A program made the translations under genes and the position numbers. From assembly GCA_016936735.1 (NCBI GenBank), contig JAFGXH010000116.1, forward strand, positions 1-62,447: 62,447 nt of DNA, read 5' to 3'. The notes beneath the pieces were generated by a model. It had not been told where the DNA came from. It ran no database searches and saw nothing but the letters and a program-made list of their open reading frames with translations. This stretch comes from a bacterium. Lineage in GTDB: Bacteria > UBP6 > JAFGXH01. Positions 1-62,447 of this stretch are shown here, piece after piece (the first letter of the stretch is position 1; each line of letters opens with the position of its first letter).

Positions 1-228
1 AATCCATGTTTAAATGGTGGAAGCTGTGTTGATGGTGTAAATAGTTATAGTTGTAACTGTCTAGCAGGATATGAGGGAACAAACTGTGAAACAAATATCA
101 ATGAGTGTGCAGTGAATCCATGTTTAAATGGTGGAAGCTGTGTTGATGGTGTAAATAGTTATAGTTGTAACTGTCCAGCAGGATATGAAGGAACAAACTG
201 TGAAACAGATATTAATGAGTGTACTCTT
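1..228 (+). repeat. Tandem coding repeat of about 114 bp, two copies at about 93% identity, encoding cbEGF modules. The array probably continues upstream of the window.
   Basis: nt 1-60 are identical to nt 115-174. nt 61-114 versus 175-228 differ at about 8 positions. Confidence 0.8.
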
Positions 229-1917
229 AATACAGATACTTGTACAACAACTCAATATTGTATAAATACAGTTGGTTCTTTTAATTGTGTTGCTTGTAAT
301 TGTGAAACACTATTTACAGTTGGAAGTTCAGATAGTTGCTCTGATGAGGTTGGACAATGTAATTGTGAAACTGGTTATGCTGGTTTAACTTGTGACTCTT
401 GTGCAACTGGATATCAAGATAATGATAATGATACAATTTGTGAGCCAACCTGTGCAACAAGTGGTTTAAATTGTGGAGCAAATGGTGTTTGTGATGACTC
501 CTTAGGTGAAGCAATTTGTGATTGTAACACTGGTTTTGCTGGTACAACTTGTGACTCTTGTGCAACTGGATATTGGGGAGCATCTTGTTCTGCTTGTCCA
601 ACAACATGTGATTCAGGTGATGGACATGGTATTTGTAATGAGGATATAACTGCAACATCAGCATGTTTATGTGATGATGGTTATATTGAGGAGAGTGAAG
701 TTTGTGTTCCAATAGTTCTTCCGCCTCAAATTGTTATTAATGAAGTTGATCCAAATGGTAATTGGGTAGAGCTTTATAATAAAGGAACTGAGACTGTTGA
801 TTTAACTGATTGGGTTATAGAATCTGATATTGGTGGTGCTTCAATTGATTTATCTGGAACAATACCTGCAAATGGGTATTTTATGATTAATCCAATCAAT
901 ATGGAAGCAACAATTGATGAAATTACACTTTACAATACTGATATTGAAGTAGTTGATTCTGTTACTTTTGAGAATGTTCCAGCTGGTAAATCCTATAGTC
1001 GTTTCTCAAATGGTTCAGATAATTGGATGCTTCTTGATGTAATGACTTATAATGCATCTAATGAAGTTGTTATTGGATGGTGTTCAACACAGTGGCCAAA
1101 TAGTACAACAACAGATGTAAATGTTGCAACAGAGACTATTTATGGTCAGATTTATACAAGTGGATTGACTGATACATATACAACATCAGTAAATATGTTA
1201 AGTGCTAAATTGTGTTATACATCTGATTTAGTAAATTTAACAAATCCAACTTGTGTTAATGCAAATTGGGGTTCAAAAGAGAGCAATAATCATCAATATA
1301 CAGCTACTTTAACACTTGCAGATGCTGGTGATTATAAATATTATTATCAATTCTCTGGTGATAATGGCTTAACTTGGAAAACTTGTAATTTAAATAGTCA
1401 AGGTGGTTCTGATACTCCTCTTGAAGCTGGAAAAGTTGGGAATTTAACTGTTAATGCAGGAGCTAACAACAATATTATTCAAAATGGAGGATTTGAAATT
1501 TGGACTAATGAAAGCTCAAATGCAGATAATTGGGGTGGTTCGAAAACAAGTTCATCTGTTTCAATAAAATATACAACATCAACAAATTCAGGAAGTAATG
1601 CAGCTCAATTAACAAACACCTCTGCAACTCATAAACGTTTTACAACTGTAGCACAAGATATAGATTCTGGTTCTTATAGTTGTACCTATTATGTTAGAGG
1701 TAAAGGACAAATTAGAAATGCTTATGGATGGGGAGCAAGCTCTTACTCTACATATTCTTCATACTCAGTAATTGATTCAGATACTTGGAGTCAAATTACA
1801 TATGATTTTACATTAGCATCAAATTTAACTGCTTTTGAGCTTATTTTCTCATTTCATTCAACAAGTATTGATAGAGATCATCTTCAAATTGATGATGTTG
1901 TTTGTATAAAACAGTAA
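1..1917 (+). CDS. Secreted calcium-binding-EGF-repeat protein with a lamin-tail domain (LTD) and a C-terminal beta-rich domain. It is 5'-truncated: the reading frame is open from nt 1.
   Basis: Frame 1 is open from nt 1 into ORF 112..1917. Repeated D-I-N-E-C...NPCLNGGSCVDGVNSYSC NC PAGYEGTNCE cbEGF modules are present. An LTD-like segment follows (PQIVINEVDPNGNWVELYNKGTETVDLTDWVIES). Terminator hairpin lies downstream. Confidence 0.6.
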   Translation, partial: NPCLNGGSCVDGVNSYSCNCLAGYEGTNCETNINECAVNPCLNGGSCVDGVNSYSCNCPAGYEGTNCETDINECTLNTDTCTTTQYCINTVGSFNCVACNCETLFTVGSSDSCSDEVGQCNCETGYAGLTCDSCATGYQDNDNDTICEPTCATSGLNCGANGVCDDSLGEAICDCNTGFAGTTCDSCATGYWGASCSACPTTCDSGDGHGICNEDITATSACLCDDGYIEESEVCVPIVLPPQIVINEVDPNGNWVELYNKGTETVDLTDWVIESDIGGASIDLSGTIPANGYFMINPINMEATIDEITLYNTDIEVVDSVTFENVPAGKSYSRFSNGSDNWMLLDVMTYNASNEVVIGWCSTQWPNSTTTDVNVATETIYGQIYTSGLTDTYTTSVNMLSAKLCYTSDLVNLTNPTCVNANWGSKESNNHQYTATLTLADAGDYKYYYQFSGDNGLTWKTCNLNSQGGSDTPLEAGKVGNLTVNAGANNNIIQNGGFEIWTNESSNADNWGGSKTSSSVSIKYTTSTNSGSNAAQLTNTSATHKRFTTVAQDIDSGSYSCTYYVRGKGQIRNAYGWGASSYSTYSSYSVIDSDTWSQITYDFTLASNLTAFELIFSFHSTSIDRDHLQIDDVVCIKQ

Positions 1918-1928
1918 CCTCTAAGAGA

Positions 1929-1965
1929 GAATGGAATAATTTATATTCCATTCTTTCTATTTTTT
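1929..1965 (+). terminator. Rho-independent terminator.
   Basis: 10-bp stem GAATGGAATA/TATTCCATTC with 5-nt loop, followed by TTTCTATTTTTT, 12 nt after the stop. Confidence 0.55.
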
Positions 1966-2058
1966 ATAAAATCTTTTTTTAAAATCAATACAATTTAGGA
2001 TTCCTTGACTTTTTTTATATCACAATATATAATAATTGATGAATATTGGAGTTTTATC

Positions 2059-3687
2059 ATGAAATTAATTTTATTATTACCTATATTACTATTTTTAGGT
2101 TGTGTAAGTGAACCTATAAACTCCTGTAAAACCAATTCAGACTGCTTTTTAGGTGTTTGTGTTGATGGTATTTGTCAAGATGATGAGGTTTGTGAAAATG
2201 AGTCTGATTGTGAAAATGGTAATTTTTGTATAAATGGAAAATGTAGAGAGGGTGAATGTGTACAGGATTCTCATTGTAATTCAGATGAAATCTGTATTAA
2301 TTTTACCTGTCTTTCTCAAATAGAGAGAAAAGGAACTGGAGAATCTTGTGCAAACTATAATGATGCAGAGTGTTTATCTCAATACTGTATTCAAGATGAG
2401 TTTGGAGCCTACTGTTCAACTGTTTGTAATAGTGATTCTGAGTGTCCATCTCATATGATTTGTGAACCACTTTATGGAAATACAACATTTTGTAGATATG
2501 GATTTAGAGATGTTGGGGACTATTCTGGTGGTTATGGCTCATCTTGTGATTTACATGGAGAGAGTGATTGTCAAACAGATTTAACTTGTGTTCAAAATAT
2601 TGAAAATAGAGATATTTCAAAATGTCTTCCAACCTGTTTATCTGATAATGATTGTTATTTAGGATATGAGTGTCGTTACCATTCTGATGGTATTCCATAT
2701 TGTATGCCACCTAAATATAGATCAACTGGTGAGTTATGTGCTATTTATGGTGGACTTGAGTGTATTAATTCAGATGATTTATGTATTGCAATTCATGATT
2801 CTGAACCAGTTTGTACAAGAGTTTGTAATGTTTCAGAAGAGTGTGGTTCTGATTATTCATGTTTTGATGGATATTGTTTAAAAACATTAAAATCTGGGTT
2901 TGGAGAGCGTTGTGATGTCTCTGGTAGCTATCAATGTGATGAAGAGCTGTTTTGTGATTTTTCATCATCAAGAGTTGCTGTTTGTACAAAAGAGTGTGAA
3001 AATGATTTATCTTGTGGGGATTATTTTAGTTGTTCTGTAACTATTGATGGTCAAAGATTATGTCGAGCTGCATCTAATGGTTTAGGAGATAGAGATGGTT
3101 TATTAGGAGATAGCTGTTCTCAACATGGTGACTCAGATTGCTCAGAGCCAATGCTTTGTTTATCTGGTTTTGAGGGGAATGAAAAAGCCTATTGTACAAT
3201 GCATTGTGATAATGATAGTGATTGTGGGGATAATTTTTATTGTGGAGATCCAACAAGAACTGGTCATAATATTTGTGTAAAAGGGGTTCGTGGAGAGATG
3301 GGGGCTGGATGTTCAAACAGTTATTGCAATAGTGGACTATTTTGTAAAACAGATAATGTAAAAGATTTAACTGCATTTTGCACTAAAGTCTGCTCAACTG
3401 TTGGAGAGGAGTGTTTAGAAAAAGATGGATATTTTTGTAATCAAATATATTCAAATTTCAATATATGTTTAGATAAAGAACCAACTATTATAACAAAAGG
3501 TGAAATAGGTGATGCCTGTCCAAATGGTTATCGTGATTGTCAAGAGGGATTAAGTTGTATATTTGATTTCTCTTTGGGATCTATCTGTTCTAAAGAGTGT
3601 TCTGATTCTGAGTTATGTCCAGATGGAACTGAGTGTAGAGTTTATAATGAGGTATACTCATTTTGTTATAGAAGTTCAGAAAATTAA
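2059..3687 (+). CDS. Secreted lipoprotein built from tandem cysteine-rich modules of about 40 aa (Myxococcus-type Cys-rich repeat-like).
   Basis: ATG at 2059 is preceded by GGAG. Signal and lipobox are MKLILLLPILLFLGC. Repeated modules follow the pattern C-x3-(S/N)D-C-x..C..G.C with 6 Cys per module. Confidence 0.5.
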   Translation: MKLILLLPILLFLGCVSEPINSCKTNSDCFLGVCVDGICQDDEVCENESDCENGNFCINGKCREGECVQDSHCNSDEICINFTCLSQIERKGTGESCANYNDAECLSQYCIQDEFGAYCSTVCNSDSECPSHMICEPLYGNTTFCRYGFRDVGDYSGGYGSSCDLHGESDCQTDLTCVQNIENRDISKCLPTCLSDNDCYLGYECRYHSDGIPYCMPPKYRSTGELCAIYGGLECINSDDLCIAIHDSEPVCTRVCNVSEECGSDYSCFDGYCLKTLKSGFGERCDVSGSYQCDEELFCDFSSSRVAVCTKECENDLSCGDYFSCSVTIDGQRLCRAASNGLGDRDGLLGDSCSQHGDSDCSEPMLCLSGFEGNEKAYCTMHCDNDSDCGDNFYCGDPTRTGHNICVKGVRGEMGAGCSNSYCNSGLFCKTDNVKDLTAFCTKVCSTVGEECLEKDGYFCNQIYSNFNICLDKEPTIITKGEIGDACPNGYRDCQEGLSCIFDFSLGSICSKECSDSELCPDGTECRVYNEVYSFCYRSSEN

Positions 3688-4373
3688 CCACCATAAATAG
3701 TAGATATAAGAATTAAAAACTCTGCTTTCATTTGAAATAGATCTGCAAAAAACAGTAGTGAATACCATATTGGATATGCAAGATATTTTAACCATCCAAA
3801 AAAAAGAAATAACATAAGAAGTATGAAAAAGTATCTCGCATTCTCCTCTAATTTTGAAGCAATATGATTAGGAAGTAACCACATCAATATTTTGCTTCCA
3901 TCAAGTGGAGGGATTGGAAGAAGATTAAAGAATGCAAGTCCAATATTAATCATTATAAATGATAAAACAATTCCATAAATTTGAGGAGAGAGTTGAATAT
4001 TGAATACAAACATGAGTTTAAGAATTGTCATAAATATTAATCCAAATAAAATATTTGAAATAGGACCAGCAATTGATACAAGCATATATCCTGTTTTCAT
4101 TGTGACTTTTCTTGTGTAGAGTGTTGGATTTGTTGGAACAGGTTTTGCCCAACCAAAAAATGGTAAACTTGTTCCAATTGATATTAATGGAAGAATAATT
4201 GTTCCAAAAATATCAATATGTGCAATTGGGTTTAATGTTAATCGACCCATTGATTCTGCTGTTCTATCACCAAGCCATCTAGCAGATTGGGCATGTGCAA
4301 ACTCATGAATAGTTAAGGATAATATCATTGGGACTAAAATTGTTATTGCTTTTACAAAAAAATCATCCATCAA
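3684..4373 (-). CDS. Integral-membrane zinc metalloprotease, site-2-protease / peptidase M50 family.
   Basis: HEFAHA zinc motif. Multiple hydrophobic helices. LDG motif near C-terminus. Confidence 0.55.
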   Translation of the reverse strand: MMDDFFVKAITILVPMILSLTIHEFAHAQSARWLGDRTAESMGRLTLNPIAHIDIFGTIILPLISIGTSLPFFGWAKPVPTNPTLYTRKVTMKTGYMLVSIAGPISNILFGLIFMTILKLMFVFNIQLSPQIYGIVLSFIMINIGLAFFNLLPIPPLDGSKILMWLLPNHIASKLEENARYFFILLMLFLFFGWLKYLAYPIWYSLLFFADLFQMKAEFLILISTIYGG

Positions 4374-4493
4374 ATAACCTCAAAATAGAAATTAAATCAA
4401 CAATTATAACTGTTTTTATATTTAACAACAAAAACTCTAATCTATTCATTATAGTTTTAGAATAATTTTATAAAACTGTATGAAAAAATAGTT

Positions 4494-5360
4494 TTAGTTC
4501 TCAAGAATAGATATTAAATTATTTTTTTGTTGCTCTGTTACATTTTCAGGAAGAGAGATATTCATTTTGATATATAAATCCCCTTTTTTTTCATTTGCTC
4601 TCCAACCAAACCCTGGAATTCTAAATGATTTACCACTAGTTGTCCAAGCTGGAATATTAAGATTTATTGTACCCCAATGTGTTGGAATCTCTATTTTTCC
4701 ACCCTTTAAAGCTGTTAATAGTGGTAGAGAAAATTCGGTGTATATATTATCTCCATCAACTTTATAATTTGTGTCTAATTCAAATTTTATATTTAAGATT
4801 AAATCTCCTGGAGCTCCTTCAAATGGGGAGGGAGAACCATATCCTTTCAATTTTATTTTTTGACCCTCTTTTGTTCCTTGTGGGATTTTTACAGAGATTT
4901 TTTGTCCATTTACAATTATATCTTTGGAACATCCTTTTAAAGCATCTGAAAGAGTAATGAGTAGCTCTTTTTCTATATTATCCCCCTTTTTTCTCATATT
5001 TGATGAACCTCTAGCTCCACTCATATTAGAAAAAATATCATCAAAAAAAGATCCACCCTTTTTTTTCTTTTTTCCAAAACCAAATATATTCTCAAATATA
5101 TCACTTGGGTCAAAATTACTATCATTTCCTCCAGAACGTTCATAATTTGAATGTCCTATTTGATCATATTTTTTACGTTTTTCAGGATCTCCAAGAACTG
5201 AGTATGCAACCGAAATCTCTTTAAATTTTTTTTCAGCCTCTGCATTACCTTGATTTTGGTCTGGATGATATTTCATTGCAAGTTTTCTATATGCTTTTTT
5301 AATCTCATCATCAGTGGCTGTTTTACTCACACCTAAAATTTCATAGTAGTTCTCAGACAT
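4494..5360 (-). CDS. J-domain co-chaperone (DnaJ/CbpA-like, no zinc finger).
   Basis: N-terminal YYEILGV...[15 protein letters not shown]-domain with HPD. Gly/Lys-rich linker. DnaJ C-terminal beta domains. Confidence 0.7.
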
Positions 5361-5520
5361 AACTCTCCCAAATATAAATCCATTTTAATAATAATCATTA
5401 TATTAATTTTTTCAATAAAAATTAATTTTATAATATATATAAGTTGTTTATTATTAATTCTTAACAAAAGGTAATTTTTTATATTTACTTTAGAAAGGAA
5501 TATTTAAAAATAAAGTTAAT

Positions 5521-8500
5521 TTATTCACGACAAGGACGTTCATCAACAAGACCATCACAATCATTATCTATTGAATCACCACATATCTCATCTTGAGGTT
5601 CTCCTGGAGTAGCATCACAAGTTTGATTACCAGATGAGTCACAGCTATAAACCCCTGTTTTTCTACAAGCTCCTAAACCAACAACACAGGATTGTCCAAT
5701 TTGAAATCCATCATCAACAATGCCATCACAATCATCATCAATACCATTACAGGTCTCTACCATTGGAAGTATATCATTTTCACAAGATGTCCATAGCTCA
5801 CCACCAATACAGCTTTGAGTTCCCTTTTTACATCTTGAGTTTTCTCCAAAAGAGTCTGCATAACCTCTGTAACACTCTTGGGTTTCACCTGAATTACAAC
5901 CACAGTTTTCATCTGTTTCACCATTACAGTTGTTATCAAGACCATCACCACAAACCTCTGTTTGAGGAGCTCCTGCAACAGCACCACAAACAAGTTCACC
6001 ACTTTCATTACATATATATGGTGCAAATCTCATACATTGTCCAACTCCTGTATTACAAAACATACCATAGGAGCCTTTAAATGATGTTTCCATAATATTA
6101 TCACTCTCATTACACTCTGAATATGCTCCAATTCCATTACCATAATCATCAGCTGAAGCAAATATATTATAGCGACGAATTTCGTCTGGATTTTCAGGAG
6201 TATAATCAAATTCAATAATCTCTCTTCTTCCAGGCCATAGATCTGTTTGAGTAACAGCAAATCCAATTAATTCTCTACTTCCCTGATCTGGAAGCCCTTT
6301 ATAAATTGCAATTGGAACTCCTGCTTTTACAGAGATAGTTCCAAGATTAGCAACTCTAACCTTTATTTTAAATGATAGTTGAGGACAATCCTCTCTTTCA
6401 ACTTGAACTCTTTCAACAATAAAGTTAGGGGCATTAAAAACTCCCTTGCCTTGAGAATTAAGACGATAGTTATTATAGTTTAACCAGTTTTTCTCCTCAA
6501 CTTGAGGTATTTTTCCTGTTTCAGAAACATTTGTAATATGATATGAGTGTTGATTCCAAATAGTTCTTGTTCTAACCCAGTTATTATTTGAGTCTTCAAA
6601 AACTCTTATTCCATAATTTCCATTTGATATATGGTCTTGTTCTGCACCATTTGGACCCCAAGGGCATTTGTTTGTTGAGTATGATGCATTTGCAACAACA
6701 ACAACTTCAGATTTTCCATCACCATTTATATCAACAACAAGAGGATATTCAAATATTGTTGCTGAACTATTTTTTATTTTAAAACGTTCACTTCCTCTTA
6801 ATCCATCATAAATTCTAAAATAACACTCATCTGCATATAAAACCTCTGCCTTTCCATCTCCTTCAAAATCAAATAGAGATGAGCCTGTTTGACGAGATGA
6901 GTAGTCTTTTGTTGCTTTTTCCCACAATACAGTAACAATTCCTGTTGAAAGATTTGGCTTTAAAACCCTATAATACTCTGTTCCTGCAACCGCAATCTCC
7001 AAATTTGAGATATCATCATCAAAATTTGCAACTGTTGGTGGTCCTCCTATTGGATAGCTTGTTCCAATAGCATTATCAATTGGAAATGGAGTTATTAAAT
7101 CTTCACCTTTAAAATCATAAATGTAAAGATAACCATTTGAAACAACAACTATCTCTGGATTACCATCCCAATTAAGATCAGCAATAGCTGTATAACCATC
7201 TTTTCTATCCTCTCTTGCCCAAATTCTTGAACAATCTCTACCAGAAATAATAAGATTTCCAGTTACAATATCCATTACACCATCATTATTAATATCCTCT
7301 ACAACAGTGATATATCTTTTGTGTGCATTAGTTGGATAGTCACTATTATTTCCATAAGAGCCAAGTATGTCAGTTGAATTACATTTTTTTGAGCCATTAT
7401 CTCCATTAAAAATGTAGTTTCCAACAATAATTTCTGGTTTTCCATCATGATCTAAGTCAGCAATTGCTGGTGCTCCAGGAGCTGTTCTTGGCATATCCTC
7501 TTGAGTTTCCCATTTAAGATTACCATTTCTATCAAATGCAACAACTCGTTTATTTCCAACTTTAATACCAACAATCTCATTAAAGCCATCATTATCAATA
7601 TCACCAAGAGCTAAACCACTACCTCCACTCATTTTTGGGGTTGTTATTGTAAAATGCTCTCTACCAGTATCTCCACTTAACACTCTTAACACTGAATCTG
7701 TATCCCATTTATCATCAGGATATGATGTAAATGCAATATCTGGAATATCTTTTAAATTAACAACACCATCATTATTGTCATCTGTTATATTTCCAACAAC
7801 AGGTGGCATTAAAACATGTTTGTGTGTTGATAATATATTAGTTTGAGAACCATTCCAACTCCAAGCAACAAGTGGTGTCATTTGTTGTTGAAATTCAGGA
7901 ATATATTGACAACTTCCATCAGTTGTTGATATCTCAAGACATAACCCCATTACACTATCACAGAACTGATTTGTATCACATTCAAAATCATTTTCACAAG
8001 ATCTTCCAGGCTGCATACATTGTGAACCATTAAAACATATTTGAGAACCACTACAACAATTTGTTCCACATGGAACACCATTTGCACAAAACTCTCTTGC
8101 ACAAGTTGTTCCATTATAATAGTAGCCATTATCACATTCACACCAGAAATCTCCTTCAATATCATCAATACAGATACCATGTTCTCCACAATCTGCTGTT
8201 GGAGAGTCACAACCTTGATTTATTTCACATTTTGTGCCATTTACAAGGTGATATCCTGAATCGCATTCACATTCCCCATTATCTTGATTGCAAATACCTC
8301 CATCACAAATAACATCTTTGCAAAGATCTGTCTCTTGACGACACTCAAGATTAATTGCATAATAGCCATCATTACAACTACATCTAGCAGTTGCACCATC
8401 TGCTATGCAAACACCATGTGGTTTACATCTTTCTCCCTCACAAGGGTTTATACATCCACTTCCTGAAACAAATGTGTATCCTGCATTACAATCACACATT

Positions 8501-8655
8501 GCATATCCCTCAGCCTCAACAACAATACAGGTTCCATTTGAACCACAATCCAAATCATCACAAAGATTTCCATCTGGATTCTTATTTGTTGTTTCATTAC
8601 ATCCTATAAAAAGCATGGAAAGCACAATTCCAACTATAAAAAGTGCTGTTTTCAT
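5521..8655 (-). CDS. Large secreted lipoprotein: N-terminal EGF-like Cys-rich modules, an integrin-alpha-like FG-GAP beta-propeller, and C-terminal CxxDxDNDCDGxxDE cysteine repeats.
   Basis: Lipobox LFIGC. FG-GAP-like repeats DIDNDGFNEIVG, DLDHDGKPEIIVG, DINNDGVMDIVTG, DLNWDGNPEIVVV, DFEGDGKAEVLYA, DINGDGKSEVVVV. C-terminal repeats CGDGLDNNCNGETDE, CNGIDDDCDGIVDD, CGDSIDNDCDGLVDE. Confidence 0.6.
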   Translation of the reverse strand: MKTALFIVGIVLSMLFIGCNETTNKNPDGNLCDDLDCGSNGTCIVVEAEGYAMCDCNAGYTFVSGSGCINPCEGERCKPHGVCIADGATARCSCNDGYYAINLECRQETDLCKDVICDGGICNQDNGECECDSGYHLVNGTKCEINQGCDSPTADCGEHGICIDDIEGDFWCECDNGYYYNGTTCAREFCANGVPCGTNCCSGSQICFNGSQCMQPGRSCENDFECDTNQFCDSVMGLCLEISTTDGSCQYIPEFQQQMTPLVAWSWNGSQTNILSTHKHVLMPPVVGNITDDNNDGVVNLKDIPDIAFTSYPDDKWDTDSVLRVLSGDTGREHFTITTPKMSGGSGLALGDIDNDGFNEIVGIKVGNKRVVAFDRNGNLKWETQEDMPRTAPGAPAIADLDHDGKPEIIVGNYIFNGDNGSKKCNSTDILGSYGNNSDYPTNAHKRYITVVEDINNDGVMDIVTGNLIISGRDCSRIWAREDRKDGYTAIADLNWDGNPEIVVVSNGYLYIYDFKGEDLITPFPIDNAIGTSYPIGGPPTVANFDDDISNLEIAVAGTEYYRVLKPNLSTGIVTVLWEKATKDYSSRQTGSSLFDFEGDGKAEVLYADECYFRIYDGLRGSERFKIKNSSATIFEYPLVVDINGDGKSEVVVVANASYSTNKCPWGPNGAEQDHISNGNYGIRVFEDSNNNWVRTRTIWNQHSYHITNVSETGKIPQVEEKNWLNYNNYRLNSQGKGVFNAPNFIVERVQVEREDCPQLSFKIKVRVANLGTISVKAGVPIAIYKGLPDQGSRELIGFAVTQTDLWPGRREIIEFDYTPENPDEIRRYNIFASADDYGNGIGAYSECNESDNIMETSFKGSYGMFCNTGVGQCMRFAPYICNESGELVCGAVAGAPQTEVCGDGLDNNCNGETDENCGCNSGETQECYRGYADSFGENSRCKKGTQSCIGGELWTSCENDILPMVETCNGIDDDCDGIVDDGFQIGQSCVVGLGACRKTGVYSCDSSGNQTCDATPGEPQDEICGDSIDNDCDGLVDERPCRE

Positions 8656-8825
8656 GATTAATCCTCCAATGATACCAAACTATTCTATATGATTTTATGA
8701 AAAAAATCAATAAAGCTCTTATACAATATATAAAATTGTTTAACAAGCTCTATTTTTCTAAAACTAATCCTGTAAAATTCAGAAAAATAGATAACATAAA
8801 ATTACTCCAAAAATTTTGAATTTTC

Positions 8826-8854
8826 TTGCATAAAATATTTAAAAATAATAGAAT
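8826..8854 (+). promoter_or_regulatory. Candidate sigma70-type promoter for the MVP gene.
   Basis: TTGCAT, 17-nt spacer, TAGAAT. Followed by AAGGAG and ATG at 8882 after a 5-nt spacer. Confidence 0.25.
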
Positions 8855-8881
8855 TTAATTACAAATTCTTAAGGAGATATA

Positions 8882-17533: not shown

Positions 17534-19000
17534 ATGAATACTCTTTCTAATATATACTCATCATCACTTTCTCTATTAACCGATTTATATCAGTTAACAA
17601 TGGCTTATGGATATTGGAAAAATGGAATTCATGAGAGAGAGTCTGTTTTTCACCTATTTTTTAGAAAAAATCCATTTAAAGGTGGATATGCTATTGCTGC
17701 TGGAGTGGAGTATGTTGTTAATTTTATTAATAGTTTTAAATTTGACGAGAGTGATATTGATTATTTAAAATCATTAAAAGGAAATGATGGAAAGGCTCTT
17801 TTCGAATCTGAGTTTCTTAAATATCTATCAAATTTAAAAATAACCTGTACTATTGAGAGTGTAAAAGAGGGAGAGATTGTTTTTCCTAATGAACCTTTAA
17901 TAAAAGTAACAGGAGCACTAATTCAGGCTCAACTTCTTGAAACAGCTCTTTTAAATATTGTAAATTTTCAAACTTTAATTGCAACAAAATCTTCAAGAAT
18001 CTGTTCTGCAACAGGTGGAGAGACTGTTCTTGAGTTCGGATTAAGAAGAGCTCAAGGGGTTGATGGTGGAATATCTGCAAGTAGAGCAGCCTATATTGGT
18101 GGTGCACATGCAACATCAAATGTTTTAGCAGGTAAACTTTTTGGAATCCCAATAAAAGGAACACATGCCCATAGTTGGGTTATGTCTTTTGATTCTGAAA
18201 TAGAGGCTTTTGAAAAATATGCCGATGCAATGCCAAATAATTCACTATTTTTAGTTGATACCTATGATACTATTGAGGGGGTTAAAAATGCTGTGAAAGT
18301 TGGCAAAAAATTGAGAGAAAAAGGGCATGAAATGCTTGGAATTCGACTTGATTCAGGTGATTTAGCTTATCTTAGTATTAAAGCAAGAGAGATATTAGAT
18401 GAGGGAGGATTTCCTAAAGCCTCAATTGTTGCAAGTAATGATTTAAATGAGGAGACAATATTAAGTTTAAAGGCTCAAGGTGGAGTGATTGATGTTTGGG
18501 GAGTTGGAACACAACTAGCAACAGCCTATGACCAACCTGCACTTGGAGGAGTTTATAAACTTGCTGCAATAAAAAACCATAATGGCTCTTGGGATTACAA
18601 AGTAAAACTCTCTGAACAGGCTATAAAAACATCAAATCCAGGCTCTTTAGGTGTGAAAAGATTTGAACTAAATGGAGAGTATATTGGAGATATGATATAT
18701 AATAGTTTTGAGTCTGTTGAAAATTTTGAGATTATTGATCCATTTGATGATACAAGAAGAAAAAATTTCTCAAATCAACTTATAAATAAAGAGCTTTTAA
18801 TTACACTTTTTAAAAATGGGGAGCAAATATATCAATTACCACATATTAATGAGGTAAGAGAGTATGCTCAAAAAGAGCTTTCTAAATTCCATTTAGGAAT
18901 AAAAAGATTTCTTAATCCACATCAATATCCAGTAGGTCTTGAAACATCTCTATTTAATTTGAAAAAAGAGTTAATATTTAAAGCAAGAGCTTTTAAATAA
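17534..19000 (+). CDS. pncB: Nicotinate phosphoribosyltransferase.
   Basis: N-terminal LLTDLYQLTMAYGYW and overall NAPRTase layout, about 490 aa. Confidence 0.8.
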   Translation: MNTLSNIYSSSLSLLTDLYQLTMAYGYWKNGIHERESVFHLFFRKNPFKGGYAIAAGVEYVVNFINSFKFDESDIDYLKSLKGNDGKALFESEFLKYLSNLKITCTIESVKEGEIVFPNEPLIKVTGALIQAQLLETALLNIVNFQTLIATKSSRICSATGGETVLEFGLRRAQGVDGGISASRAAYIGGAHATSNVLAGKLFGIPIKGTHAHSWVMSFDSEIEAFEKYADAMPNNSLFLVDTYDTIEGVKNAVKVGKKLREKGHEMLGIRLDSGDLAYLSIKAREILDEGGFPKASIVASNDLNEETILSLKAQGGVIDVWGVGTQLATAYDQPALGGVYKLAAIKNHNGSWDYKVKLSEQAIKTSNPGSLGVKRFELNGEYIGDMIYNSFESVENFEIIDPFDDTRRKNFSNQLINKELLITLFKNGEQIYQLPHINEVREYAQKELSKFHLGIKRFLNPHQYPVGLETSLFNLKKELIFKARAFK

Positions 19001-19051
19001 AAATATTTTCTATAATAAAAACATATATTTATACTAATTTTATATAAAAAT

Positions 19052-19080
19052 TTGACAAAATTGTGAGTTTTTGTAAAAAT
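19052..19080 (+). promoter_or_regulatory. Candidate sigma70 promoter.
   Basis: Perfect TTGACA. 16-17-nt spacer. TAAAAA/AAAAAT -10 preceded by TG. AAGAGGT SD and ATG at 19111. Confidence 0.35.
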
Positions 19081-19110
19081 AGGTTTAGAAATCTATTTTA
19101 AGAGGTAAAT

Positions 19111-21822
19111 ATGTGGATATTTGTATTTTTATCACTACCTTTTGAAACCCCATTTCTAGGGGAGTTTACAGAAACGACTACTTGTAATAATAAAAATTAT
19201 ATTGTCTATTTGAAAAGTGGTTATCCATATTTAAGAGATTTGACAGAAAATACAGAAAACCCTATTTCTGGCGTTTATGGTTTTCCTATGGGATTGTTTT
19301 GTGAAAATAGTAATCTTTATATTGTAACATTAGATTATGATATTGGTGAATTGGATAAATACTATTTTTATAAATATAGAGAAAATGAGCAGATGGTGGA
19401 GTTAATAACTTCATACAATGATAATATTATGGGTACAATAACTCCTCACTCTTTTAATAATACTTTAATACTAAAAAAAGGTTCAAGTATAAAAAAATAT
19501 ATATTTTCAAATGAAAATGTGACCTCCTCAACACTATTTTCAACAACATCATCTTTTGATAGATTTGCAACTACTCCTCCATATAATATTGCTGTTATAT
19601 CAAATTCACAAAATCTTATAATAAGAGATATAATTGGAGAACATGAATATTCTGTTTTAACTAATTCAAAAATATTAGATTTAATAAAAGATGATAATAA
19701 TGAATATTATATGTTAGTTTCAAATGGTTCAACCCTTTATATTTATAAAATCCATTCAGATTTTACAATAACACAAATTCACTCAAAAACTCATGATCAA
19801 ATAATTGAAAATGGGATATTTTATAAAGAGAATAGTAATTTTTATGGTTATCTTTCTGATTCAACTTATAAATTATATATTTTTGAGGGAAAAGAGAGTT
19901 TTTCTAATCTCTATTTTCACTATAATGATTCAGGTGTTACAAAAATTCAAAAATCAAATCTTTATCCAATATATTTAAAAACAGGTACTTTAGGAAGTGT
20001 TTATAAAGTTACTAATGATTTTTCTATTCTAAATAAACCAACAATTCTTTACCCTAATGGAGTAATTGATACATATATACATCCAGACATATATATTCAA
20101 TCTCCTAATAGATATGATTTATTCTCCTCTTATAGAATTGATATATCAAGAAGTTATGATTTTTTGCAGATTGATAAATCAATATCATCTGTAACACTCT
20201 CTGATGAGGAGTCTCAGAAAAATGTTGTTGATAGTTATAGTTTCTCTATTGCAACACCATACTATATAAGAGCCTATTATTATGATATATTCTCTAGAAA
20301 GAGTGAGTATAGTTATAGTAGTTTTATAAAAAATAGTGATTTAAATCTTTTGACATTATCTGTTTATGATAAAACAACAAACTCTGTTGAATATAGTGAT
20401 GAAAGAGATGTTGTTTTATATACACAAGGAGAATCAAATCTTGAAAACATTGAACTCTCATTTAACTCAGACTTTTCTAATTCACAAATATTATCTGTAG
20501 GTGGAGAGCAGACTATTGAACTTCCAAATGTTGAGGGAATTAATAATATTTTTGTAAGAGGTGTTGTATTAGATCAATCAAATATTATAGCCTCAACAAA
20601 TCAAAAAGAGAGTTCAATATTTCTTGATTTAACAAAACCAATATCACCAGTAATAACTTCAGGAGATAGTTTTGATAACAATATACAAATCACTTGGAAT
20701 CCATCAAGTGATAGTGGTTCAGGGTTATCAAAATATATTTTAAATATTAAAAAAGATGGTTTTAGTATATATCAAAAGGAGATTTCAAAAGATAATATAA
20801 CTCATTTAGTAGAGACTACTTTACAAAATGGTCTCTATAGTATTGAATTATATAGTGTAGATTTAGCTGGAAATATATCTATTCCATCTTTAAAAAATAT
20901 AACATTAGCAAAAAAACCATTAACTATAAGTGATTTGGATATTGAATTTAATTCACTTACTCCTAAATTAACTTTTGAGGATGATAATGATATTGTTAAC
21001 AAAAATTATAAAATTACTCTTTTTAAAGGAGATTTAAAACTAACAGAGTGGACTCTTTTTGATCAGAATCCAGATAGTAGTAGTAAAACTGTTATTTTAC
21101 CAAAATATTTTTACAAACATGGAGAGAAATATAGATTCTCAATAAATGTTGCTGATAATTTTGCTGAATCAGATAGCAAAGTGGTTGAAAAAGAGGCAGA
21201 TTTATCCACTTTAAAGCCAGCAATTCCTATAATAATATCTGAAACTGGAGAGATATCTTTAAACTCCTATAATCTGAAATTTAATTCAGTATTAGCTCCA
21301 TCTGAGGAGGTGATAAATTATAAAATATATAAAAATAGTGTTTTTTATAGTGAAATAGGAGTAACAGAAGCAAATTTAAATGATTTAGAGGAGAATAGTG
21401 GGTATGTTATTGAGGTAGAGGCTTGTGATAACTCAATTTCACTCTGTTCTGATAGAGATAGTGTAGATATTTTTGTTAACCAAATAGAGGAGTCCCCAAG
21501 TAAAGTTGATATTTTAGAACCACTAAATTTATCAATTATAAAAGAGTTTCCTTTTGATATTAGATGGAGTGAATCAATTGATCCAGAAGGAACTATTATA
21601 ACATATCATATTACTCTTTCTGATAAATCTGATTATTCAAAAGTTATATTAGAGTTTTTTGATGTACAAGATACAAAAAAAACAGTTAATTCATTAAAAG
21701 GTGGTAAATATTATTTAAAAATTATTGCTAAAGATTCAAAAAATAATCTCTCTGAAATATCAGAAATCTCTTTTGAAATTGAATCAAAATCTAATAACTC
21801 CTCTGGATGTAGTTTTTATTAA
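19111..21822 (+). CDS. Large secreted protein with repeated Ig/Fn3-like beta domains. It ends ...SSGCSFY.
   Basis: N-terminal hydrophobic signal. Ser/Asn/Tyr-rich beta-repeat composition. No catalytic motifs. Confidence 0.4.
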   Translation: MWIFVFLSLPFETPFLGEFTETTTCNNKNYIVYLKSGYPYLRDLTENTENPISGVYGFPMGLFCENSNLYIVTLDYDIGELDKYYFYKYRENEQMVELITSYNDNIMGTITPHSFNNTLILKKGSSIKKYIFSNENVTSSTLFSTTSSFDRFATTPPYNIAVISNSQNLIIRDIIGEHEYSVLTNSKILDLIKDDNNEYYMLVSNGSTLYIYKIHSDFTITQIHSKTHDQIIENGIFYKENSNFYGYLSDSTYKLYIFEGKESFSNLYFHYNDSGVTKIQKSNLYPIYLKTGTLGSVYKVTNDFSILNKPTILYPNGVIDTYIHPDIYIQSPNRYDLFSSYRIDISRSYDFLQIDKSISSVTLSDEESQKNVVDSYSFSIATPYYIRAYYYDIFSRKSEYSYSSFIKNSDLNLLTLSVYDKTTNSVEYSDERDVVLYTQGESNLENIELSFNSDFSNSQILSVGGEQTIELPNVEGINNIFVRGVVLDQSNIIASTNQKESSIFLDLTKPISPVITSGDSFDNNIQITWNPSSDSGSGLSKYILNIKKDGFSIYQKEISKDNITHLVETTLQNGLYSIELYSVDLAGNISIPSLKNITLAKKPLTISDLDIEFNSLTPKLTFEDDNDIVNKNYKITLFKGDLKLTEWTLFDQNPDSSSKTVILPKYFYKHGEKYRFSINVADNFAESDSKVVEKEADLSTLKPAIPIIISETGEISLNSYNLKFNSVLAPSEEVINYKIYKNSVFYSEIGVTEANLNDLEENSGYVIEVEACDNSISLCSDRDSVDIFVNQIEESPSKVDILEPLNLSIIKEFPFDIRWSESIDPEGTIITYHITLSDKSDYSKVILEFFDVQDTKKTVNSLKGGKYYLKIIAKDSKNNLSEISEISFEIESKSNNSSGCSFY

Positions 21823-21942
21823 TTAAAAATAGTAAAATCTACTCCATTATTAAATTGATTTTTTATAAATTGAGTATGAATATTTAAAAGTTTCTATTTT
21901 TTTTCATAAAAGATTATCAGAAGTTACATAATCTATTGATTT

Positions 21943-23862
21943 TTGATATTGAATTGCTTACAATTGAGACTAATTTGTTATTTAGGTGCCATGGATAAAG
22001 AGTTTGTTATTCATATCTTTGATATGAAACAGTTAAAAAATACTTGGGTCTCTCCTGGTATTGAAAGTGCTATGGGGATGAGTGTGGATAGTTTTTTAAA
22101 TCTTCCAGCAGAGGAGTTTGCCAAACTTTATCATCCTGATGAAACAGAAAAAAGAATGCAATTTTTTTCATTTATGACTCAGGCTCCAGATGGTGTTGTT
22201 TTTGAACATGAGTATAGAATCTGGCATAAAATAAGAGGTGAATGGGTTTGGTTTCATTCAAAAAGTTTTCCTCTTAGAAGGGATTTAAATGGTGTTATTA
22301 CTGAAGTATTGGGGATAAGTTCAGAAATAAAAGATCCAAAAATAGAGTTAACTAACTCCATTTATGAAAAATCAATAAATCAATATAAAAATTTTACAGA
22401 TGAGATTCATGATGGTTTTATTATTGTTGAAAATGGATTGATAAAATATGCAAATAGCTCTTTTTTTAAATTATTAAAATTAGATTCATCAGATATTTTA
22501 GGTAAAACAATAACAACTTTTATTGTAAATGAATTAAGTGATTTTGATATTAATCCTAAAATAGATAGTAGCAGAAAATATGAGTCCCAAATATTTTTAG
22601 ATTCAGGTGAATCAATTGATGTTGAGATTTTTGAAAAATGGATCTCTGAGGGATTTGGTAAACTTTTAAAAATGTTTATAATAAAGGATTTAAGGGTTCA
22701 AAAACAACAGGAACATCAACGTCTTTTAGAATATAAAATGAACTCTTTAAAAACTTTAAGTGAAGGAATCTCAAATGATTTAAATAATCTTTTAACTATT
22801 ATATCTGGGAATTTATCAACTCTTGAGTTCGAAAATATCTCTGAGCAAGCAATAATATTTTTAAAAAGAGCTATTGATACAACATTTAAAGCAAGAGATT
22901 TAATTTCACTGTTTTCCCAATTTGCAAAAGGAAAATCAATATTTCCATCAATACTAAAACTTGATTCTTTTATTAAAGAGTCTGTGTATTTTATTTTAGC
23001 TGGTTCAAATATTATACCAAGATTTCATTTTCCTAACTATTTTTATGAAATTGAGATTGATAGAGAGCATCTTTTTGATATTTTAAAAAATATTATTCAA
23101 AATAGTAATGATGCAATGCCAAATGGTGGTTTTATTGATGTTTTTATAAATTTTATAGATCAAGAGATGGAGATTTTAATTAGAGATTATGGTATTGGTA
23201 TTGCTAAAGAGAATTTACCATATCTTTTTACTCCCTATTTTACAACTAAAAAAACAAATGGAGATATGGGTTTAGGTTTAGGTTTGTCAATAACTCACTC
23301 TCTAATCCAAAGAAATGGTGGTAAAATTGAGATTAACTCAATAATCAATAAAGGAACTGATTGTTATTTATATTTTCCTCTTTCACAAAGGAGAATTGAA
23401 AAGTCTAAGAAATTAGTGAATAATAGTTTTGAACCATTGCCTAAAATGAATAAAAGAAGAGTGTTAGTTCTTGATGGAGATACTAAATCTACCATTACAT
23501 CTGTTAAGGTTCTTGAGATTTTGGGTTATTTTGTTGAGAGTGCAAATTCATTAAAAGAGGCTTTTGAAAAAATCAGTTTAGGTTACAAAGAGGGAAATAT
23601 TTTTAATTTAATAATAACTGATTCTAAAATTGAGCAAGATGGAGATGGTATTGAGTTTTTAACTTTTGTAAAAAATGAGTTTGATAATAAAATTCCAATA
23701 ATATTATCTACTAACTCTTATACATCTCATTATTTTTCAAACTACAAAGATTATGGATTTTCCGATGTTTTATTAAAGCCATTTAACTTAAAAGAGTTGA
23801 ATGAACTATTCACAAAACTCTTTTATCCTAATTTATCTAAACAAAATAGTGAGTTACATTAA
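21943..23862 (+). CDS. PAS-domain sensor histidine-kinase-like protein with a C-terminal receiver domain. The H-box has no histidine.
   Basis: N box QNSNDAM. G1 DYGIGI. G2 GLGLGL. Receiver shows VLVLDGD...IITD...ILST...LLKP. The H-box reads GISNDLNNLLTIISGN where kinases have AHDFNNLLT. Confidence 0.6.
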   Translation: MILNCLQLRLICYLGAMDKEFVIHIFDMKQLKNTWVSPGIESAMGMSVDSFLNLPAEEFAKLYHPDETEKRMQFFSFMTQAPDGVVFEHEYRIWHKIRGEWVWFHSKSFPLRRDLNGVITEVLGISSEIKDPKIELTNSIYEKSINQYKNFTDEIHDGFIIVENGLIKYANSSFFKLLKLDSSDILGKTITTFIVNELSDFDINPKIDSSRKYESQIFLDSGESIDVEIFEKWISEGFGKLLKMFIIKDLRVQKQQEHQRLLEYKMNSLKTLSEGISNDLNNLLTIISGNLSTLEFENISEQAIIFLKRAIDTTFKARDLISLFSQFAKGKSIFPSILKLDSFIKESVYFILAGSNIIPRFHFPNYFYEIEIDREHLFDILKNIIQNSNDAMPNGGFIDVFINFIDQEMEILIRDYGIGIAKENLPYLFTPYFTTKKTNGDMGLGLGLSITHSLIQRNGGKIEINSIINKGTDCYLYFPLSQRRIEKSKKLVNNSFEPLPKMNKRRVLVLDGDTKSTITSVKVLEILGYFVESANSLKEAFEKISLGYKEGNIFNLIITDSKIEQDGDGIEFLTFVKNEFDNKIPIILSTNSYTSHYFSNYKDYGFSDVLLKPFNLKELNELFTKLFYPNLSKQNSELH

Positions 23863-23867
23863 AAAGC

Positions 23868-23895
23868 TTGACATTTTTCAAAAATTCAATATAAT
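23868..23895 (+). promoter_or_regulatory. Strong sigma70 promoter of the rpsL operon.
   Basis: Perfect TTGACA (23868-23873), 16-nt spacer, perfect TATAAT (23890-23895). About 46 nt upstream of the rpsL ATG, with an AAAGGGG SD. Confidence 0.6.
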
Positions 23896-23941
23896 TACAG
23901 GTCTCTATGTGTTTTTTTCATGACTTGATAAAGGGGCATGT

Positions 23942-24313
23942 ATGGCAACAATAAATCAGTTAATAAGAAAAGAGCGACAAGAAGTCGCTAAAAAGAACAA
24001 GGTTCCCGCTTTAAAAGGGTGCCCTCAAAAAAAAGGTGTTTGTAGAAGAGTTTATACTGCAACTCCAAAAAAACCAAACTCAGCTTTAAGAAAAGTTGCA
24101 AGGGTTCGTTTAACAAATGGTATTGAAGTTACTGCATATATTCCAGGAGAGGGTCACAATCTTCAGGAACATGCAACAGTACTTATCCGTGGTGGAAGGG
24201 TTAAAGACTTACCAGGGGTTCGTTATCACATTATTCGTGGTGTGTTTGATACACAAGGTGTTAAAAATCGTAAAAAAGGTCGCTCCAAATATGGTGCAAA
24301 AAAACCTAAATAA
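23942..24313 (+). CDS. rpsL: 30S ribosomal protein S12.
   Basis: [10 protein letters not shown]...[11 protein letters not shown]. Confidence 0.95.
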
Positions 24314-24331
24314 TCTTTAAGAGGGAAGAAA

Positions 24332-24802
24332 ATGCCAAGAAGAAGAGAAGTACCAAAAAGATTAGTTCTCCCAGAACCAAAATATAATGATGTTACTGCT
24401 GCAAAATTTATTAACATGCTTATGTTGGAAGGGAAAAAAAGTGTTGCTGAGAAGATTTTCTATGGCGCACTTGAAAGAGTTGAAGGAAAACTTAAAGAGA
24501 ATGGACTTGATATATTTAAAAAAGCTTTAAACAATATTCGTCCAGAACTTGAAGTTAAGTCAAGAAGAGTTGGTGGTGCAACATACCAAGTTCCAGTTGA
24601 AGTTAATAAAGAGCGTTCTATTGCTCTTGCAATGAGATGGTTAGTTACATACTCAAGAAAACGTGCTGGAAAAACAATGGTTGATAAATTGTCTGGTGAG
24701 TTAATGGATGCTATTTCTGGAAAAGGTGCATCTATTAAGAAAAAAGATGATACTCACAAAATGGCAGAAGCAAATAAAGCATTTGCACATTATCGCTGGT
24801 AA
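24332..24802 (+). CDS. rpsG: 30S ribosomal protein S7.
   Basis: MPRRREV...; conserved S7 layout. Confidence 0.95.
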
Positions 24803-24818
24803 TAATTAGGGAAAACAG

Positions 24819-26894
24819 GTGGAAAAAAGACTTAAATCAATAGATAAAGTTAGAAATATCGGTATGATGGCACACATTGATGCCGGTAAAACAACAGTAA
24901 CAGAGAGAGTTCTGTTTTATACTGGAAAATCATACAAAATAGGTGAAGTTCATGAAGGAACCGCAGAGATGGATTGGATGGTTCAAGAGCAGGAGAGAGG
25001 TATTACAATTACCTCTGCAGCAACAACCTGTTTCTGGAAAGATATTCAAATCAATATAATAGATACACCTGGACATGTTGATTTTACTGTAGAAGTAGAG
25101 CGTTCACTTCGTGTTTTAGATGGAGCTGTTGCTATTTTTTGCGGTGTTGCTGGTGTTCAACCACAATCCGAAACAGTTTGGAGACAAGCAAGTAAATATA
25201 AAGTGCCAAGAATTGCATTTGTTAACAAAATGGATAGAGTTGGTGCTGATTTTCAAAGAGTTTTATCAATGTTTCCAACACATCTTAATACAACACCTGT
25301 TGCACTTCAATTGCCTATTGGACAAGGGGAGAATTTTGAAGGAGTTGTTGATTTACTCACAAAAAAAGCATATAGTTTTGCTGGTATAGCACCTGACAAT
25401 ATGACAGAGATAGAGATTCCAGATAATATGGTTGATGAAGTTGAAATGTATCATGAACTTCTTGTAGAAAAGGCTGCAGAGCAATCTGAGGAGTTAATGG
25501 AGAAATATATTGAAACAGGCAATCTCTCTATTGAAGATGCAAAATTGGGTATAAAAATAGGGGTTTTGACACATTCAATTACTCCAGTTCTTTGTGGTAC
25601 CGCTTTTAAAAACAAAGGAGTGCAATTACTTCTTGATGCAATTGTTGAGTATCTTCCATCTCCATCAGAGGTTGGAACAAAAGAGGCAATTTCTCTTGAT
25701 AATGGCGAAAAAATAGAGGTTTCACCTCTTGATGATGAGCCGTTTTCAGCTCTTGCATTTAAAATTATGACAGACCCATATGTTGGTCAGTTAACATTTT
25801 TTAGAGTTTATTCTGGAAAATTAGAATCTGGTTCTGTTGTTATCAATAGTGCAAAAGGTAAAAAAGAGAGAATTGGTCGTATTCTTAGAATGCATGCAAA
25901 TAAAAGAGAAGAGATTGATGGTATTTATTGTGGTGACATTGCCGCTGCAGTTGGTTTAAAGCTAACTACAACAGGTGATACTTTATGTGACTTAAATCAT
26001 CCAATTCAACTTGAATCAATCGATTTTCCAACACCAGTCATCTCAATTGCAATTGAACCTAAGACGAAAATGGATGTAGATCGTATGGTTTCTGCATTAG
26101 AGAAATTGATGAAAGAGGATCCATCTTTTTCTGTTAAAGTAGACCCTGAAACAGCTCAAACAATTATATCAGGAATGGGAGAGCTTCATTTGGAGATTAT
26201 TGTAGATCGCTTATTAAGAGAATTTGGTGTTGATGCTAATGTTGGAGCTCCACAAGTTGCTTATAGAGAGACTATTAGAGGAACTGTTACACAAGAGGGT
26301 AAATATGTTCGTCAAAGTGGTGGTCGTGGTCAATATGGTCATGTAGTCATAGAAATCTCTCCATTAGAAGCAGGCAAAGGCTTTAAATTTGAAAATGCAA
26401 TTGTTGGAGGTGTTATTCCCAAAGAGTATATTCCTGCAGTTGAGAAAGGTATTATCGAAGCAATGGATAATGGTGTTTACGCTGGATACCCAATGGTTGA
26501 TATAAAAGTTAGACTTATAGATGGTTCTTATCATGAAGTTGACTCAAGCGAAATGGCATTTAAAGTTGCTGGTTCAATAGGATTCAAAGAGGCTGTTATG
26601 AAAGCAAATCCAGCACTTCTTGAACCTATTTTTTCTGTTGAAATAACAACTCCAGATGAATTTATGGGTGATGTTATTGGGGATATTAATTCCCGTAGAG
26701 GGAAAATAACTGGTATGGAGCAAAATATTAATCTTCAAGTTGTTAAGGCTGAAATTCCATTATCAATGATGTTTGGCTATGCAACAGATTTACGCTCTAA
26801 AACACAGGGAAGAGCAACATACTCTTATCAGTTTTCCCATTATAGTGAGGTTCCTGCAAGTATTGCAGAGAAGATATTAAAAAACCGTTTTTAG
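24819..26894 (+). CDS. fusA: Elongation factor G (GTG start).
   Basis: [22 protein letters not shown], full 691-aa EF-G. Confidence 0.93.
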
Positions 26895-26973
26895 CTTAAG
26901 AGTAAAATTTAACTTGATTTTATTCTTTAAATATTCTAAAATAAAAAGCTTTTTTATTTCTTACGGAGCGGTA

Positions 26974-27276
26974 ATGAAAAAAATCAGAATTAAACTGAAA
27001 GCCTATGACAACAAATTACTCGATTCAACTGTTGCTGATATTGTAAATGTAGCAAAAGAAAAAGGGGCTGAAGTTATAGGTCCGATTCCACTACCAACCA
27101 AAATAAACAAATATACAATTTTGCGTTCGGTTTTTGTGAATATTAAATCAAGAGAGCAATTTGAAATCCGTACACACAAACGGTTAATTGACATTGTAAT
27201 TACCTCTCAAACTGCTGACATTTTTGAAAACATTGATATTTCCGCAGGGGTTGAAATAGAGGTTAAATCCTTATAA
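26974..27276 (+). CDS. rpsJ: 30S ribosomal protein S10.
   Basis: [12 protein letters not shown]... after a GGAG SD. The upstream in-frame extension of the ORF track is rejected. Confidence 0.9.
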
Positions 27277-27288
27277 TTTAAAGAGGCT

Positions 27289-27981
27289 ATGATGTTGAAA
27301 AAGATATTTGGAAAAAAAATTGGGATGACACAGATTTTTACTGAGAATGGTGTTAGAATTCCTGTTACAGTATTAGAAGTGGCACCTCTGCATGTTTTGA
27401 GAGTGTTAAAAGAGACAAAAGGAAAAGGACATGCAGTTAATGCAATTGAAGTTGGATACGATGTAGTTCGTGAAGTTAAAGCAGAATTACAAGAGATGTT
27501 TAAAGAGGAATTTGCTCTTCACAAAGCACTTAGAGTTAAAAAACCTATTCTTGGTGTTATTAAAAAAGCTGGTTTTGAGAAAAAATTTGCTTTAATTCGT
27601 CAAATTAAAGTTGAAAAACCAGAAGAGTTTAATGCAGGTGATGTTTTAACATTAGAGCAGTTTCAATTAGTTAAAAAAGTTGATGTGCAAGGTACAACAA
27701 AAGGTCGTGGATTTACAGGTCCAATAAAAAGACATAATTTACATACAGGTCCAAATACACATGGTTCTCGTTATCATAGAGGACAAGGATCTTTAGGACC
27801 ATCAGCAGATCCAAGCCGTGTTTATCCTGGTAAAAAATTAGCAGGACATTATGGTAATGAGATAGCTACAGTACGTAATCTTGATGTTGTTAAAGTTGAC
27901 CTTGAGAATAACCTACTTGTTGTGAAAGGTGCAGTTCCTGGAGCAAATGGTGGTTATGTTGTTATCAAAACATCCTTATAA
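27289..27981 (+). CDS. rplC: 50S ribosomal protein L3.
   Basis: GKKIGMTQIF... L3 N-terminus. Confidence 0.9.
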   Translation: MMLKKIFGKKIGMTQIFTENGVRIPVTVLEVAPLHVLRVLKETKGKGHAVNAIEVGYDVVREVKAELQEMFKEEFALHKALRVKKPILGVIKKAGFEKKFALIRQIKVEKPEEFNAGDVLTLEQFQLVKKVDVQGTTKGRGFTGPIKRHNLHTGPNTHGSRYHRGQGSLGPSADPSRVYPGKKLAGHYGNEIATVRNLDVVKVDLENNLLVVKGAVPGANGGYVVIKTSL

Positions 27982-27992
27982 TTCAGGAGAAG

Positions 27993-28619
27993 ATGATGAA
28001 AATCGATGTATACGATTTGAATTTTAATAAGGTTAGAGAGATTGAAGTGAGTGATAATATTTTTGCAGCAGAAGTGAAAGAACATATTCTTCATGATGTT
28101 GTAAAAGCTCAACTTCGTCTTCGCAGAAGTGGAACTGCAAAAACAAGAAACAGATCAGAGGTTTCTGCAAGCAGTAGAAAAATTTATAAACAAAAAGGGA
28201 CAGGAAATGCTCGTCATGGTGCAAAAGACTCTCCACTCTTTCCAAAAGGTGGTGTTGTTTGGGGTCCACGTGGTGTTATAAGTGCATACAAAGTTAACAA
28301 AAAAGTTATGAGAGGTGGTTTAATATCTGCTCTATCTTTAAAAGTTAAAGAACAACGTTTTTTTGTTGTTGATTCTTGGTCTCTTAAATCATTTAAAACA
28401 AAAGAGTTTAAATCTGTTTTAACTCGTTTTCAAATTGAGAAAGGTTTAATTGTGGATGATTGTGAAACCACAGAAAACCTTTATCTAGCCTCCAGAAATT
28501 TAAAAGACATGAAACTGATTAAAACAGGTGGTGTGAATGTTTTTGATATTTTAAAATACAAAACACTACTTCTCAGTGAAGAGTCCGTAAGAAAAATTGA
28601 GCAAAGATTAAGCAAATAG
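27993..28619 (+). CDS. rplD: 50S ribosomal protein L4.
   Basis: Position and length in the S10 cluster. Basic protein. Confidence 0.88.
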   Translation: MMKIDVYDLNFNKVREIEVSDNIFAAEVKEHILHDVVKAQLRLRRSGTAKTRNRSEVSASSRKIYKQKGTGNARHGAKDSPLFPKGGVVWGPRGVISAYKVNKKVMRGGLISALSLKVKEQRFFVVDSWSLKSFKTKEFKSVLTRFQIEKGLIVDDCETTENLYLASRNLKDMKLIKTGGVNVFDILKYKTLLLSEESVRKIEQRLSK

Positions 28620-28634
28620 GAAGAGGTTAGTATA

Positions 28635-28940
28635 ATGTTAAGTGTTTATAGTGTTATTAAGAAGCCTTTGATTACAGAAAAATCAAGTGCTGAAAGTGAA
28701 AATCTTTCAAAATACCACTTTATTGTAGATCGTACAGCTACAAAAGAGGATATCAGAGCAGCTGTTGAAGAGCTTTTTAAAGTTTCTGTTGATAGTGTTA
28801 ACACAATGTTGTATCATGGAAAGCCAAAAAGAGTGCGTGCTCATTTTACAAAAAGACAAAGCTTTAAAAAAGCAATTGTAACTCTTAAAGAGGGTTCAAA
28901 AATTGATTTTTTTGAAGAGATGGCAACTGAAGAGAATTAA
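28635..28940 (+). CDS. rplW: 50S ribosomal protein L23.
   Basis: [11 protein letters not shown]... Confidence 0.9.
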
Positions 28941-28951
28941 GGAGTAATAAA

Positions 28952-29809
28952 ATGGCATTGAAAAAATACAAACCTACTTCAGCTGGAAGAAGAGGAATGA
29001 GCTCCATCAGTTTCCGTAATCAGTTTTTAAATCAGGATGGAACTGTTACTCTTACAACTGAAAACCGTCCAGAAAAAACACTCTTGATTACAAAAAAATC
29101 AAAAGCTGGTCGTAATGCTCAAGGTAGAGTAACAACTCGTCATCAAGGTGGTGGACACAAACAGCAATATCGTGTTATTGATTTTAAAAGAAATAAATTT
29201 GATGTAGAGGGTAAAGTCTCCTCTATAGAATATGATCCAAATCGTTCTGCATTTATTGCACTTGTTGTTTACAAAGATGGAGAAAAACGTTATATTATTG
29301 CTCCAGAGGGATTAGTTGTTGGTCAAAAAGTAATCTCTTCAAATAGTGCAGATATAACAGTTGGAAATACTCTTCCTCTCCAAAGTATTCCTGTTGGTAC
29401 AGTAATTCATAATATTGAGCTTCAACCAGGAAGAGGAGCCCAGATGGTTCGTAGTGCTGGAAACTCAGCTCAGTTGCTTGGTAAAGAGGGAAAATATGCA
29501 ATTATTAAACTTCCTTCAAATGAAACAAGAAAAGTGTTATTGACTTGCAGAGCTACAATTGGAGCTGTTTCTAATTCAGACCACAATCTTGTACGTTTAG
29601 GAAAAGCAGGTAGAAATCGTTGGAAAGGTGTTCGTCCAAGTGTTCGTGGTGTTGTAATGAACCCTGTAGACCATCCTCATGGTGGTGGTGAAGGACGTAC
29701 TTCTGGTGGTCGTCATCCTGTTTCCCCTTGGGGTAAACCTACAAAAGGTCACCGTACAAGAAAAAATAAACGTACGGATAAATTTATCGTAAGTCGTAGA
29801 AAGAAATAA
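28952..29809 (+). CDS. rplB: 50S ribosomal protein L2.
   Basis: [14 protein letters not shown]... and [12 protein letters not shown]. Confidence 0.95.
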
Positions 29810-29819
29810 GGAGTGAGAG

Positions 29820-30098
29820 GTGACAAGATCTATTAAAAAGGGTCCTTTTATTGATGAGCATCTACTAAAAAAAGTAGAAAAAGCTCAAAGAGGAGAGTCT
29901 AAAAAATTGATTAAAACTTGGTCCCGCCGTTCAACTATCGTTCCTGAATTTATTGGGGTTACGATTGCTGTTCATAATGGGAAAAAATTTTTACCTGTGT
30001 TAATCACAGAAAACATGATCGGCCACAAATTGGGTGAATTTGCTCCAACACGTACTTATTATGGTTTTGGTGCTGATAAGAAGAAGAAGAAAAAGTAA
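29820..30098 (+). CDS. rpsS: 30S ribosomal protein S19 (GTG start).
   Basis: [11 protein letters not shown]... Confidence 0.92.
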
Positions 30099-30112
30099 TT
30101 AGGAGTTAAGTG

Positions 30113-30445
30113 ATGGAAGCTAAGGCAGTATTGAGGTTTTTAAGAATTTCCCCAACTAAAACCCGTATGGTTACGAACATGATTAAAGGTAAATATGTGA
30201 GTGAAGCACTTGCTCTTTTGAAGTTTACTGAAAAAGGTGCTGGAACTCCTATTTATAAACTTTTAAATTCTGCTATTACAAATGCAGAGAACAATTTTAA
30301 TGCAGATATTGATGATCTTCGTATCAAAAATATATTTGTTGACGAGGGCCCAATGTTGAAAAGATATCGTCCTGCAGCAATGGGAAGAGCAACTCGCATA
30401 AGAAAAAGAACAAGTCATGTAACTATTATTGTATCTAACGAATAG
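30113..30445 (+). CDS. rplV: 50S ribosomal protein L22.
   Basis: MEAKAVLRFLRISPTKTRMV. AGGAG sits 7 nt upstream of the ATG at 30113. Confidence 0.9.
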   Translation: MEAKAVLRFLRISPTKTRMVTNMIKGKYVSEALALLKFTEKGAGTPIYKLLNSAITNAENNFNADIDDLRIKNIFVDEGPMLKRYRPAAMGRATRIRKRTSHVTIIVSNE

Positions 30446-30454
30446 GGGGAAAGT

Positions 30455-31081
30455 TTGGGTCAAAAAGTTAATCCAATCAGTTTTCGTCTGGTTGTAAACA
30501 AAGATTGGCGTTCCAAATGGTTTAAAGACAGCAAATCCTATGCAAAATTATTACGCCAAGATATTGAATTGCGTAAATATATTCTTGAAAACCGCAAAAA
30601 TACCGGTATTGCTAGAATTGATGTGGAACGTATTGGTGATAAAAAGGTGAATATTATTGTTTATACAGCAAAAATGGGTCTTTTTATTGGTGCTAAAGGT
30701 GAAAATAAAGATAAACTCGTTGAAAGCATAAAAAAAGATCTTAAAGAGACAGTAAATATTCGTCCAATTGAGGTTAAGAAACCACAAATTAATGCACAAT
30801 TAATCTCTGAAAATGTTGCAATGCAACTTAAAAAGAGGGTTTCATTTAGAAAAGCAATGAAAAAAGCTATTCAAGAAGCAATGAAAAGTGGTGCAAAAGG
30901 GGTTAAAATTTTCTGTTCAGGCCGTTTAGGTGGAGCAGAGATGGCTCGTACAGAGTGGTATCGTGAAGGAAGAGTTCCTCTTCAAACTCTTCGTGCAAAA
31001 ATTGAGTATGGTTTTTCCGAGGCATTGACCACATACGGATTAATCGGGGTTAAAACATTGGTTTATTTAGGTGATGAATAA
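30455..31081 (+). CDS. rpsC: 30S ribosomal protein S3 (TTG start).
   Basis: [11 protein letters not shown]... KH domain. AGGGGGA SD. Confidence 0.92.
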
Positions 31082-31092
31082 GGAGTCTCAAA

Positions 31093-31500
31093 ATGTTGAG
31101 TCCGAAAAGAGTAAAACACAGAAAAACTTTTAAAGGCAGAACTAGAGGTTTTGCATATACAGGAAATGAGGTGAGTTTCGGAGATTTCGGTTTAAAATCA
31201 GTTGAACCAGGCTGGTTAAGCTCAAAACAGATTGAAGCAGGTCGTATCGCTTTAAACCGTTATATTAAAAGGGGTGGAAAAATTTGGATTCGTATTTTTC
31301 CAGATAAACCTTTAACAAAAAAACCAGCTGAAACTCGTCAAGGAAAAGGTAAAGGTTCTCCTGATTCTTGGGTTGCAGTTATTAGACCAGGAATGGTTCT
31401 TTATGAAGTGGAGGGAGTTACTGAAGAGCAAGCAAAAGAGGCTTTTCGTCTTGCAGCTCACAAGTTACCAATTAAAACAAAATTTGTTGTTAAGGATTGA
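31093..31500 (+). CDS. rplP: 50S ribosomal protein L16.
   Basis: [11 protein letters not shown]... Confidence 0.93.
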
Positions 31501-31508
31501 GGTTTTTG

Positions 31509-31730
31509 ATGAAAACAACACAACAAAAATTAAGTCAAAAGTTGTTAAAAGAGCTTAAAGAACTCGAAAAAGAGAAACGTATGGAGCTTTTTACAGCGAG
31601 AATGAAACATTATTCAGGCCAATTGATGGATGTTTCACAGTTGAAAAAATTAAAGAAAGAGGTTGCGGCTATTTTAACTGTTATCCATCAAAAAGAGAAT
31701 GAAGAACAAAGCAGTGCTCATAACTCTTAA
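31509..31730 (+). CDS. rpmC: 50S ribosomal protein L29.
   Basis: ATG at 31509 after the L16 stop. LKELKELEKEKRMELFTARMK. Confidence 0.85.
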   Translation: MKTTQQKLSQKLLKELKELEKEKRMELFTARMKHYSGQLMDVSQLKKLKKEVAAILTVIHQKENEEQSSAHNS

Positions 31731-31749
31731 CTAGCTAAGGGGATTAAAG

Positions 31750-31998
31750 ATGCAAGGAAGAAGAAAAGTGCTTCAGGGAGTAGTTATCAGTGATAAAATG
31801 GATAAAACTGTAACAGTTGAAATTAATACCCTGATTTTGCATAAAAAATATAAAAAATATGTAAAAAGAAGAGTTCGTTATAAAGCTCATGATGAACAAA
31901 ATGATTGCAAAGTAGGCTATAAAGTGATGATTGAAGAGACAAGACCACTCAGCAAAACAAAAAGATGGAGAGTGGTTAAAATTGTAAATACTATTTAG
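31750..31998 (+). CDS. rpsQ: 30S ribosomal protein S17.
   Basis: [20 protein letters not shown]... Confidence 0.92.
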
Positions 31999-32011
31999 TG
32001 AGGAGTACCCT

Positions 32012-32380
32012 ATGATTCAAATGTCAACAAACTTAACTGTAGCAGACAATTCGGGAGCTAAAAGAGTTCAGTGCATTAAGGTTTTGGGTGGCTCTAAAAA
32101 AAGATTTGCGCATCTTGGAGATATTATTGTTGTTAGTGTGAAAGAGGCAATTCCTAATTCCAAAATACAAAAAGGAAAAGTGTATCGTGCAGTTATTGTT
32201 CGTACAGTTAAAGAGGTTGCTCGTAAAGATGGATCACTAATAAGATTTGATGATAATTCTGTCGTTTTACTCAATGCAAGTCATGAACCTATCGGAACTC
32301 GTATTTTTGGACCAGTTGCAAGAGAGTTAAGAACTAAACAATTTATGAAAATTATTTCTATGGCACCAGAAGTATTATAA
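32012..32380 (+). CDS. rplN: 50S ribosomal protein L14.
   Basis: [27 protein letters not shown]. Confidence 0.95.
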
Positions 32381-32395
32381 TTGGGAGAAGGTATC

Positions 32396-32815
32396 ATGAA
32401 AGTAAAAACTTTGAACAAAGATAGAAAACCAAAAATCTTGAACAAAGACAGAACTAGAAAAAATCTTCGCAATAAGATGAAGCTCAAAAAAGGCGATAAA
32501 GTTATAGTTATCACTGGAAAACGTGAAGATAAAGGCAAAGTTGGTGAAATTTTAAGAGTTTTTCCAAAAACAGGAAAAGTTTTAATTCAAGGTATTAACC
32601 TTAGAACAAAACATAAAAAAGTTGACCCAAATACAAAAGAGGGTGGAATTGTAAAAATTGAAACTCCCCTTGATGCTTCAAATGTAATGTATTATTGTGA
32701 GTCTGCTCAAAAACCAACAAGAATTGGGTATCGTCTTAATGCAAATGGAACTAAAGTTCGTTTTTGCAAATTGACTGGTGAAGAGATTGTTGAGAAAAAA
32801 GTTATTAAAAAGTAG
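32396..32815 (+). CDS. rplX: 50S ribosomal protein L24 with a Lys-rich N-terminal extension of about 27 aa.
   Basis: GGGAGAAGG SD 5 nt before the ATG at 32396. Canonical L24 begins at MKLKKGDKVIVITGK (32477). The extension contains the tandem repeat LNKDRKPKI / LNKDRTRKN. Confidence 0.8.
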   Translation: MKVKTLNKDRKPKILNKDRTRKNLRNKMKLKKGDKVIVITGKREDKGKVGEILRVFPKTGKVLIQGINLRTKHKKVDPNTKEGGIVKIETPLDASNVMYYCESAQKPTRIGYRLNANGTKVRFCKLTGEEIVEKKVIKK

Positions 32816-32846
32816 TTGTTAAATTTTTGTAGACGGAGATAAGAGA

Positions 32847-33410
32847 ATGCATCAAACATTGCGTTTATATAAGGAAGTTGCTGTCCCAGAGATGATTTCA
32901 ACATTCCAATACAAAAACCCAATGGAGATTCCAAGAATTCAAAAAATCAGTTTGAATATGGGAATTGGGGAAGCAATACAAAACGGGAAATTATTAGAAA
33001 ATGCTGTTGTTCAGTTAACAAACATTGCTGGCCAAAAAGCAGTAATTACTCGTGCAAAAAAATCTATTAACCAATTTAAACTTCGTCAAGGTATGGCTAT
33101 CGGTTGCCGCGTTACCTTACGCCGTGATCGTATGTGGAATTTTTTAGATAAACTCTTCTATGTTGCATTGCCACGTGTACGTGACTTTAAAGGAATCTCT
33201 TTTAAAGGTTTTGATGGTCGTGGTAATTTTACATTTGGAATTAAAGAGCATATCATTTTCCCTGAGATTGATTATGATAAAGTTGATAAAATTCTTGGAA
33301 TGAATATCACTATCGTAACTTCAGCAAGAACGGATGAAGAAGCAAGAGCACTATTGAAATATATTGGTGCTCCATTTAAAGGTAATGAGACTGGAGGACA
33401 AGTTGGCTAA
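32847..33410 (+). CDS. rplE: 50S ribosomal protein L5.
   Basis: Conserved L5 N-terminus and length. Confidence 0.92.
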
Positions 33411-33588
33411 AAAAGCATTGATGTATAAAGCAACACTGGAACCTAAATTCCAGGTAAGAGGATATAATAGATGTCCTTTATGCGGACGTAGTCGCGGTTT
33501 TATGAGAAAATTTGGAATGTGCCGTATCTGTTTTCGTAATTTGGCATCTAAAGGTGAAATTCCTGGTGTTACGAAATCTAGTTGGTAA
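33403..33588 (+). CDS. rpsN: 30S ribosomal protein S14, zinc-binding type Z (61 aa), TTG start overlapping the rplE stop.
   Basis: [10 protein letters not shown]...[31 protein letters not shown] sits 5 nt upstream of the TTG. Confidence 0.85.
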
Positions 33589-33603
33589 TACAATTTTTAA
33601 TTG

Positions 33604-33632
33604 TTGACAAATTGTAAAAAATGATATATGAT
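33604..33632 (+). promoter_or_regulatory. Internal sigma70-type promoter between rpsN and rpsH.
   Basis: Perfect TTGACA, 17-nt spacer, TATGAT. Located in the 71-nt gap. Confidence 0.4.
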
Positions 33633-33659
33633 ACTAGGCCTTAGTATGTAGGAGTGGAC

Positions 33660-34070
33660 ATGTATGTAAATGATCCTATTGGTGATTTTCTAACAAGAAT
33701 TCGTAACGCTCAAATGGCGAAACATAGTTATTTAAGAGTTCCGACATCAAAAATCAAACAGGAACTGGCAAACATTTTATTAGAAGAGGGATTCATTAGC
33801 TCTGTTGAAGAACTTGAAAAAGAGGAAAGAAACCCTGTAGCAATGTTAGAAGTTGGTTTAAAATATAACCCAAAAACAAATGAGCCTATTATTAGTGAGA
33901 TTAAAAGAATCTCCAAACCAGGCCGTAAAGTTTATATAAAATCAAAAGACCTTCATCCATATAAAAATGGTTTTGGTTCATTTATATTAACAACATCTCA
34001 AGGGGTAATGACCGACCGCAAAGCAAGAACATTAAATGTGGGTGGTGAATTAATCTGTTCTATTTGGTAA
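33660..34070 (+). CDS. rpsH: 30S ribosomal protein S8.
   Basis: ATG at 33660 after AGGAG. MYVNDPIGDFLTRIRNA. Confidence 0.9.
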   Translation: MYVNDPIGDFLTRIRNAQMAKHSYLRVPTSKIKQELANILLEEGFISSVEELEKEERNPVAMLEVGLKYNPKTNEPIISEIKRISKPGRKVYIKSKDLHPYKNGFGSFILTTSQGVMTDRKARTLNVGGELICSIW

Positions 34071-34083
34071 TAAGGAGTAGACG

Positions 34084-34623
34084 GTGTCTAGAATTGGAAA
34101 ACAGCCTGTTCAAATACCAAGCGGTGTTGAAGTAAAATTAGAGGGTGGAAATCTTTCTGTTAAAGGACCTCTGGGTCAATTAACTCAAACAATCCGCCCA
34201 GAAGTAAATGTTTCAATTGAGAATAATCAGATTATTTTTGCAGTTGATTCAGATGAGTATAGAAGCTATTGGGGATTAACAAGAGCACTTGTGAATGGTA
34301 TGGTGCAGGGAGTTTCTAAAGGCTTTACAAAAGTTTTGGAAGTTATAGGTGTTGGATATCGTGTTGAACTAAAAAAAGAGTATATTGTTTTCTTTTTAGG
34401 TCACTCACACGAAATATGGTATGAAGTTCCAGCAGGAATTACAGCTGCTGTTAAAGACAATAAATTAACATTAACATCTCCTAATAAACAACAATTAGGA
34501 CAAGTTTCTGCAGTTATTCGTTCTTTAAGAAAACCTGAACCTTATAAAGGAAAAGGTATTAAATATTCAACAGAAGTTGTAAAAAGAAAAGCAGGAAAAA
34601 CAGGTAAGGGCGGTAAAAAATAG
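34084..34623 (+). CDS. rplF: 50S ribosomal protein L6 (GTG start).
   Basis: SRIGKQPVQIPSGVEVKLEG. Confidence 0.92.
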   Translation: MSRIGKQPVQIPSGVEVKLEGGNLSVKGPLGQLTQTIRPEVNVSIENNQIIFAVDSDEYRSYWGLTRALVNGMVQGVSKGFTKVLEVIGVGYRVELKKEYIVFFLGHSHEIWYEVPAGITAAVKDNKLTLTSPNKQQLGQVSAVIRSLRKPEPYKGKGIKYSTEVVKRKAGKTGKGGKK

Positions 34624-34631
34624 GATAAGAG

Positions 34632-34994
34632 ATGAAAAGGGATAAAATTGTTTTACGCTTAAAAAGAAAAAAAAGCATCCGTAAAAAAGTTAACGGAACA
34701 ACTGAAAGACCTCGTTTGACCGTTTTTAAAAGCTCTGGTCATATTTATGCACAGGTGATTAATGATGAATTGGGTGTAACTCTTGTTACTGCTTCAACAT
34801 TATCAAAATCTCTTAAAGAAAACCTAAACGGAAAAACAAAAACCGAAAAAGCAGTTGCTGTTGGAGCTTTAGTTGCAGAACTTGCTCTTCAAAACGGAAT
34901 AACATCTGTTGTTTATGATAGAAATGGTTATCCATATCATGGAAGAGTAAAAGCTTTGGCTGATGCTGCAAGAGAGAAAGGACTTAATTTTTAG
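34632..34994 (+). CDS. rplR: 50S ribosomal protein L18.
   Basis: [20 protein letters not shown]. Confidence 0.92.
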
Positions 34995-35003
34995 GAGATA
35001 AAA

Positions 35004-35516
35004 TTGGACAGAAGAGTACTTAACTTTAATATGCCTGATGAAGAGCTAAGGGATAAAGTAGTATTTATCAACAGAACAGCAAAAGTTGTTAAGGGTGGTC
35101 GTCGTTTTGGTTTCGCAGCACTTGTTGTTGTTGGTGATGGAAATGGAGTTGTAGGCTTTGGTCTTGGAAAAGCTAAAGAGGTTATTGAGGCTATTCGTAA
35201 AGGTAAAGAGTCTGCTAAGAAAAATATGATAAGAATTCCTCTTGATGGTGTAACTATTCCACATGATATTGTTGCTAAATTTGGTGCAGCAAAAGTACTT
35301 TTGAAACCAGCTCCTGAAGGACATGGGGTTATTGCTGGTTCGAGTGTTCGTGCGGTTATGGAAGTTGCAGGTGTTCAAGATGTTGTAACAAAACTATTGG
35401 GATCCAATAATCCTCACAATGTTGTAAAAGCTGTTTTTCGTGCGTTTGAACAAATCAAAACTGCAGAGGAATTTGCTTTAGAAAGAGGAAAGGAGATTTC
35501 ATACTTCAAATCTTAA
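35004..35516 (+). CDS. rpsE: 30S ribosomal protein S5.
   Basis: [26 protein letters not shown]. Confidence 0.93.
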
Positions 35517-35527
35517 TGAGGAAACTG

Positions 35528-35713
35528 ATGAGTAAACTTAGAATTGAATTAAGAGGAAGCCGAATTGGTGTAAATTACCGACACCTTGCTGTTCTTGATG
35601 GTTTAGGGTTAAGAAAAAGAGGAGCTATTGTTCTTCGTGATAATGACTCAAGAATCAGAGGAATGGTGAAAAAAGTAATTTATTTGCTTAATGTTGAAGA
35701 AGTTAATGAGTAG
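35528..35713 (+). CDS. rpmD: 50S ribosomal protein L30.
   Basis: ATG at 35528 after a GAGGAA SD. MSKLRIELRGS...LGL. Confidence 0.85.
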   Translation: MSKLRIELRGSRIGVNYRHLAVLDGLGLRKRGAIVLRDNDSRIRGMVKKVIYLLNVEEVNE

Positions 35714-35722
35714 AGGTTAGTA

Positions 35723-36322
35723 ATGAATCTTTCAGAATTGAAACCCCAAAAAGGATCAACAAAGTCACGCAAAAGAATTGGTAGAGGTCCAGGTTCCGGA
35801 TGGGGAAAAACAGCCGGAAAAGGACATAAAGGGATGAATGCTAGAAGTGGTGGTGGAGTTCGTCCAGGATTTGAAGGTGGACAGATGCCTCTTCACAGAA
35901 GATTACCAAAAATTGGTTTTTGTAATCGTTTCGCTATAGAAGTAACTGTTGTGACAGTTGACCAACTTAATGTATTTAATAATGGTGATGTTGTTACTCA
36001 TAAATCACTTTTTGAAAGTGGAGTTGTCTCTCTTGCTCATCCAGTATTAAAACAGCTTTTTTGGAATAAAGAGAATGAAACTCTTGATATTAATTGGGAA
36101 TCTCTTTCAACAGAGAGATTAAATTGGTTATTCAAACACAACCCAATTAAAGTGATATCAAAAAATGATGCTGTTCTTGAGAAAAAATTGACTTTAAAAG
36201 TTAATAGAGTGAGTGATGGTGCTCGTAAGCTTGTTGAAGCAAAGGGTGGTATTATTGAGGTAGTTAAAACTACATCTATTGGAAGAAAAATTAAACAATT
36301 AAAAACTGCAAAACAAAAGTAA
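35723..36322 (+). CDS. rplO: 50S ribosomal protein L15, with an extended C-terminus.
   Basis: [37 protein letters not shown]. Confidence 0.9.
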
Positions 36323-36336
36323 GCTGAGGTAAAAGG

Positions 36337-37698
36337 GTGTTTACAAGATTTTTCAACTATTTTAAAGTTCGAGACCTGAGAACCCGTATTCTGATTACTC
36401 TAGCCCTTTTGGCGGTATATCGGATCGGAGTATATATTACAACACCAGGTACAAATCGTGTTGTAATGGGTAAAATATTAAAAGAGCAATCTCAAGGAAC
36501 ATTCTTTGGGATGTTCAACCTTTTTTCAGGTGGAGCATTTAAACAGCTCTCAATATTTGCCCTTGGAATTATGCCTTATATATCTGCATCTATTATTCTC
36601 TCCCTTTTGGTGGTTGTAATAAAACCACTTGAACGTCTTCAAAAAGAGGGTGGAGAACAGGGACGCCAAAAGATAAATCAATATACCAGATATGGAACTG
36701 TATTACTAAGTATTGTTCAAGGGTTTGGAATATCATACTACTTAGAGTCTCAGAAATATGTTGGTGAGACAATTGAATATGTGGTATCTCCAAACATTAA
36801 CAAATGGATGTTTCGCTTCATAACTATTGTTACACTTACTGGTGGAACAATGTTTCTAATGTGGCTTGGTGAGAAAATTACTGAGTTTGGTGTAGGAAAT
36901 GGAATATCTTTGATAATTTTTGCTGGTATTGTTGTTGGTCTTCCTGATGCAGTAATACAGACTGTATATAAAGCTCGTCAGGGAAAAGAGGGTGGCTTAG
37001 AGGCATTTGATGTAATTATTCTTGGAATAATTATGTTAATAACAATTGCTTTTGTTGTTTTCCTTGAGACCGCATATAGAAAGTTAAAAATTCAGAACAG
37101 TAAGCAGAGAGTTGGTGGTGGAGGAGTAATATCAGAATCAAGTGTTTTACCTTTAAAAGTGAATATGTCTGGTGTAATTCCCCCTATTTTTGCATCCTCT
37201 CTATTGATGTTTCCAACTACTATTGCAGGATTTTCACAAAATGCTACAGTACAGAAAATAGTTGCTTTTTTCCAATTTGGAAGTTGGGGATATGATGTTT
37301 TTTATATATTATTAATCATATTCTTTACATATTTCTATACTGCAATACAATTTAACTCTAAAGATATGGCAGAAAACCTTCAAAAATCTGGTGGTGCTAT
37401 ACCTGGTGTACGTCCTGGTGAAGAGACTATTGCATATTTAGATAAAGTTGTTAATCGTCTTACATTTGCAGCAGGAATCTATTTATCAGCAGTGAGTATT
37501 TTACCTGGACTTTTAATAAAACACTATGAAATTCCATTCTTTTTTGGTGGAACTTCACTGCTAATTGTTGTTGGTGTTGCACTTGATACTCTTAATCAAA
37601 TGGACTCATATGTTATTGGTAGTCAATATGCAAATCTATCAGATACAACTTCAGCTCCATCAAGAATAAGAGGAAGACGTTATCAAGAGGATGTATAA
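36337..37698 (+). CDS. secY: Preprotein translocase SecY (probable GTG start).
   Basis: 10-TM protein. LALLAVYRIGVYITTPG. Location after rplO. Confidence 0.93.
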   Translation: MFTRFFNYFKVRDLRTRILITLALLAVYRIGVYITTPGTNRVVMGKILKEQSQGTFFGMFNLFSGGAFKQLSIFALGIMPYISASIILSLLVVVIKPLERLQKEGGEQGRQKINQYTRYGTVLLSIVQGFGISYYLESQKYVGETIEYVVSPNINKWMFRFITIVTLTGGTMFLMWLGEKITEFGVGNGISLIIFAGIVVGLPDAVIQTVYKARQGKEGGLEAFDVIILGIIMLITIAFVVFLETAYRKLKIQNSKQRVGGGGVISESSVLPLKVNMSGVIPPIFASSLLMFPTTIAGFSQNATVQKIVAFFQFGSWGYDVFYILLIIFFTYFYTAIQFNSKDMAENLQKSGGAIPGVRPGEETIAYLDKVVNRLTFAAGIYLSAVSILPGLLIKHYEIPFFFGGTSLLIVVGVALDTLNQMDSYVIGSQYANLSDTTSAPSRIRGRRYQEDV

Positions 37699-37700
37699 TA

Positions 37701-38354
37701 ATGAGAGCTTATTTAATTTTACTCGGTGCTCCGGGTGCAGGAAAAGGGACTGTTGCTAAAAGATTAGTTGATAGGAATGGCTGGATTCAAATCTCAACAG
37801 GAGATATGTTGAGAGAGGAGATAGCAAAACAGTCCTCTCTAGGATTAGAGGCTAAAAGCTATATGGACCAAGGGAATTTAGTTCCAGATGATTTAATAAT
37901 AAAAATGTTAAAGACACATCTTGAACAGGGTGATAATGGTGTTTTATTGGATGGTTTTCCAAGAACAGAGGAACAAGCTATTTCTCTCGAGAGAATTTTC
38001 TCTGAAATGGGTGTCTCTTTGGACTCTGTTGTTAATCTTGTTGTTCCTGAAGAGCTTTTATTAGCTCGTCTTGGAGGAAGATTGGTTTGTAAAGAGTGTA
38101 AAGCCTCTTTTCATAAACTATTTTCACCACCTAAAGAGGTTGGTGTGTGTGATCATTGTGGTGGTACTCTATATCAAAGAAGTGATGATAATCCTGAAAG
38201 TATTCAACAACGCTTGAGGGTATATCATACATCAACAAAACCACTGATAGATTTTTATAAAGATAAATCTCTATTAGCAGATATTGATGGAAGTCGTGAT
38301 GCAGAAGAGGTATATAATGATATTACGGCTCTTCTTGAAAAGAGGGGGAATTAA
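37701..38354 (+). CDS. adk: Adenylate kinase with a Cys4 zinc lid.
   Basis: [10 protein letters not shown]. Lid CKECKASF...CDHCGG. Confidence 0.93.
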
Positions 38355-38575
38355 TGCCTAAAGGTGATCATATTGAAATGGAAGGGACAGTTCTCGAGCC
38401 TTTACCAAATGCAATGTTTAGGGTTGAATTAGACAATGGTCATAAAATATTAGCTCATATATCAGGTAAAATGAGAATGAATTTTATTCGTATTTTACCT
38501 GGAGATAGAGTTACTGTTGAGATATCACCCTATGATTTGACAAAGGGGAGAATTATTTATAGAAGCAAAAATTAA
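38354..38575 (+). CDS. infA: Translation initiation factor IF-1.
   Basis: [39 protein letters not shown]. Confidence 0.93.
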
Positions 38576-38590
38576 TATTAAGGATGAGAT

Positions 38591-38704
38591 ATGAAAGTAA
38601 GATCTTCTGTAAAAAAAATTTGTGATAAATGCAAAGTTGTAAAACGGAAAGGGATCATCCGGATTATTTGTGAAAATCCAAAACATAAGCAAAGACAAGG
38701 TTAA
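38591..38704 (+). CDS. rpmJ: 50S ribosomal protein L36 (37 aa; not in the ORF track).
   Basis: Translated by hand: [37 protein letters not shown]. Confidence 0.9.
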
Positions 38705-38725
38705 TGAAACTTTAGGGAGGATAGC

Positions 38726-39094
38726 TTGGCCAGATTATTTGGTGTTGACTTACCAAAAAATAAAAGAATGGAAATTGCTCTCACCTATATCTATGGGATT
38801 GGGCGCTCTTCTGCTCAAAAGATTTTGAGTGAAGCAAATATTGATTGGAATTTAAAATCAGACCACTTGACTGATGATCATATCCGTGTTCTGAGAGAGA
38901 TTATTGAGAATAATTATATCACAGAGGGAGAGCTTCGTAAAGAAATCTCGATGAACATCAAACGTCTTATGGACCTTAATGTTTATCGTGGTCTCCGTCA
39001 CAAAAAACATCTTCCTGTTCGTGGACAACGTACACATACAAATGCACGTACCAGAAAAGGACCAAGAAGAGCTGTTGTTAAGAAGAAAAAATAA
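38726..39094 (+). CDS. rpsM: 30S ribosomal protein S13 (TTG start).
   Basis: [21 protein letters not shown]. Confidence 0.92.
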
Positions 39095-39109
39095 GCGGGA
39101 GGATCATTC

Positions 39110-39499
39110 ATGGCCAGAACACGTAAAGTGGTAAAAAAGAAAGTTAAAAAAAATATTCAAAGTGGTATAGCACATATTCAATCCACATTTAATAATACTA
39201 TTATCACAATAAGTGATGTGAGTGGTAATGTTATTGCTTGGTCAAGTGCTGGTGTAAATGGTTTTAAAGGTTCTCGTAAAAGTACTCCATTTGCAGCACA
39301 ACAGGCAGCTGCTGATGCTGGAAAAAAAGCTCAAGAGCATGGACTTAAATCTATTGCAATCTATATCAAAGGACCTGGAGCAGGTAGAGAATCTGCAGTA
39401 AGAGGTCTTGCATCTGTTGGATACAAAGTAACCTTGTTAAAAGATGTAACTCCAATTCCACACAATGGTTGTAAATCCAGAAAAAGAAGAAGAGTGTAA
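39110..39499 (+). CDS. rpsK: 30S ribosomal protein S11.
   Basis: [18 protein letters not shown]. Confidence 0.93.
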
Positions 39500-39512
39500 T
39501 TAAGGAGAGAGA

Positions 39513-40544
39513 ATGATTAAGGGATGGGACCGTAAGTCTCTTGAAAAACCATCAAAAATTGAGTACGATAAAAAGTATGAAAAAAGCCAGTTTTATGGGA
39601 AATTTGTTTATGGACCTTTAGAAAGAGGCTATGGTATTACTATTGGAAATGCTTTACGTAGAGTGTTACTCTCTTCTTTAAGAGGAAATGCTGTATCAGC
39701 TCTTAAAATAGAGGGAGCTTTACATGAGTTCTCAACACTGAATGGTGTAAGAGAGGATGTAATGTCTATTACTCTCAACTTAAAAGAGGTTCGTTTTGAT
39801 TATAATGGAGAACGTCCTCTTATCTTCTCATTAGTAGTAGAGGGGTATCCTGATAGAGAGCGAATTGTTCGTGCAGGGGATATATCTATTCCCTCCCAAG
39901 TAACAATCATTAATCCAGAGAAAGTTATAGCAACACTTGCACCTGAAGGACGCTTAAATATGGAGCTTTACCTAACATCAGGAGTAGGTTATGTTCCTGC
40001 AGATGAAAATCCAGCTAATGAGGATCTATTTGATTCTACATTTATGCCGATTGATGCTGTTTATACACCAATAAAAAAAATCAACTACAAAGTTAGAAAT
40101 GCCAGAAAAGGTAAACATACAGACTATGATAAGTTGGAATTAGAGGTGTGGACTGATGGAACAATATATCCTGTTGATGCTGTTGGGGTTTCAGCAAGAA
40201 TATTAAAAGAGTTTCTTACTCCATTTATCAACTTTGAAGAGGTTGAAGAGGATATTGTTATTGATCTTCAACCAGAAGAGAAAAAAGAGGTTGAGACTAA
40301 TGAAAACCTCTATAAATCTGTTGATGAATTGGAGTTATCTGTTCGTTCTGCTAACTGCCTTAAGAAAGCAAATATTCGTTTTATTGGTGAGTTAGTTCAA
40401 AAAACAGAGCCAGAATTACTTAAAACAAAGAATTTTGGTAGAAAATCCTTAAAAGAGATTAAAGAGATTGTTTTAGACCTTGGTCTTGAGCTTGGAAAAG
40501 ATTATGGTTTTAAACTTGAAGATGTAGATAAACATAAAAAATAG
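39513..40544 (+). CDS. rpoA: DNA-directed RNA polymerase alpha subunit. It directly follows rpsK; no rpsD lies between them.
   Basis: [24 protein letters not shown]-terminal alpha-[16 protein letters not shown]. Confidence 0.93.
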
Positions 40545-40558
40545 GTTGAGGTGAATAA

Positions 40559-40990
40559 ATGAGACATTTACTTAAGGGAAGGAAATTAAATAGAGTATCT
40601 TCTCACCGTAAAGCGATGTTGAAAAATATGCTTGCTTCTTTAATTAAACATGAGTCAATTCACACAACAGATGCAAAAGCAAAAGAGCTTCGTCGCATTA
40701 TTGATCGTGTCATTACTTATGCTAAAAAAAATACAGATGCAACAGTTAGACAAGCAAAAAAACTTGTTGAAGATAAAGTTGCTTTCAGAAAACTTTTTAC
40801 TGAATTTCCTAAACGCTTTGAAGATAGAGTTTCTGGATATACACGTATTTTAAAATATAAAAATCGTAAAGGTGATAATGCTCCAATCTCAATAATTGAA
40901 TTTGTTGATGTTGTACGTCCTGTTCCTGTTCAAGAAAAAGTTGAAGAGAATACAACAGAGAGCACTATAGCAGAGAATACAGAAGCATAA
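40559..40990 (+). CDS. rplQ: 50S ribosomal protein L17.
   Basis: MRHLLKGRKLNRVSSHRKAMLKNM. Confidence 0.93.
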   Translation: MRHLLKGRKLNRVSSHRKAMLKNMLASLIKHESIHTTDAKAKELRRIIDRVITYAKKNTDATVRQAKKLVEDKVAFRKLFTEFPKRFEDRVSGYTRILKYKNRKGDNAPISIIEFVDVVRPVPVQEKVEENTTESTIAENTEA

Positions 40991-41013
40991 TTGTTTAAAT
41001 GAAAATATATCAG

Positions 41014-41045
41014 AAACGCAGAGGGAGACTTCTGCGTTTTTTTTT
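41014..41045 (+). terminator. Rho-independent terminator closing the alpha operon.
   Basis: 9-bp stem AAACGCAGA/TCTGCGTTT with 8-nt loop, then a T-run. Confidence 0.7.
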
Positions 41046-41073
41046 ATCCAAAATTTAATATTTTGAGTTGTGA

Positions 41074-42006
41074 ATGCAAAATTCAATCGTTGTGATAAGT
41101 GGAGCTACAGCCTCTGGGAAAACCTCTTTAGCAGTTGATTTAGCAATAAAATTTAATGGTGAAATTGTTAATGCAGACTCTGTAATATTTTATAAATATA
41201 TGAATATTGGCTCAGCAAAACCAAGAGAGTCTGAAAAAATGGGAATTCAACACTATCTTATCGATATTATTGAACCAGATCAACATTTTACAGCATTTGA
41301 TTTTAAAAAAATGGGTGATAAATCTATAGAATCAATTTTAAAAAAAGGAAAACTTCCTATTGTTGTAGGAGGATCTCCATTATATACAAAGGCTCTTTTA
41401 AAAGGTTTATTTGAATTACCTCCAATTCCAGAGAATATTATAAAATCAACAAAAGAGCTGATTGATTTTCATGGATTAGAGTGGGCTCATCAAGAGTTAT
41501 CAAAAATTGATATTGATGCTTCGAATAGAATCCATCCAAATGATAGATTAAGAGTAGAGAGAGCATTACAGGTTTACTATGCTTTTAATAAACCAATAAC
41601 AGAGTTACAAAATGAACACTCATTTAAAGAAAATCATTATAATTATATAAAACTATCTCCAAATATTAGTAGAGATACTCTTTATCAAAGAATAAATACT
41701 CGTGTTGATAAAATGATTGAGAATGGGTTGATAGAGGAGGTTATTGAGCTTAAAAAAATGGGGTATCATCCATCAAAACATAAATCAATGCAATCCATTG
41801 GTTATAAAGAGATTTTTATGTTTTTAGAAGGTGATTTATCTCTTTTTGACTCAATAGAGCTTATTAAAATAAATACTAGACATTTCGCAAAACGTCAACT
41901 CTCTTGGTTAAGAGGTGAATGTGATGTAAAATGGATTAATGAACCACTTCTAAAAAATGCAGAAATAGATGTTTTAAAATTTTTTGAAACAATTAAATAT
42001 CCCTAA
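41074..42006 (+). CDS. miaA: tRNA dimethylallyltransferase.
   Basis: VISGATASGKTSLAVDLA P-loop. MiaA layout. Confidence 0.85.
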   Translation: MQNSIVVISGATASGKTSLAVDLAIKFNGEIVNADSVIFYKYMNIGSAKPRESEKMGIQHYLIDIIEPDQHFTAFDFKKMGDKSIESILKKGKLPIVVGGSPLYTKALLKGLFELPPIPENIIKSTKELIDFHGLEWAHQELSKIDIDASNRIHPNDRLRVERALQVYYAFNKPITELQNEHSFKENHYNYIKLSPNISRDTLYQRINTRVDKMIENGLIEEVIELKKMGYHPSKHKSMQSIGYKEIFMFLEGDLSLFDSIELIKINTRHFAKRQLSWLRGECDVKWINEPLLKNAEIDVLKFFETIKYP

Positions 42007-42025
42007 TTTTTTAAGCAAAACTCTT

Positions 42026-42670
42026 TTAGACTCCTTTTGTATCAGGATTCCATATAACCTTATGAATTTGGATTTGAACTCTTGTATTTGGTATTGAATT
42101 ACTAAGAATTTTTTCTACTAAAACTTGAGGATTTAAAACCCCTAATACTGGAGAAAATAGTATATGGGCCTTTTTGTATAATTCATACTTTTTACAAAAA
42201 TCAATAGACCAATCGATATCAGCCTCAGTTTGACAAACAAATTTAACCTCATCACTAGATTTAAGCATTTCAATATTTGATAGAAGCATTAATTCACTCA
42301 TATTACTTGAGGGTGTTTTAATATCCATCACTATTTTTGCTTTAGATGGGATATTTTTTATTGATACTGCTCCAGATGTCTCAATTGATATAACTTTATT
42401 TAACTCTAATAATTTTTTTATGAGGGATATTATATCTTTTTGTTCAAGTGGTTCTCCCCCTGTAAGACATATATAATCGGTTTTAAAAGAGGCTATTTTT
42501 TCAATTATCTCATCAATAGTTAAACTTTCCCCTTCAAAAAAGGCATATTGAGTATCACAATAGGAGCATCGAAGAGAACAACCTGTAAATCTAATAAATA
42601 TAGTTGGAATTCCAATATATGTTGATTCTCCCTGAATTGAGTAGAAAATCTCATTAACTTGAAATCTCAT
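42026..42670 (-). CDS. queE: 7-carboxy-7-deazaguanine synthase (radical SAM).
   Basis: EIFYSIQGES... CSLRCSYCDT cluster motif. Confidence 0.8.
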   Translation of the reverse strand: MRFQVNEIFYSIQGESTYIGIPTIFIRFTGCSLRCSYCDTQYAFFEGESLTIDEIIEKIASFKTDYICLTGGEPLEQKDIISLIKKLLELNKVISIETSGAVSIKNIPSKAKIVMDIKTPSSNMSELMLLSNIEMLKSSDEVKFVCQTEADIDWSIDFCKKYELYKKAHILFSPVLGVLNPQVLVEKILSNSIPNTRVQIQIHKVIWNPDTKGV

Positions 42671-42677
42671 GAAACTT

Positions 42678-43103
42678 TTACTCCTCTAAATTTTTATATT
42701 GTTCTAAAAGAGCCTCTTCATCCTGTTCCGAATATTTTACTTTTGATAAAATATTATCTATTTTTGATGCTTTTGCAACAGTATTATCAAAAGTAAAAAG
42801 AATCTCAGGTATTTTTCTCATTAAATGAAGGGATGCAATCTGTTTCCTTAGTAATCCTGTTATATTTTTTAAGGCAATAGAGCTATCTTTCTCATTTTTT
42901 CCTTCAGGAAGAGAGTAGTATACTCTTAAAAAACTCAAATCTGGTGATAGTTTCATCTCAACAATCTCAAGCCCTTTTACTCTAAAATCACCAATTTCAT
43001 AGAGAAAAAACTCCTGAAATACTCTATATAACTCCTGCTTTATTTTTTCGGTTCTAACTGACACTATCTGCCTCCACAGAGATAAACAGTATCTGTTTAC
43101 CAT
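42678..43103 (-). CDS. rbfA: Ribosome-binding factor A-like protein.
   Basis: KH-like RbfA pattern VEMKLSPDLSFLRVYYSL...IPEILFTFDN. Confidence 0.6.
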   Translation of the reverse strand: MVNRYCLSLWRQIVSVRTEKIKQELYRVFQEFFLYEIGDFRVKGLEIVEMKLSPDLSFLRVYYSLPEGKNEKDSSIALKNITGLLRKQIASLHLMRKIPEILFTFDNTVAKASKIDNILSKVKYSEQDEEALLEQYKNLEE

Positions 43104-43185
43104 ATTTTTTTTAAAATATAAACAAAAAAATTATAATACTTAAGTGTTATTTGTAGGAAAATATTTTTAGCTTAATAAATCTATT

Positions 43186-44448
43186 TTATTTATTATATTC
43201 AGATAAAATATAGATAAATCTATCCAAATTATATGTTTTTGCAAATTGAAGAGCTGTTTTATTTTCAAAAGTTATATTATCTATTGCCCCTTTTTCTAAA
43301 AGATATCTTAATATATCAGTATTATTACTATTTATGGTATAAATTAATGGAGGTTTTCCAAAAAAATCTTTTTTATTAAGAAGTTCTGGAAAAAGATTAT
43401 AAAAGTAATCAACTTTTTCTAAATCTCCACTTGAAACAGCAAGAGTTAAATAGTTTTCACCAAGTAAACCCTTATCTTCAAATTTAAACCATTTTTTAGG
43501 TAAAGTTTTTATAATACTAATCTCTAAATATCGTGCAATATGAAAAGAGAATGATTCATTACTATTTGAACCTTTTTCTAATATTTTATCTCCCAATTTA
43601 TCAATAAAAAACATAAATATTTTTTTATTAAAAACAGAATAATACAAAGCATTCATTCCTGCATCATTATTAATATCCTCTCCACCATATTTTAACAATA
43701 GTTTAACAATATCTAATTTTCCAAGTTGAACAGCCTTTAAAATTGGAATCTCTCCTGAAAGCCCCTTTTGGAGAGGATCTGCATTAAAAGAGAGAAGTAG
43801 TTCTACTACTCTTATATCTCCTTTAAACATAATCGAGTAGTTTAATTGTGTTTCTCCAGTTGTATCTTTTAGATTCGGATTCATACTATTTTTTAAAAGA
43901 TACTCAATTATCTCTAAATTTCCATTTTGAAGAGCTACAGAAAGTGGATTTCTACCATTTTTCGGTATTTTTTTTATACTAAAACCTTTTTTTAGCAATT
44001 TTTGAACAGTTGTAACTCTATTTTTTAAAATAGCCAATGATAATATATCAACACCATCTTCATTCCAAGTTAGTGGTGCATCACTATCAATAAGTTGTTC
44101 TGCAATATCATAATTATCATAAGTAAGAGCATAATAGACCCATAGAGGATTTTTTTTCTTACATCTATTTAATAAAATTTTGGATACATCTTTTTTTTTT
44201 GATTCAAGTGAGATTAAAAATGAGTCTAATCCTCTTCTATTTTTTAAACATGGATCAGCACCATTCTCCAATAAATAGTTAAGTATATCTATCTCATTAT
44301 AGTGAGCCGCATACATAAGTGGAGTCATTTTGTTTTCATCATAAATATTCCAATTTTTAATTGGTTGTTTTTTTAATTCATCTAAATTACCATCTTTTAT
44401 AAGGTTTAGCCAAAACAGAAATAGTACCCACATAGTAATACCTAGCAA
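43186..44448 (-). CDS. Ankyrin-repeat protein with an N-terminal hydrophobic segment.
   Basis: About 9 repeats of the ANK type (TPLMYAAHYNEIDILNYLLENGADP...; NPLSVALQNGNLEIIEYLLKN...). Confidence 0.75.
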   Translation of the reverse strand: MLGITMWVLFLFWLNLIKDGNLDELKKQPIKNWNIYDENKMTPLMYAAHYNEIDILNYLLENGADPCLKNRRGLDSFLISLESKKKDVSKILLNRCKKKNPLWVYYALTYDNYDIAEQLIDSDAPLTWNEDGVDILSLAILKNRVTTVQKLLKKGFSIKKIPKNGRNPLSVALQNGNLEIIEYLLKNSMNPNLKDTTGETQLNYSIMFKGDIRVVELLLSFNADPLQKGLSGEIPILKAVQLGKLDIVKLLLKYGGEDINNDAGMNALYYSVFNKKIFMFFIDKLGDKILEKGSNSNESFSFHIARYLEISIIKTLPKKWFKFEDKGLLGENYLTLAVSSGDLEKVDYFYNLFPELLNKKDFFGKPPLIYTINSNNTDILRYLLEKGAIDNITFENKTALQFAKTYNLDRFIYILSEYNK

Positions 44449-44535
44449 TAACTAGAAAATAATATAAAATATAGTGAAAAAAATCAATCTCTAATATTAA
44501 AACACTCTATTTTTAACTACAAGTAAACTCTATAG

Positions 44536-44564
44536 TTGACATTTATTTTATTAACATATAGAAT
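44536..44564 (+). promoter_or_regulatory. Candidate sigma70 promoter.
   Basis: Perfect TTGACA, 17-nt spacer, TAGAAT. About 25 nt upstream of the ATG at 44589. Confidence 0.4.
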
Positions 44565-44588
44565 TATTTCTTGTTTTTTAGGATTTTA

Positions 44589-45683
44589 ATGGTAAATACT
44601 TTATTTATAGGAAAATCACCATCACCTCCTTGGAACGACTCAGCAAAAAATATTCAGAAGGTTTTATTAGAAAATCTGAAAGAGTATTATATCGAATATT
44701 TAACAGATGGTTCTTATTTATATTCAGGTAAAAGAAAAGGACGTATTGTATATAAAAAAACTTCATCTTATTCATTATCACAAAAAGAGCAGATAAGACT
44801 TTTTTTTAATCTTTTAAAACCAGATTTTCATATTGATTTATATCACTATTTTTTCTCTCCAAATATAAAATCATCTCTTGCTGCAAGATTTTTAAAATTA
44901 ATAAAACCAAAAAAAATAATCCAATCAGTTTTATCTATGCCAAAGGAGATAAATGACATTCATACTCTATTTTTTGGTGACCAAATAGTTACAATGAGTA
45001 ATACATCACAAAAAAAATTAGAGTATTTAGGTGTAAGTAATGTTTCAACAATTTATCCAGGAATAAATATTCCATTAATCAACAAAGATGAGATTTCTCA
45101 TGCTAAACATAATTTTCATTTTAGCTCTGATAAAACGGTTGTTCTTTATGCAGGGGATTATACTCCAGAGATATACAATATTGCAGATTTAGCAAAAGAG
45201 TTAAAACATGAGGGCAAAGATTTTTTGTTTGTTTTTGCAATTAGATTAAAAAATAGTTACTCAATTGAAGAGGATAGAGCATTTCGATGGTATGTTTCAG
45301 GAAAATTGGGTCTATTTCAAGATTCAATAAGAGTCTACAATGAATTAGAGAATTTTTCTCAACTTTTAGCAGCCTCTGACATTATGATTTTTACCCAACA
45401 GGATTTATATGCAAAAATGGATCTACCTTTAGTGATATTAGAGGCAATGTCAATGAAAAAAATGGTTATAATTCCTAAAAATAGTATGTTGTTAGAGATG
45501 AATATTGATAAAAATCTTGTTGTATCAAATACTATTTATGAGATTAAAGATGCCCTACTATCTCTTTCAAAAGAGAAAAAAGGGGATATTGGATTAAGAA
45601 ATTATCAAATAGTTAAAAAATATTTTGAAGCATCTGTAATGGCAAAAGGGTATGAAAAGCTTTATTCTACTGTTGAGTGCTAA
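44589..45683 (+). CDS. Glycosyltransferase, GT1/GT4-like C-terminal domain.
   Basis: EAMSMKKMVIIPKN (E-x7-E-like GT4 motif region). Start moved to the ATG at 44589, which is preceded by AGGA. Confidence 0.5.
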   Translation: MVNTLFIGKSPSPPWNDSAKNIQKVLLENLKEYYIEYLTDGSYLYSGKRKGRIVYKKTSSYSLSQKEQIRLFFNLLKPDFHIDLYHYFFSPNIKSSLAARFLKLIKPKKIIQSVLSMPKEINDIHTLFFGDQIVTMSNTSQKKLEYLGVSNVSTIYPGINIPLINKDEISHAKHNFHFSSDKTVVLYAGDYTPEIYNIADLAKELKHEGKDFLFVFAIRLKNSYSIEEDRAFRWYVSGKLGLFQDSIRVYNELENFSQLLAASDIMIFTQQDLYAKMDLPLVILEAMSMKKMVIIPKNSMLLEMNIDKNLVVSNTIYEIKDALLSLSKEKKGDIGLRNYQIVKKYFEASVMAKGYEKLYSTVEC

Positions 45684-45685
45684 AA

Positions 45686-46138
45686 CTACTCAGACTCTAT
45701 AAGAGCATTATATAAATCATCTACCGTTTGAGATTCAAGAAGTTTATTAAAAGAGGAGCTATTTTGAAGCATTCTAGAGAGATTTGATAATACTCTAAAA
45801 TATGAGGCTTGTGATTTAGAGGATGCCACAATAACAAAAAATAGATTTACTGGTTTTCCATCAATAGAATCAAAATTAATTCCCTCTTTTGAGAGAGCAA
45901 CAAGTATAGATATGTTATCATAGATATCTGTTTTGCAATGAGGAATTGCAACACCATGACCAATACCTGTTGAGCCAAGTGACTCTCTATCAAGCAAAAT
46001 TTTATGTAGTTTTGATGAATCAACATCTATTTTTTTCCCAATTTGTTCAGCAAACTCTAACAAAAGTCCCTTTTTATCGGAGTTTTTAGGATTTAACAGA
46101 ATTAGCTCTCTACTAAGATATTTTTTGTATTCCATCAT
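45686..46138 (-). CDS. ptsN: PTS EIIA(Ntr)-type nitrogen regulatory protein.
   Basis: HGVAIPHCK active-site His region. Position after rpoN-hpf. Confidence 0.75.
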   Translation of the reverse strand: MMEYKKYLSRELILLNPKNSDKKGLLLEFAEQIGKKIDVDSSKLHKILLDRESLGSTGIGHGVAIPHCKTDIYDNISILVALSKEGINFDSIDGKPVNLFFVIVASSKSQASYFRVLSNLSRMLQNSSSFNKLLESQTVDDLYNALIESE

Positions 46139-46144
46139 AAGATA

Positions 46145-46714
46145 TTAAACCTCAATTAATGCATAATTACCATCTTTTCTAAGATGTAGAATGCTGATTT
46201 GATTACTAGCTTTATTTGTGAATACAAGAAAATCCTGTTTTTGAAACTCAAGCTTCATAACAGCCTCTTCAACTGTAAGATATTCAGCTGCAACATTCTC
46301 TGTTTTTATAATAGTTGGTGTAAGAGAGGCATGTTCATCTAACTCCTCATCTGCTTGAGAGTCTTCATAAAAAGATTCAGGTGCATACACATTTAGTTTT
46401 GCCATTTTAGAAGGGGTTGTATTACTAAATTCTCTGAGTTTTTGACGATGTTTTTTTATTTGACGCTCAAGTTTAGCAATAACCAAGTCAATAGAGGCAT
46501 ACATATTATCACTCTGTTCTTCTCCCTGAATATTAATACCAGTATTTGAAGAGATATTAACAGATGCTAAATGGTGATTTTTATGAGCCTCTAGAATTAC
46601 ATCAGCTTCAAATGATGAATTTAAATATTTTTGAAGCTTACCAACTTTTTTAACTGCATACTCTTTTAAAGCATCTGAAGAGTCTGTTTTTCTAAATGTT
46701 ACTGATATTTGCAT
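46145..46714 (-). CDS. hpf: Ribosome hibernation promoting factor (long form).
   Basis: MQISVTFRKTDSSDALKEYAVKKVGKLQKY. 189 aa with a C-terminal domain. Confidence 0.8.
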   Translation of the reverse strand: MQISVTFRKTDSSDALKEYAVKKVGKLQKYLNSSFEADVILEAHKNHHLASVNISSNTGINIQGEEQSDNMYASIDLVIAKLERQIKKHRQKLREFSNTTPSKMAKLNVYAPESFYEDSQADEELDEHASLTPTIIKTENVAAEYLTVEEAVMKLEFQKQDFLVFTNKASNQISILHLRKDGNYALIEV

Positions 46715-46723
46715 ATAAACTCC

Positions 46724-48214
46724 TTATAAAAATGAAGAAATATCCTTTCTTTTACTCGATGATGGTATACCTAACTCCTTTCTATAGTTTGCAACAGTTC
46801 TTCTTGTTAGTCCATTAATACCATATTCACTATTTAATATCTCCATTATTTTTTCATCAGACAATGGCTTATTAATATCTTCACCCTTAACAATAATTTT
46901 TATTACCTCTTTCACTTTTTTAGTTGAGATTGAATCTCCCTCTTTTGTTGAAACACCAGAGGAGAAAAAATCCTTAAAAGGGATAATTTTAAAATCTGTT
47001 AAAATATATTTATTTGATGTAGATCTACTAACAGTAGATTCATCAAGATTAACATATTCAGCAATATCTTTTAAAATAATTGGCTCAAGATAGTATGGAT
47101 CACAACCATTTTCAAAAAAACTCTCTTGAAAATGAAGAATAGCCTCTGCAATTTTCTTTATTGTACTAGTTCTTTGATCAATTGAGCTAATAAGCATGTT
47201 TGCTTTACTTAATTGATTTTCAATAAACTCTTTATCCTGTTTACCATTTTTTCCTGAAAAACTATCTGTTTTTAATATATTTTCATAATCTTTTCTTATT
47301 TTTATTCTTGACCATGATGGTCTATTTTCAATAACAATAAATTTATCATCAATTTTTCTGATGATAACATCTGGTTCTATATAAACAGGTTCAGAGGGGA
47401 AAAAATTCCTTGCAGGATGAGGTTCTAATGATTGTATTTTTTCATAAAATTCAATAATATCAGTATCTTTGATATTATATTTATCTTTTATTTGCTGAAA
47501 TCGTCTCTCTGCCATATTTTTAAAATCATCTTTAATAATTTTAACCTCTATATCAGAAAATCCTTGTACTTCAGCCTGAATAGCAAGAGAATCGATACTA
47601 TTTTCAGTTCCACAACCAACTGGATCAAAATTTCTTTGAATCTCATAAAGAATATCTTGAACATCCTCTTTATCTATTTTCTCATCTCCATAATCTCTGT
47701 TAATTTTGTTTACAATATAATCAAAAACAGAAAAATCCTCATTTATCAACTCTAAAAAACCATTTGTATTAATGTTTTCTATTATCAATGTTGCTATTTT
47801 TTGATCTATCTCAAAATCAAAATTGAGCCTTATTTGAGATAAAAGATACTCTTGAAGATTTTTTTCTCTTCCAGGCTGATTATCAAGAAAAGATATCTTA
47901 TCACTTGATAAATCATTATTTTTTCGTGGTTTTTTTGTTGATGTTCCATTATCAATACTATACTGATTCCACTCAAAATCCTTTGATGCTTTTGATATTT
48001 GATCATTAATTGATACTGTTGTATTATCATTACCCTGTTTTTTTGAGGATGAGTCTCTCATAAGTAGAGCATTTGATATAAGTTCAGACTCAATCTCCTC
48101 TTTTAACTCTTTTGTAGAGCATTCCAAAATTTTTATAGAGTGAAGCAGTTTTTGAGTCATAACTAGTTTTGTGGTTTGTATCTGTTTTGTAGTTTGTTCA
48201 TAACCTATATTCAT
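46724..48214 (-). CDS. rpoN: RNA polymerase sigma-54 factor.
   Basis: Region I Q/L-rich N-terminus. C-terminal RpoN box RRTVANYRKELGIPSS. Confidence 0.88.
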   Translation of the reverse strand: MNIGYEQTTKQIQTTKLVMTQKLLHSIKILECSTKELKEEIESELISNALLMRDSSSKKQGNDNTTVSINDQISKASKDFEWNQYSIDNGTSTKKPRKNNDLSSDKISFLDNQPGREKNLQEYLLSQIRLNFDFEIDQKIATLIIENINTNGFLELINEDFSVFDYIVNKINRDYGDEKIDKEDVQDILYEIQRNFDPVGCGTENSIDSLAIQAEVQGFSDIEVKIIKDDFKNMAERRFQQIKDKYNIKDTDIIEFYEKIQSLEPHPARNFFPSEPVYIEPDVIIRKIDDKFIVIENRPSWSRIKIRKDYENILKTDSFSGKNGKQDKEFIENQLSKANMLISSIDQRTSTIKKIAEAILHFQESFFENGCDPYYLEPIILKDIAEYVNLDESTVSRSTSNKYILTDFKIIPFKDFFSSGVSTKEGDSISTKKVKEVIKIIVKGEDINKPLSDEKIMEILNSEYGINGLTRRTVANYRKELGIPSSSKRKDISSFL

Positions 48215-48224
48215 ACAGACTCCA

Positions 48225-48593
48225 TCACTTTAAACGCTCCTCTGATTTAAAAAACCATTGATTGCTCTCTTTATCAAAAAACCAAAACTGTTTATATTGG
48301 TGCTGTTCTAATATTGTTGATGGAAGAATAAACTCATTTCTTTCAACAATACTCTCTGCATTATTATCCTTTTTATTATCAATAAAAATAATCTCAAAGG
48401 ATTCAATAGTTACATCTTTATTTTTCTCCTCAATACTCTTTAATAACTCCCAATCGGATGATTTTATATATTTCTTTAGATGTTTTACTCTTTTCCACTG
48501 TAAAAGATTATTATAATCCATAACCTCATTATTAGAGAGTAAAAACTGCTCTTCTGATGTTTTGCAAGCAGTAATTAAAAATATTGATAACAA
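48225..48593 (-). CDS. Small lipoprotein of unknown function upstream of rpoN.
   Basis: Lipobox LITAC. No recognisable motif. Confidence 0.35.
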   Translation of the reverse strand: MLSIFLITACKTSEEQFLLSNNEVMDYNNLLQWKRVKHLKKYIKSSDWELLKSIEEKNKDVTIESFEIIFIDNKKDNNAESIVERNEFILPSTILEQHQYKQFWFFDKESNQWFFKSEERLK

Positions 48594-48785
48594 TAATAGT
48601 AATATTTTAATATATCCCCCAAATATAAACTAACACACAACTATATGTTAACATACAATTCCAACTATTTCAATATTTTTATAACTCTTTGTTATGAAAG
48701 ATTACTTAAATATATTGATATTTTTTTTAATATTTGAGATTATTTAAATTTGTTTAGAGTTGTTTTATTTTAGGAGTTTGGTATT

Positions 48786-49844
48786 ATGAATAGAGATGAT
48801 TTGATAAGACTTTTGTCACTAAGTGATGAAGTTGAGATAGAGGAGCTTTTTAAAAAAGCATATCAAGTAAAACAGGAGTATGTTGGAAATAAGGTTTACT
48901 ATAGAGGAATTATTGAGTTTAGTAACTATTGTGTAAAAGATTGTTACTATTGTGGTATAAGAAAAAGTAATTCATCTGTTGAAAGATTTATAATGACAAA
49001 AGATGAGATTTTAGATGCTGCAAAATGGGCATATAATGAGAATTTTGGTTCAATAGTTTTGCAATCAGGAGAGCGTATTGATAAAAATTATATTGATTTT
49101 GTAACAGATGTTATAAAAGATATAAAAAAAATAGGAGATGGTTCATTAGGAATAACATTATCATTAGGAGAACAGACAGAAAATAGTTATAAACAGTGGT
49201 TTGATGCTGGAGCTCATAGATATCTTTTAAGAATAGAGACATCTAATAAAGAGTTATACAAAAAACTTCATCCAGAGGATCATCTATTTGAGGAGCGATT
49301 AAACTGTATAAAAACTCTTAAAAAATTGGGTTTTCAGACTGGAACAGGTGTGATGATAGCACTTCCAGAACAAACAATAGAGGATTTAGCTGATGATTTA
49401 ATATTTTTTAGAGAGATGGATATTGATATGATTGGTATGGGACCCTATGTTTTACATCATGAGACTCCTCTTTCAAAAAAAGTCAATCGTTTTGACTCAA
49501 GAAAACAGCTTTTATTGGGATTAAAAATGATTGCAGTTGCAAGAATATTTTTAAAAGATGTTAATATTGCTTCAACAACAGCTCTCCAAGCATTAGATCC
49601 ACTTGGAAGAGAGAAGGGATTACAGGCTGGAGCCAATATAATTATGCCAAATATAGGGGCTATCTCTTATAGAAAAGCCTATCAACTCTATGATAATAAA
49701 CCATGTCTTGATGAGAGTGCAGGAATTTGTAAAACCTGTCTTGAAGGGAGAGTTGAGGTTATTGGTGAAACTGTTGGATATGGAGAGTGGGGAGATTCTC
49801 CCCACTTTAAAAATCGCTCTTCAAACAATAATCAAAATGATTAA
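48786..49844 (+). CDS. hydE: [FeFe]-hydrogenase maturase HydE-like radical SAM protein.
   Basis: VYYRGIIEFSNYCVKDCYYCGIRKSN; NCIKTLKKLGFQTGTGVMIALPEQT; GANIIMPN. Closely parallels HydE as recalled. Confidence 0.65.
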   Translation: MNRDDLIRLLSLSDEVEIEELFKKAYQVKQEYVGNKVYYRGIIEFSNYCVKDCYYCGIRKSNSSVERFIMTKDEILDAAKWAYNENFGSIVLQSGERIDKNYIDFVTDVIKDIKKIGDGSLGITLSLGEQTENSYKQWFDAGAHRYLLRIETSNKELYKKLHPEDHLFEERLNCIKTLKKLGFQTGTGVMIALPEQTIEDLADDLIFFREMDIDMIGMGPYVLHHETPLSKKVNRFDSRKQLLLGLKMIAVARIFLKDVNIASTTALQALDPLGREKGLQAGANIIMPNIGAISYRKAYQLYDNKPCLDESAGICKTCLEGRVEVIGETVGYGEWGDSPHFKNRSSNNNQND

Positions 49845-52030
49845 TCTATTTTTTCAATTACTACACCAGCTAATGGTGGAAGTGAAATAGTAATTGAATA
49901 TGGTTTTCCTTGCCACTCAGTTTTTTCTGCAATAAGAGCATCACCATTTCCAACATTACTTCCACCATAATATTCACTATCTGTATTGAATGTGATTCTA
50001 TATAATCCCTCTTCTGGAACACCAATTCTATAACTTTGACGAACAACAGGTGTGAAATTTAAGACACATATAACAAATTTCTCCTCCCATTTTCTTAAAT
50101 AACTAATAATACTTTGTTGACTATCTTTGAAATCAATCCATTCAAATCCATCAGAAGAGAAATCATCTTTATAAAGTGCCTCTCTTGATGTATACAAAGC
50201 ATTTAAATCTTTTACAAAATAGTTTAATTTCCCATGCTTCTCTTCATTTAATAGATGCCAATCTAATCCACTATCATGATTCCATTCTCTCCATTGAGCA
50301 AGATCCATGCCCATAAAAGTGAGTTTCTTTCCTGGGTGAGTATACATATGAAGATAAAATAGTCTTAAGTTAGCAAACTTTTGCCATAAATCACCACTCA
50401 TTTTATTAATCATTGAGCCTTTTCCATGAACAACCTCATCGTGAGAAATCGATAAGACAAAATTTTCATGAAATGCATACCATAATGAGAATGTAAGAGC
50501 ATTATGATGAAATGTTCTAAAAACTGGATCTTTTGCAAAATAGTCTAAAATATCATGCATCCATCCCATATTCCATTTAAATCCAAATCCTAACCCACCT
50601 GTATATAATGGTCTTGAGACTGCAGGCCATGCTGTTGATTCCTCTGCAATTGTGATTGTGTCAGGAAAAAGTTCATAAACTTTTTCATTAAACATTTTTA
50701 GAAACTCAATTGCCTCTAAATTTTCTCTACCACCATACTTATTAGGAACCCACTCTCCATCTTTTCTTGAGTAGTCAAGATATAACATAGATGCAACAGC
50801 ATCTACTCTTAATCCATCTATATGATATTTATCAAGCCAAAATATTGCATTTGATATTAAAAAATTTCTAACTTCATAGCGACCATAATTAAATATTAAA
50901 GTTCCCCAGTCTTGATGTTCACCTTTTCTTGGATCTTCATGCTCATAAAGAGCTGTTCCATCGAATTTAGCAAGAGCATAATCATCTTTTGGAAAATGTG
51001 CTGGAACCCAATCAAGAATAACTCCAATACCATTTTTATGACAATAATCAACAAAATACATGAAATCTCTTGGTTCTCCATATCTTCTTGTTGGAGAGAA
51101 ATAACCTGTTACTTGATATCCCCAAGAACCATAAAATGGATGCTCCATTATTGGTAAAAGCTCTATATGAGTATATCCCATCTTTTTTATGTATGGAATC
51201 AATTCATGTGCTAAATCTCTATAATTTAGATGTTCATTTTTCCAATCTCTTTTCCAAGAACCAATATGAAGTTCATAAATTGATATTGGAGCATCAAGAG
51301 CATTCTTCTCTTTTCTTGTATTCATCCATTCTGAATCACTCCATTCATAATTACTTATATTATAGACAACAGAAGCTGTTTGTGGAGCAAGTTCTGAGTA
51401 GGAGGCATAAGGATCTCTTTTGTAAAGAAGTGCATCGTTTTGAGCCTTTATCTCAAATTTATACAACTCTCCCTCTTGAATATTAGGAATAAAAATCTCC
51501 CAAAAACCACCATTTAAAACTCTCATAGGATGAATTCTTCCATCCCATCTATTGAAATCACCAATAACACTTACTCGTTTTGCATTAGGAGCCCAAACAA
51601 CAAAGTGAACCCCTTTTGAACCTTGATGTTCTATAAGATGAGCACCAAGTTTCTCATAGGCTTTCATATGAGTTCCTTCATTTAAAAAATAGATATCCTG
51701 TTCCCCTAAAACTGGCCAAAATCTATAAGGGTCTTCTATTTCCCAACTCTCACCTAAACTATTAAGAACTCTAAATTTGTATGGAAAAAAATCATTTACA
51801 TCTTTCAATTGTAATTCATAGATTCCAGTAGTATGAACCAATTCCATTCTATGTGTTTTTTTTGATTCATTTTCTATAAGATAGACATTTTCTAATTCAG
51901 GATAAAACATTCTTACAACAATACCCTTTTTTTTCTTATCATCAATAAAGTGCATTCCAAGAAATTCAAAAGGATCTCTACACTCAACTGAAATAATCTT
52001 TTCAATCTGCTCTGGTGTTAATTTCTTCAT
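49841..52030 (-). CDS. glgB: 1,4-alpha-glucan branching enzyme.
   Basis: GYTHIELLPIMEHP. GIGVILDWVPAHF. DGLRVDAVASMLY. Confidence 0.92.
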   Translation of the reverse strand: MKKLTPEQIEKIISVECRDPFEFLGMHFIDDKKKKGIVVRMFYPELENVYLIENESKKTHRMELVHTTGIYELQLKDVNDFFPYKFRVLNSLGESWEIEDPYRFWPVLGEQDIYFLNEGTHMKAYEKLGAHLIEHQGSKGVHFVVWAPNAKRVSVIGDFNRWDGRIHPMRVLNGGFWEIFIPNIQEGELYKFEIKAQNDALLYKRDPYASYSELAPQTASVVYNISNYEWSDSEWMNTRKEKNALDAPISIYELHIGSWKRDWKNEHLNYRDLAHELIPYIKKMGYTHIELLPIMEHPFYGSWGYQVTGYFSPTRRYGEPRDFMYFVDYCHKNGIGVILDWVPAHFPKDDYALAKFDGTALYEHEDPRKGEHQDWGTLIFNYGRYEVRNFLISNAIFWLDKYHIDGLRVDAVASMLYLDYSRKDGEWVPNKYGGRENLEAIEFLKMFNEKVYELFPDTITIAEESTAWPAVSRPLYTGGLGFGFKWNMGWMHDILDYFAKDPVFRTFHHNALTFSLWYAFHENFVLSISHDEVVHGKGSMINKMSGDLWQKFANLRLFYLHMYTHPGKKLTFMGMDLAQWREWNHDSGLDWHLLNEEKHGKLNYFVKDLNALYTSREALYKDDFSSDGFEWIDFKDSQQSIISYLRKWEEKFVICVLNFTPVVRQSYRIGVPEEGLYRITFNTDSEYYGGSNVGNGDALIAEKTEWQGKPYSITISLPPLAGVVIEKID

Positions 52031-52255
52031 AAAAACTCCAAATATACTTCAAACACTCAGATTATAGAAAATTTCTAATAAAATGACAACTTTTTATTAT
52101 AAAAAGCTTTAAAGTTTAATAAAAGAGTTAATAAAGTTGAGATTAATAACCAATTTAAAACAGTTTATTTTCTATTTTACAAAAAAAAAATTTTTATGTT
52201 GAATAAAATCAAAAAAAAGGTTATCTATATTAATAACCATTTTTCGGAGAATAGT

Positions 52256-53218
52256 ATGAAAAAATTTTTAGTTTTTCTTTTTTTGATAATGCCATTTTTT
52301 GCTTACTCAAAAGTGATGGATTATAAGACTGTTGAATCAAGCTCTGCATTACAGGGATGGCATAACTCATCAAATGGCTTAAAATTTAAGCCAGCAAAAG
52401 GATGGACCTACAAAGGTCAAAATGATATGTATGTTGGAGCAGATGGCTCATCTATTAATGTTCAAGTTGAGGCATCTGCTTTAAGTATGGAGGATTATAT
52501 CTCTGCATCTTTAAAAGAGATGAGAAAATCTTTTCCTGATTATAAATTAGAACAACAACTTGTTCATACAATTAATGGAAAAGAGGCTCATGAATTGGTA
52601 GGTACCTTTACCTATAGTAATATTAAAATGAAGCTTAAATCAATTATTTTTACAAAAGATGCTTCAACTAAAATTGTTGTGACTATTGGTGGATTGGCTG
52701 ATAATTTTAATAAAAATCTTGATGTTTTTGAAAAAATTCAGGCATCAATTGTTTTTGAATCTAGTTCAGCAACAACTACTGTAGCACCAACAACTTCATC
52801 CTCTGCTGGAGTTTTTAAAGATCCTGCAGGAAAATACTCTTTTTGGGTTCCAACAGGTTGGAATAGGAGTGGTGATAAAACAATGTTTGTTTCATCAAAA
52901 GGAAGCTCTGTAAATTTATTAACAGAGGTTGCTGATATGAATCTTGATGATTATGGTGATTTATCTCTTAAAAATATGAAGTCTCAAATTCCATCTTATG
53001 AATTGATAAAAAGAGAGAAAAAAGTTATCAATGGTGTTTCAACAGTTGTCCTTTATGGAAAATTCAATATGTATAACAATGACCTAAGAATCTATTCTGT
53101 TATTTATGATGGTGGAACAACAAAATATGTTCTTACTCTTGGTGGATTAGATTCAAATTTTGATGCAGATAATAGCAATTTTCTTAAATCAATGGAATCA
53201 TTTAAATTAAATCCATGA
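52256..53218 (+). CDS. Secreted protein made of two homologous domains of about 150 aa (internal duplication), unknown function.
   Basis: ATG at 52256 after GGAGA. Signal MKKFLVFLFLIMPFFAYS. The two halves share the pattern G(W)...K..G.......SS(I/V)N.......M.L(E/D)DY...SLK.M... Confidence 0.45.
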   Translation: MKKFLVFLFLIMPFFAYSKVMDYKTVESSSALQGWHNSSNGLKFKPAKGWTYKGQNDMYVGADGSSINVQVEASALSMEDYISASLKEMRKSFPDYKLEQQLVHTINGKEAHELVGTFTYSNIKMKLKSIIFTKDASTKIVVTIGGLADNFNKNLDVFEKIQASIVFESSSATTTVAPTTSSSAGVFKDPAGKYSFWVPTGWNRSGDKTMFVSSKGSSVNLLTEVADMNLDDYGDLSLKNMKSQIPSYELIKREKKVINGVSTVVLYGKFNMYNNDLRIYSVIYDGGTTKYVLTLGGLDSNFDADNSNFLKSMESFKLNP

Positions 53219-53382
53219 TTTAACCAATATATTTTACCTCTTAATAATCAATAATTCAGAATTACTTAGAAAATATTAACAAAAAAAAGAGATAAATACA
53301 AAAATCTTTTTTATGTTTTATTTTTGTAATTATAAAAACTCTTTTATTTAGATATTTGCTATATTTTAAAATTAATATTATC

Positions 53383-53398
53383 TGGAATATTATTTGCT
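53383..53398 (+). promoter_or_regulatory. Candidate sigma-54 (-24/-12) promoter upstream of flgK.
   Basis: TGGAAT-N5-TTGCT: GG at 53384-85, GC at 53396-97 (GG-N10-GC). About 33 nt upstream of the flgK ATG. rpoN is present in the window. Confidence 0.35.
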
Positions 53399-53429
53399 AA
53401 ATTAAGATGATAGATTAGTAGGGGGAACC

Positions 53430-54845
53430 ATGCCACGCTTAGTTGATATTCTTGGTATTGGAAAATCTGGACTGTTTGCATCTCAAATAGGGATATCAAC
53501 ATCTGGACATAACATTGCCAATGTAAACACAAAAAACTACACAAGGCAAAGGGTTTCATATGAGGCAAATCCTCCTGAAATTCTTAGAGATGGTCAGTTA
53601 GGGCAAGGAGTTGCATTAGAATCAATATCAAGAGCTCTTGATATTTTTTTAGAAAAACAGATTGTTTCTCAACGCTCTGCTTTAGGAGAGTTCTCCTCTC
53701 AAGAGGGAGCTCTAAAACAGGTTCAAATGGTATTTAATGAAAATAGTGGCATTTCAATTGCAAGTGAAATGGATAAATTTTTTAACTCTTGGAGAGATTT
53801 ATCAAATCAACCTGCTGATATGAATCAGCGTTTAGAGGTTCTAAACTCTGCTGAAAATTTAACAACAGCGTTTCATAAACAATATGGCCAAATATTTGAC
53901 ACACAACTTAATCTTAATGCTGATATTGAGGATAAAGTTGCAGAGTTAAATTCACTCTCTCAAGAGATATCTGAATTAAATAAAAAAATTGTGGGAACAG
54001 AGTTTTTACCATCAAATGCAAATGATTTAAGAGATAAACTTGATGCAGATATTAAGCGAATTGCAGAGATTGTTCAAATAAATGTTTTTCATGATGAAAA
54101 GGGATTTACAAATATACAGCTTGCAAATGGAGCACCACTTGTTACTGGTGCAGATTTTAACACTCTTACTGTATCTCCAAGTCCTACAAGTGGATTTCTT
54201 CAAATTTATCATCAAAGACCAAATGGAGTTGAAACTGATGTAACTGATGATCTTGTTTCTGGTGAACTTGCAGGTATTGTATATGTTAGAGATCAAACAT
54301 TAGAGGGATATAAATCAACATTAGATCAACTTGCATTTAATTTTGCTACAGAAGTAAATGCTATACATCAAATTGGTTATAATTTAGATAATGCAACAAA
54401 TATAGATTTTTTTAATAATCTTGTTGGTGTAACTGGTGCAGCAAGAGATATTGATTTATCTATAGATGTATTAGATCAACCTAATGCAATTAGTGCCTCT
54501 TTAGAAATTGATTTAATTGGTAATACAGTAACAGGTAATAATGAAAATGCTCTTGCTTTAGCAGATTTACAAAATCAACTTAATATGGGAAATCAAACTT
54601 TTAATGAATATTATAGAAATCTTATCTATCGTGTAGGTTCAGATGTTAGTGATAATGAGAATTATATAGCTCTTGAAACATCAAAAAAAGAGCAATTAGA
54701 CTCTTTTAGAGAGAGTATTAGTGGTGTTAGTATAGATGAAGAGATGACAAATATTATTCAATTTCAAAGAAGTTTTGAGGCTGCCTCAAAGGTTATAAAA
54801 ACAACAGACCAGATGTTACAAGTTGTACTCTCTTTAAAAGATTAG
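53430..54845 (+). CDS. flgK: Flagellar hook-associated protein 1.
   Basis: N-terminal LFASQIGISTSGHNIANVNTKNYTRQR. C-terminal conserved flagellar rod/hook helix. Confidence 0.85.
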   Translation: MPRLVDILGIGKSGLFASQIGISTSGHNIANVNTKNYTRQRVSYEANPPEILRDGQLGQGVALESISRALDIFLEKQIVSQRSALGEFSSQEGALKQVQMVFNENSGISIASEMDKFFNSWRDLSNQPADMNQRLEVLNSAENLTTAFHKQYGQIFDTQLNLNADIEDKVAELNSLSQEISELNKKIVGTEFLPSNANDLRDKLDADIKRIAEIVQINVFHDEKGFTNIQLANGAPLVTGADFNTLTVSPSPTSGFLQIYHQRPNGVETDVTDDLVSGELAGIVYVRDQTLEGYKSTLDQLAFNFATEVNAIHQIGYNLDNATNIDFFNNLVGVTGAARDIDLSIDVLDQPNAISASLEIDLIGNTVTGNNENALALADLQNQLNMGNQTFNEYYRNLIYRVGSDVSDNENYIALETSKKEQLDSFRESISGVSIDEEMTNIIQFQRSFEAASKVIKTTDQMLQVVLSLKD

Positions 54846-54893
54846 TATTTTTTTTTAAAGACTCTTTTTGTTAATTTTTAAATAGGTAATATT

Positions 54894-55781
54894 ATGAGAG
54901 TTTCACAGAATCAATTAATAGGAAATCTTGCAGATTATATAAATAAACAACAGAGTCTATATCTTGATTCTCAAAAAAAACTATCAACAGGAAAAAGAAT
55001 AAATGAACCATCAGATGACCCATTAGGGGCTCAAATGGTAAACTCTTTTAATACTCTTGATGCAAAAGATGAGCAGTTTTCAAGAAATATAGATAGAGCA
55101 ATGGGATTTCTTGATGCAACAGAGAGTGCTATTATTGCTGCCTCTGATGTTTTATCTTCACTTAGAGATAAAGCTACACAACTAGCAAATGATACATACA
55201 ATGAAACAGATAGAGATCAAGCTGTTGAACAGATTAATATCGCATTAGATCAGCTTTTAAAAATTGCAAATGAGCAACATGAAGGAGTCTATATTTTTGG
55301 TGGAACAGTTGATAATCAACCTCCCTTTGACTCTTTGACTTTTCAATATAATGGAAATAACACAATAAAATCTGTTGAAATATCAAATACACTTTTTGTT
55401 GATACAAATATTGCTGGCTCAGATCTATTTACAGATACAAACAATGGAACAGTTGATGTTTTTCAATCATTAATAGATTTTAGAGATGCTTTACAAAATA
55501 ATGACACTCAAGGAATAATGACATCAATAACCAATTTTGATAATAGCTTAGAGCAATTTTCTGAAAATAGAACAATTGTTGGGTTGCAAATTCAAAAACT
55601 TGAGATAACAGAGCAGATGAATATACTTCATCAAGAGATTACAACACAACAAAGAGTTGAGGTTGAAGAGACTGATATTGCAAAAGAGAGTTCCATATTA
55701 ATGAAAGTTCAGCAAATTTTAGAGGCAAATTATGCTTTAACAGGAAAAACTCAAAATCTATCACTTTTAAACTACTTGTAA
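54894..55781 (+). CDS. flgL: Flagellar hook-associated protein 3.
   Basis: Flagellin-like N-terminus STGKRINEPSDDP. Length and position after flgK. Confidence 0.8.
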   Translation: MRVSQNQLIGNLADYINKQQSLYLDSQKKLSTGKRINEPSDDPLGAQMVNSFNTLDAKDEQFSRNIDRAMGFLDATESAIIAASDVLSSLRDKATQLANDTYNETDRDQAVEQINIALDQLLKIANEQHEGVYIFGGTVDNQPPFDSLTFQYNGNNTIKSVEISNTLFVDTNIAGSDLFTDTNNGTVDVFQSLIDFRDALQNNDTQGIMTSITNFDNSLEQFSENRTIVGLQIQKLEITEQMNILHQEITTQQRVEVEETDIAKESSILMKVQQILEANYALTGKTQNLSLLNYL

Positions 55782-55861
55782 TTTAATAATAACCATAAAC
55801 AATTGAATTTTTAAGAAAAAAATGGTATCAATGGGCTTGTTTTATTTTTTGAGGTTTTAAA

Positions 55862-57466
55862 ATGCTTACTGTTACAAATGTTGGTTTAAGTTATGGCTCT
55901 CAGAAGCTTTTTGATGATGTTAATATTAAATTCACACCCGGAAATTGTTATGGTATAATTGGTGCTAATGGTGCAGGAAAATCAACATTTTTAAAAATAT
56001 TATCAGGAGAGATAGAACCAGATAAAGGGGATATCTCAATGTCTGCAAACTCAAGAATGGCTGTTTTAAAACAGAATCATTTTGAATATAATGATTACCC
56101 AGCATTAAATGCAGTTATTATGGGAAATGATAAATTATATCAAGTATCTCTTGAGAGAGAGGCTCTTTATGAAACAGATGATTTTAGTGAGGAGTTTGGA
56201 ATTAGAGCAGCTGAACTTGAGGGACTTTTTAGTGAACTTGGTGGATGGGAAGCTGAATCACAAGCAGCCTCTATTCTAAAAGGATTAGGAATTCCAGATA
56301 GTCTTCATACATCTTTAGTAAGAGATTTGGAGGATAGAGATAAAGTAAAAGTTCTTCTTGCCCAAGCTCTTTTTGGAAATCCAGATATTTTATTGCTTGA
56401 TGAGCCAACAAACCATTTAGATATTCCATCTATCTGTTGGTTAGAGAATTTTATTCAAGATCTTCCAAGTATTGTTATTGTAGTTTCTCATGATAGACAT
56501 TTTTTGAATAAAGTTTGTACTCATATTGCTGATATAGATTTTAAAGTGATTAAAATCTATATTGGAAACTATGATTTTTGGAAAGAATCAAGCGATTTAG
56601 CCCTTAAATTAAGACAAAAGAGTAATCAAAGAGTAGAGGAAAAAAGAAAGGAGTTAGCTCAATTTATTGCAAGATTTAGTGCAAATGCATCTAAAGCAAA
56701 ACAGGCAACATCAAGAAGTAAACTTCTTGAAAAATTAACTCTTGAGGAGATTCAACCATCAAGTAGAAAATATCCATATATTAACTTTACCCCTGTTGTT
56801 GAGTTGGGAAAAGAGCTTTTATATGTTGAGAACCTATCCTACTCATTTAATGGAGTTCAAATATTAAAAGATATATCATTTCATATATCTCCAAATGATA
56901 AAATTGCAATTGTTGGAGAGGATGAGTTATTAAAAACAGCGTTTGTAGAGCTTCTTGCAGAAAAAAGAGTTCCTGATAGTGGCTTAATAAAGTGGGGAGT
57001 TACAGTTCGCCATTCTCTTTTACCAAAAGATAATACCCAATTTTTTGAAGGAGTTGATTTAAATCTTGTAGAGTGGATGAGACAGTATGCTGTTGGAGAT
57101 AAAACAGAAAGTGCTATGAGAGGTTTTCTTGGTAGAATGCTTTTTTCTGGTGATGAGGTTTATAAAAAAGTTAATGTTCTCTCTGGAGGAGAGAAGGTTC
57201 GTTGTATGATATCAAGAATGATGCTTATGGGATCTAATACATTACTATTAGATGGCCCAACAAACCATTTAGATTTAGAGGCAATAACATCATTTAATGA
57301 TGCTTTAATTAAATTTAAAGGCTCAATTATTATGATATCACATGACCATCATTTTATTCAAACTGTTGCAAATAGAGTTTTTGAAATAACATCCGATGGA
57401 AGATTAGAGGATTATATGTGTACTTTTGATGAGTATCTTGAGAAAAAAGAGCTTGTTAAATTCTAA
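55862..57466 (+). CDS. ABC-F family ATPase (tandem ABC domains, no TM domains).
   Basis: Two Walker A motifs (GANGAGKST; second degenerate). Two LSGGE signatures. 534 aa. Confidence 0.75.
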   Translation: MLTVTNVGLSYGSQKLFDDVNIKFTPGNCYGIIGANGAGKSTFLKILSGEIEPDKGDISMSANSRMAVLKQNHFEYNDYPALNAVIMGNDKLYQVSLEREALYETDDFSEEFGIRAAELEGLFSELGGWEAESQAASILKGLGIPDSLHTSLVRDLEDRDKVKVLLAQALFGNPDILLLDEPTNHLDIPSICWLENFIQDLPSIVIVVSHDRHFLNKVCTHIADIDFKVIKIYIGNYDFWKESSDLALKLRQKSNQRVEEKRKELAQFIARFSANASKAKQATSRSKLLEKLTLEEIQPSSRKYPYINFTPVVELGKELLYVENLSYSFNGVQILKDISFHISPNDKIAIVGEDELLKTAFVELLAEKRVPDSGLIKWGVTVRHSLLPKDNTQFFEGVDLNLVEWMRQYAVGDKTESAMRGFLGRMLFSGDEVYKKVNVLSGGEKVRCMISRMMLMGSNTLLLDGPTNHLDLEAITSFNDALIKFKGSIIMISHDHHFIQTVANRVFEITSDGRLEDYMCTFDEYLEKKELVKF

Positions 57467-59417
57467 TTTTTTTTCTTAAAACCATTAATAAAATCAGAAA
57501 AAATCCTATAAAATAGAGTGGAATACTATCATTCTCTCCAAAAGAACAACTTGATGAACTATTGGAATTTGTCTTAATACAAACTCCATTATCACTCATT
57601 TCATAACCATTTTCACAAATACAATCTGGAGTATGATTTGTAGATTCACAATATGAGTTTTCTGAACAACTATAGTTTTCACAACCTAAAACACAAATAT
57701 GATTATCATTACAAATCTCTGTATCGAAACAATCAGAGTTTTCATCACAAAAACCATTATTTAATTCACAAACTCCATTTTCAGAATTACAGTTTTTCCA
57801 AGAGTCACAAATGATATTCTCACATAAATCTTTGCAAATATGCTCTATTTGAGAGCATTTTAATCCATTCTCACAGTTAGAATCGGTTTCACAATATCCA
57901 TCTTTTAGTAAACAACTAGTATCAACACATCTCTCCCAAAAATCACAAAGAGGATTACATTCCTGAAAATAGTTTACAAAAATTAGCTTTATATTTGGAA
58001 ATGGTCCAATATGTTCTAAAGTGTTTCCCATCTGTTTGTATGAGTAGTTTGGATTTTTTAATATCTCTCTCATTTCAGTTGGTGTTAAAACATCTCCACT
58101 ATTTAATGCTTTAAAACGCCCCTGAACTTGAGCAGAGATTGCAGTGATTATTGGACTTGCCCCACTTGTTCCACCAAATTCAGCTGTATATGTTTTAGTC
58201 TCTCCATTATCATAAATATCCCCATATCCAGTTGTGTATATCTCCCATCCCCAAGCCTGAACATCAACTCTACTACCATATGTACTGTAGTAAAGTCTTG
58301 AGCGTGGGGTTCCATAAGTTCCCGATGGAGGTGCACCTGCACCAACAATAATTGCACCACTGTCTCTTACTTCACGTTGAAATCGATTACCAAAAAGAGT
58401 TTGATCATCTAAGTTTTGATCTCCATTTCCAGCTGCTTCAATTATAATAATACCATTTGCTGTTGCAGTTTTTATTGCATCAAACTCTGCCTGATAATAC
58501 TCAATTGGAATAAATTTATCTGTACCACTATCAGCCTCTCTTGTTGATTGAGCCTCTAAAAGAATAATATCACCCTCATTTAAAACAGATGTTGCACGAA
58601 TAATTGCATCACCATTTGAGTAACCATACTCTCTTGTGTATGAGCTTACAACTTTAATATTGCTTTTGTGAGCCATTCCTGTAACACCAAATCCATTTCT
58701 TTTAGCGGCTATCTCCCCTAAAACAGATGTTCCATGATGTTCTGCTTGATAATCTGGATATGCTTCTCTAATAATTGGAGTTCCAGTTAAGTTTACTCCA
58801 TTTTCATCATAAAGAGTTGCATCTGTAAAGTTTAAATCCTCATGATTTAGTATCCAATCATACTCCATATCAGTTACTGTTACGCTCTCTCCTGCACCAC
58901 CCTCAAAATCCCATCCAAATTGAGAATCTGCTCCACCCTCATCCTCAAGTGAAAATAGATATCCCTGATTATCTTCAAAATTTGGAGAGTCTGAATCGGC
59001 CTTAATTGTTTTGGATTGATTCTTAGTATTAAAGTAGTCATCATTTTTAGTATCTGAGTACTCATTTGTTTTTGATGTAGATTTTTTAAAGCTATTTGGA
59101 GAAACTATTTTAGGACTTAAGTATATTAATTCAACATCGTTAACAGTTTTAATTTTATTAAACTGCTCCTCTGAAATATTACATTTAAAATATGTTCTTA
59201 AATCAGCAAGTTTTTCACCAGAATATTTTTCACCCCTCTGTTTTAGATATAAAAGTTTATTATCATTAATAGAAAAAAGTTTTTTTATATCATATTTTTT
59301 TATAAAATCTGATATAGTTTCACTATTAAAAGTTTTGAATTTTAATATATACTCTTCAGAGAAAATATTTACTGTTGCCAATAAAATAAATAAAAATAGA
59401 AAAACTCTCATAATCAC
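57456..59417 (-). CDS. Secreted subtilisin-family (S8) serine protease with a C-terminal EGF-like Cys-rich region and a Cys-motif/TM/basic-tail sorting signal.
   Basis: HGTSVLGEIAA. AAGNGDQ. GTSGASPI. C-terminal CENG...C repeats. It ends NSSSSCSFGENDSIPLYFIGFFLILLMVLRKKIRI. Confidence 0.7.
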   Translation of the reverse strand: MIMRVFLFLFILLATVNIFSEEYILKFKTFNSETISDFIKKYDIKKLFSINDNKLLYLKQRGEKYSGEKLADLRTYFKCNISEEQFNKIKTVNDVELIYLSPKIVSPNSFKKSTSKTNEYSDTKNDDYFNTKNQSKTIKADSDSPNFEDNQGYLFSLEDEGGADSQFGWDFEGGAGESVTVTDMEYDWILNHEDLNFTDATLYDENGVNLTGTPIIREAYPDYQAEHHGTSVLGEIAAKRNGFGVTGMAHKSNIKVVSSYTREYGYSNGDAIIRATSVLNEGDIILLEAQSTREADSGTDKFIPIEYYQAEFDAIKTATANGIIIIEAAGNGDQNLDDQTLFGNRFQREVRDSGAIIVGAGAPPSGTYGTPRSRLYYSTYGSRVDVQAWGWEIYTTGYGDIYDNGETKTYTAEFGGTSGASPIITAISAQVQGRFKALNSGDVLTPTEMREILKNPNYSYKQMGNTLEHIGPFPNIKLIFVNYFQECNPLCDFWERCVDTSCLLKDGYCETDSNCENGLKCSQIEHICKDLCENIICDSWKNCNSENGVCELNNGFCDENSDCFDTEICNDNHICVLGCENYSCSENSYCESTNHTPDCICENGYEMSDNGVCIKTNSNSSSSCSFGENDSIPLYFIGFFLILLMVLRKKIRI

Positions 59418-59552
59418 TCCTAAAAATATATTTAATCATCTAATTTAATATAGATGACTTAAAAGGGATAGTAATGGATAAATAGATTTATTTCAATAAG
59501 TTATTTTAAATCTATTTTTTATTAGTTAGAAAGAGGATTAAAACTCAATTAA

Positions 59553-59580
59553 TTGACTTTTTTTTTAAAAACGATAGAAT
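59553..59580 (+). promoter_or_regulatory. Candidate sigma70 promoter for the Xer recombinase gene.
   Basis: TTGACT, 16-nt spacer, TAGAAT. AAGGTG SD before the ATG at 59610. Confidence 0.35.
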
Positions 59581-59609
59581 GAGATGTGACTTTTTTATTA
59601 AGGTGAAGA

Positions 59610-60491
59610 ATGTCAGAATATATTGAGCAATTTTTAAACTATCTTAAAATACAGCGTAGACTTAGTACTCATACATTAAGAGCATATAAAACAGATTTAG
59701 CACAATTTGAAGAGAGTTTAAAAGGAAAAGAGCTTTTAGCAATTACAACTCTTGATGTTAGGAATTTTGTTCATAAACTACACAATCAAAAAATGGATCC
59801 AACATCTGTCTCTCGTCATCTTTCAGCTATTCGTTCACTATTTAAATATCTGATTGGAGAGAAAATTGTTGATAAAAATCCAGCAAAAGAGGTATCTAAT
59901 CCAAAAACTCCAACAAAAATGCCCTCATATCTTACAGAGGATGTTATGGAGCATTTTTTAAATACTCCAGATACAGAGAATCTTTCTGGTGCTAGAGATA
60001 AAGCCATATTAGAGCTTCTTTATGCAACAGGATTAAGAGTTAGTGAGCTTGTTTCAATTAATAAAGAGCAAATCGATTATGAGAATAAAAGCATTATTGT
60101 AAAAGGAAAAGGGAAAAAAGAGAGATTGGTTCTTTTTGGAAGCTATGCACAAGATGCAATAAAAAAATATCTTGTTTTTCGTACAGAGCTTGAATCAATT
60201 GAGGGGGCAGATATTGATGCACTATTCTTAAGTTTAAGAGGAACAAGATTAACTCAAAGAAGTGTTCAACGAATTGTTGATAAATATATTGAATTAGCTG
60301 GAATAAAATATAAGATATCTCCTCACTCACTAAGACACTCTTTTGCAACACATATGATGAATAATGGAGCTGATATAAGATCTATTCAGGAGTTTCTTGG
60401 ACATGAATCTATATCAACAACACAAAGATATACACATATCTCTGATAAACAGATGTTTGAGAATTATGATAAATTTCATCCTCATAAATAG
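59610..60491 (+). CDS. xerD: Tyrosine site-specific recombinase of the XerC/XerD family.
   Basis: RHSFATHMMNNGADIRSIQEFLGHESISTTQRYTH, and LRVSEL upstream. Confidence 0.8.
   Translation: MSEYIEQFLNYLKIQRRLSTHTLRAYKTDLAQFEESLKGKELLAITTLDVRNFVHKLHNQKMDPTSVSRHLSAIRSLFKYLIGEKIVDKNPAKEVSNPKTPTKMPSYLTEDVMEHFLNTPDTENLSGARDKAILELLYATGLRVSELVSINKEQIDYENKSIIVKGKGKKERLVLFGSYAQDAIKKYLVFRTELESIEGADIDALFLSLRGTRLTQRSVQRIVDKYIELAGIKYKISPHSLRHSFATHMMNNGADIRSIQEFLGHESISTTQRYTHISDKQMFENYDKFHPHK

Positions 60492-62447: not shown

Follow-up and report, generated by a model that had tools for sequence, protein, structure and literature searches.

A predicted lipoprotein with a Bap1/RbmC-type beta-propeller encoded next to an MVP-like gene in an uncultured bacterial lineage

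The gene and its N-terminal modules

The window analysed here is a stretch of 62,447 nucleotides from a low-GC, uncultured bacterial lineage, and it holds a long gene on the minus strand that diverges from an MVP-like (vault-protein) gene. The identical protein in NCBI is annotated generically as 'VCBS repeat-containing protein [bacterium]', and no curated NCBIfam family covers it, the partial matches lying well below cutoff (T9SSA_dep_M6i, 51 bits vs 600; acid_disulf_rpt, 23 vs 41). The features of the locus, in window positions, are as follows.

8663..8667 (-): Shine-Dalgarno sequence GGAGG, 7 nt 5' of the ATG, read directly from the sequence
5521..8655 (-): whole open reading frame, 1044 aa plus stop codon, ATG start
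8599..8655 (-): predicted signal peptide, residues 1-19, with lipobox L-F-I-G-C and Cys19 as predicted lipidation site
8098..8568 (-): four EGF-like modules with six Cys each, non-calcium-binding type, residues 30-186
7906..8094 (-): Cys-rich cap with 11 Cys, residues 188-250, preceding the propeller
6451..7884 (-): eight-bladed Bap1/RbmC-type beta-propeller, residues 258-735
6076..6429 (-): CARDB-like Ig-type beta-sandwich, residues 743-860
5524..6063 (-): three tandem units, residues 865-1044, in each of which an acidic Cys loop follows a three-stranded mini-sheet with 4 Cys
5908..5952 (-): first PF11617 motif, CGDGLDNNCNGETDE, residues 902-916
5710..5751 (-): second PF11617 motif, CNGIDDDCDGIVDD, residues 969-982
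5539..5583 (-): third PF11617 motif, CGDSIDNDCDGLVDE, residues 1025-1039
8882..11350 (+): divergent MVP-like gene, 226 bp upstream of the lipoprotein gene (MVP_shoulder 6e-30, Vault_3 6e-8)

Antisense and out-of-frame reading frames inside the gene, such as 5634..6080 (+), 5757..6026 (-) and 7950..8210 (-), were set aside as frame artefacts of the long reading frame. Scanning the window for Rfam families and tRNAs gave no hits. In the promoter and terminator scans, promoter-like sites numbered 33, compared to 26 +/- 5.7 expected by chance in such AT-rich DNA; since this is not above chance, we make no operon claim.

The preliminary description of this locus had called the protein a lipoprotein with an EGF-like, Cys-rich N-terminus, and both assignments held up. 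The lipobox pattern [LVIF]-x-[GAS]-C is satisfied by MKTALFIVGIVLSMLFIG-C19, predicting export and lipidation, and the Cys, preceded by G, S or A, is kept in 11 of 12 orthologues, the twelfth being N-terminally truncated. The 1044-residue protein has no C-terminal hydrophobic segment or transmembrane helix. For the modules that follow, we used C-x-C-x2-[GP]-[FYW]-x4-8-C, which we take to be the EGF_2 signature; it matches four times, where 0.03 matches would be expected by chance. The Pfam EGF matches were below threshold in the full-length scan, while the N-terminal region scanned alone exceeded it for both EGF (PF00008, 24.8 bits vs 21.5) and Pvs28-EGF (PF06247, 38.3 vs 26). The region also matched Notch EGF by phmmer (4e-4) and was modelled with a pLDDT of about 74-89. 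Together, the six-Cys signature and the Pfam scores place these modules among the EGF-like domains. What we take to be the PROSITE signature of calcium-binding EGF domains, [DEQN]-x-[DEQN]2-C...C-x-[DN]-x4-[FY]-x-C, had no match in the protein. The Cys-rich cap (pLDDT 82-96) resembles Dickkopf_N weakly (0.005), and at least 90% of the members of the wider family share its Cys249.

The compact layout of lipobox, four EGF modules, propeller, CARDB-like domain and three Cys modules recurs in 11 other full-length cluster representatives and in an 87%-identical orthologue, and all the carriers are unclassified MAGs.

The propeller and the domains that follow it

The propeller is predicted with pLDDT above 90, its eight blades being closed by an N-terminal Velcro strand (residues 262-267), and its C-terminal segment contains the conserved W-x-R-T-R-x-I-W-N-Q-H. 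Calcium-type loops lie at residues 292, 352, 400, 454, 493, 546, 596 and 642, spaced by 39-60 residues. Five of them (352, 400, 454, 493 and 642) fit the strict pattern D-x-[DN]-x-[DN]-G-x-x-[DE], for which shuffling of the propeller region gave a mean of 0.014 matches, and three are relaxed: 292 (DDNNDG), 596 (DFEGDG) and the degenerate 546 (DDDISN). Thus seven blades carry a D-x-D-x-D-G-type loop, and that of blade 6 is degenerate; calcium occupancy is predicted. Pfam places the repeats in the FG-GAP/VCBS superfamily, with FG-GAP_3 (PF13517) at 5.9e-22 and 78.5 bits vs a cutoff of 26.9, and FG-GAP (PF01839) at 3.1e-16 and 59.3 bits vs 22.1. At least six such loops in propeller spacing had been reported before, with Pfam and structure prediction proposed as checks and generic low-complexity Asp-rich repeats as the alternative; both checks came out in favour of a propeller, and the motifs prove to be structural loops that are conserved in position, as opposed to low-complexity sequence. 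FG-GAP_3, FG-GAP and PF11617 all score above their gathering cutoffs.

The closest characterised match is to Bap1, a biofilm adhesin of Vibrio cholerae. The phmmer score against the Bap1 propeller is 2.3e-33, and the family profile matches the Bap1 chain (PDB 6MLT) at 1.1e-100, covering chain residues 9-279 and 444-606; the homology spans the full propeller, including the C-terminal R-I-W-N-Q...N-x-F-R segment. At E<=1e-30 the propeller family comprises 1,908 cluster representatives. In the alignment, the central-pocket ion site of Bap1 (N550, S551, G596 and T597) corresponds to S586, S587, A632 and T633, and the pocket core is conserved, with S587 found in 71 and T633 in 75 of 77 family members. 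The tryptophans of Bap1 are unconserved (W164 aligns with R390, W202 with about K446, W243 with G487 and W599 with F635), R118/Y119 fall within a deletion, and the positions aligned with the VPS cradle vary across the family. Because all four of the VPS-cradling tryptophans of Bap1 are unconserved, VPS can be excluded with certainty as the ligand, and glycan binding as such is an extrapolation. The pocket residues could also be kept for structural reasons.

It is possible, if rather doubtful, that the partner of the propeller or of the Cys-rich ends is a protein (from the cell's own S-layer or matrix, or from a prey or host) instead of a glycan, which would make the protein a receptor or a matrix organiser. 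EGF-like and calcium-binding Cys-rich modules do make protein contacts in eukaryotic matrix proteins, as in the teneurin C-rich domain, the tryptophan cradle is lost, and proteins with Lamin-tail/Big_2 domains are encoded directly 3' of two orthologues. Against this, the most conserved surface residues are those of the sugar and ion site of Bap1, the nearest characterised relatives are all carbohydrate binders, and the downstream LTD gene does not recur consistently among the orthologues.

An enzyme that degrades polysaccharide, i.e. a PL11-like lyase on an eight-bladed propeller in place of a non-catalytic binder, seems unlikely to us. While the family profile does match YesW, YesX and another PL11 lyase (6e-15 to 1e-12), these matches span about 120-130 residues in the best of two stretches and are some 85 orders of magnitude weaker than the match to Bap1, which is non-catalytic. 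Foldseek likewise retrieves YesX (4.5e-9), and relatives show weak Pfam matches to RGL11_C; the attached EGF, CARDB-like and Cys-rich modules, however, resemble those of adhesins.

The domain after the propeller is best described as CARDB-like. Its own Pfam CARDB (PF07705) match, although covering profile positions 2-98 of 101, is below threshold (0.062, 14 bits vs 22.7). Homologues score above the CARDB threshold at the same position, and two relatives (P0358 and P0375) have a strong CARDB directly after the propeller. The family profile matches the solved chains 2l0d (1.6e-4) and 2kut (1.3e-3) in this region, and beta strands are predicted there with pLDDT 74-96.

A dedicated AF2 model of the three C-terminal units reached a pLDDT of 91.2; compared with solved structures, the modules gave no significant sequence or fold match. 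Pfam recognises Cu-binding_MopE (PF11617) in three stretches (3.1e-13, 50.2 bits vs 27), and the motif is present three times, at conserved positions, in all 12 orthologues. A metal-binding Cys triple repeat had been proposed here in the preliminary description, and the three PF11617 motifs stand, while a MopE-type copper site does not. That the protein binds or acquires copper through these motifs, as the Pfam score might suggest, is extremely improbable: the copper site of MopE consists of two histidines and a kynurenine derived from Trp (PMC3423442), whereas residues 860-1044 (185 residues) contain one Trp and zero His, so that the motifs cannot form that site; His is absent from the region in 8 of the 12 orthologues too, PF11617 accounts for just a minor portion of MopE and is poorly specific (PMC6189053), and neither the profile of the region nor that of the motif retrieved MopE from the PDB. 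The motif instead fits the D-x-D-x-D-G calcium-loop pattern. Tucker et al. aligned the PF11617 consensus 'C.DGVDNNCDGQVD' with the teneurin C-rich motif (PMC3278476), and three Ca2+ are bound in the teneurin C-rich domain, where their coordination is like that in T3/LDLa (PMC9058538). By this resemblance, the C-terminal motifs appear to be acidic, disulfide-braced calcium loops like those of the teneurin C-rich domain.

The neighbouring vault-protein gene

The preliminary description had linked the protein, as integrin-alpha-like, to the divergent MVP gene in one surface apparatus. The MVP neighbour is real; the linkage is not borne out. A tblastn search of the window's neighbours against 88 related loci found no MVP or DnaJ nearby in any of them, and neither is near the gene in five orthologue neighbourhoods. 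In the sister genome GCA_020718465.1, the 87%-identical orthologue (L009) is on DYRY01000034.1 and the MVP gene (L089) on DYRY01000013.1, separate contigs with unrelated neighbours. Conserved synteny with MVP, DnaJ or an M50 peptidase was rejected on these grounds. The gene neighbourhoods are unconserved and therefore give no functional hint, and the lipoprotein gene is without functional tie to the adjoining vault-protein gene.

The same window also encodes a protein with EGF and lamin-tail domains and an ankyrin protein. As for the source, the 90% clusters of S12, S7, L2, RpoA and S11 have members solely from this lineage, and EF-G is 91% identical to that of the sister, followed by metagenome proteins at 76% or less, the best named matches being Bacillota at about 66%. 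GenBank labels the sister MAG 'Anaeromyxobacter dehalogenans', which its GC content of 30% makes implausible.

An integrin-alpha-like receptor forming one eukaryote-like apparatus with the MVP is thus largely refuted by synteny, and we consider it very unlikely overall. It would draw on the Pfam FG-GAP matches, the MVP-like gene on the other strand, the eukaryote-like EGF, lamin-tail and ankyrin domains in the window, and similarity to integrin alpha that is marginal (profile about 5e-5; Foldseek 1e-7 to 1e-10, about 1e-9 for the fold). However, integrin alpha has seven blades, not eight, the match to Bap1 is dozens of orders of magnitude stronger, and the propeller is followed by CARDB-like and Cys-rich domains and not by a thigh, calf or transmembrane helix. 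The MVP neighbour also has no signal peptide, and MVP is, to our knowledge, cytoplasmic in all known cases.

Proposed function and relation to known systems

Considering these findings, the protein is probably a modular adhesin or lectin that is exported, anchored by an N-terminal lipid, rich in disulfides and stabilised by Ca2+. A sugar-binding adhesin is the most likely reading, and this would make it an ordinary kind of bacterial surface protein. Outward from the lipid anchor, the predicted order would be the four-EGF stalk, the Cys-rich cap, the propeller, the CARDB-like Ig domain and the three acidic Cys-knotted modules. By analogy with Bap1, it can be hypothesized that the propeller holds a polysaccharide in its central-axis pocket, possibly via a ligand-induced metal site. 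Candidate ligands are the exopolysaccharide of the cell itself and glycans carried by particles, prey or a host. The three terminal modules, which most likely bind Ca2+, may provide rigidity, a second binding surface in a 'double-sided tape' logic, or both.

A generically annotated protein is thereby tied to Bap1, an exopolysaccharide binder and the sole experimentally understood member of the propeller family. The ligand-induced ion site of Bap1 is the best-conserved part of a family of thousands, while the sugar-specific tryptophans vary, and this yields a rule, open to testing, by which glycan-binding pockets could be predicted in many giant surface proteins of bacteria. The labels 'integrin-like' and 'copper-binding MopE', tempting as they are, read too much into the sequence and are corrected here, and with the suggested functional link removed, the vault-protein gene can be judged on its own merits.

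Teneurins contain a pair of EGF and C-rich modules, and a prokaryotic contribution to them has been proposed. We would give little credence to the idea that this deep-branching lineage has an unusually metazoan-like extracellular-matrix toolkit, with an EGF array, acidic C-rich modules and a propeller alongside MVP, EGF/lamin-tail and ankyrin genes; the single modules are common in bacteria, and the genes are without syntenic linkage. If true, it would point to a prokaryotic reservoir of the EGF and C-rich pair of teneurins, or to genes acquired from, or aimed at, eukaryotic hosts.

Bap1 and RbmC have a beta-prism lectin domain inserted in blade 6, and in addition Bap1 has a 57-aa loop and RbmC has mucin-binding domains (PMC8295476). 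In contrast, the protein described here, from a lineage unrelated to Vibrio cholerae, has no beta-prism in blade 6 (Bap1 chain residues 280-443 are left unaligned), no insertion between blades 5 and 6 and no 57-aa adhesive loop, and does not keep the VPS tryptophan cradle; it adds the predicted lipid anchor, EGF stalk, CARDB-like domain and Cys-rich calcium-type modules. The PL11 lyases YesW and YesX are also eight-bladed, calcium-containing, carbohydrate-binding propellers, with calcium and binding being predictions in our case, but the similarity (profile match 6e-15) is partial and far weaker. With integrin alpha, the protein shares FG-GAP repeats and, as predicted for the protein described here, calcium-binding hairpin loops and an extracellular adhesion role. 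The copper ligands of MopE are absent, while the C-terminal consensus, C-x-D-G-x-D-N-D-C-D-G-x-x-D-E, matches the Pfam PF11617 consensus and may resemble the loops of teneurin C-rich, thrombospondin T3 and LDLa domains; here, unlike in those domains, every loop comes with a 4-Cys mini-sheet, and three copies of the unit are present. The giant VCBS/FG-GAP-CARDB surface proteins of Myxococcota, Bacteroidota and other phyla share this propeller (35-47% identity), and in the two relatives checked a CARDB domain comes after it. They are 2,000-5,000 aa long, several stretches match in some of them, and their additional modules are PKD, CarboxypepD_reg, SpaA or disintegrin; some Myxococcota/'Deltaproteobacteria' members (P0017 and L081) also end in PF11617 modules.

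Gene and domain layout

The ORF of the FG-GAP lipoprotein coincides exactly in its coordinates with the feature of the preliminary description. It is laid out as follows, residue numbers being those of the encoded protein.

5521 to 8655, minus strand: ORF of 1044 aa with an ATG start
7 nt upstream of the ATG, minus strand: Shine-Dalgarno sequence GGAGG
Residues 1-19: signal peptide and lipobox L-F-I-G-C, with the Cys and the preceding small residue kept in 11 orthologues
Residues 30-186: four six-Cys EGF-like modules, each with an EGF_2 signature
Residues 188-250: Cys-rich cap with 11 Cys, modelled at pLDDT 82-96
Residues 258-735: propeller
Residues 743-860: CARDB-like beta-sandwich
Residues 865-1044: three tandem C-terminal units
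Residues 902, 969 and 1025: PF11617 motifs 1, 2 and 3

Searched at full length, the protein exceeded the Pfam thresholds for FG-GAP_3 (5.9e-22), FG-GAP (3.1e-16) and PF11617 Cu-binding_MopE (3.1e-13, in three stretches, bearing out the proposed C-terminal triple Cys motif), while none of the NCBIfam models searched claims it. Of its 63 cysteines most crowd at the two ends (residues 19-249 have 36, residues 848-1042 have 22), and 90% or more of the wider family retains Cys249 of the cap. The EGF_2 signature matched four times in residues 30-186 against 0.03 matches expected by chance; the same residues scanned alone pass the Pfam thresholds for EGF and Pvs28-EGF, falling below them in the full-length scan. 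The N-terminus is indeed EGF-like, and no cbEGF signature was matched in the four modules. Residues 743-860 scored below threshold against CARDB (E 0.062), yet matched the profile from end to end; relatives have strong CARDB matches at the same position, and 2l0d and 2kut are solved chains to which this sandwich corresponds. The AlphaFold model of the full-length protein has a mean pLDDT of 83.5 and a pTM of 0.71, exceeding pLDDT 90 in the propeller and being low only in residues 864-964.

The GC content of the gene (0.31-0.33) is that of the surrounding low-GC chromosome, which also bears the S10/spc/alpha ribosomal-protein operons. Five ORFs of 83-148 aa, one of them His-rich, lie across the gene, either antisense or in another frame (5634 to 6080, plus; 5757 to 6026, minus; 7950 to 8210, minus; 8061 to 8312, plus; 8405 to 8692, plus), and are most simply explained as frame artefacts of a long ORF rich in Asp, Asn, Gly and Cys.

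Propeller, pocket and probable function

Five loops fit the strict pattern D-x-[DN]-x-[DN]-G-x-x-[DE] (residues 352, 400, 454, 493 and 642), against 0.014 expected in shuffled sequence, and three fit a relaxed form (residues 292, 546 and 596), giving eight Ca-type loops spaced 39-60 residues apart. The expected propeller is predicted: the DSSP string of the model shows eight four-stranded blades, with the N-terminal strand 262-267 closing blade 8 as a Velcro strand. Among PDB sequences, phmmer found Bap1, a biofilm adhesin of Vibrio cholerae (6MLT, the apo form), at 2.3e-33, followed by a Notch EGF match to the N-terminal region at 4e-4, and Foldseek ranked Bap1 first at 9.7e-26, the next best being ~1e-11 and weaker. 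A profile of 77 family sequences matched Bap1 at 1.1e-100 over chain residues 9-279 and 444-606; the stretch skipped in this alignment is an insertion of Bap1, so our protein lacks it. Eight blades and these matches together make the propeller one of the Bap1/RbmC type. The integrin-alpha likeness first proposed thus stands at the level of the FG-GAP superfamily but not for the type, integrin alphaV being matched by the profile only at ~5e-5.

VPS, an exopolysaccharide, is a direct ligand of the Bap1 propeller (PMC10102183). In a 2026 preprint a VPS tetrasaccharide is placed at the eight-fold axis, cradled by W164, W202, W243 and W599; N550, S551, G596 and T597 coordinate a ligand-induced ion, while M53, Y88 and L598 make up an acetyl pocket. 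Mapped through HMMER alignments (phmmer and the family profile), the ion site falls on S586, S587, A632 and T633 of our protein, the acetyl pocket on L282, W317 and I634, and the Trp cradle on R390, ~K446, G487 and F635; a deletion takes in the positions of Bap1 R118 and Y119. Among 77 family members, S586 is retained in 66, S587 in 71, T633 in 75, E636 in 74 and Y637 in 57, and the cradle positions are variable. No other surface of the family is thus as well conserved as the pocket core, whereas the specificity shell is not conserved in this way. Such a pattern is consistent with a shared binding mode for differing ligands; the conservation of the core could also be structural in origin.

On balance, the protein is probably a lipid-anchored, Ca2+-stabilised adhesin or lectin, in which an EGF stalk would hold the Bap1-type propeller off the membrane, the ligand of the central pocket would be some polysaccharide, though not VPS, and the distal end would be made up of CARDB and the three Cys modules of the Ca type. 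That it is a protein-binding receptor seems unlikely. Still less probable is a lyase akin to PL11, although the family profile matched the PL11 lyases YesW/YesX next best after Bap1 (6e-15 to 1e-13), ahead of CRTAC1 (2e-12).

The divergent MVP gene and the host

8882 to 11350, plus strand: major vault protein (MVP) homologue of 822 aa (MVP_shoulder 6e-30, Vault_3 6e-8), divergent from the lipoprotein gene

The MVP gene lies on the divergent strand as described, and the two products had been envisioned as one surface apparatus. However, the MVP homologue begins MVDERRRERD... and has no signal peptide, while the lipoprotein is predicted to be exported. Its gene has different neighbours in every retrieved locus (five orthologue neighbourhoods and that of the orthologue 87% identical in the sister genome GCA_020718465.1), and tblastn of the MVP, DnaJ and M50 proteins of the window against 88 homologue-bearing loci gave no match. 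Two other contigs bear MVP copies of the same 90% cluster (identity 90% or higher), and the neighbours differ in the one inspected: in the sister genome MVP (>90% identical) is on DYRY01000013.1, between an upstream AAA_16/TPR gene and a downstream Toluene_X gene, and the 87% orthologue is on DYRY01000034.1. MVP homologues of bacteria were known before from Myxococcales, Cytophagales and Oscillatoriales (10.1101/872010). With synteny absent in the loci covered, no signal peptide on MVP and bacterial MVPs already known, there is no evidence for a joint apparatus, and an integrin-like one is highly improbable given how far integrin alphaV trails Bap1 in the profile search.

The host of this MVP is an unclassified low-GC lineage, and Toluene_X follows MVP directly in the sister genome, unlike the ORFs in the window. 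Other genes of the window are as follows.

112 to 1917, plus strand: another secreted protein rich in EGF modules (Pfam thresholds exceeded for EGF, EGF_laminin, hEGF and EGF_CA; lamin tail domain, 4e-12), the ORF probably running off the 5' end
11461 to 14648, plus strand: downstream of MVP, two ORFs (261 and 135 aa) without Pfam match, followed by an AAA_3 ATPase of the MoxR type (1e-61) and a protein with a PKD domain
19111 to 21822, plus strand: fn3-containing protein of 903 aa, probably secreted
23942 to 40990, plus strand: str/S10/spc/alpha ribosomal-protein and EF-G block, GC 0.33-0.36 against 0.26-0.30 in the flanks
43186 to 44448, minus strand: ankyrin-repeat protein of 420 aa (Ank_2 2.4e-53), a domain type more typical of eukaryotes
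57456 to 59417, minus strand: S8 subtilase of 653 aa, probably secreted

Orthologues of the lipoprotein gene, too, have EGF- or LTD-containing genes in their vicinity (locus L001, 13335-15110; L007, 3765-5609 and 9602-11098; L002, 10672-13758). The FadL-type (Toluene_X) gene of the sister genome suggests a diderm envelope. The 90% identity clusters of the housekeeping proteins in the ribosomal-protein/EF-G block hold their own lineage only, and EF-G is 91% identical to its sister, at most 76% to metagenome proteins and ~66% to its best named matches, in Bacillota. In GenBank the sister MAG carries the label 'Anaeromyxobacter dehalogenans' (L009, DYRY01000034.1; L002, DYRY01000018.1); its loci have ~30% GC and EF-G showed no Myxococcota affinity, so the label looks wrong.

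C-terminal Cys modules and family relationships

The motif P-x-x-E-[IV]-C-x-[DN]-x-[ILF]-D-[DN]-[DN]-C-[DN]-G-x-x-D-E occurs in exactly three copies in all 12 orthologues, each preceded by a 4-Cys segment. A dedicated model from 46 module homologues (pLDDT 91.2) has small beta-sheets (those of units 1 and 3 have three strands), with an acidic loop after each. The Pfam name of PF11617 implies copper; the copper site of MopE consists of two His and a kynurenine (PMC3423442), PF11617 spans no more than a short portion of MopE (PMC6189053), and the C-terminal region has no His in our protein or in 8 of the 12 orthologues. Copper at these modules is therefore unlikely, and a copper protein as a whole scarcely credible.

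The motif fits the D-x-D-x-D-G expression used for the propeller loops, some propeller homologues carry TSP type-3 repeats (PF02412) in place of the Cys modules, and an alignment by Tucker et al. pairs the PF11617 consensus with the C-rich motif of teneurin (PMC3278476), the domain of which binds three Ca2+ in a thrombospondin-T3/LDLa-like geometry (PMC9058538). A profile of the C-terminal region found no match in the PDB (best E 0.97) and one of the motif only a subtilase loop (E 0.069); these direct tests of relationship were negative or marginal, and calcium binding by the modules is put forward as the best inference. The subtilase (3VV3) is an unrelated protein with a Ca-loop-like segment. 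At least 105 small 'MopE-related' proteins also contain the module; many come from Myxococcota and others from Goldiibacteriota, Patescibacteria and one Woesearchaeota archaeon.

The identical NCBI entry has a generic name, 'VCBS repeat-containing protein [bacterium]'. Eleven further cluster representatives are 48-56% identical to it, of which ten have the full architecture and one (P0012) is N-terminally truncated. Two or three full-length paralogues per genome, at 46-56% identity (L010, L011 and L012 in MAG JAMOQH01; L002 and L009 in MAG DYRY01), suggest that the architecture has undergone a small expansion specific to the lineage. Taken by itself, the propeller marks out a very large family of 11,635, 5,053 and 1,908 cluster representatives at E 1e-3, 1e-10 and 1e-30, many being proteins of 2,000-5,000 aa and some having several matched stretches. 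Its named members are mostly Myxococcota, with Bacteroidota (Saprospiraceae), Oligoflexia, Gammaproteobacteria and Goldiibacteriota. CARDB lies C-terminal to the propeller in the two relatives checked (P0358 and P0375), and PKD, CarboxypepD_reg, SpaA/SdrD_B or disintegrin modules also occur. Of modest use here are the firm placement of the protein in the Bap1 propeller family and the recognition of the Bap1 ion-site residues as the conserved core of that family. Each module is of a known kind and the propeller-CARDB pair recurs in the checked relatives; the compact architecture is lineage-restricted and conceptually not new.
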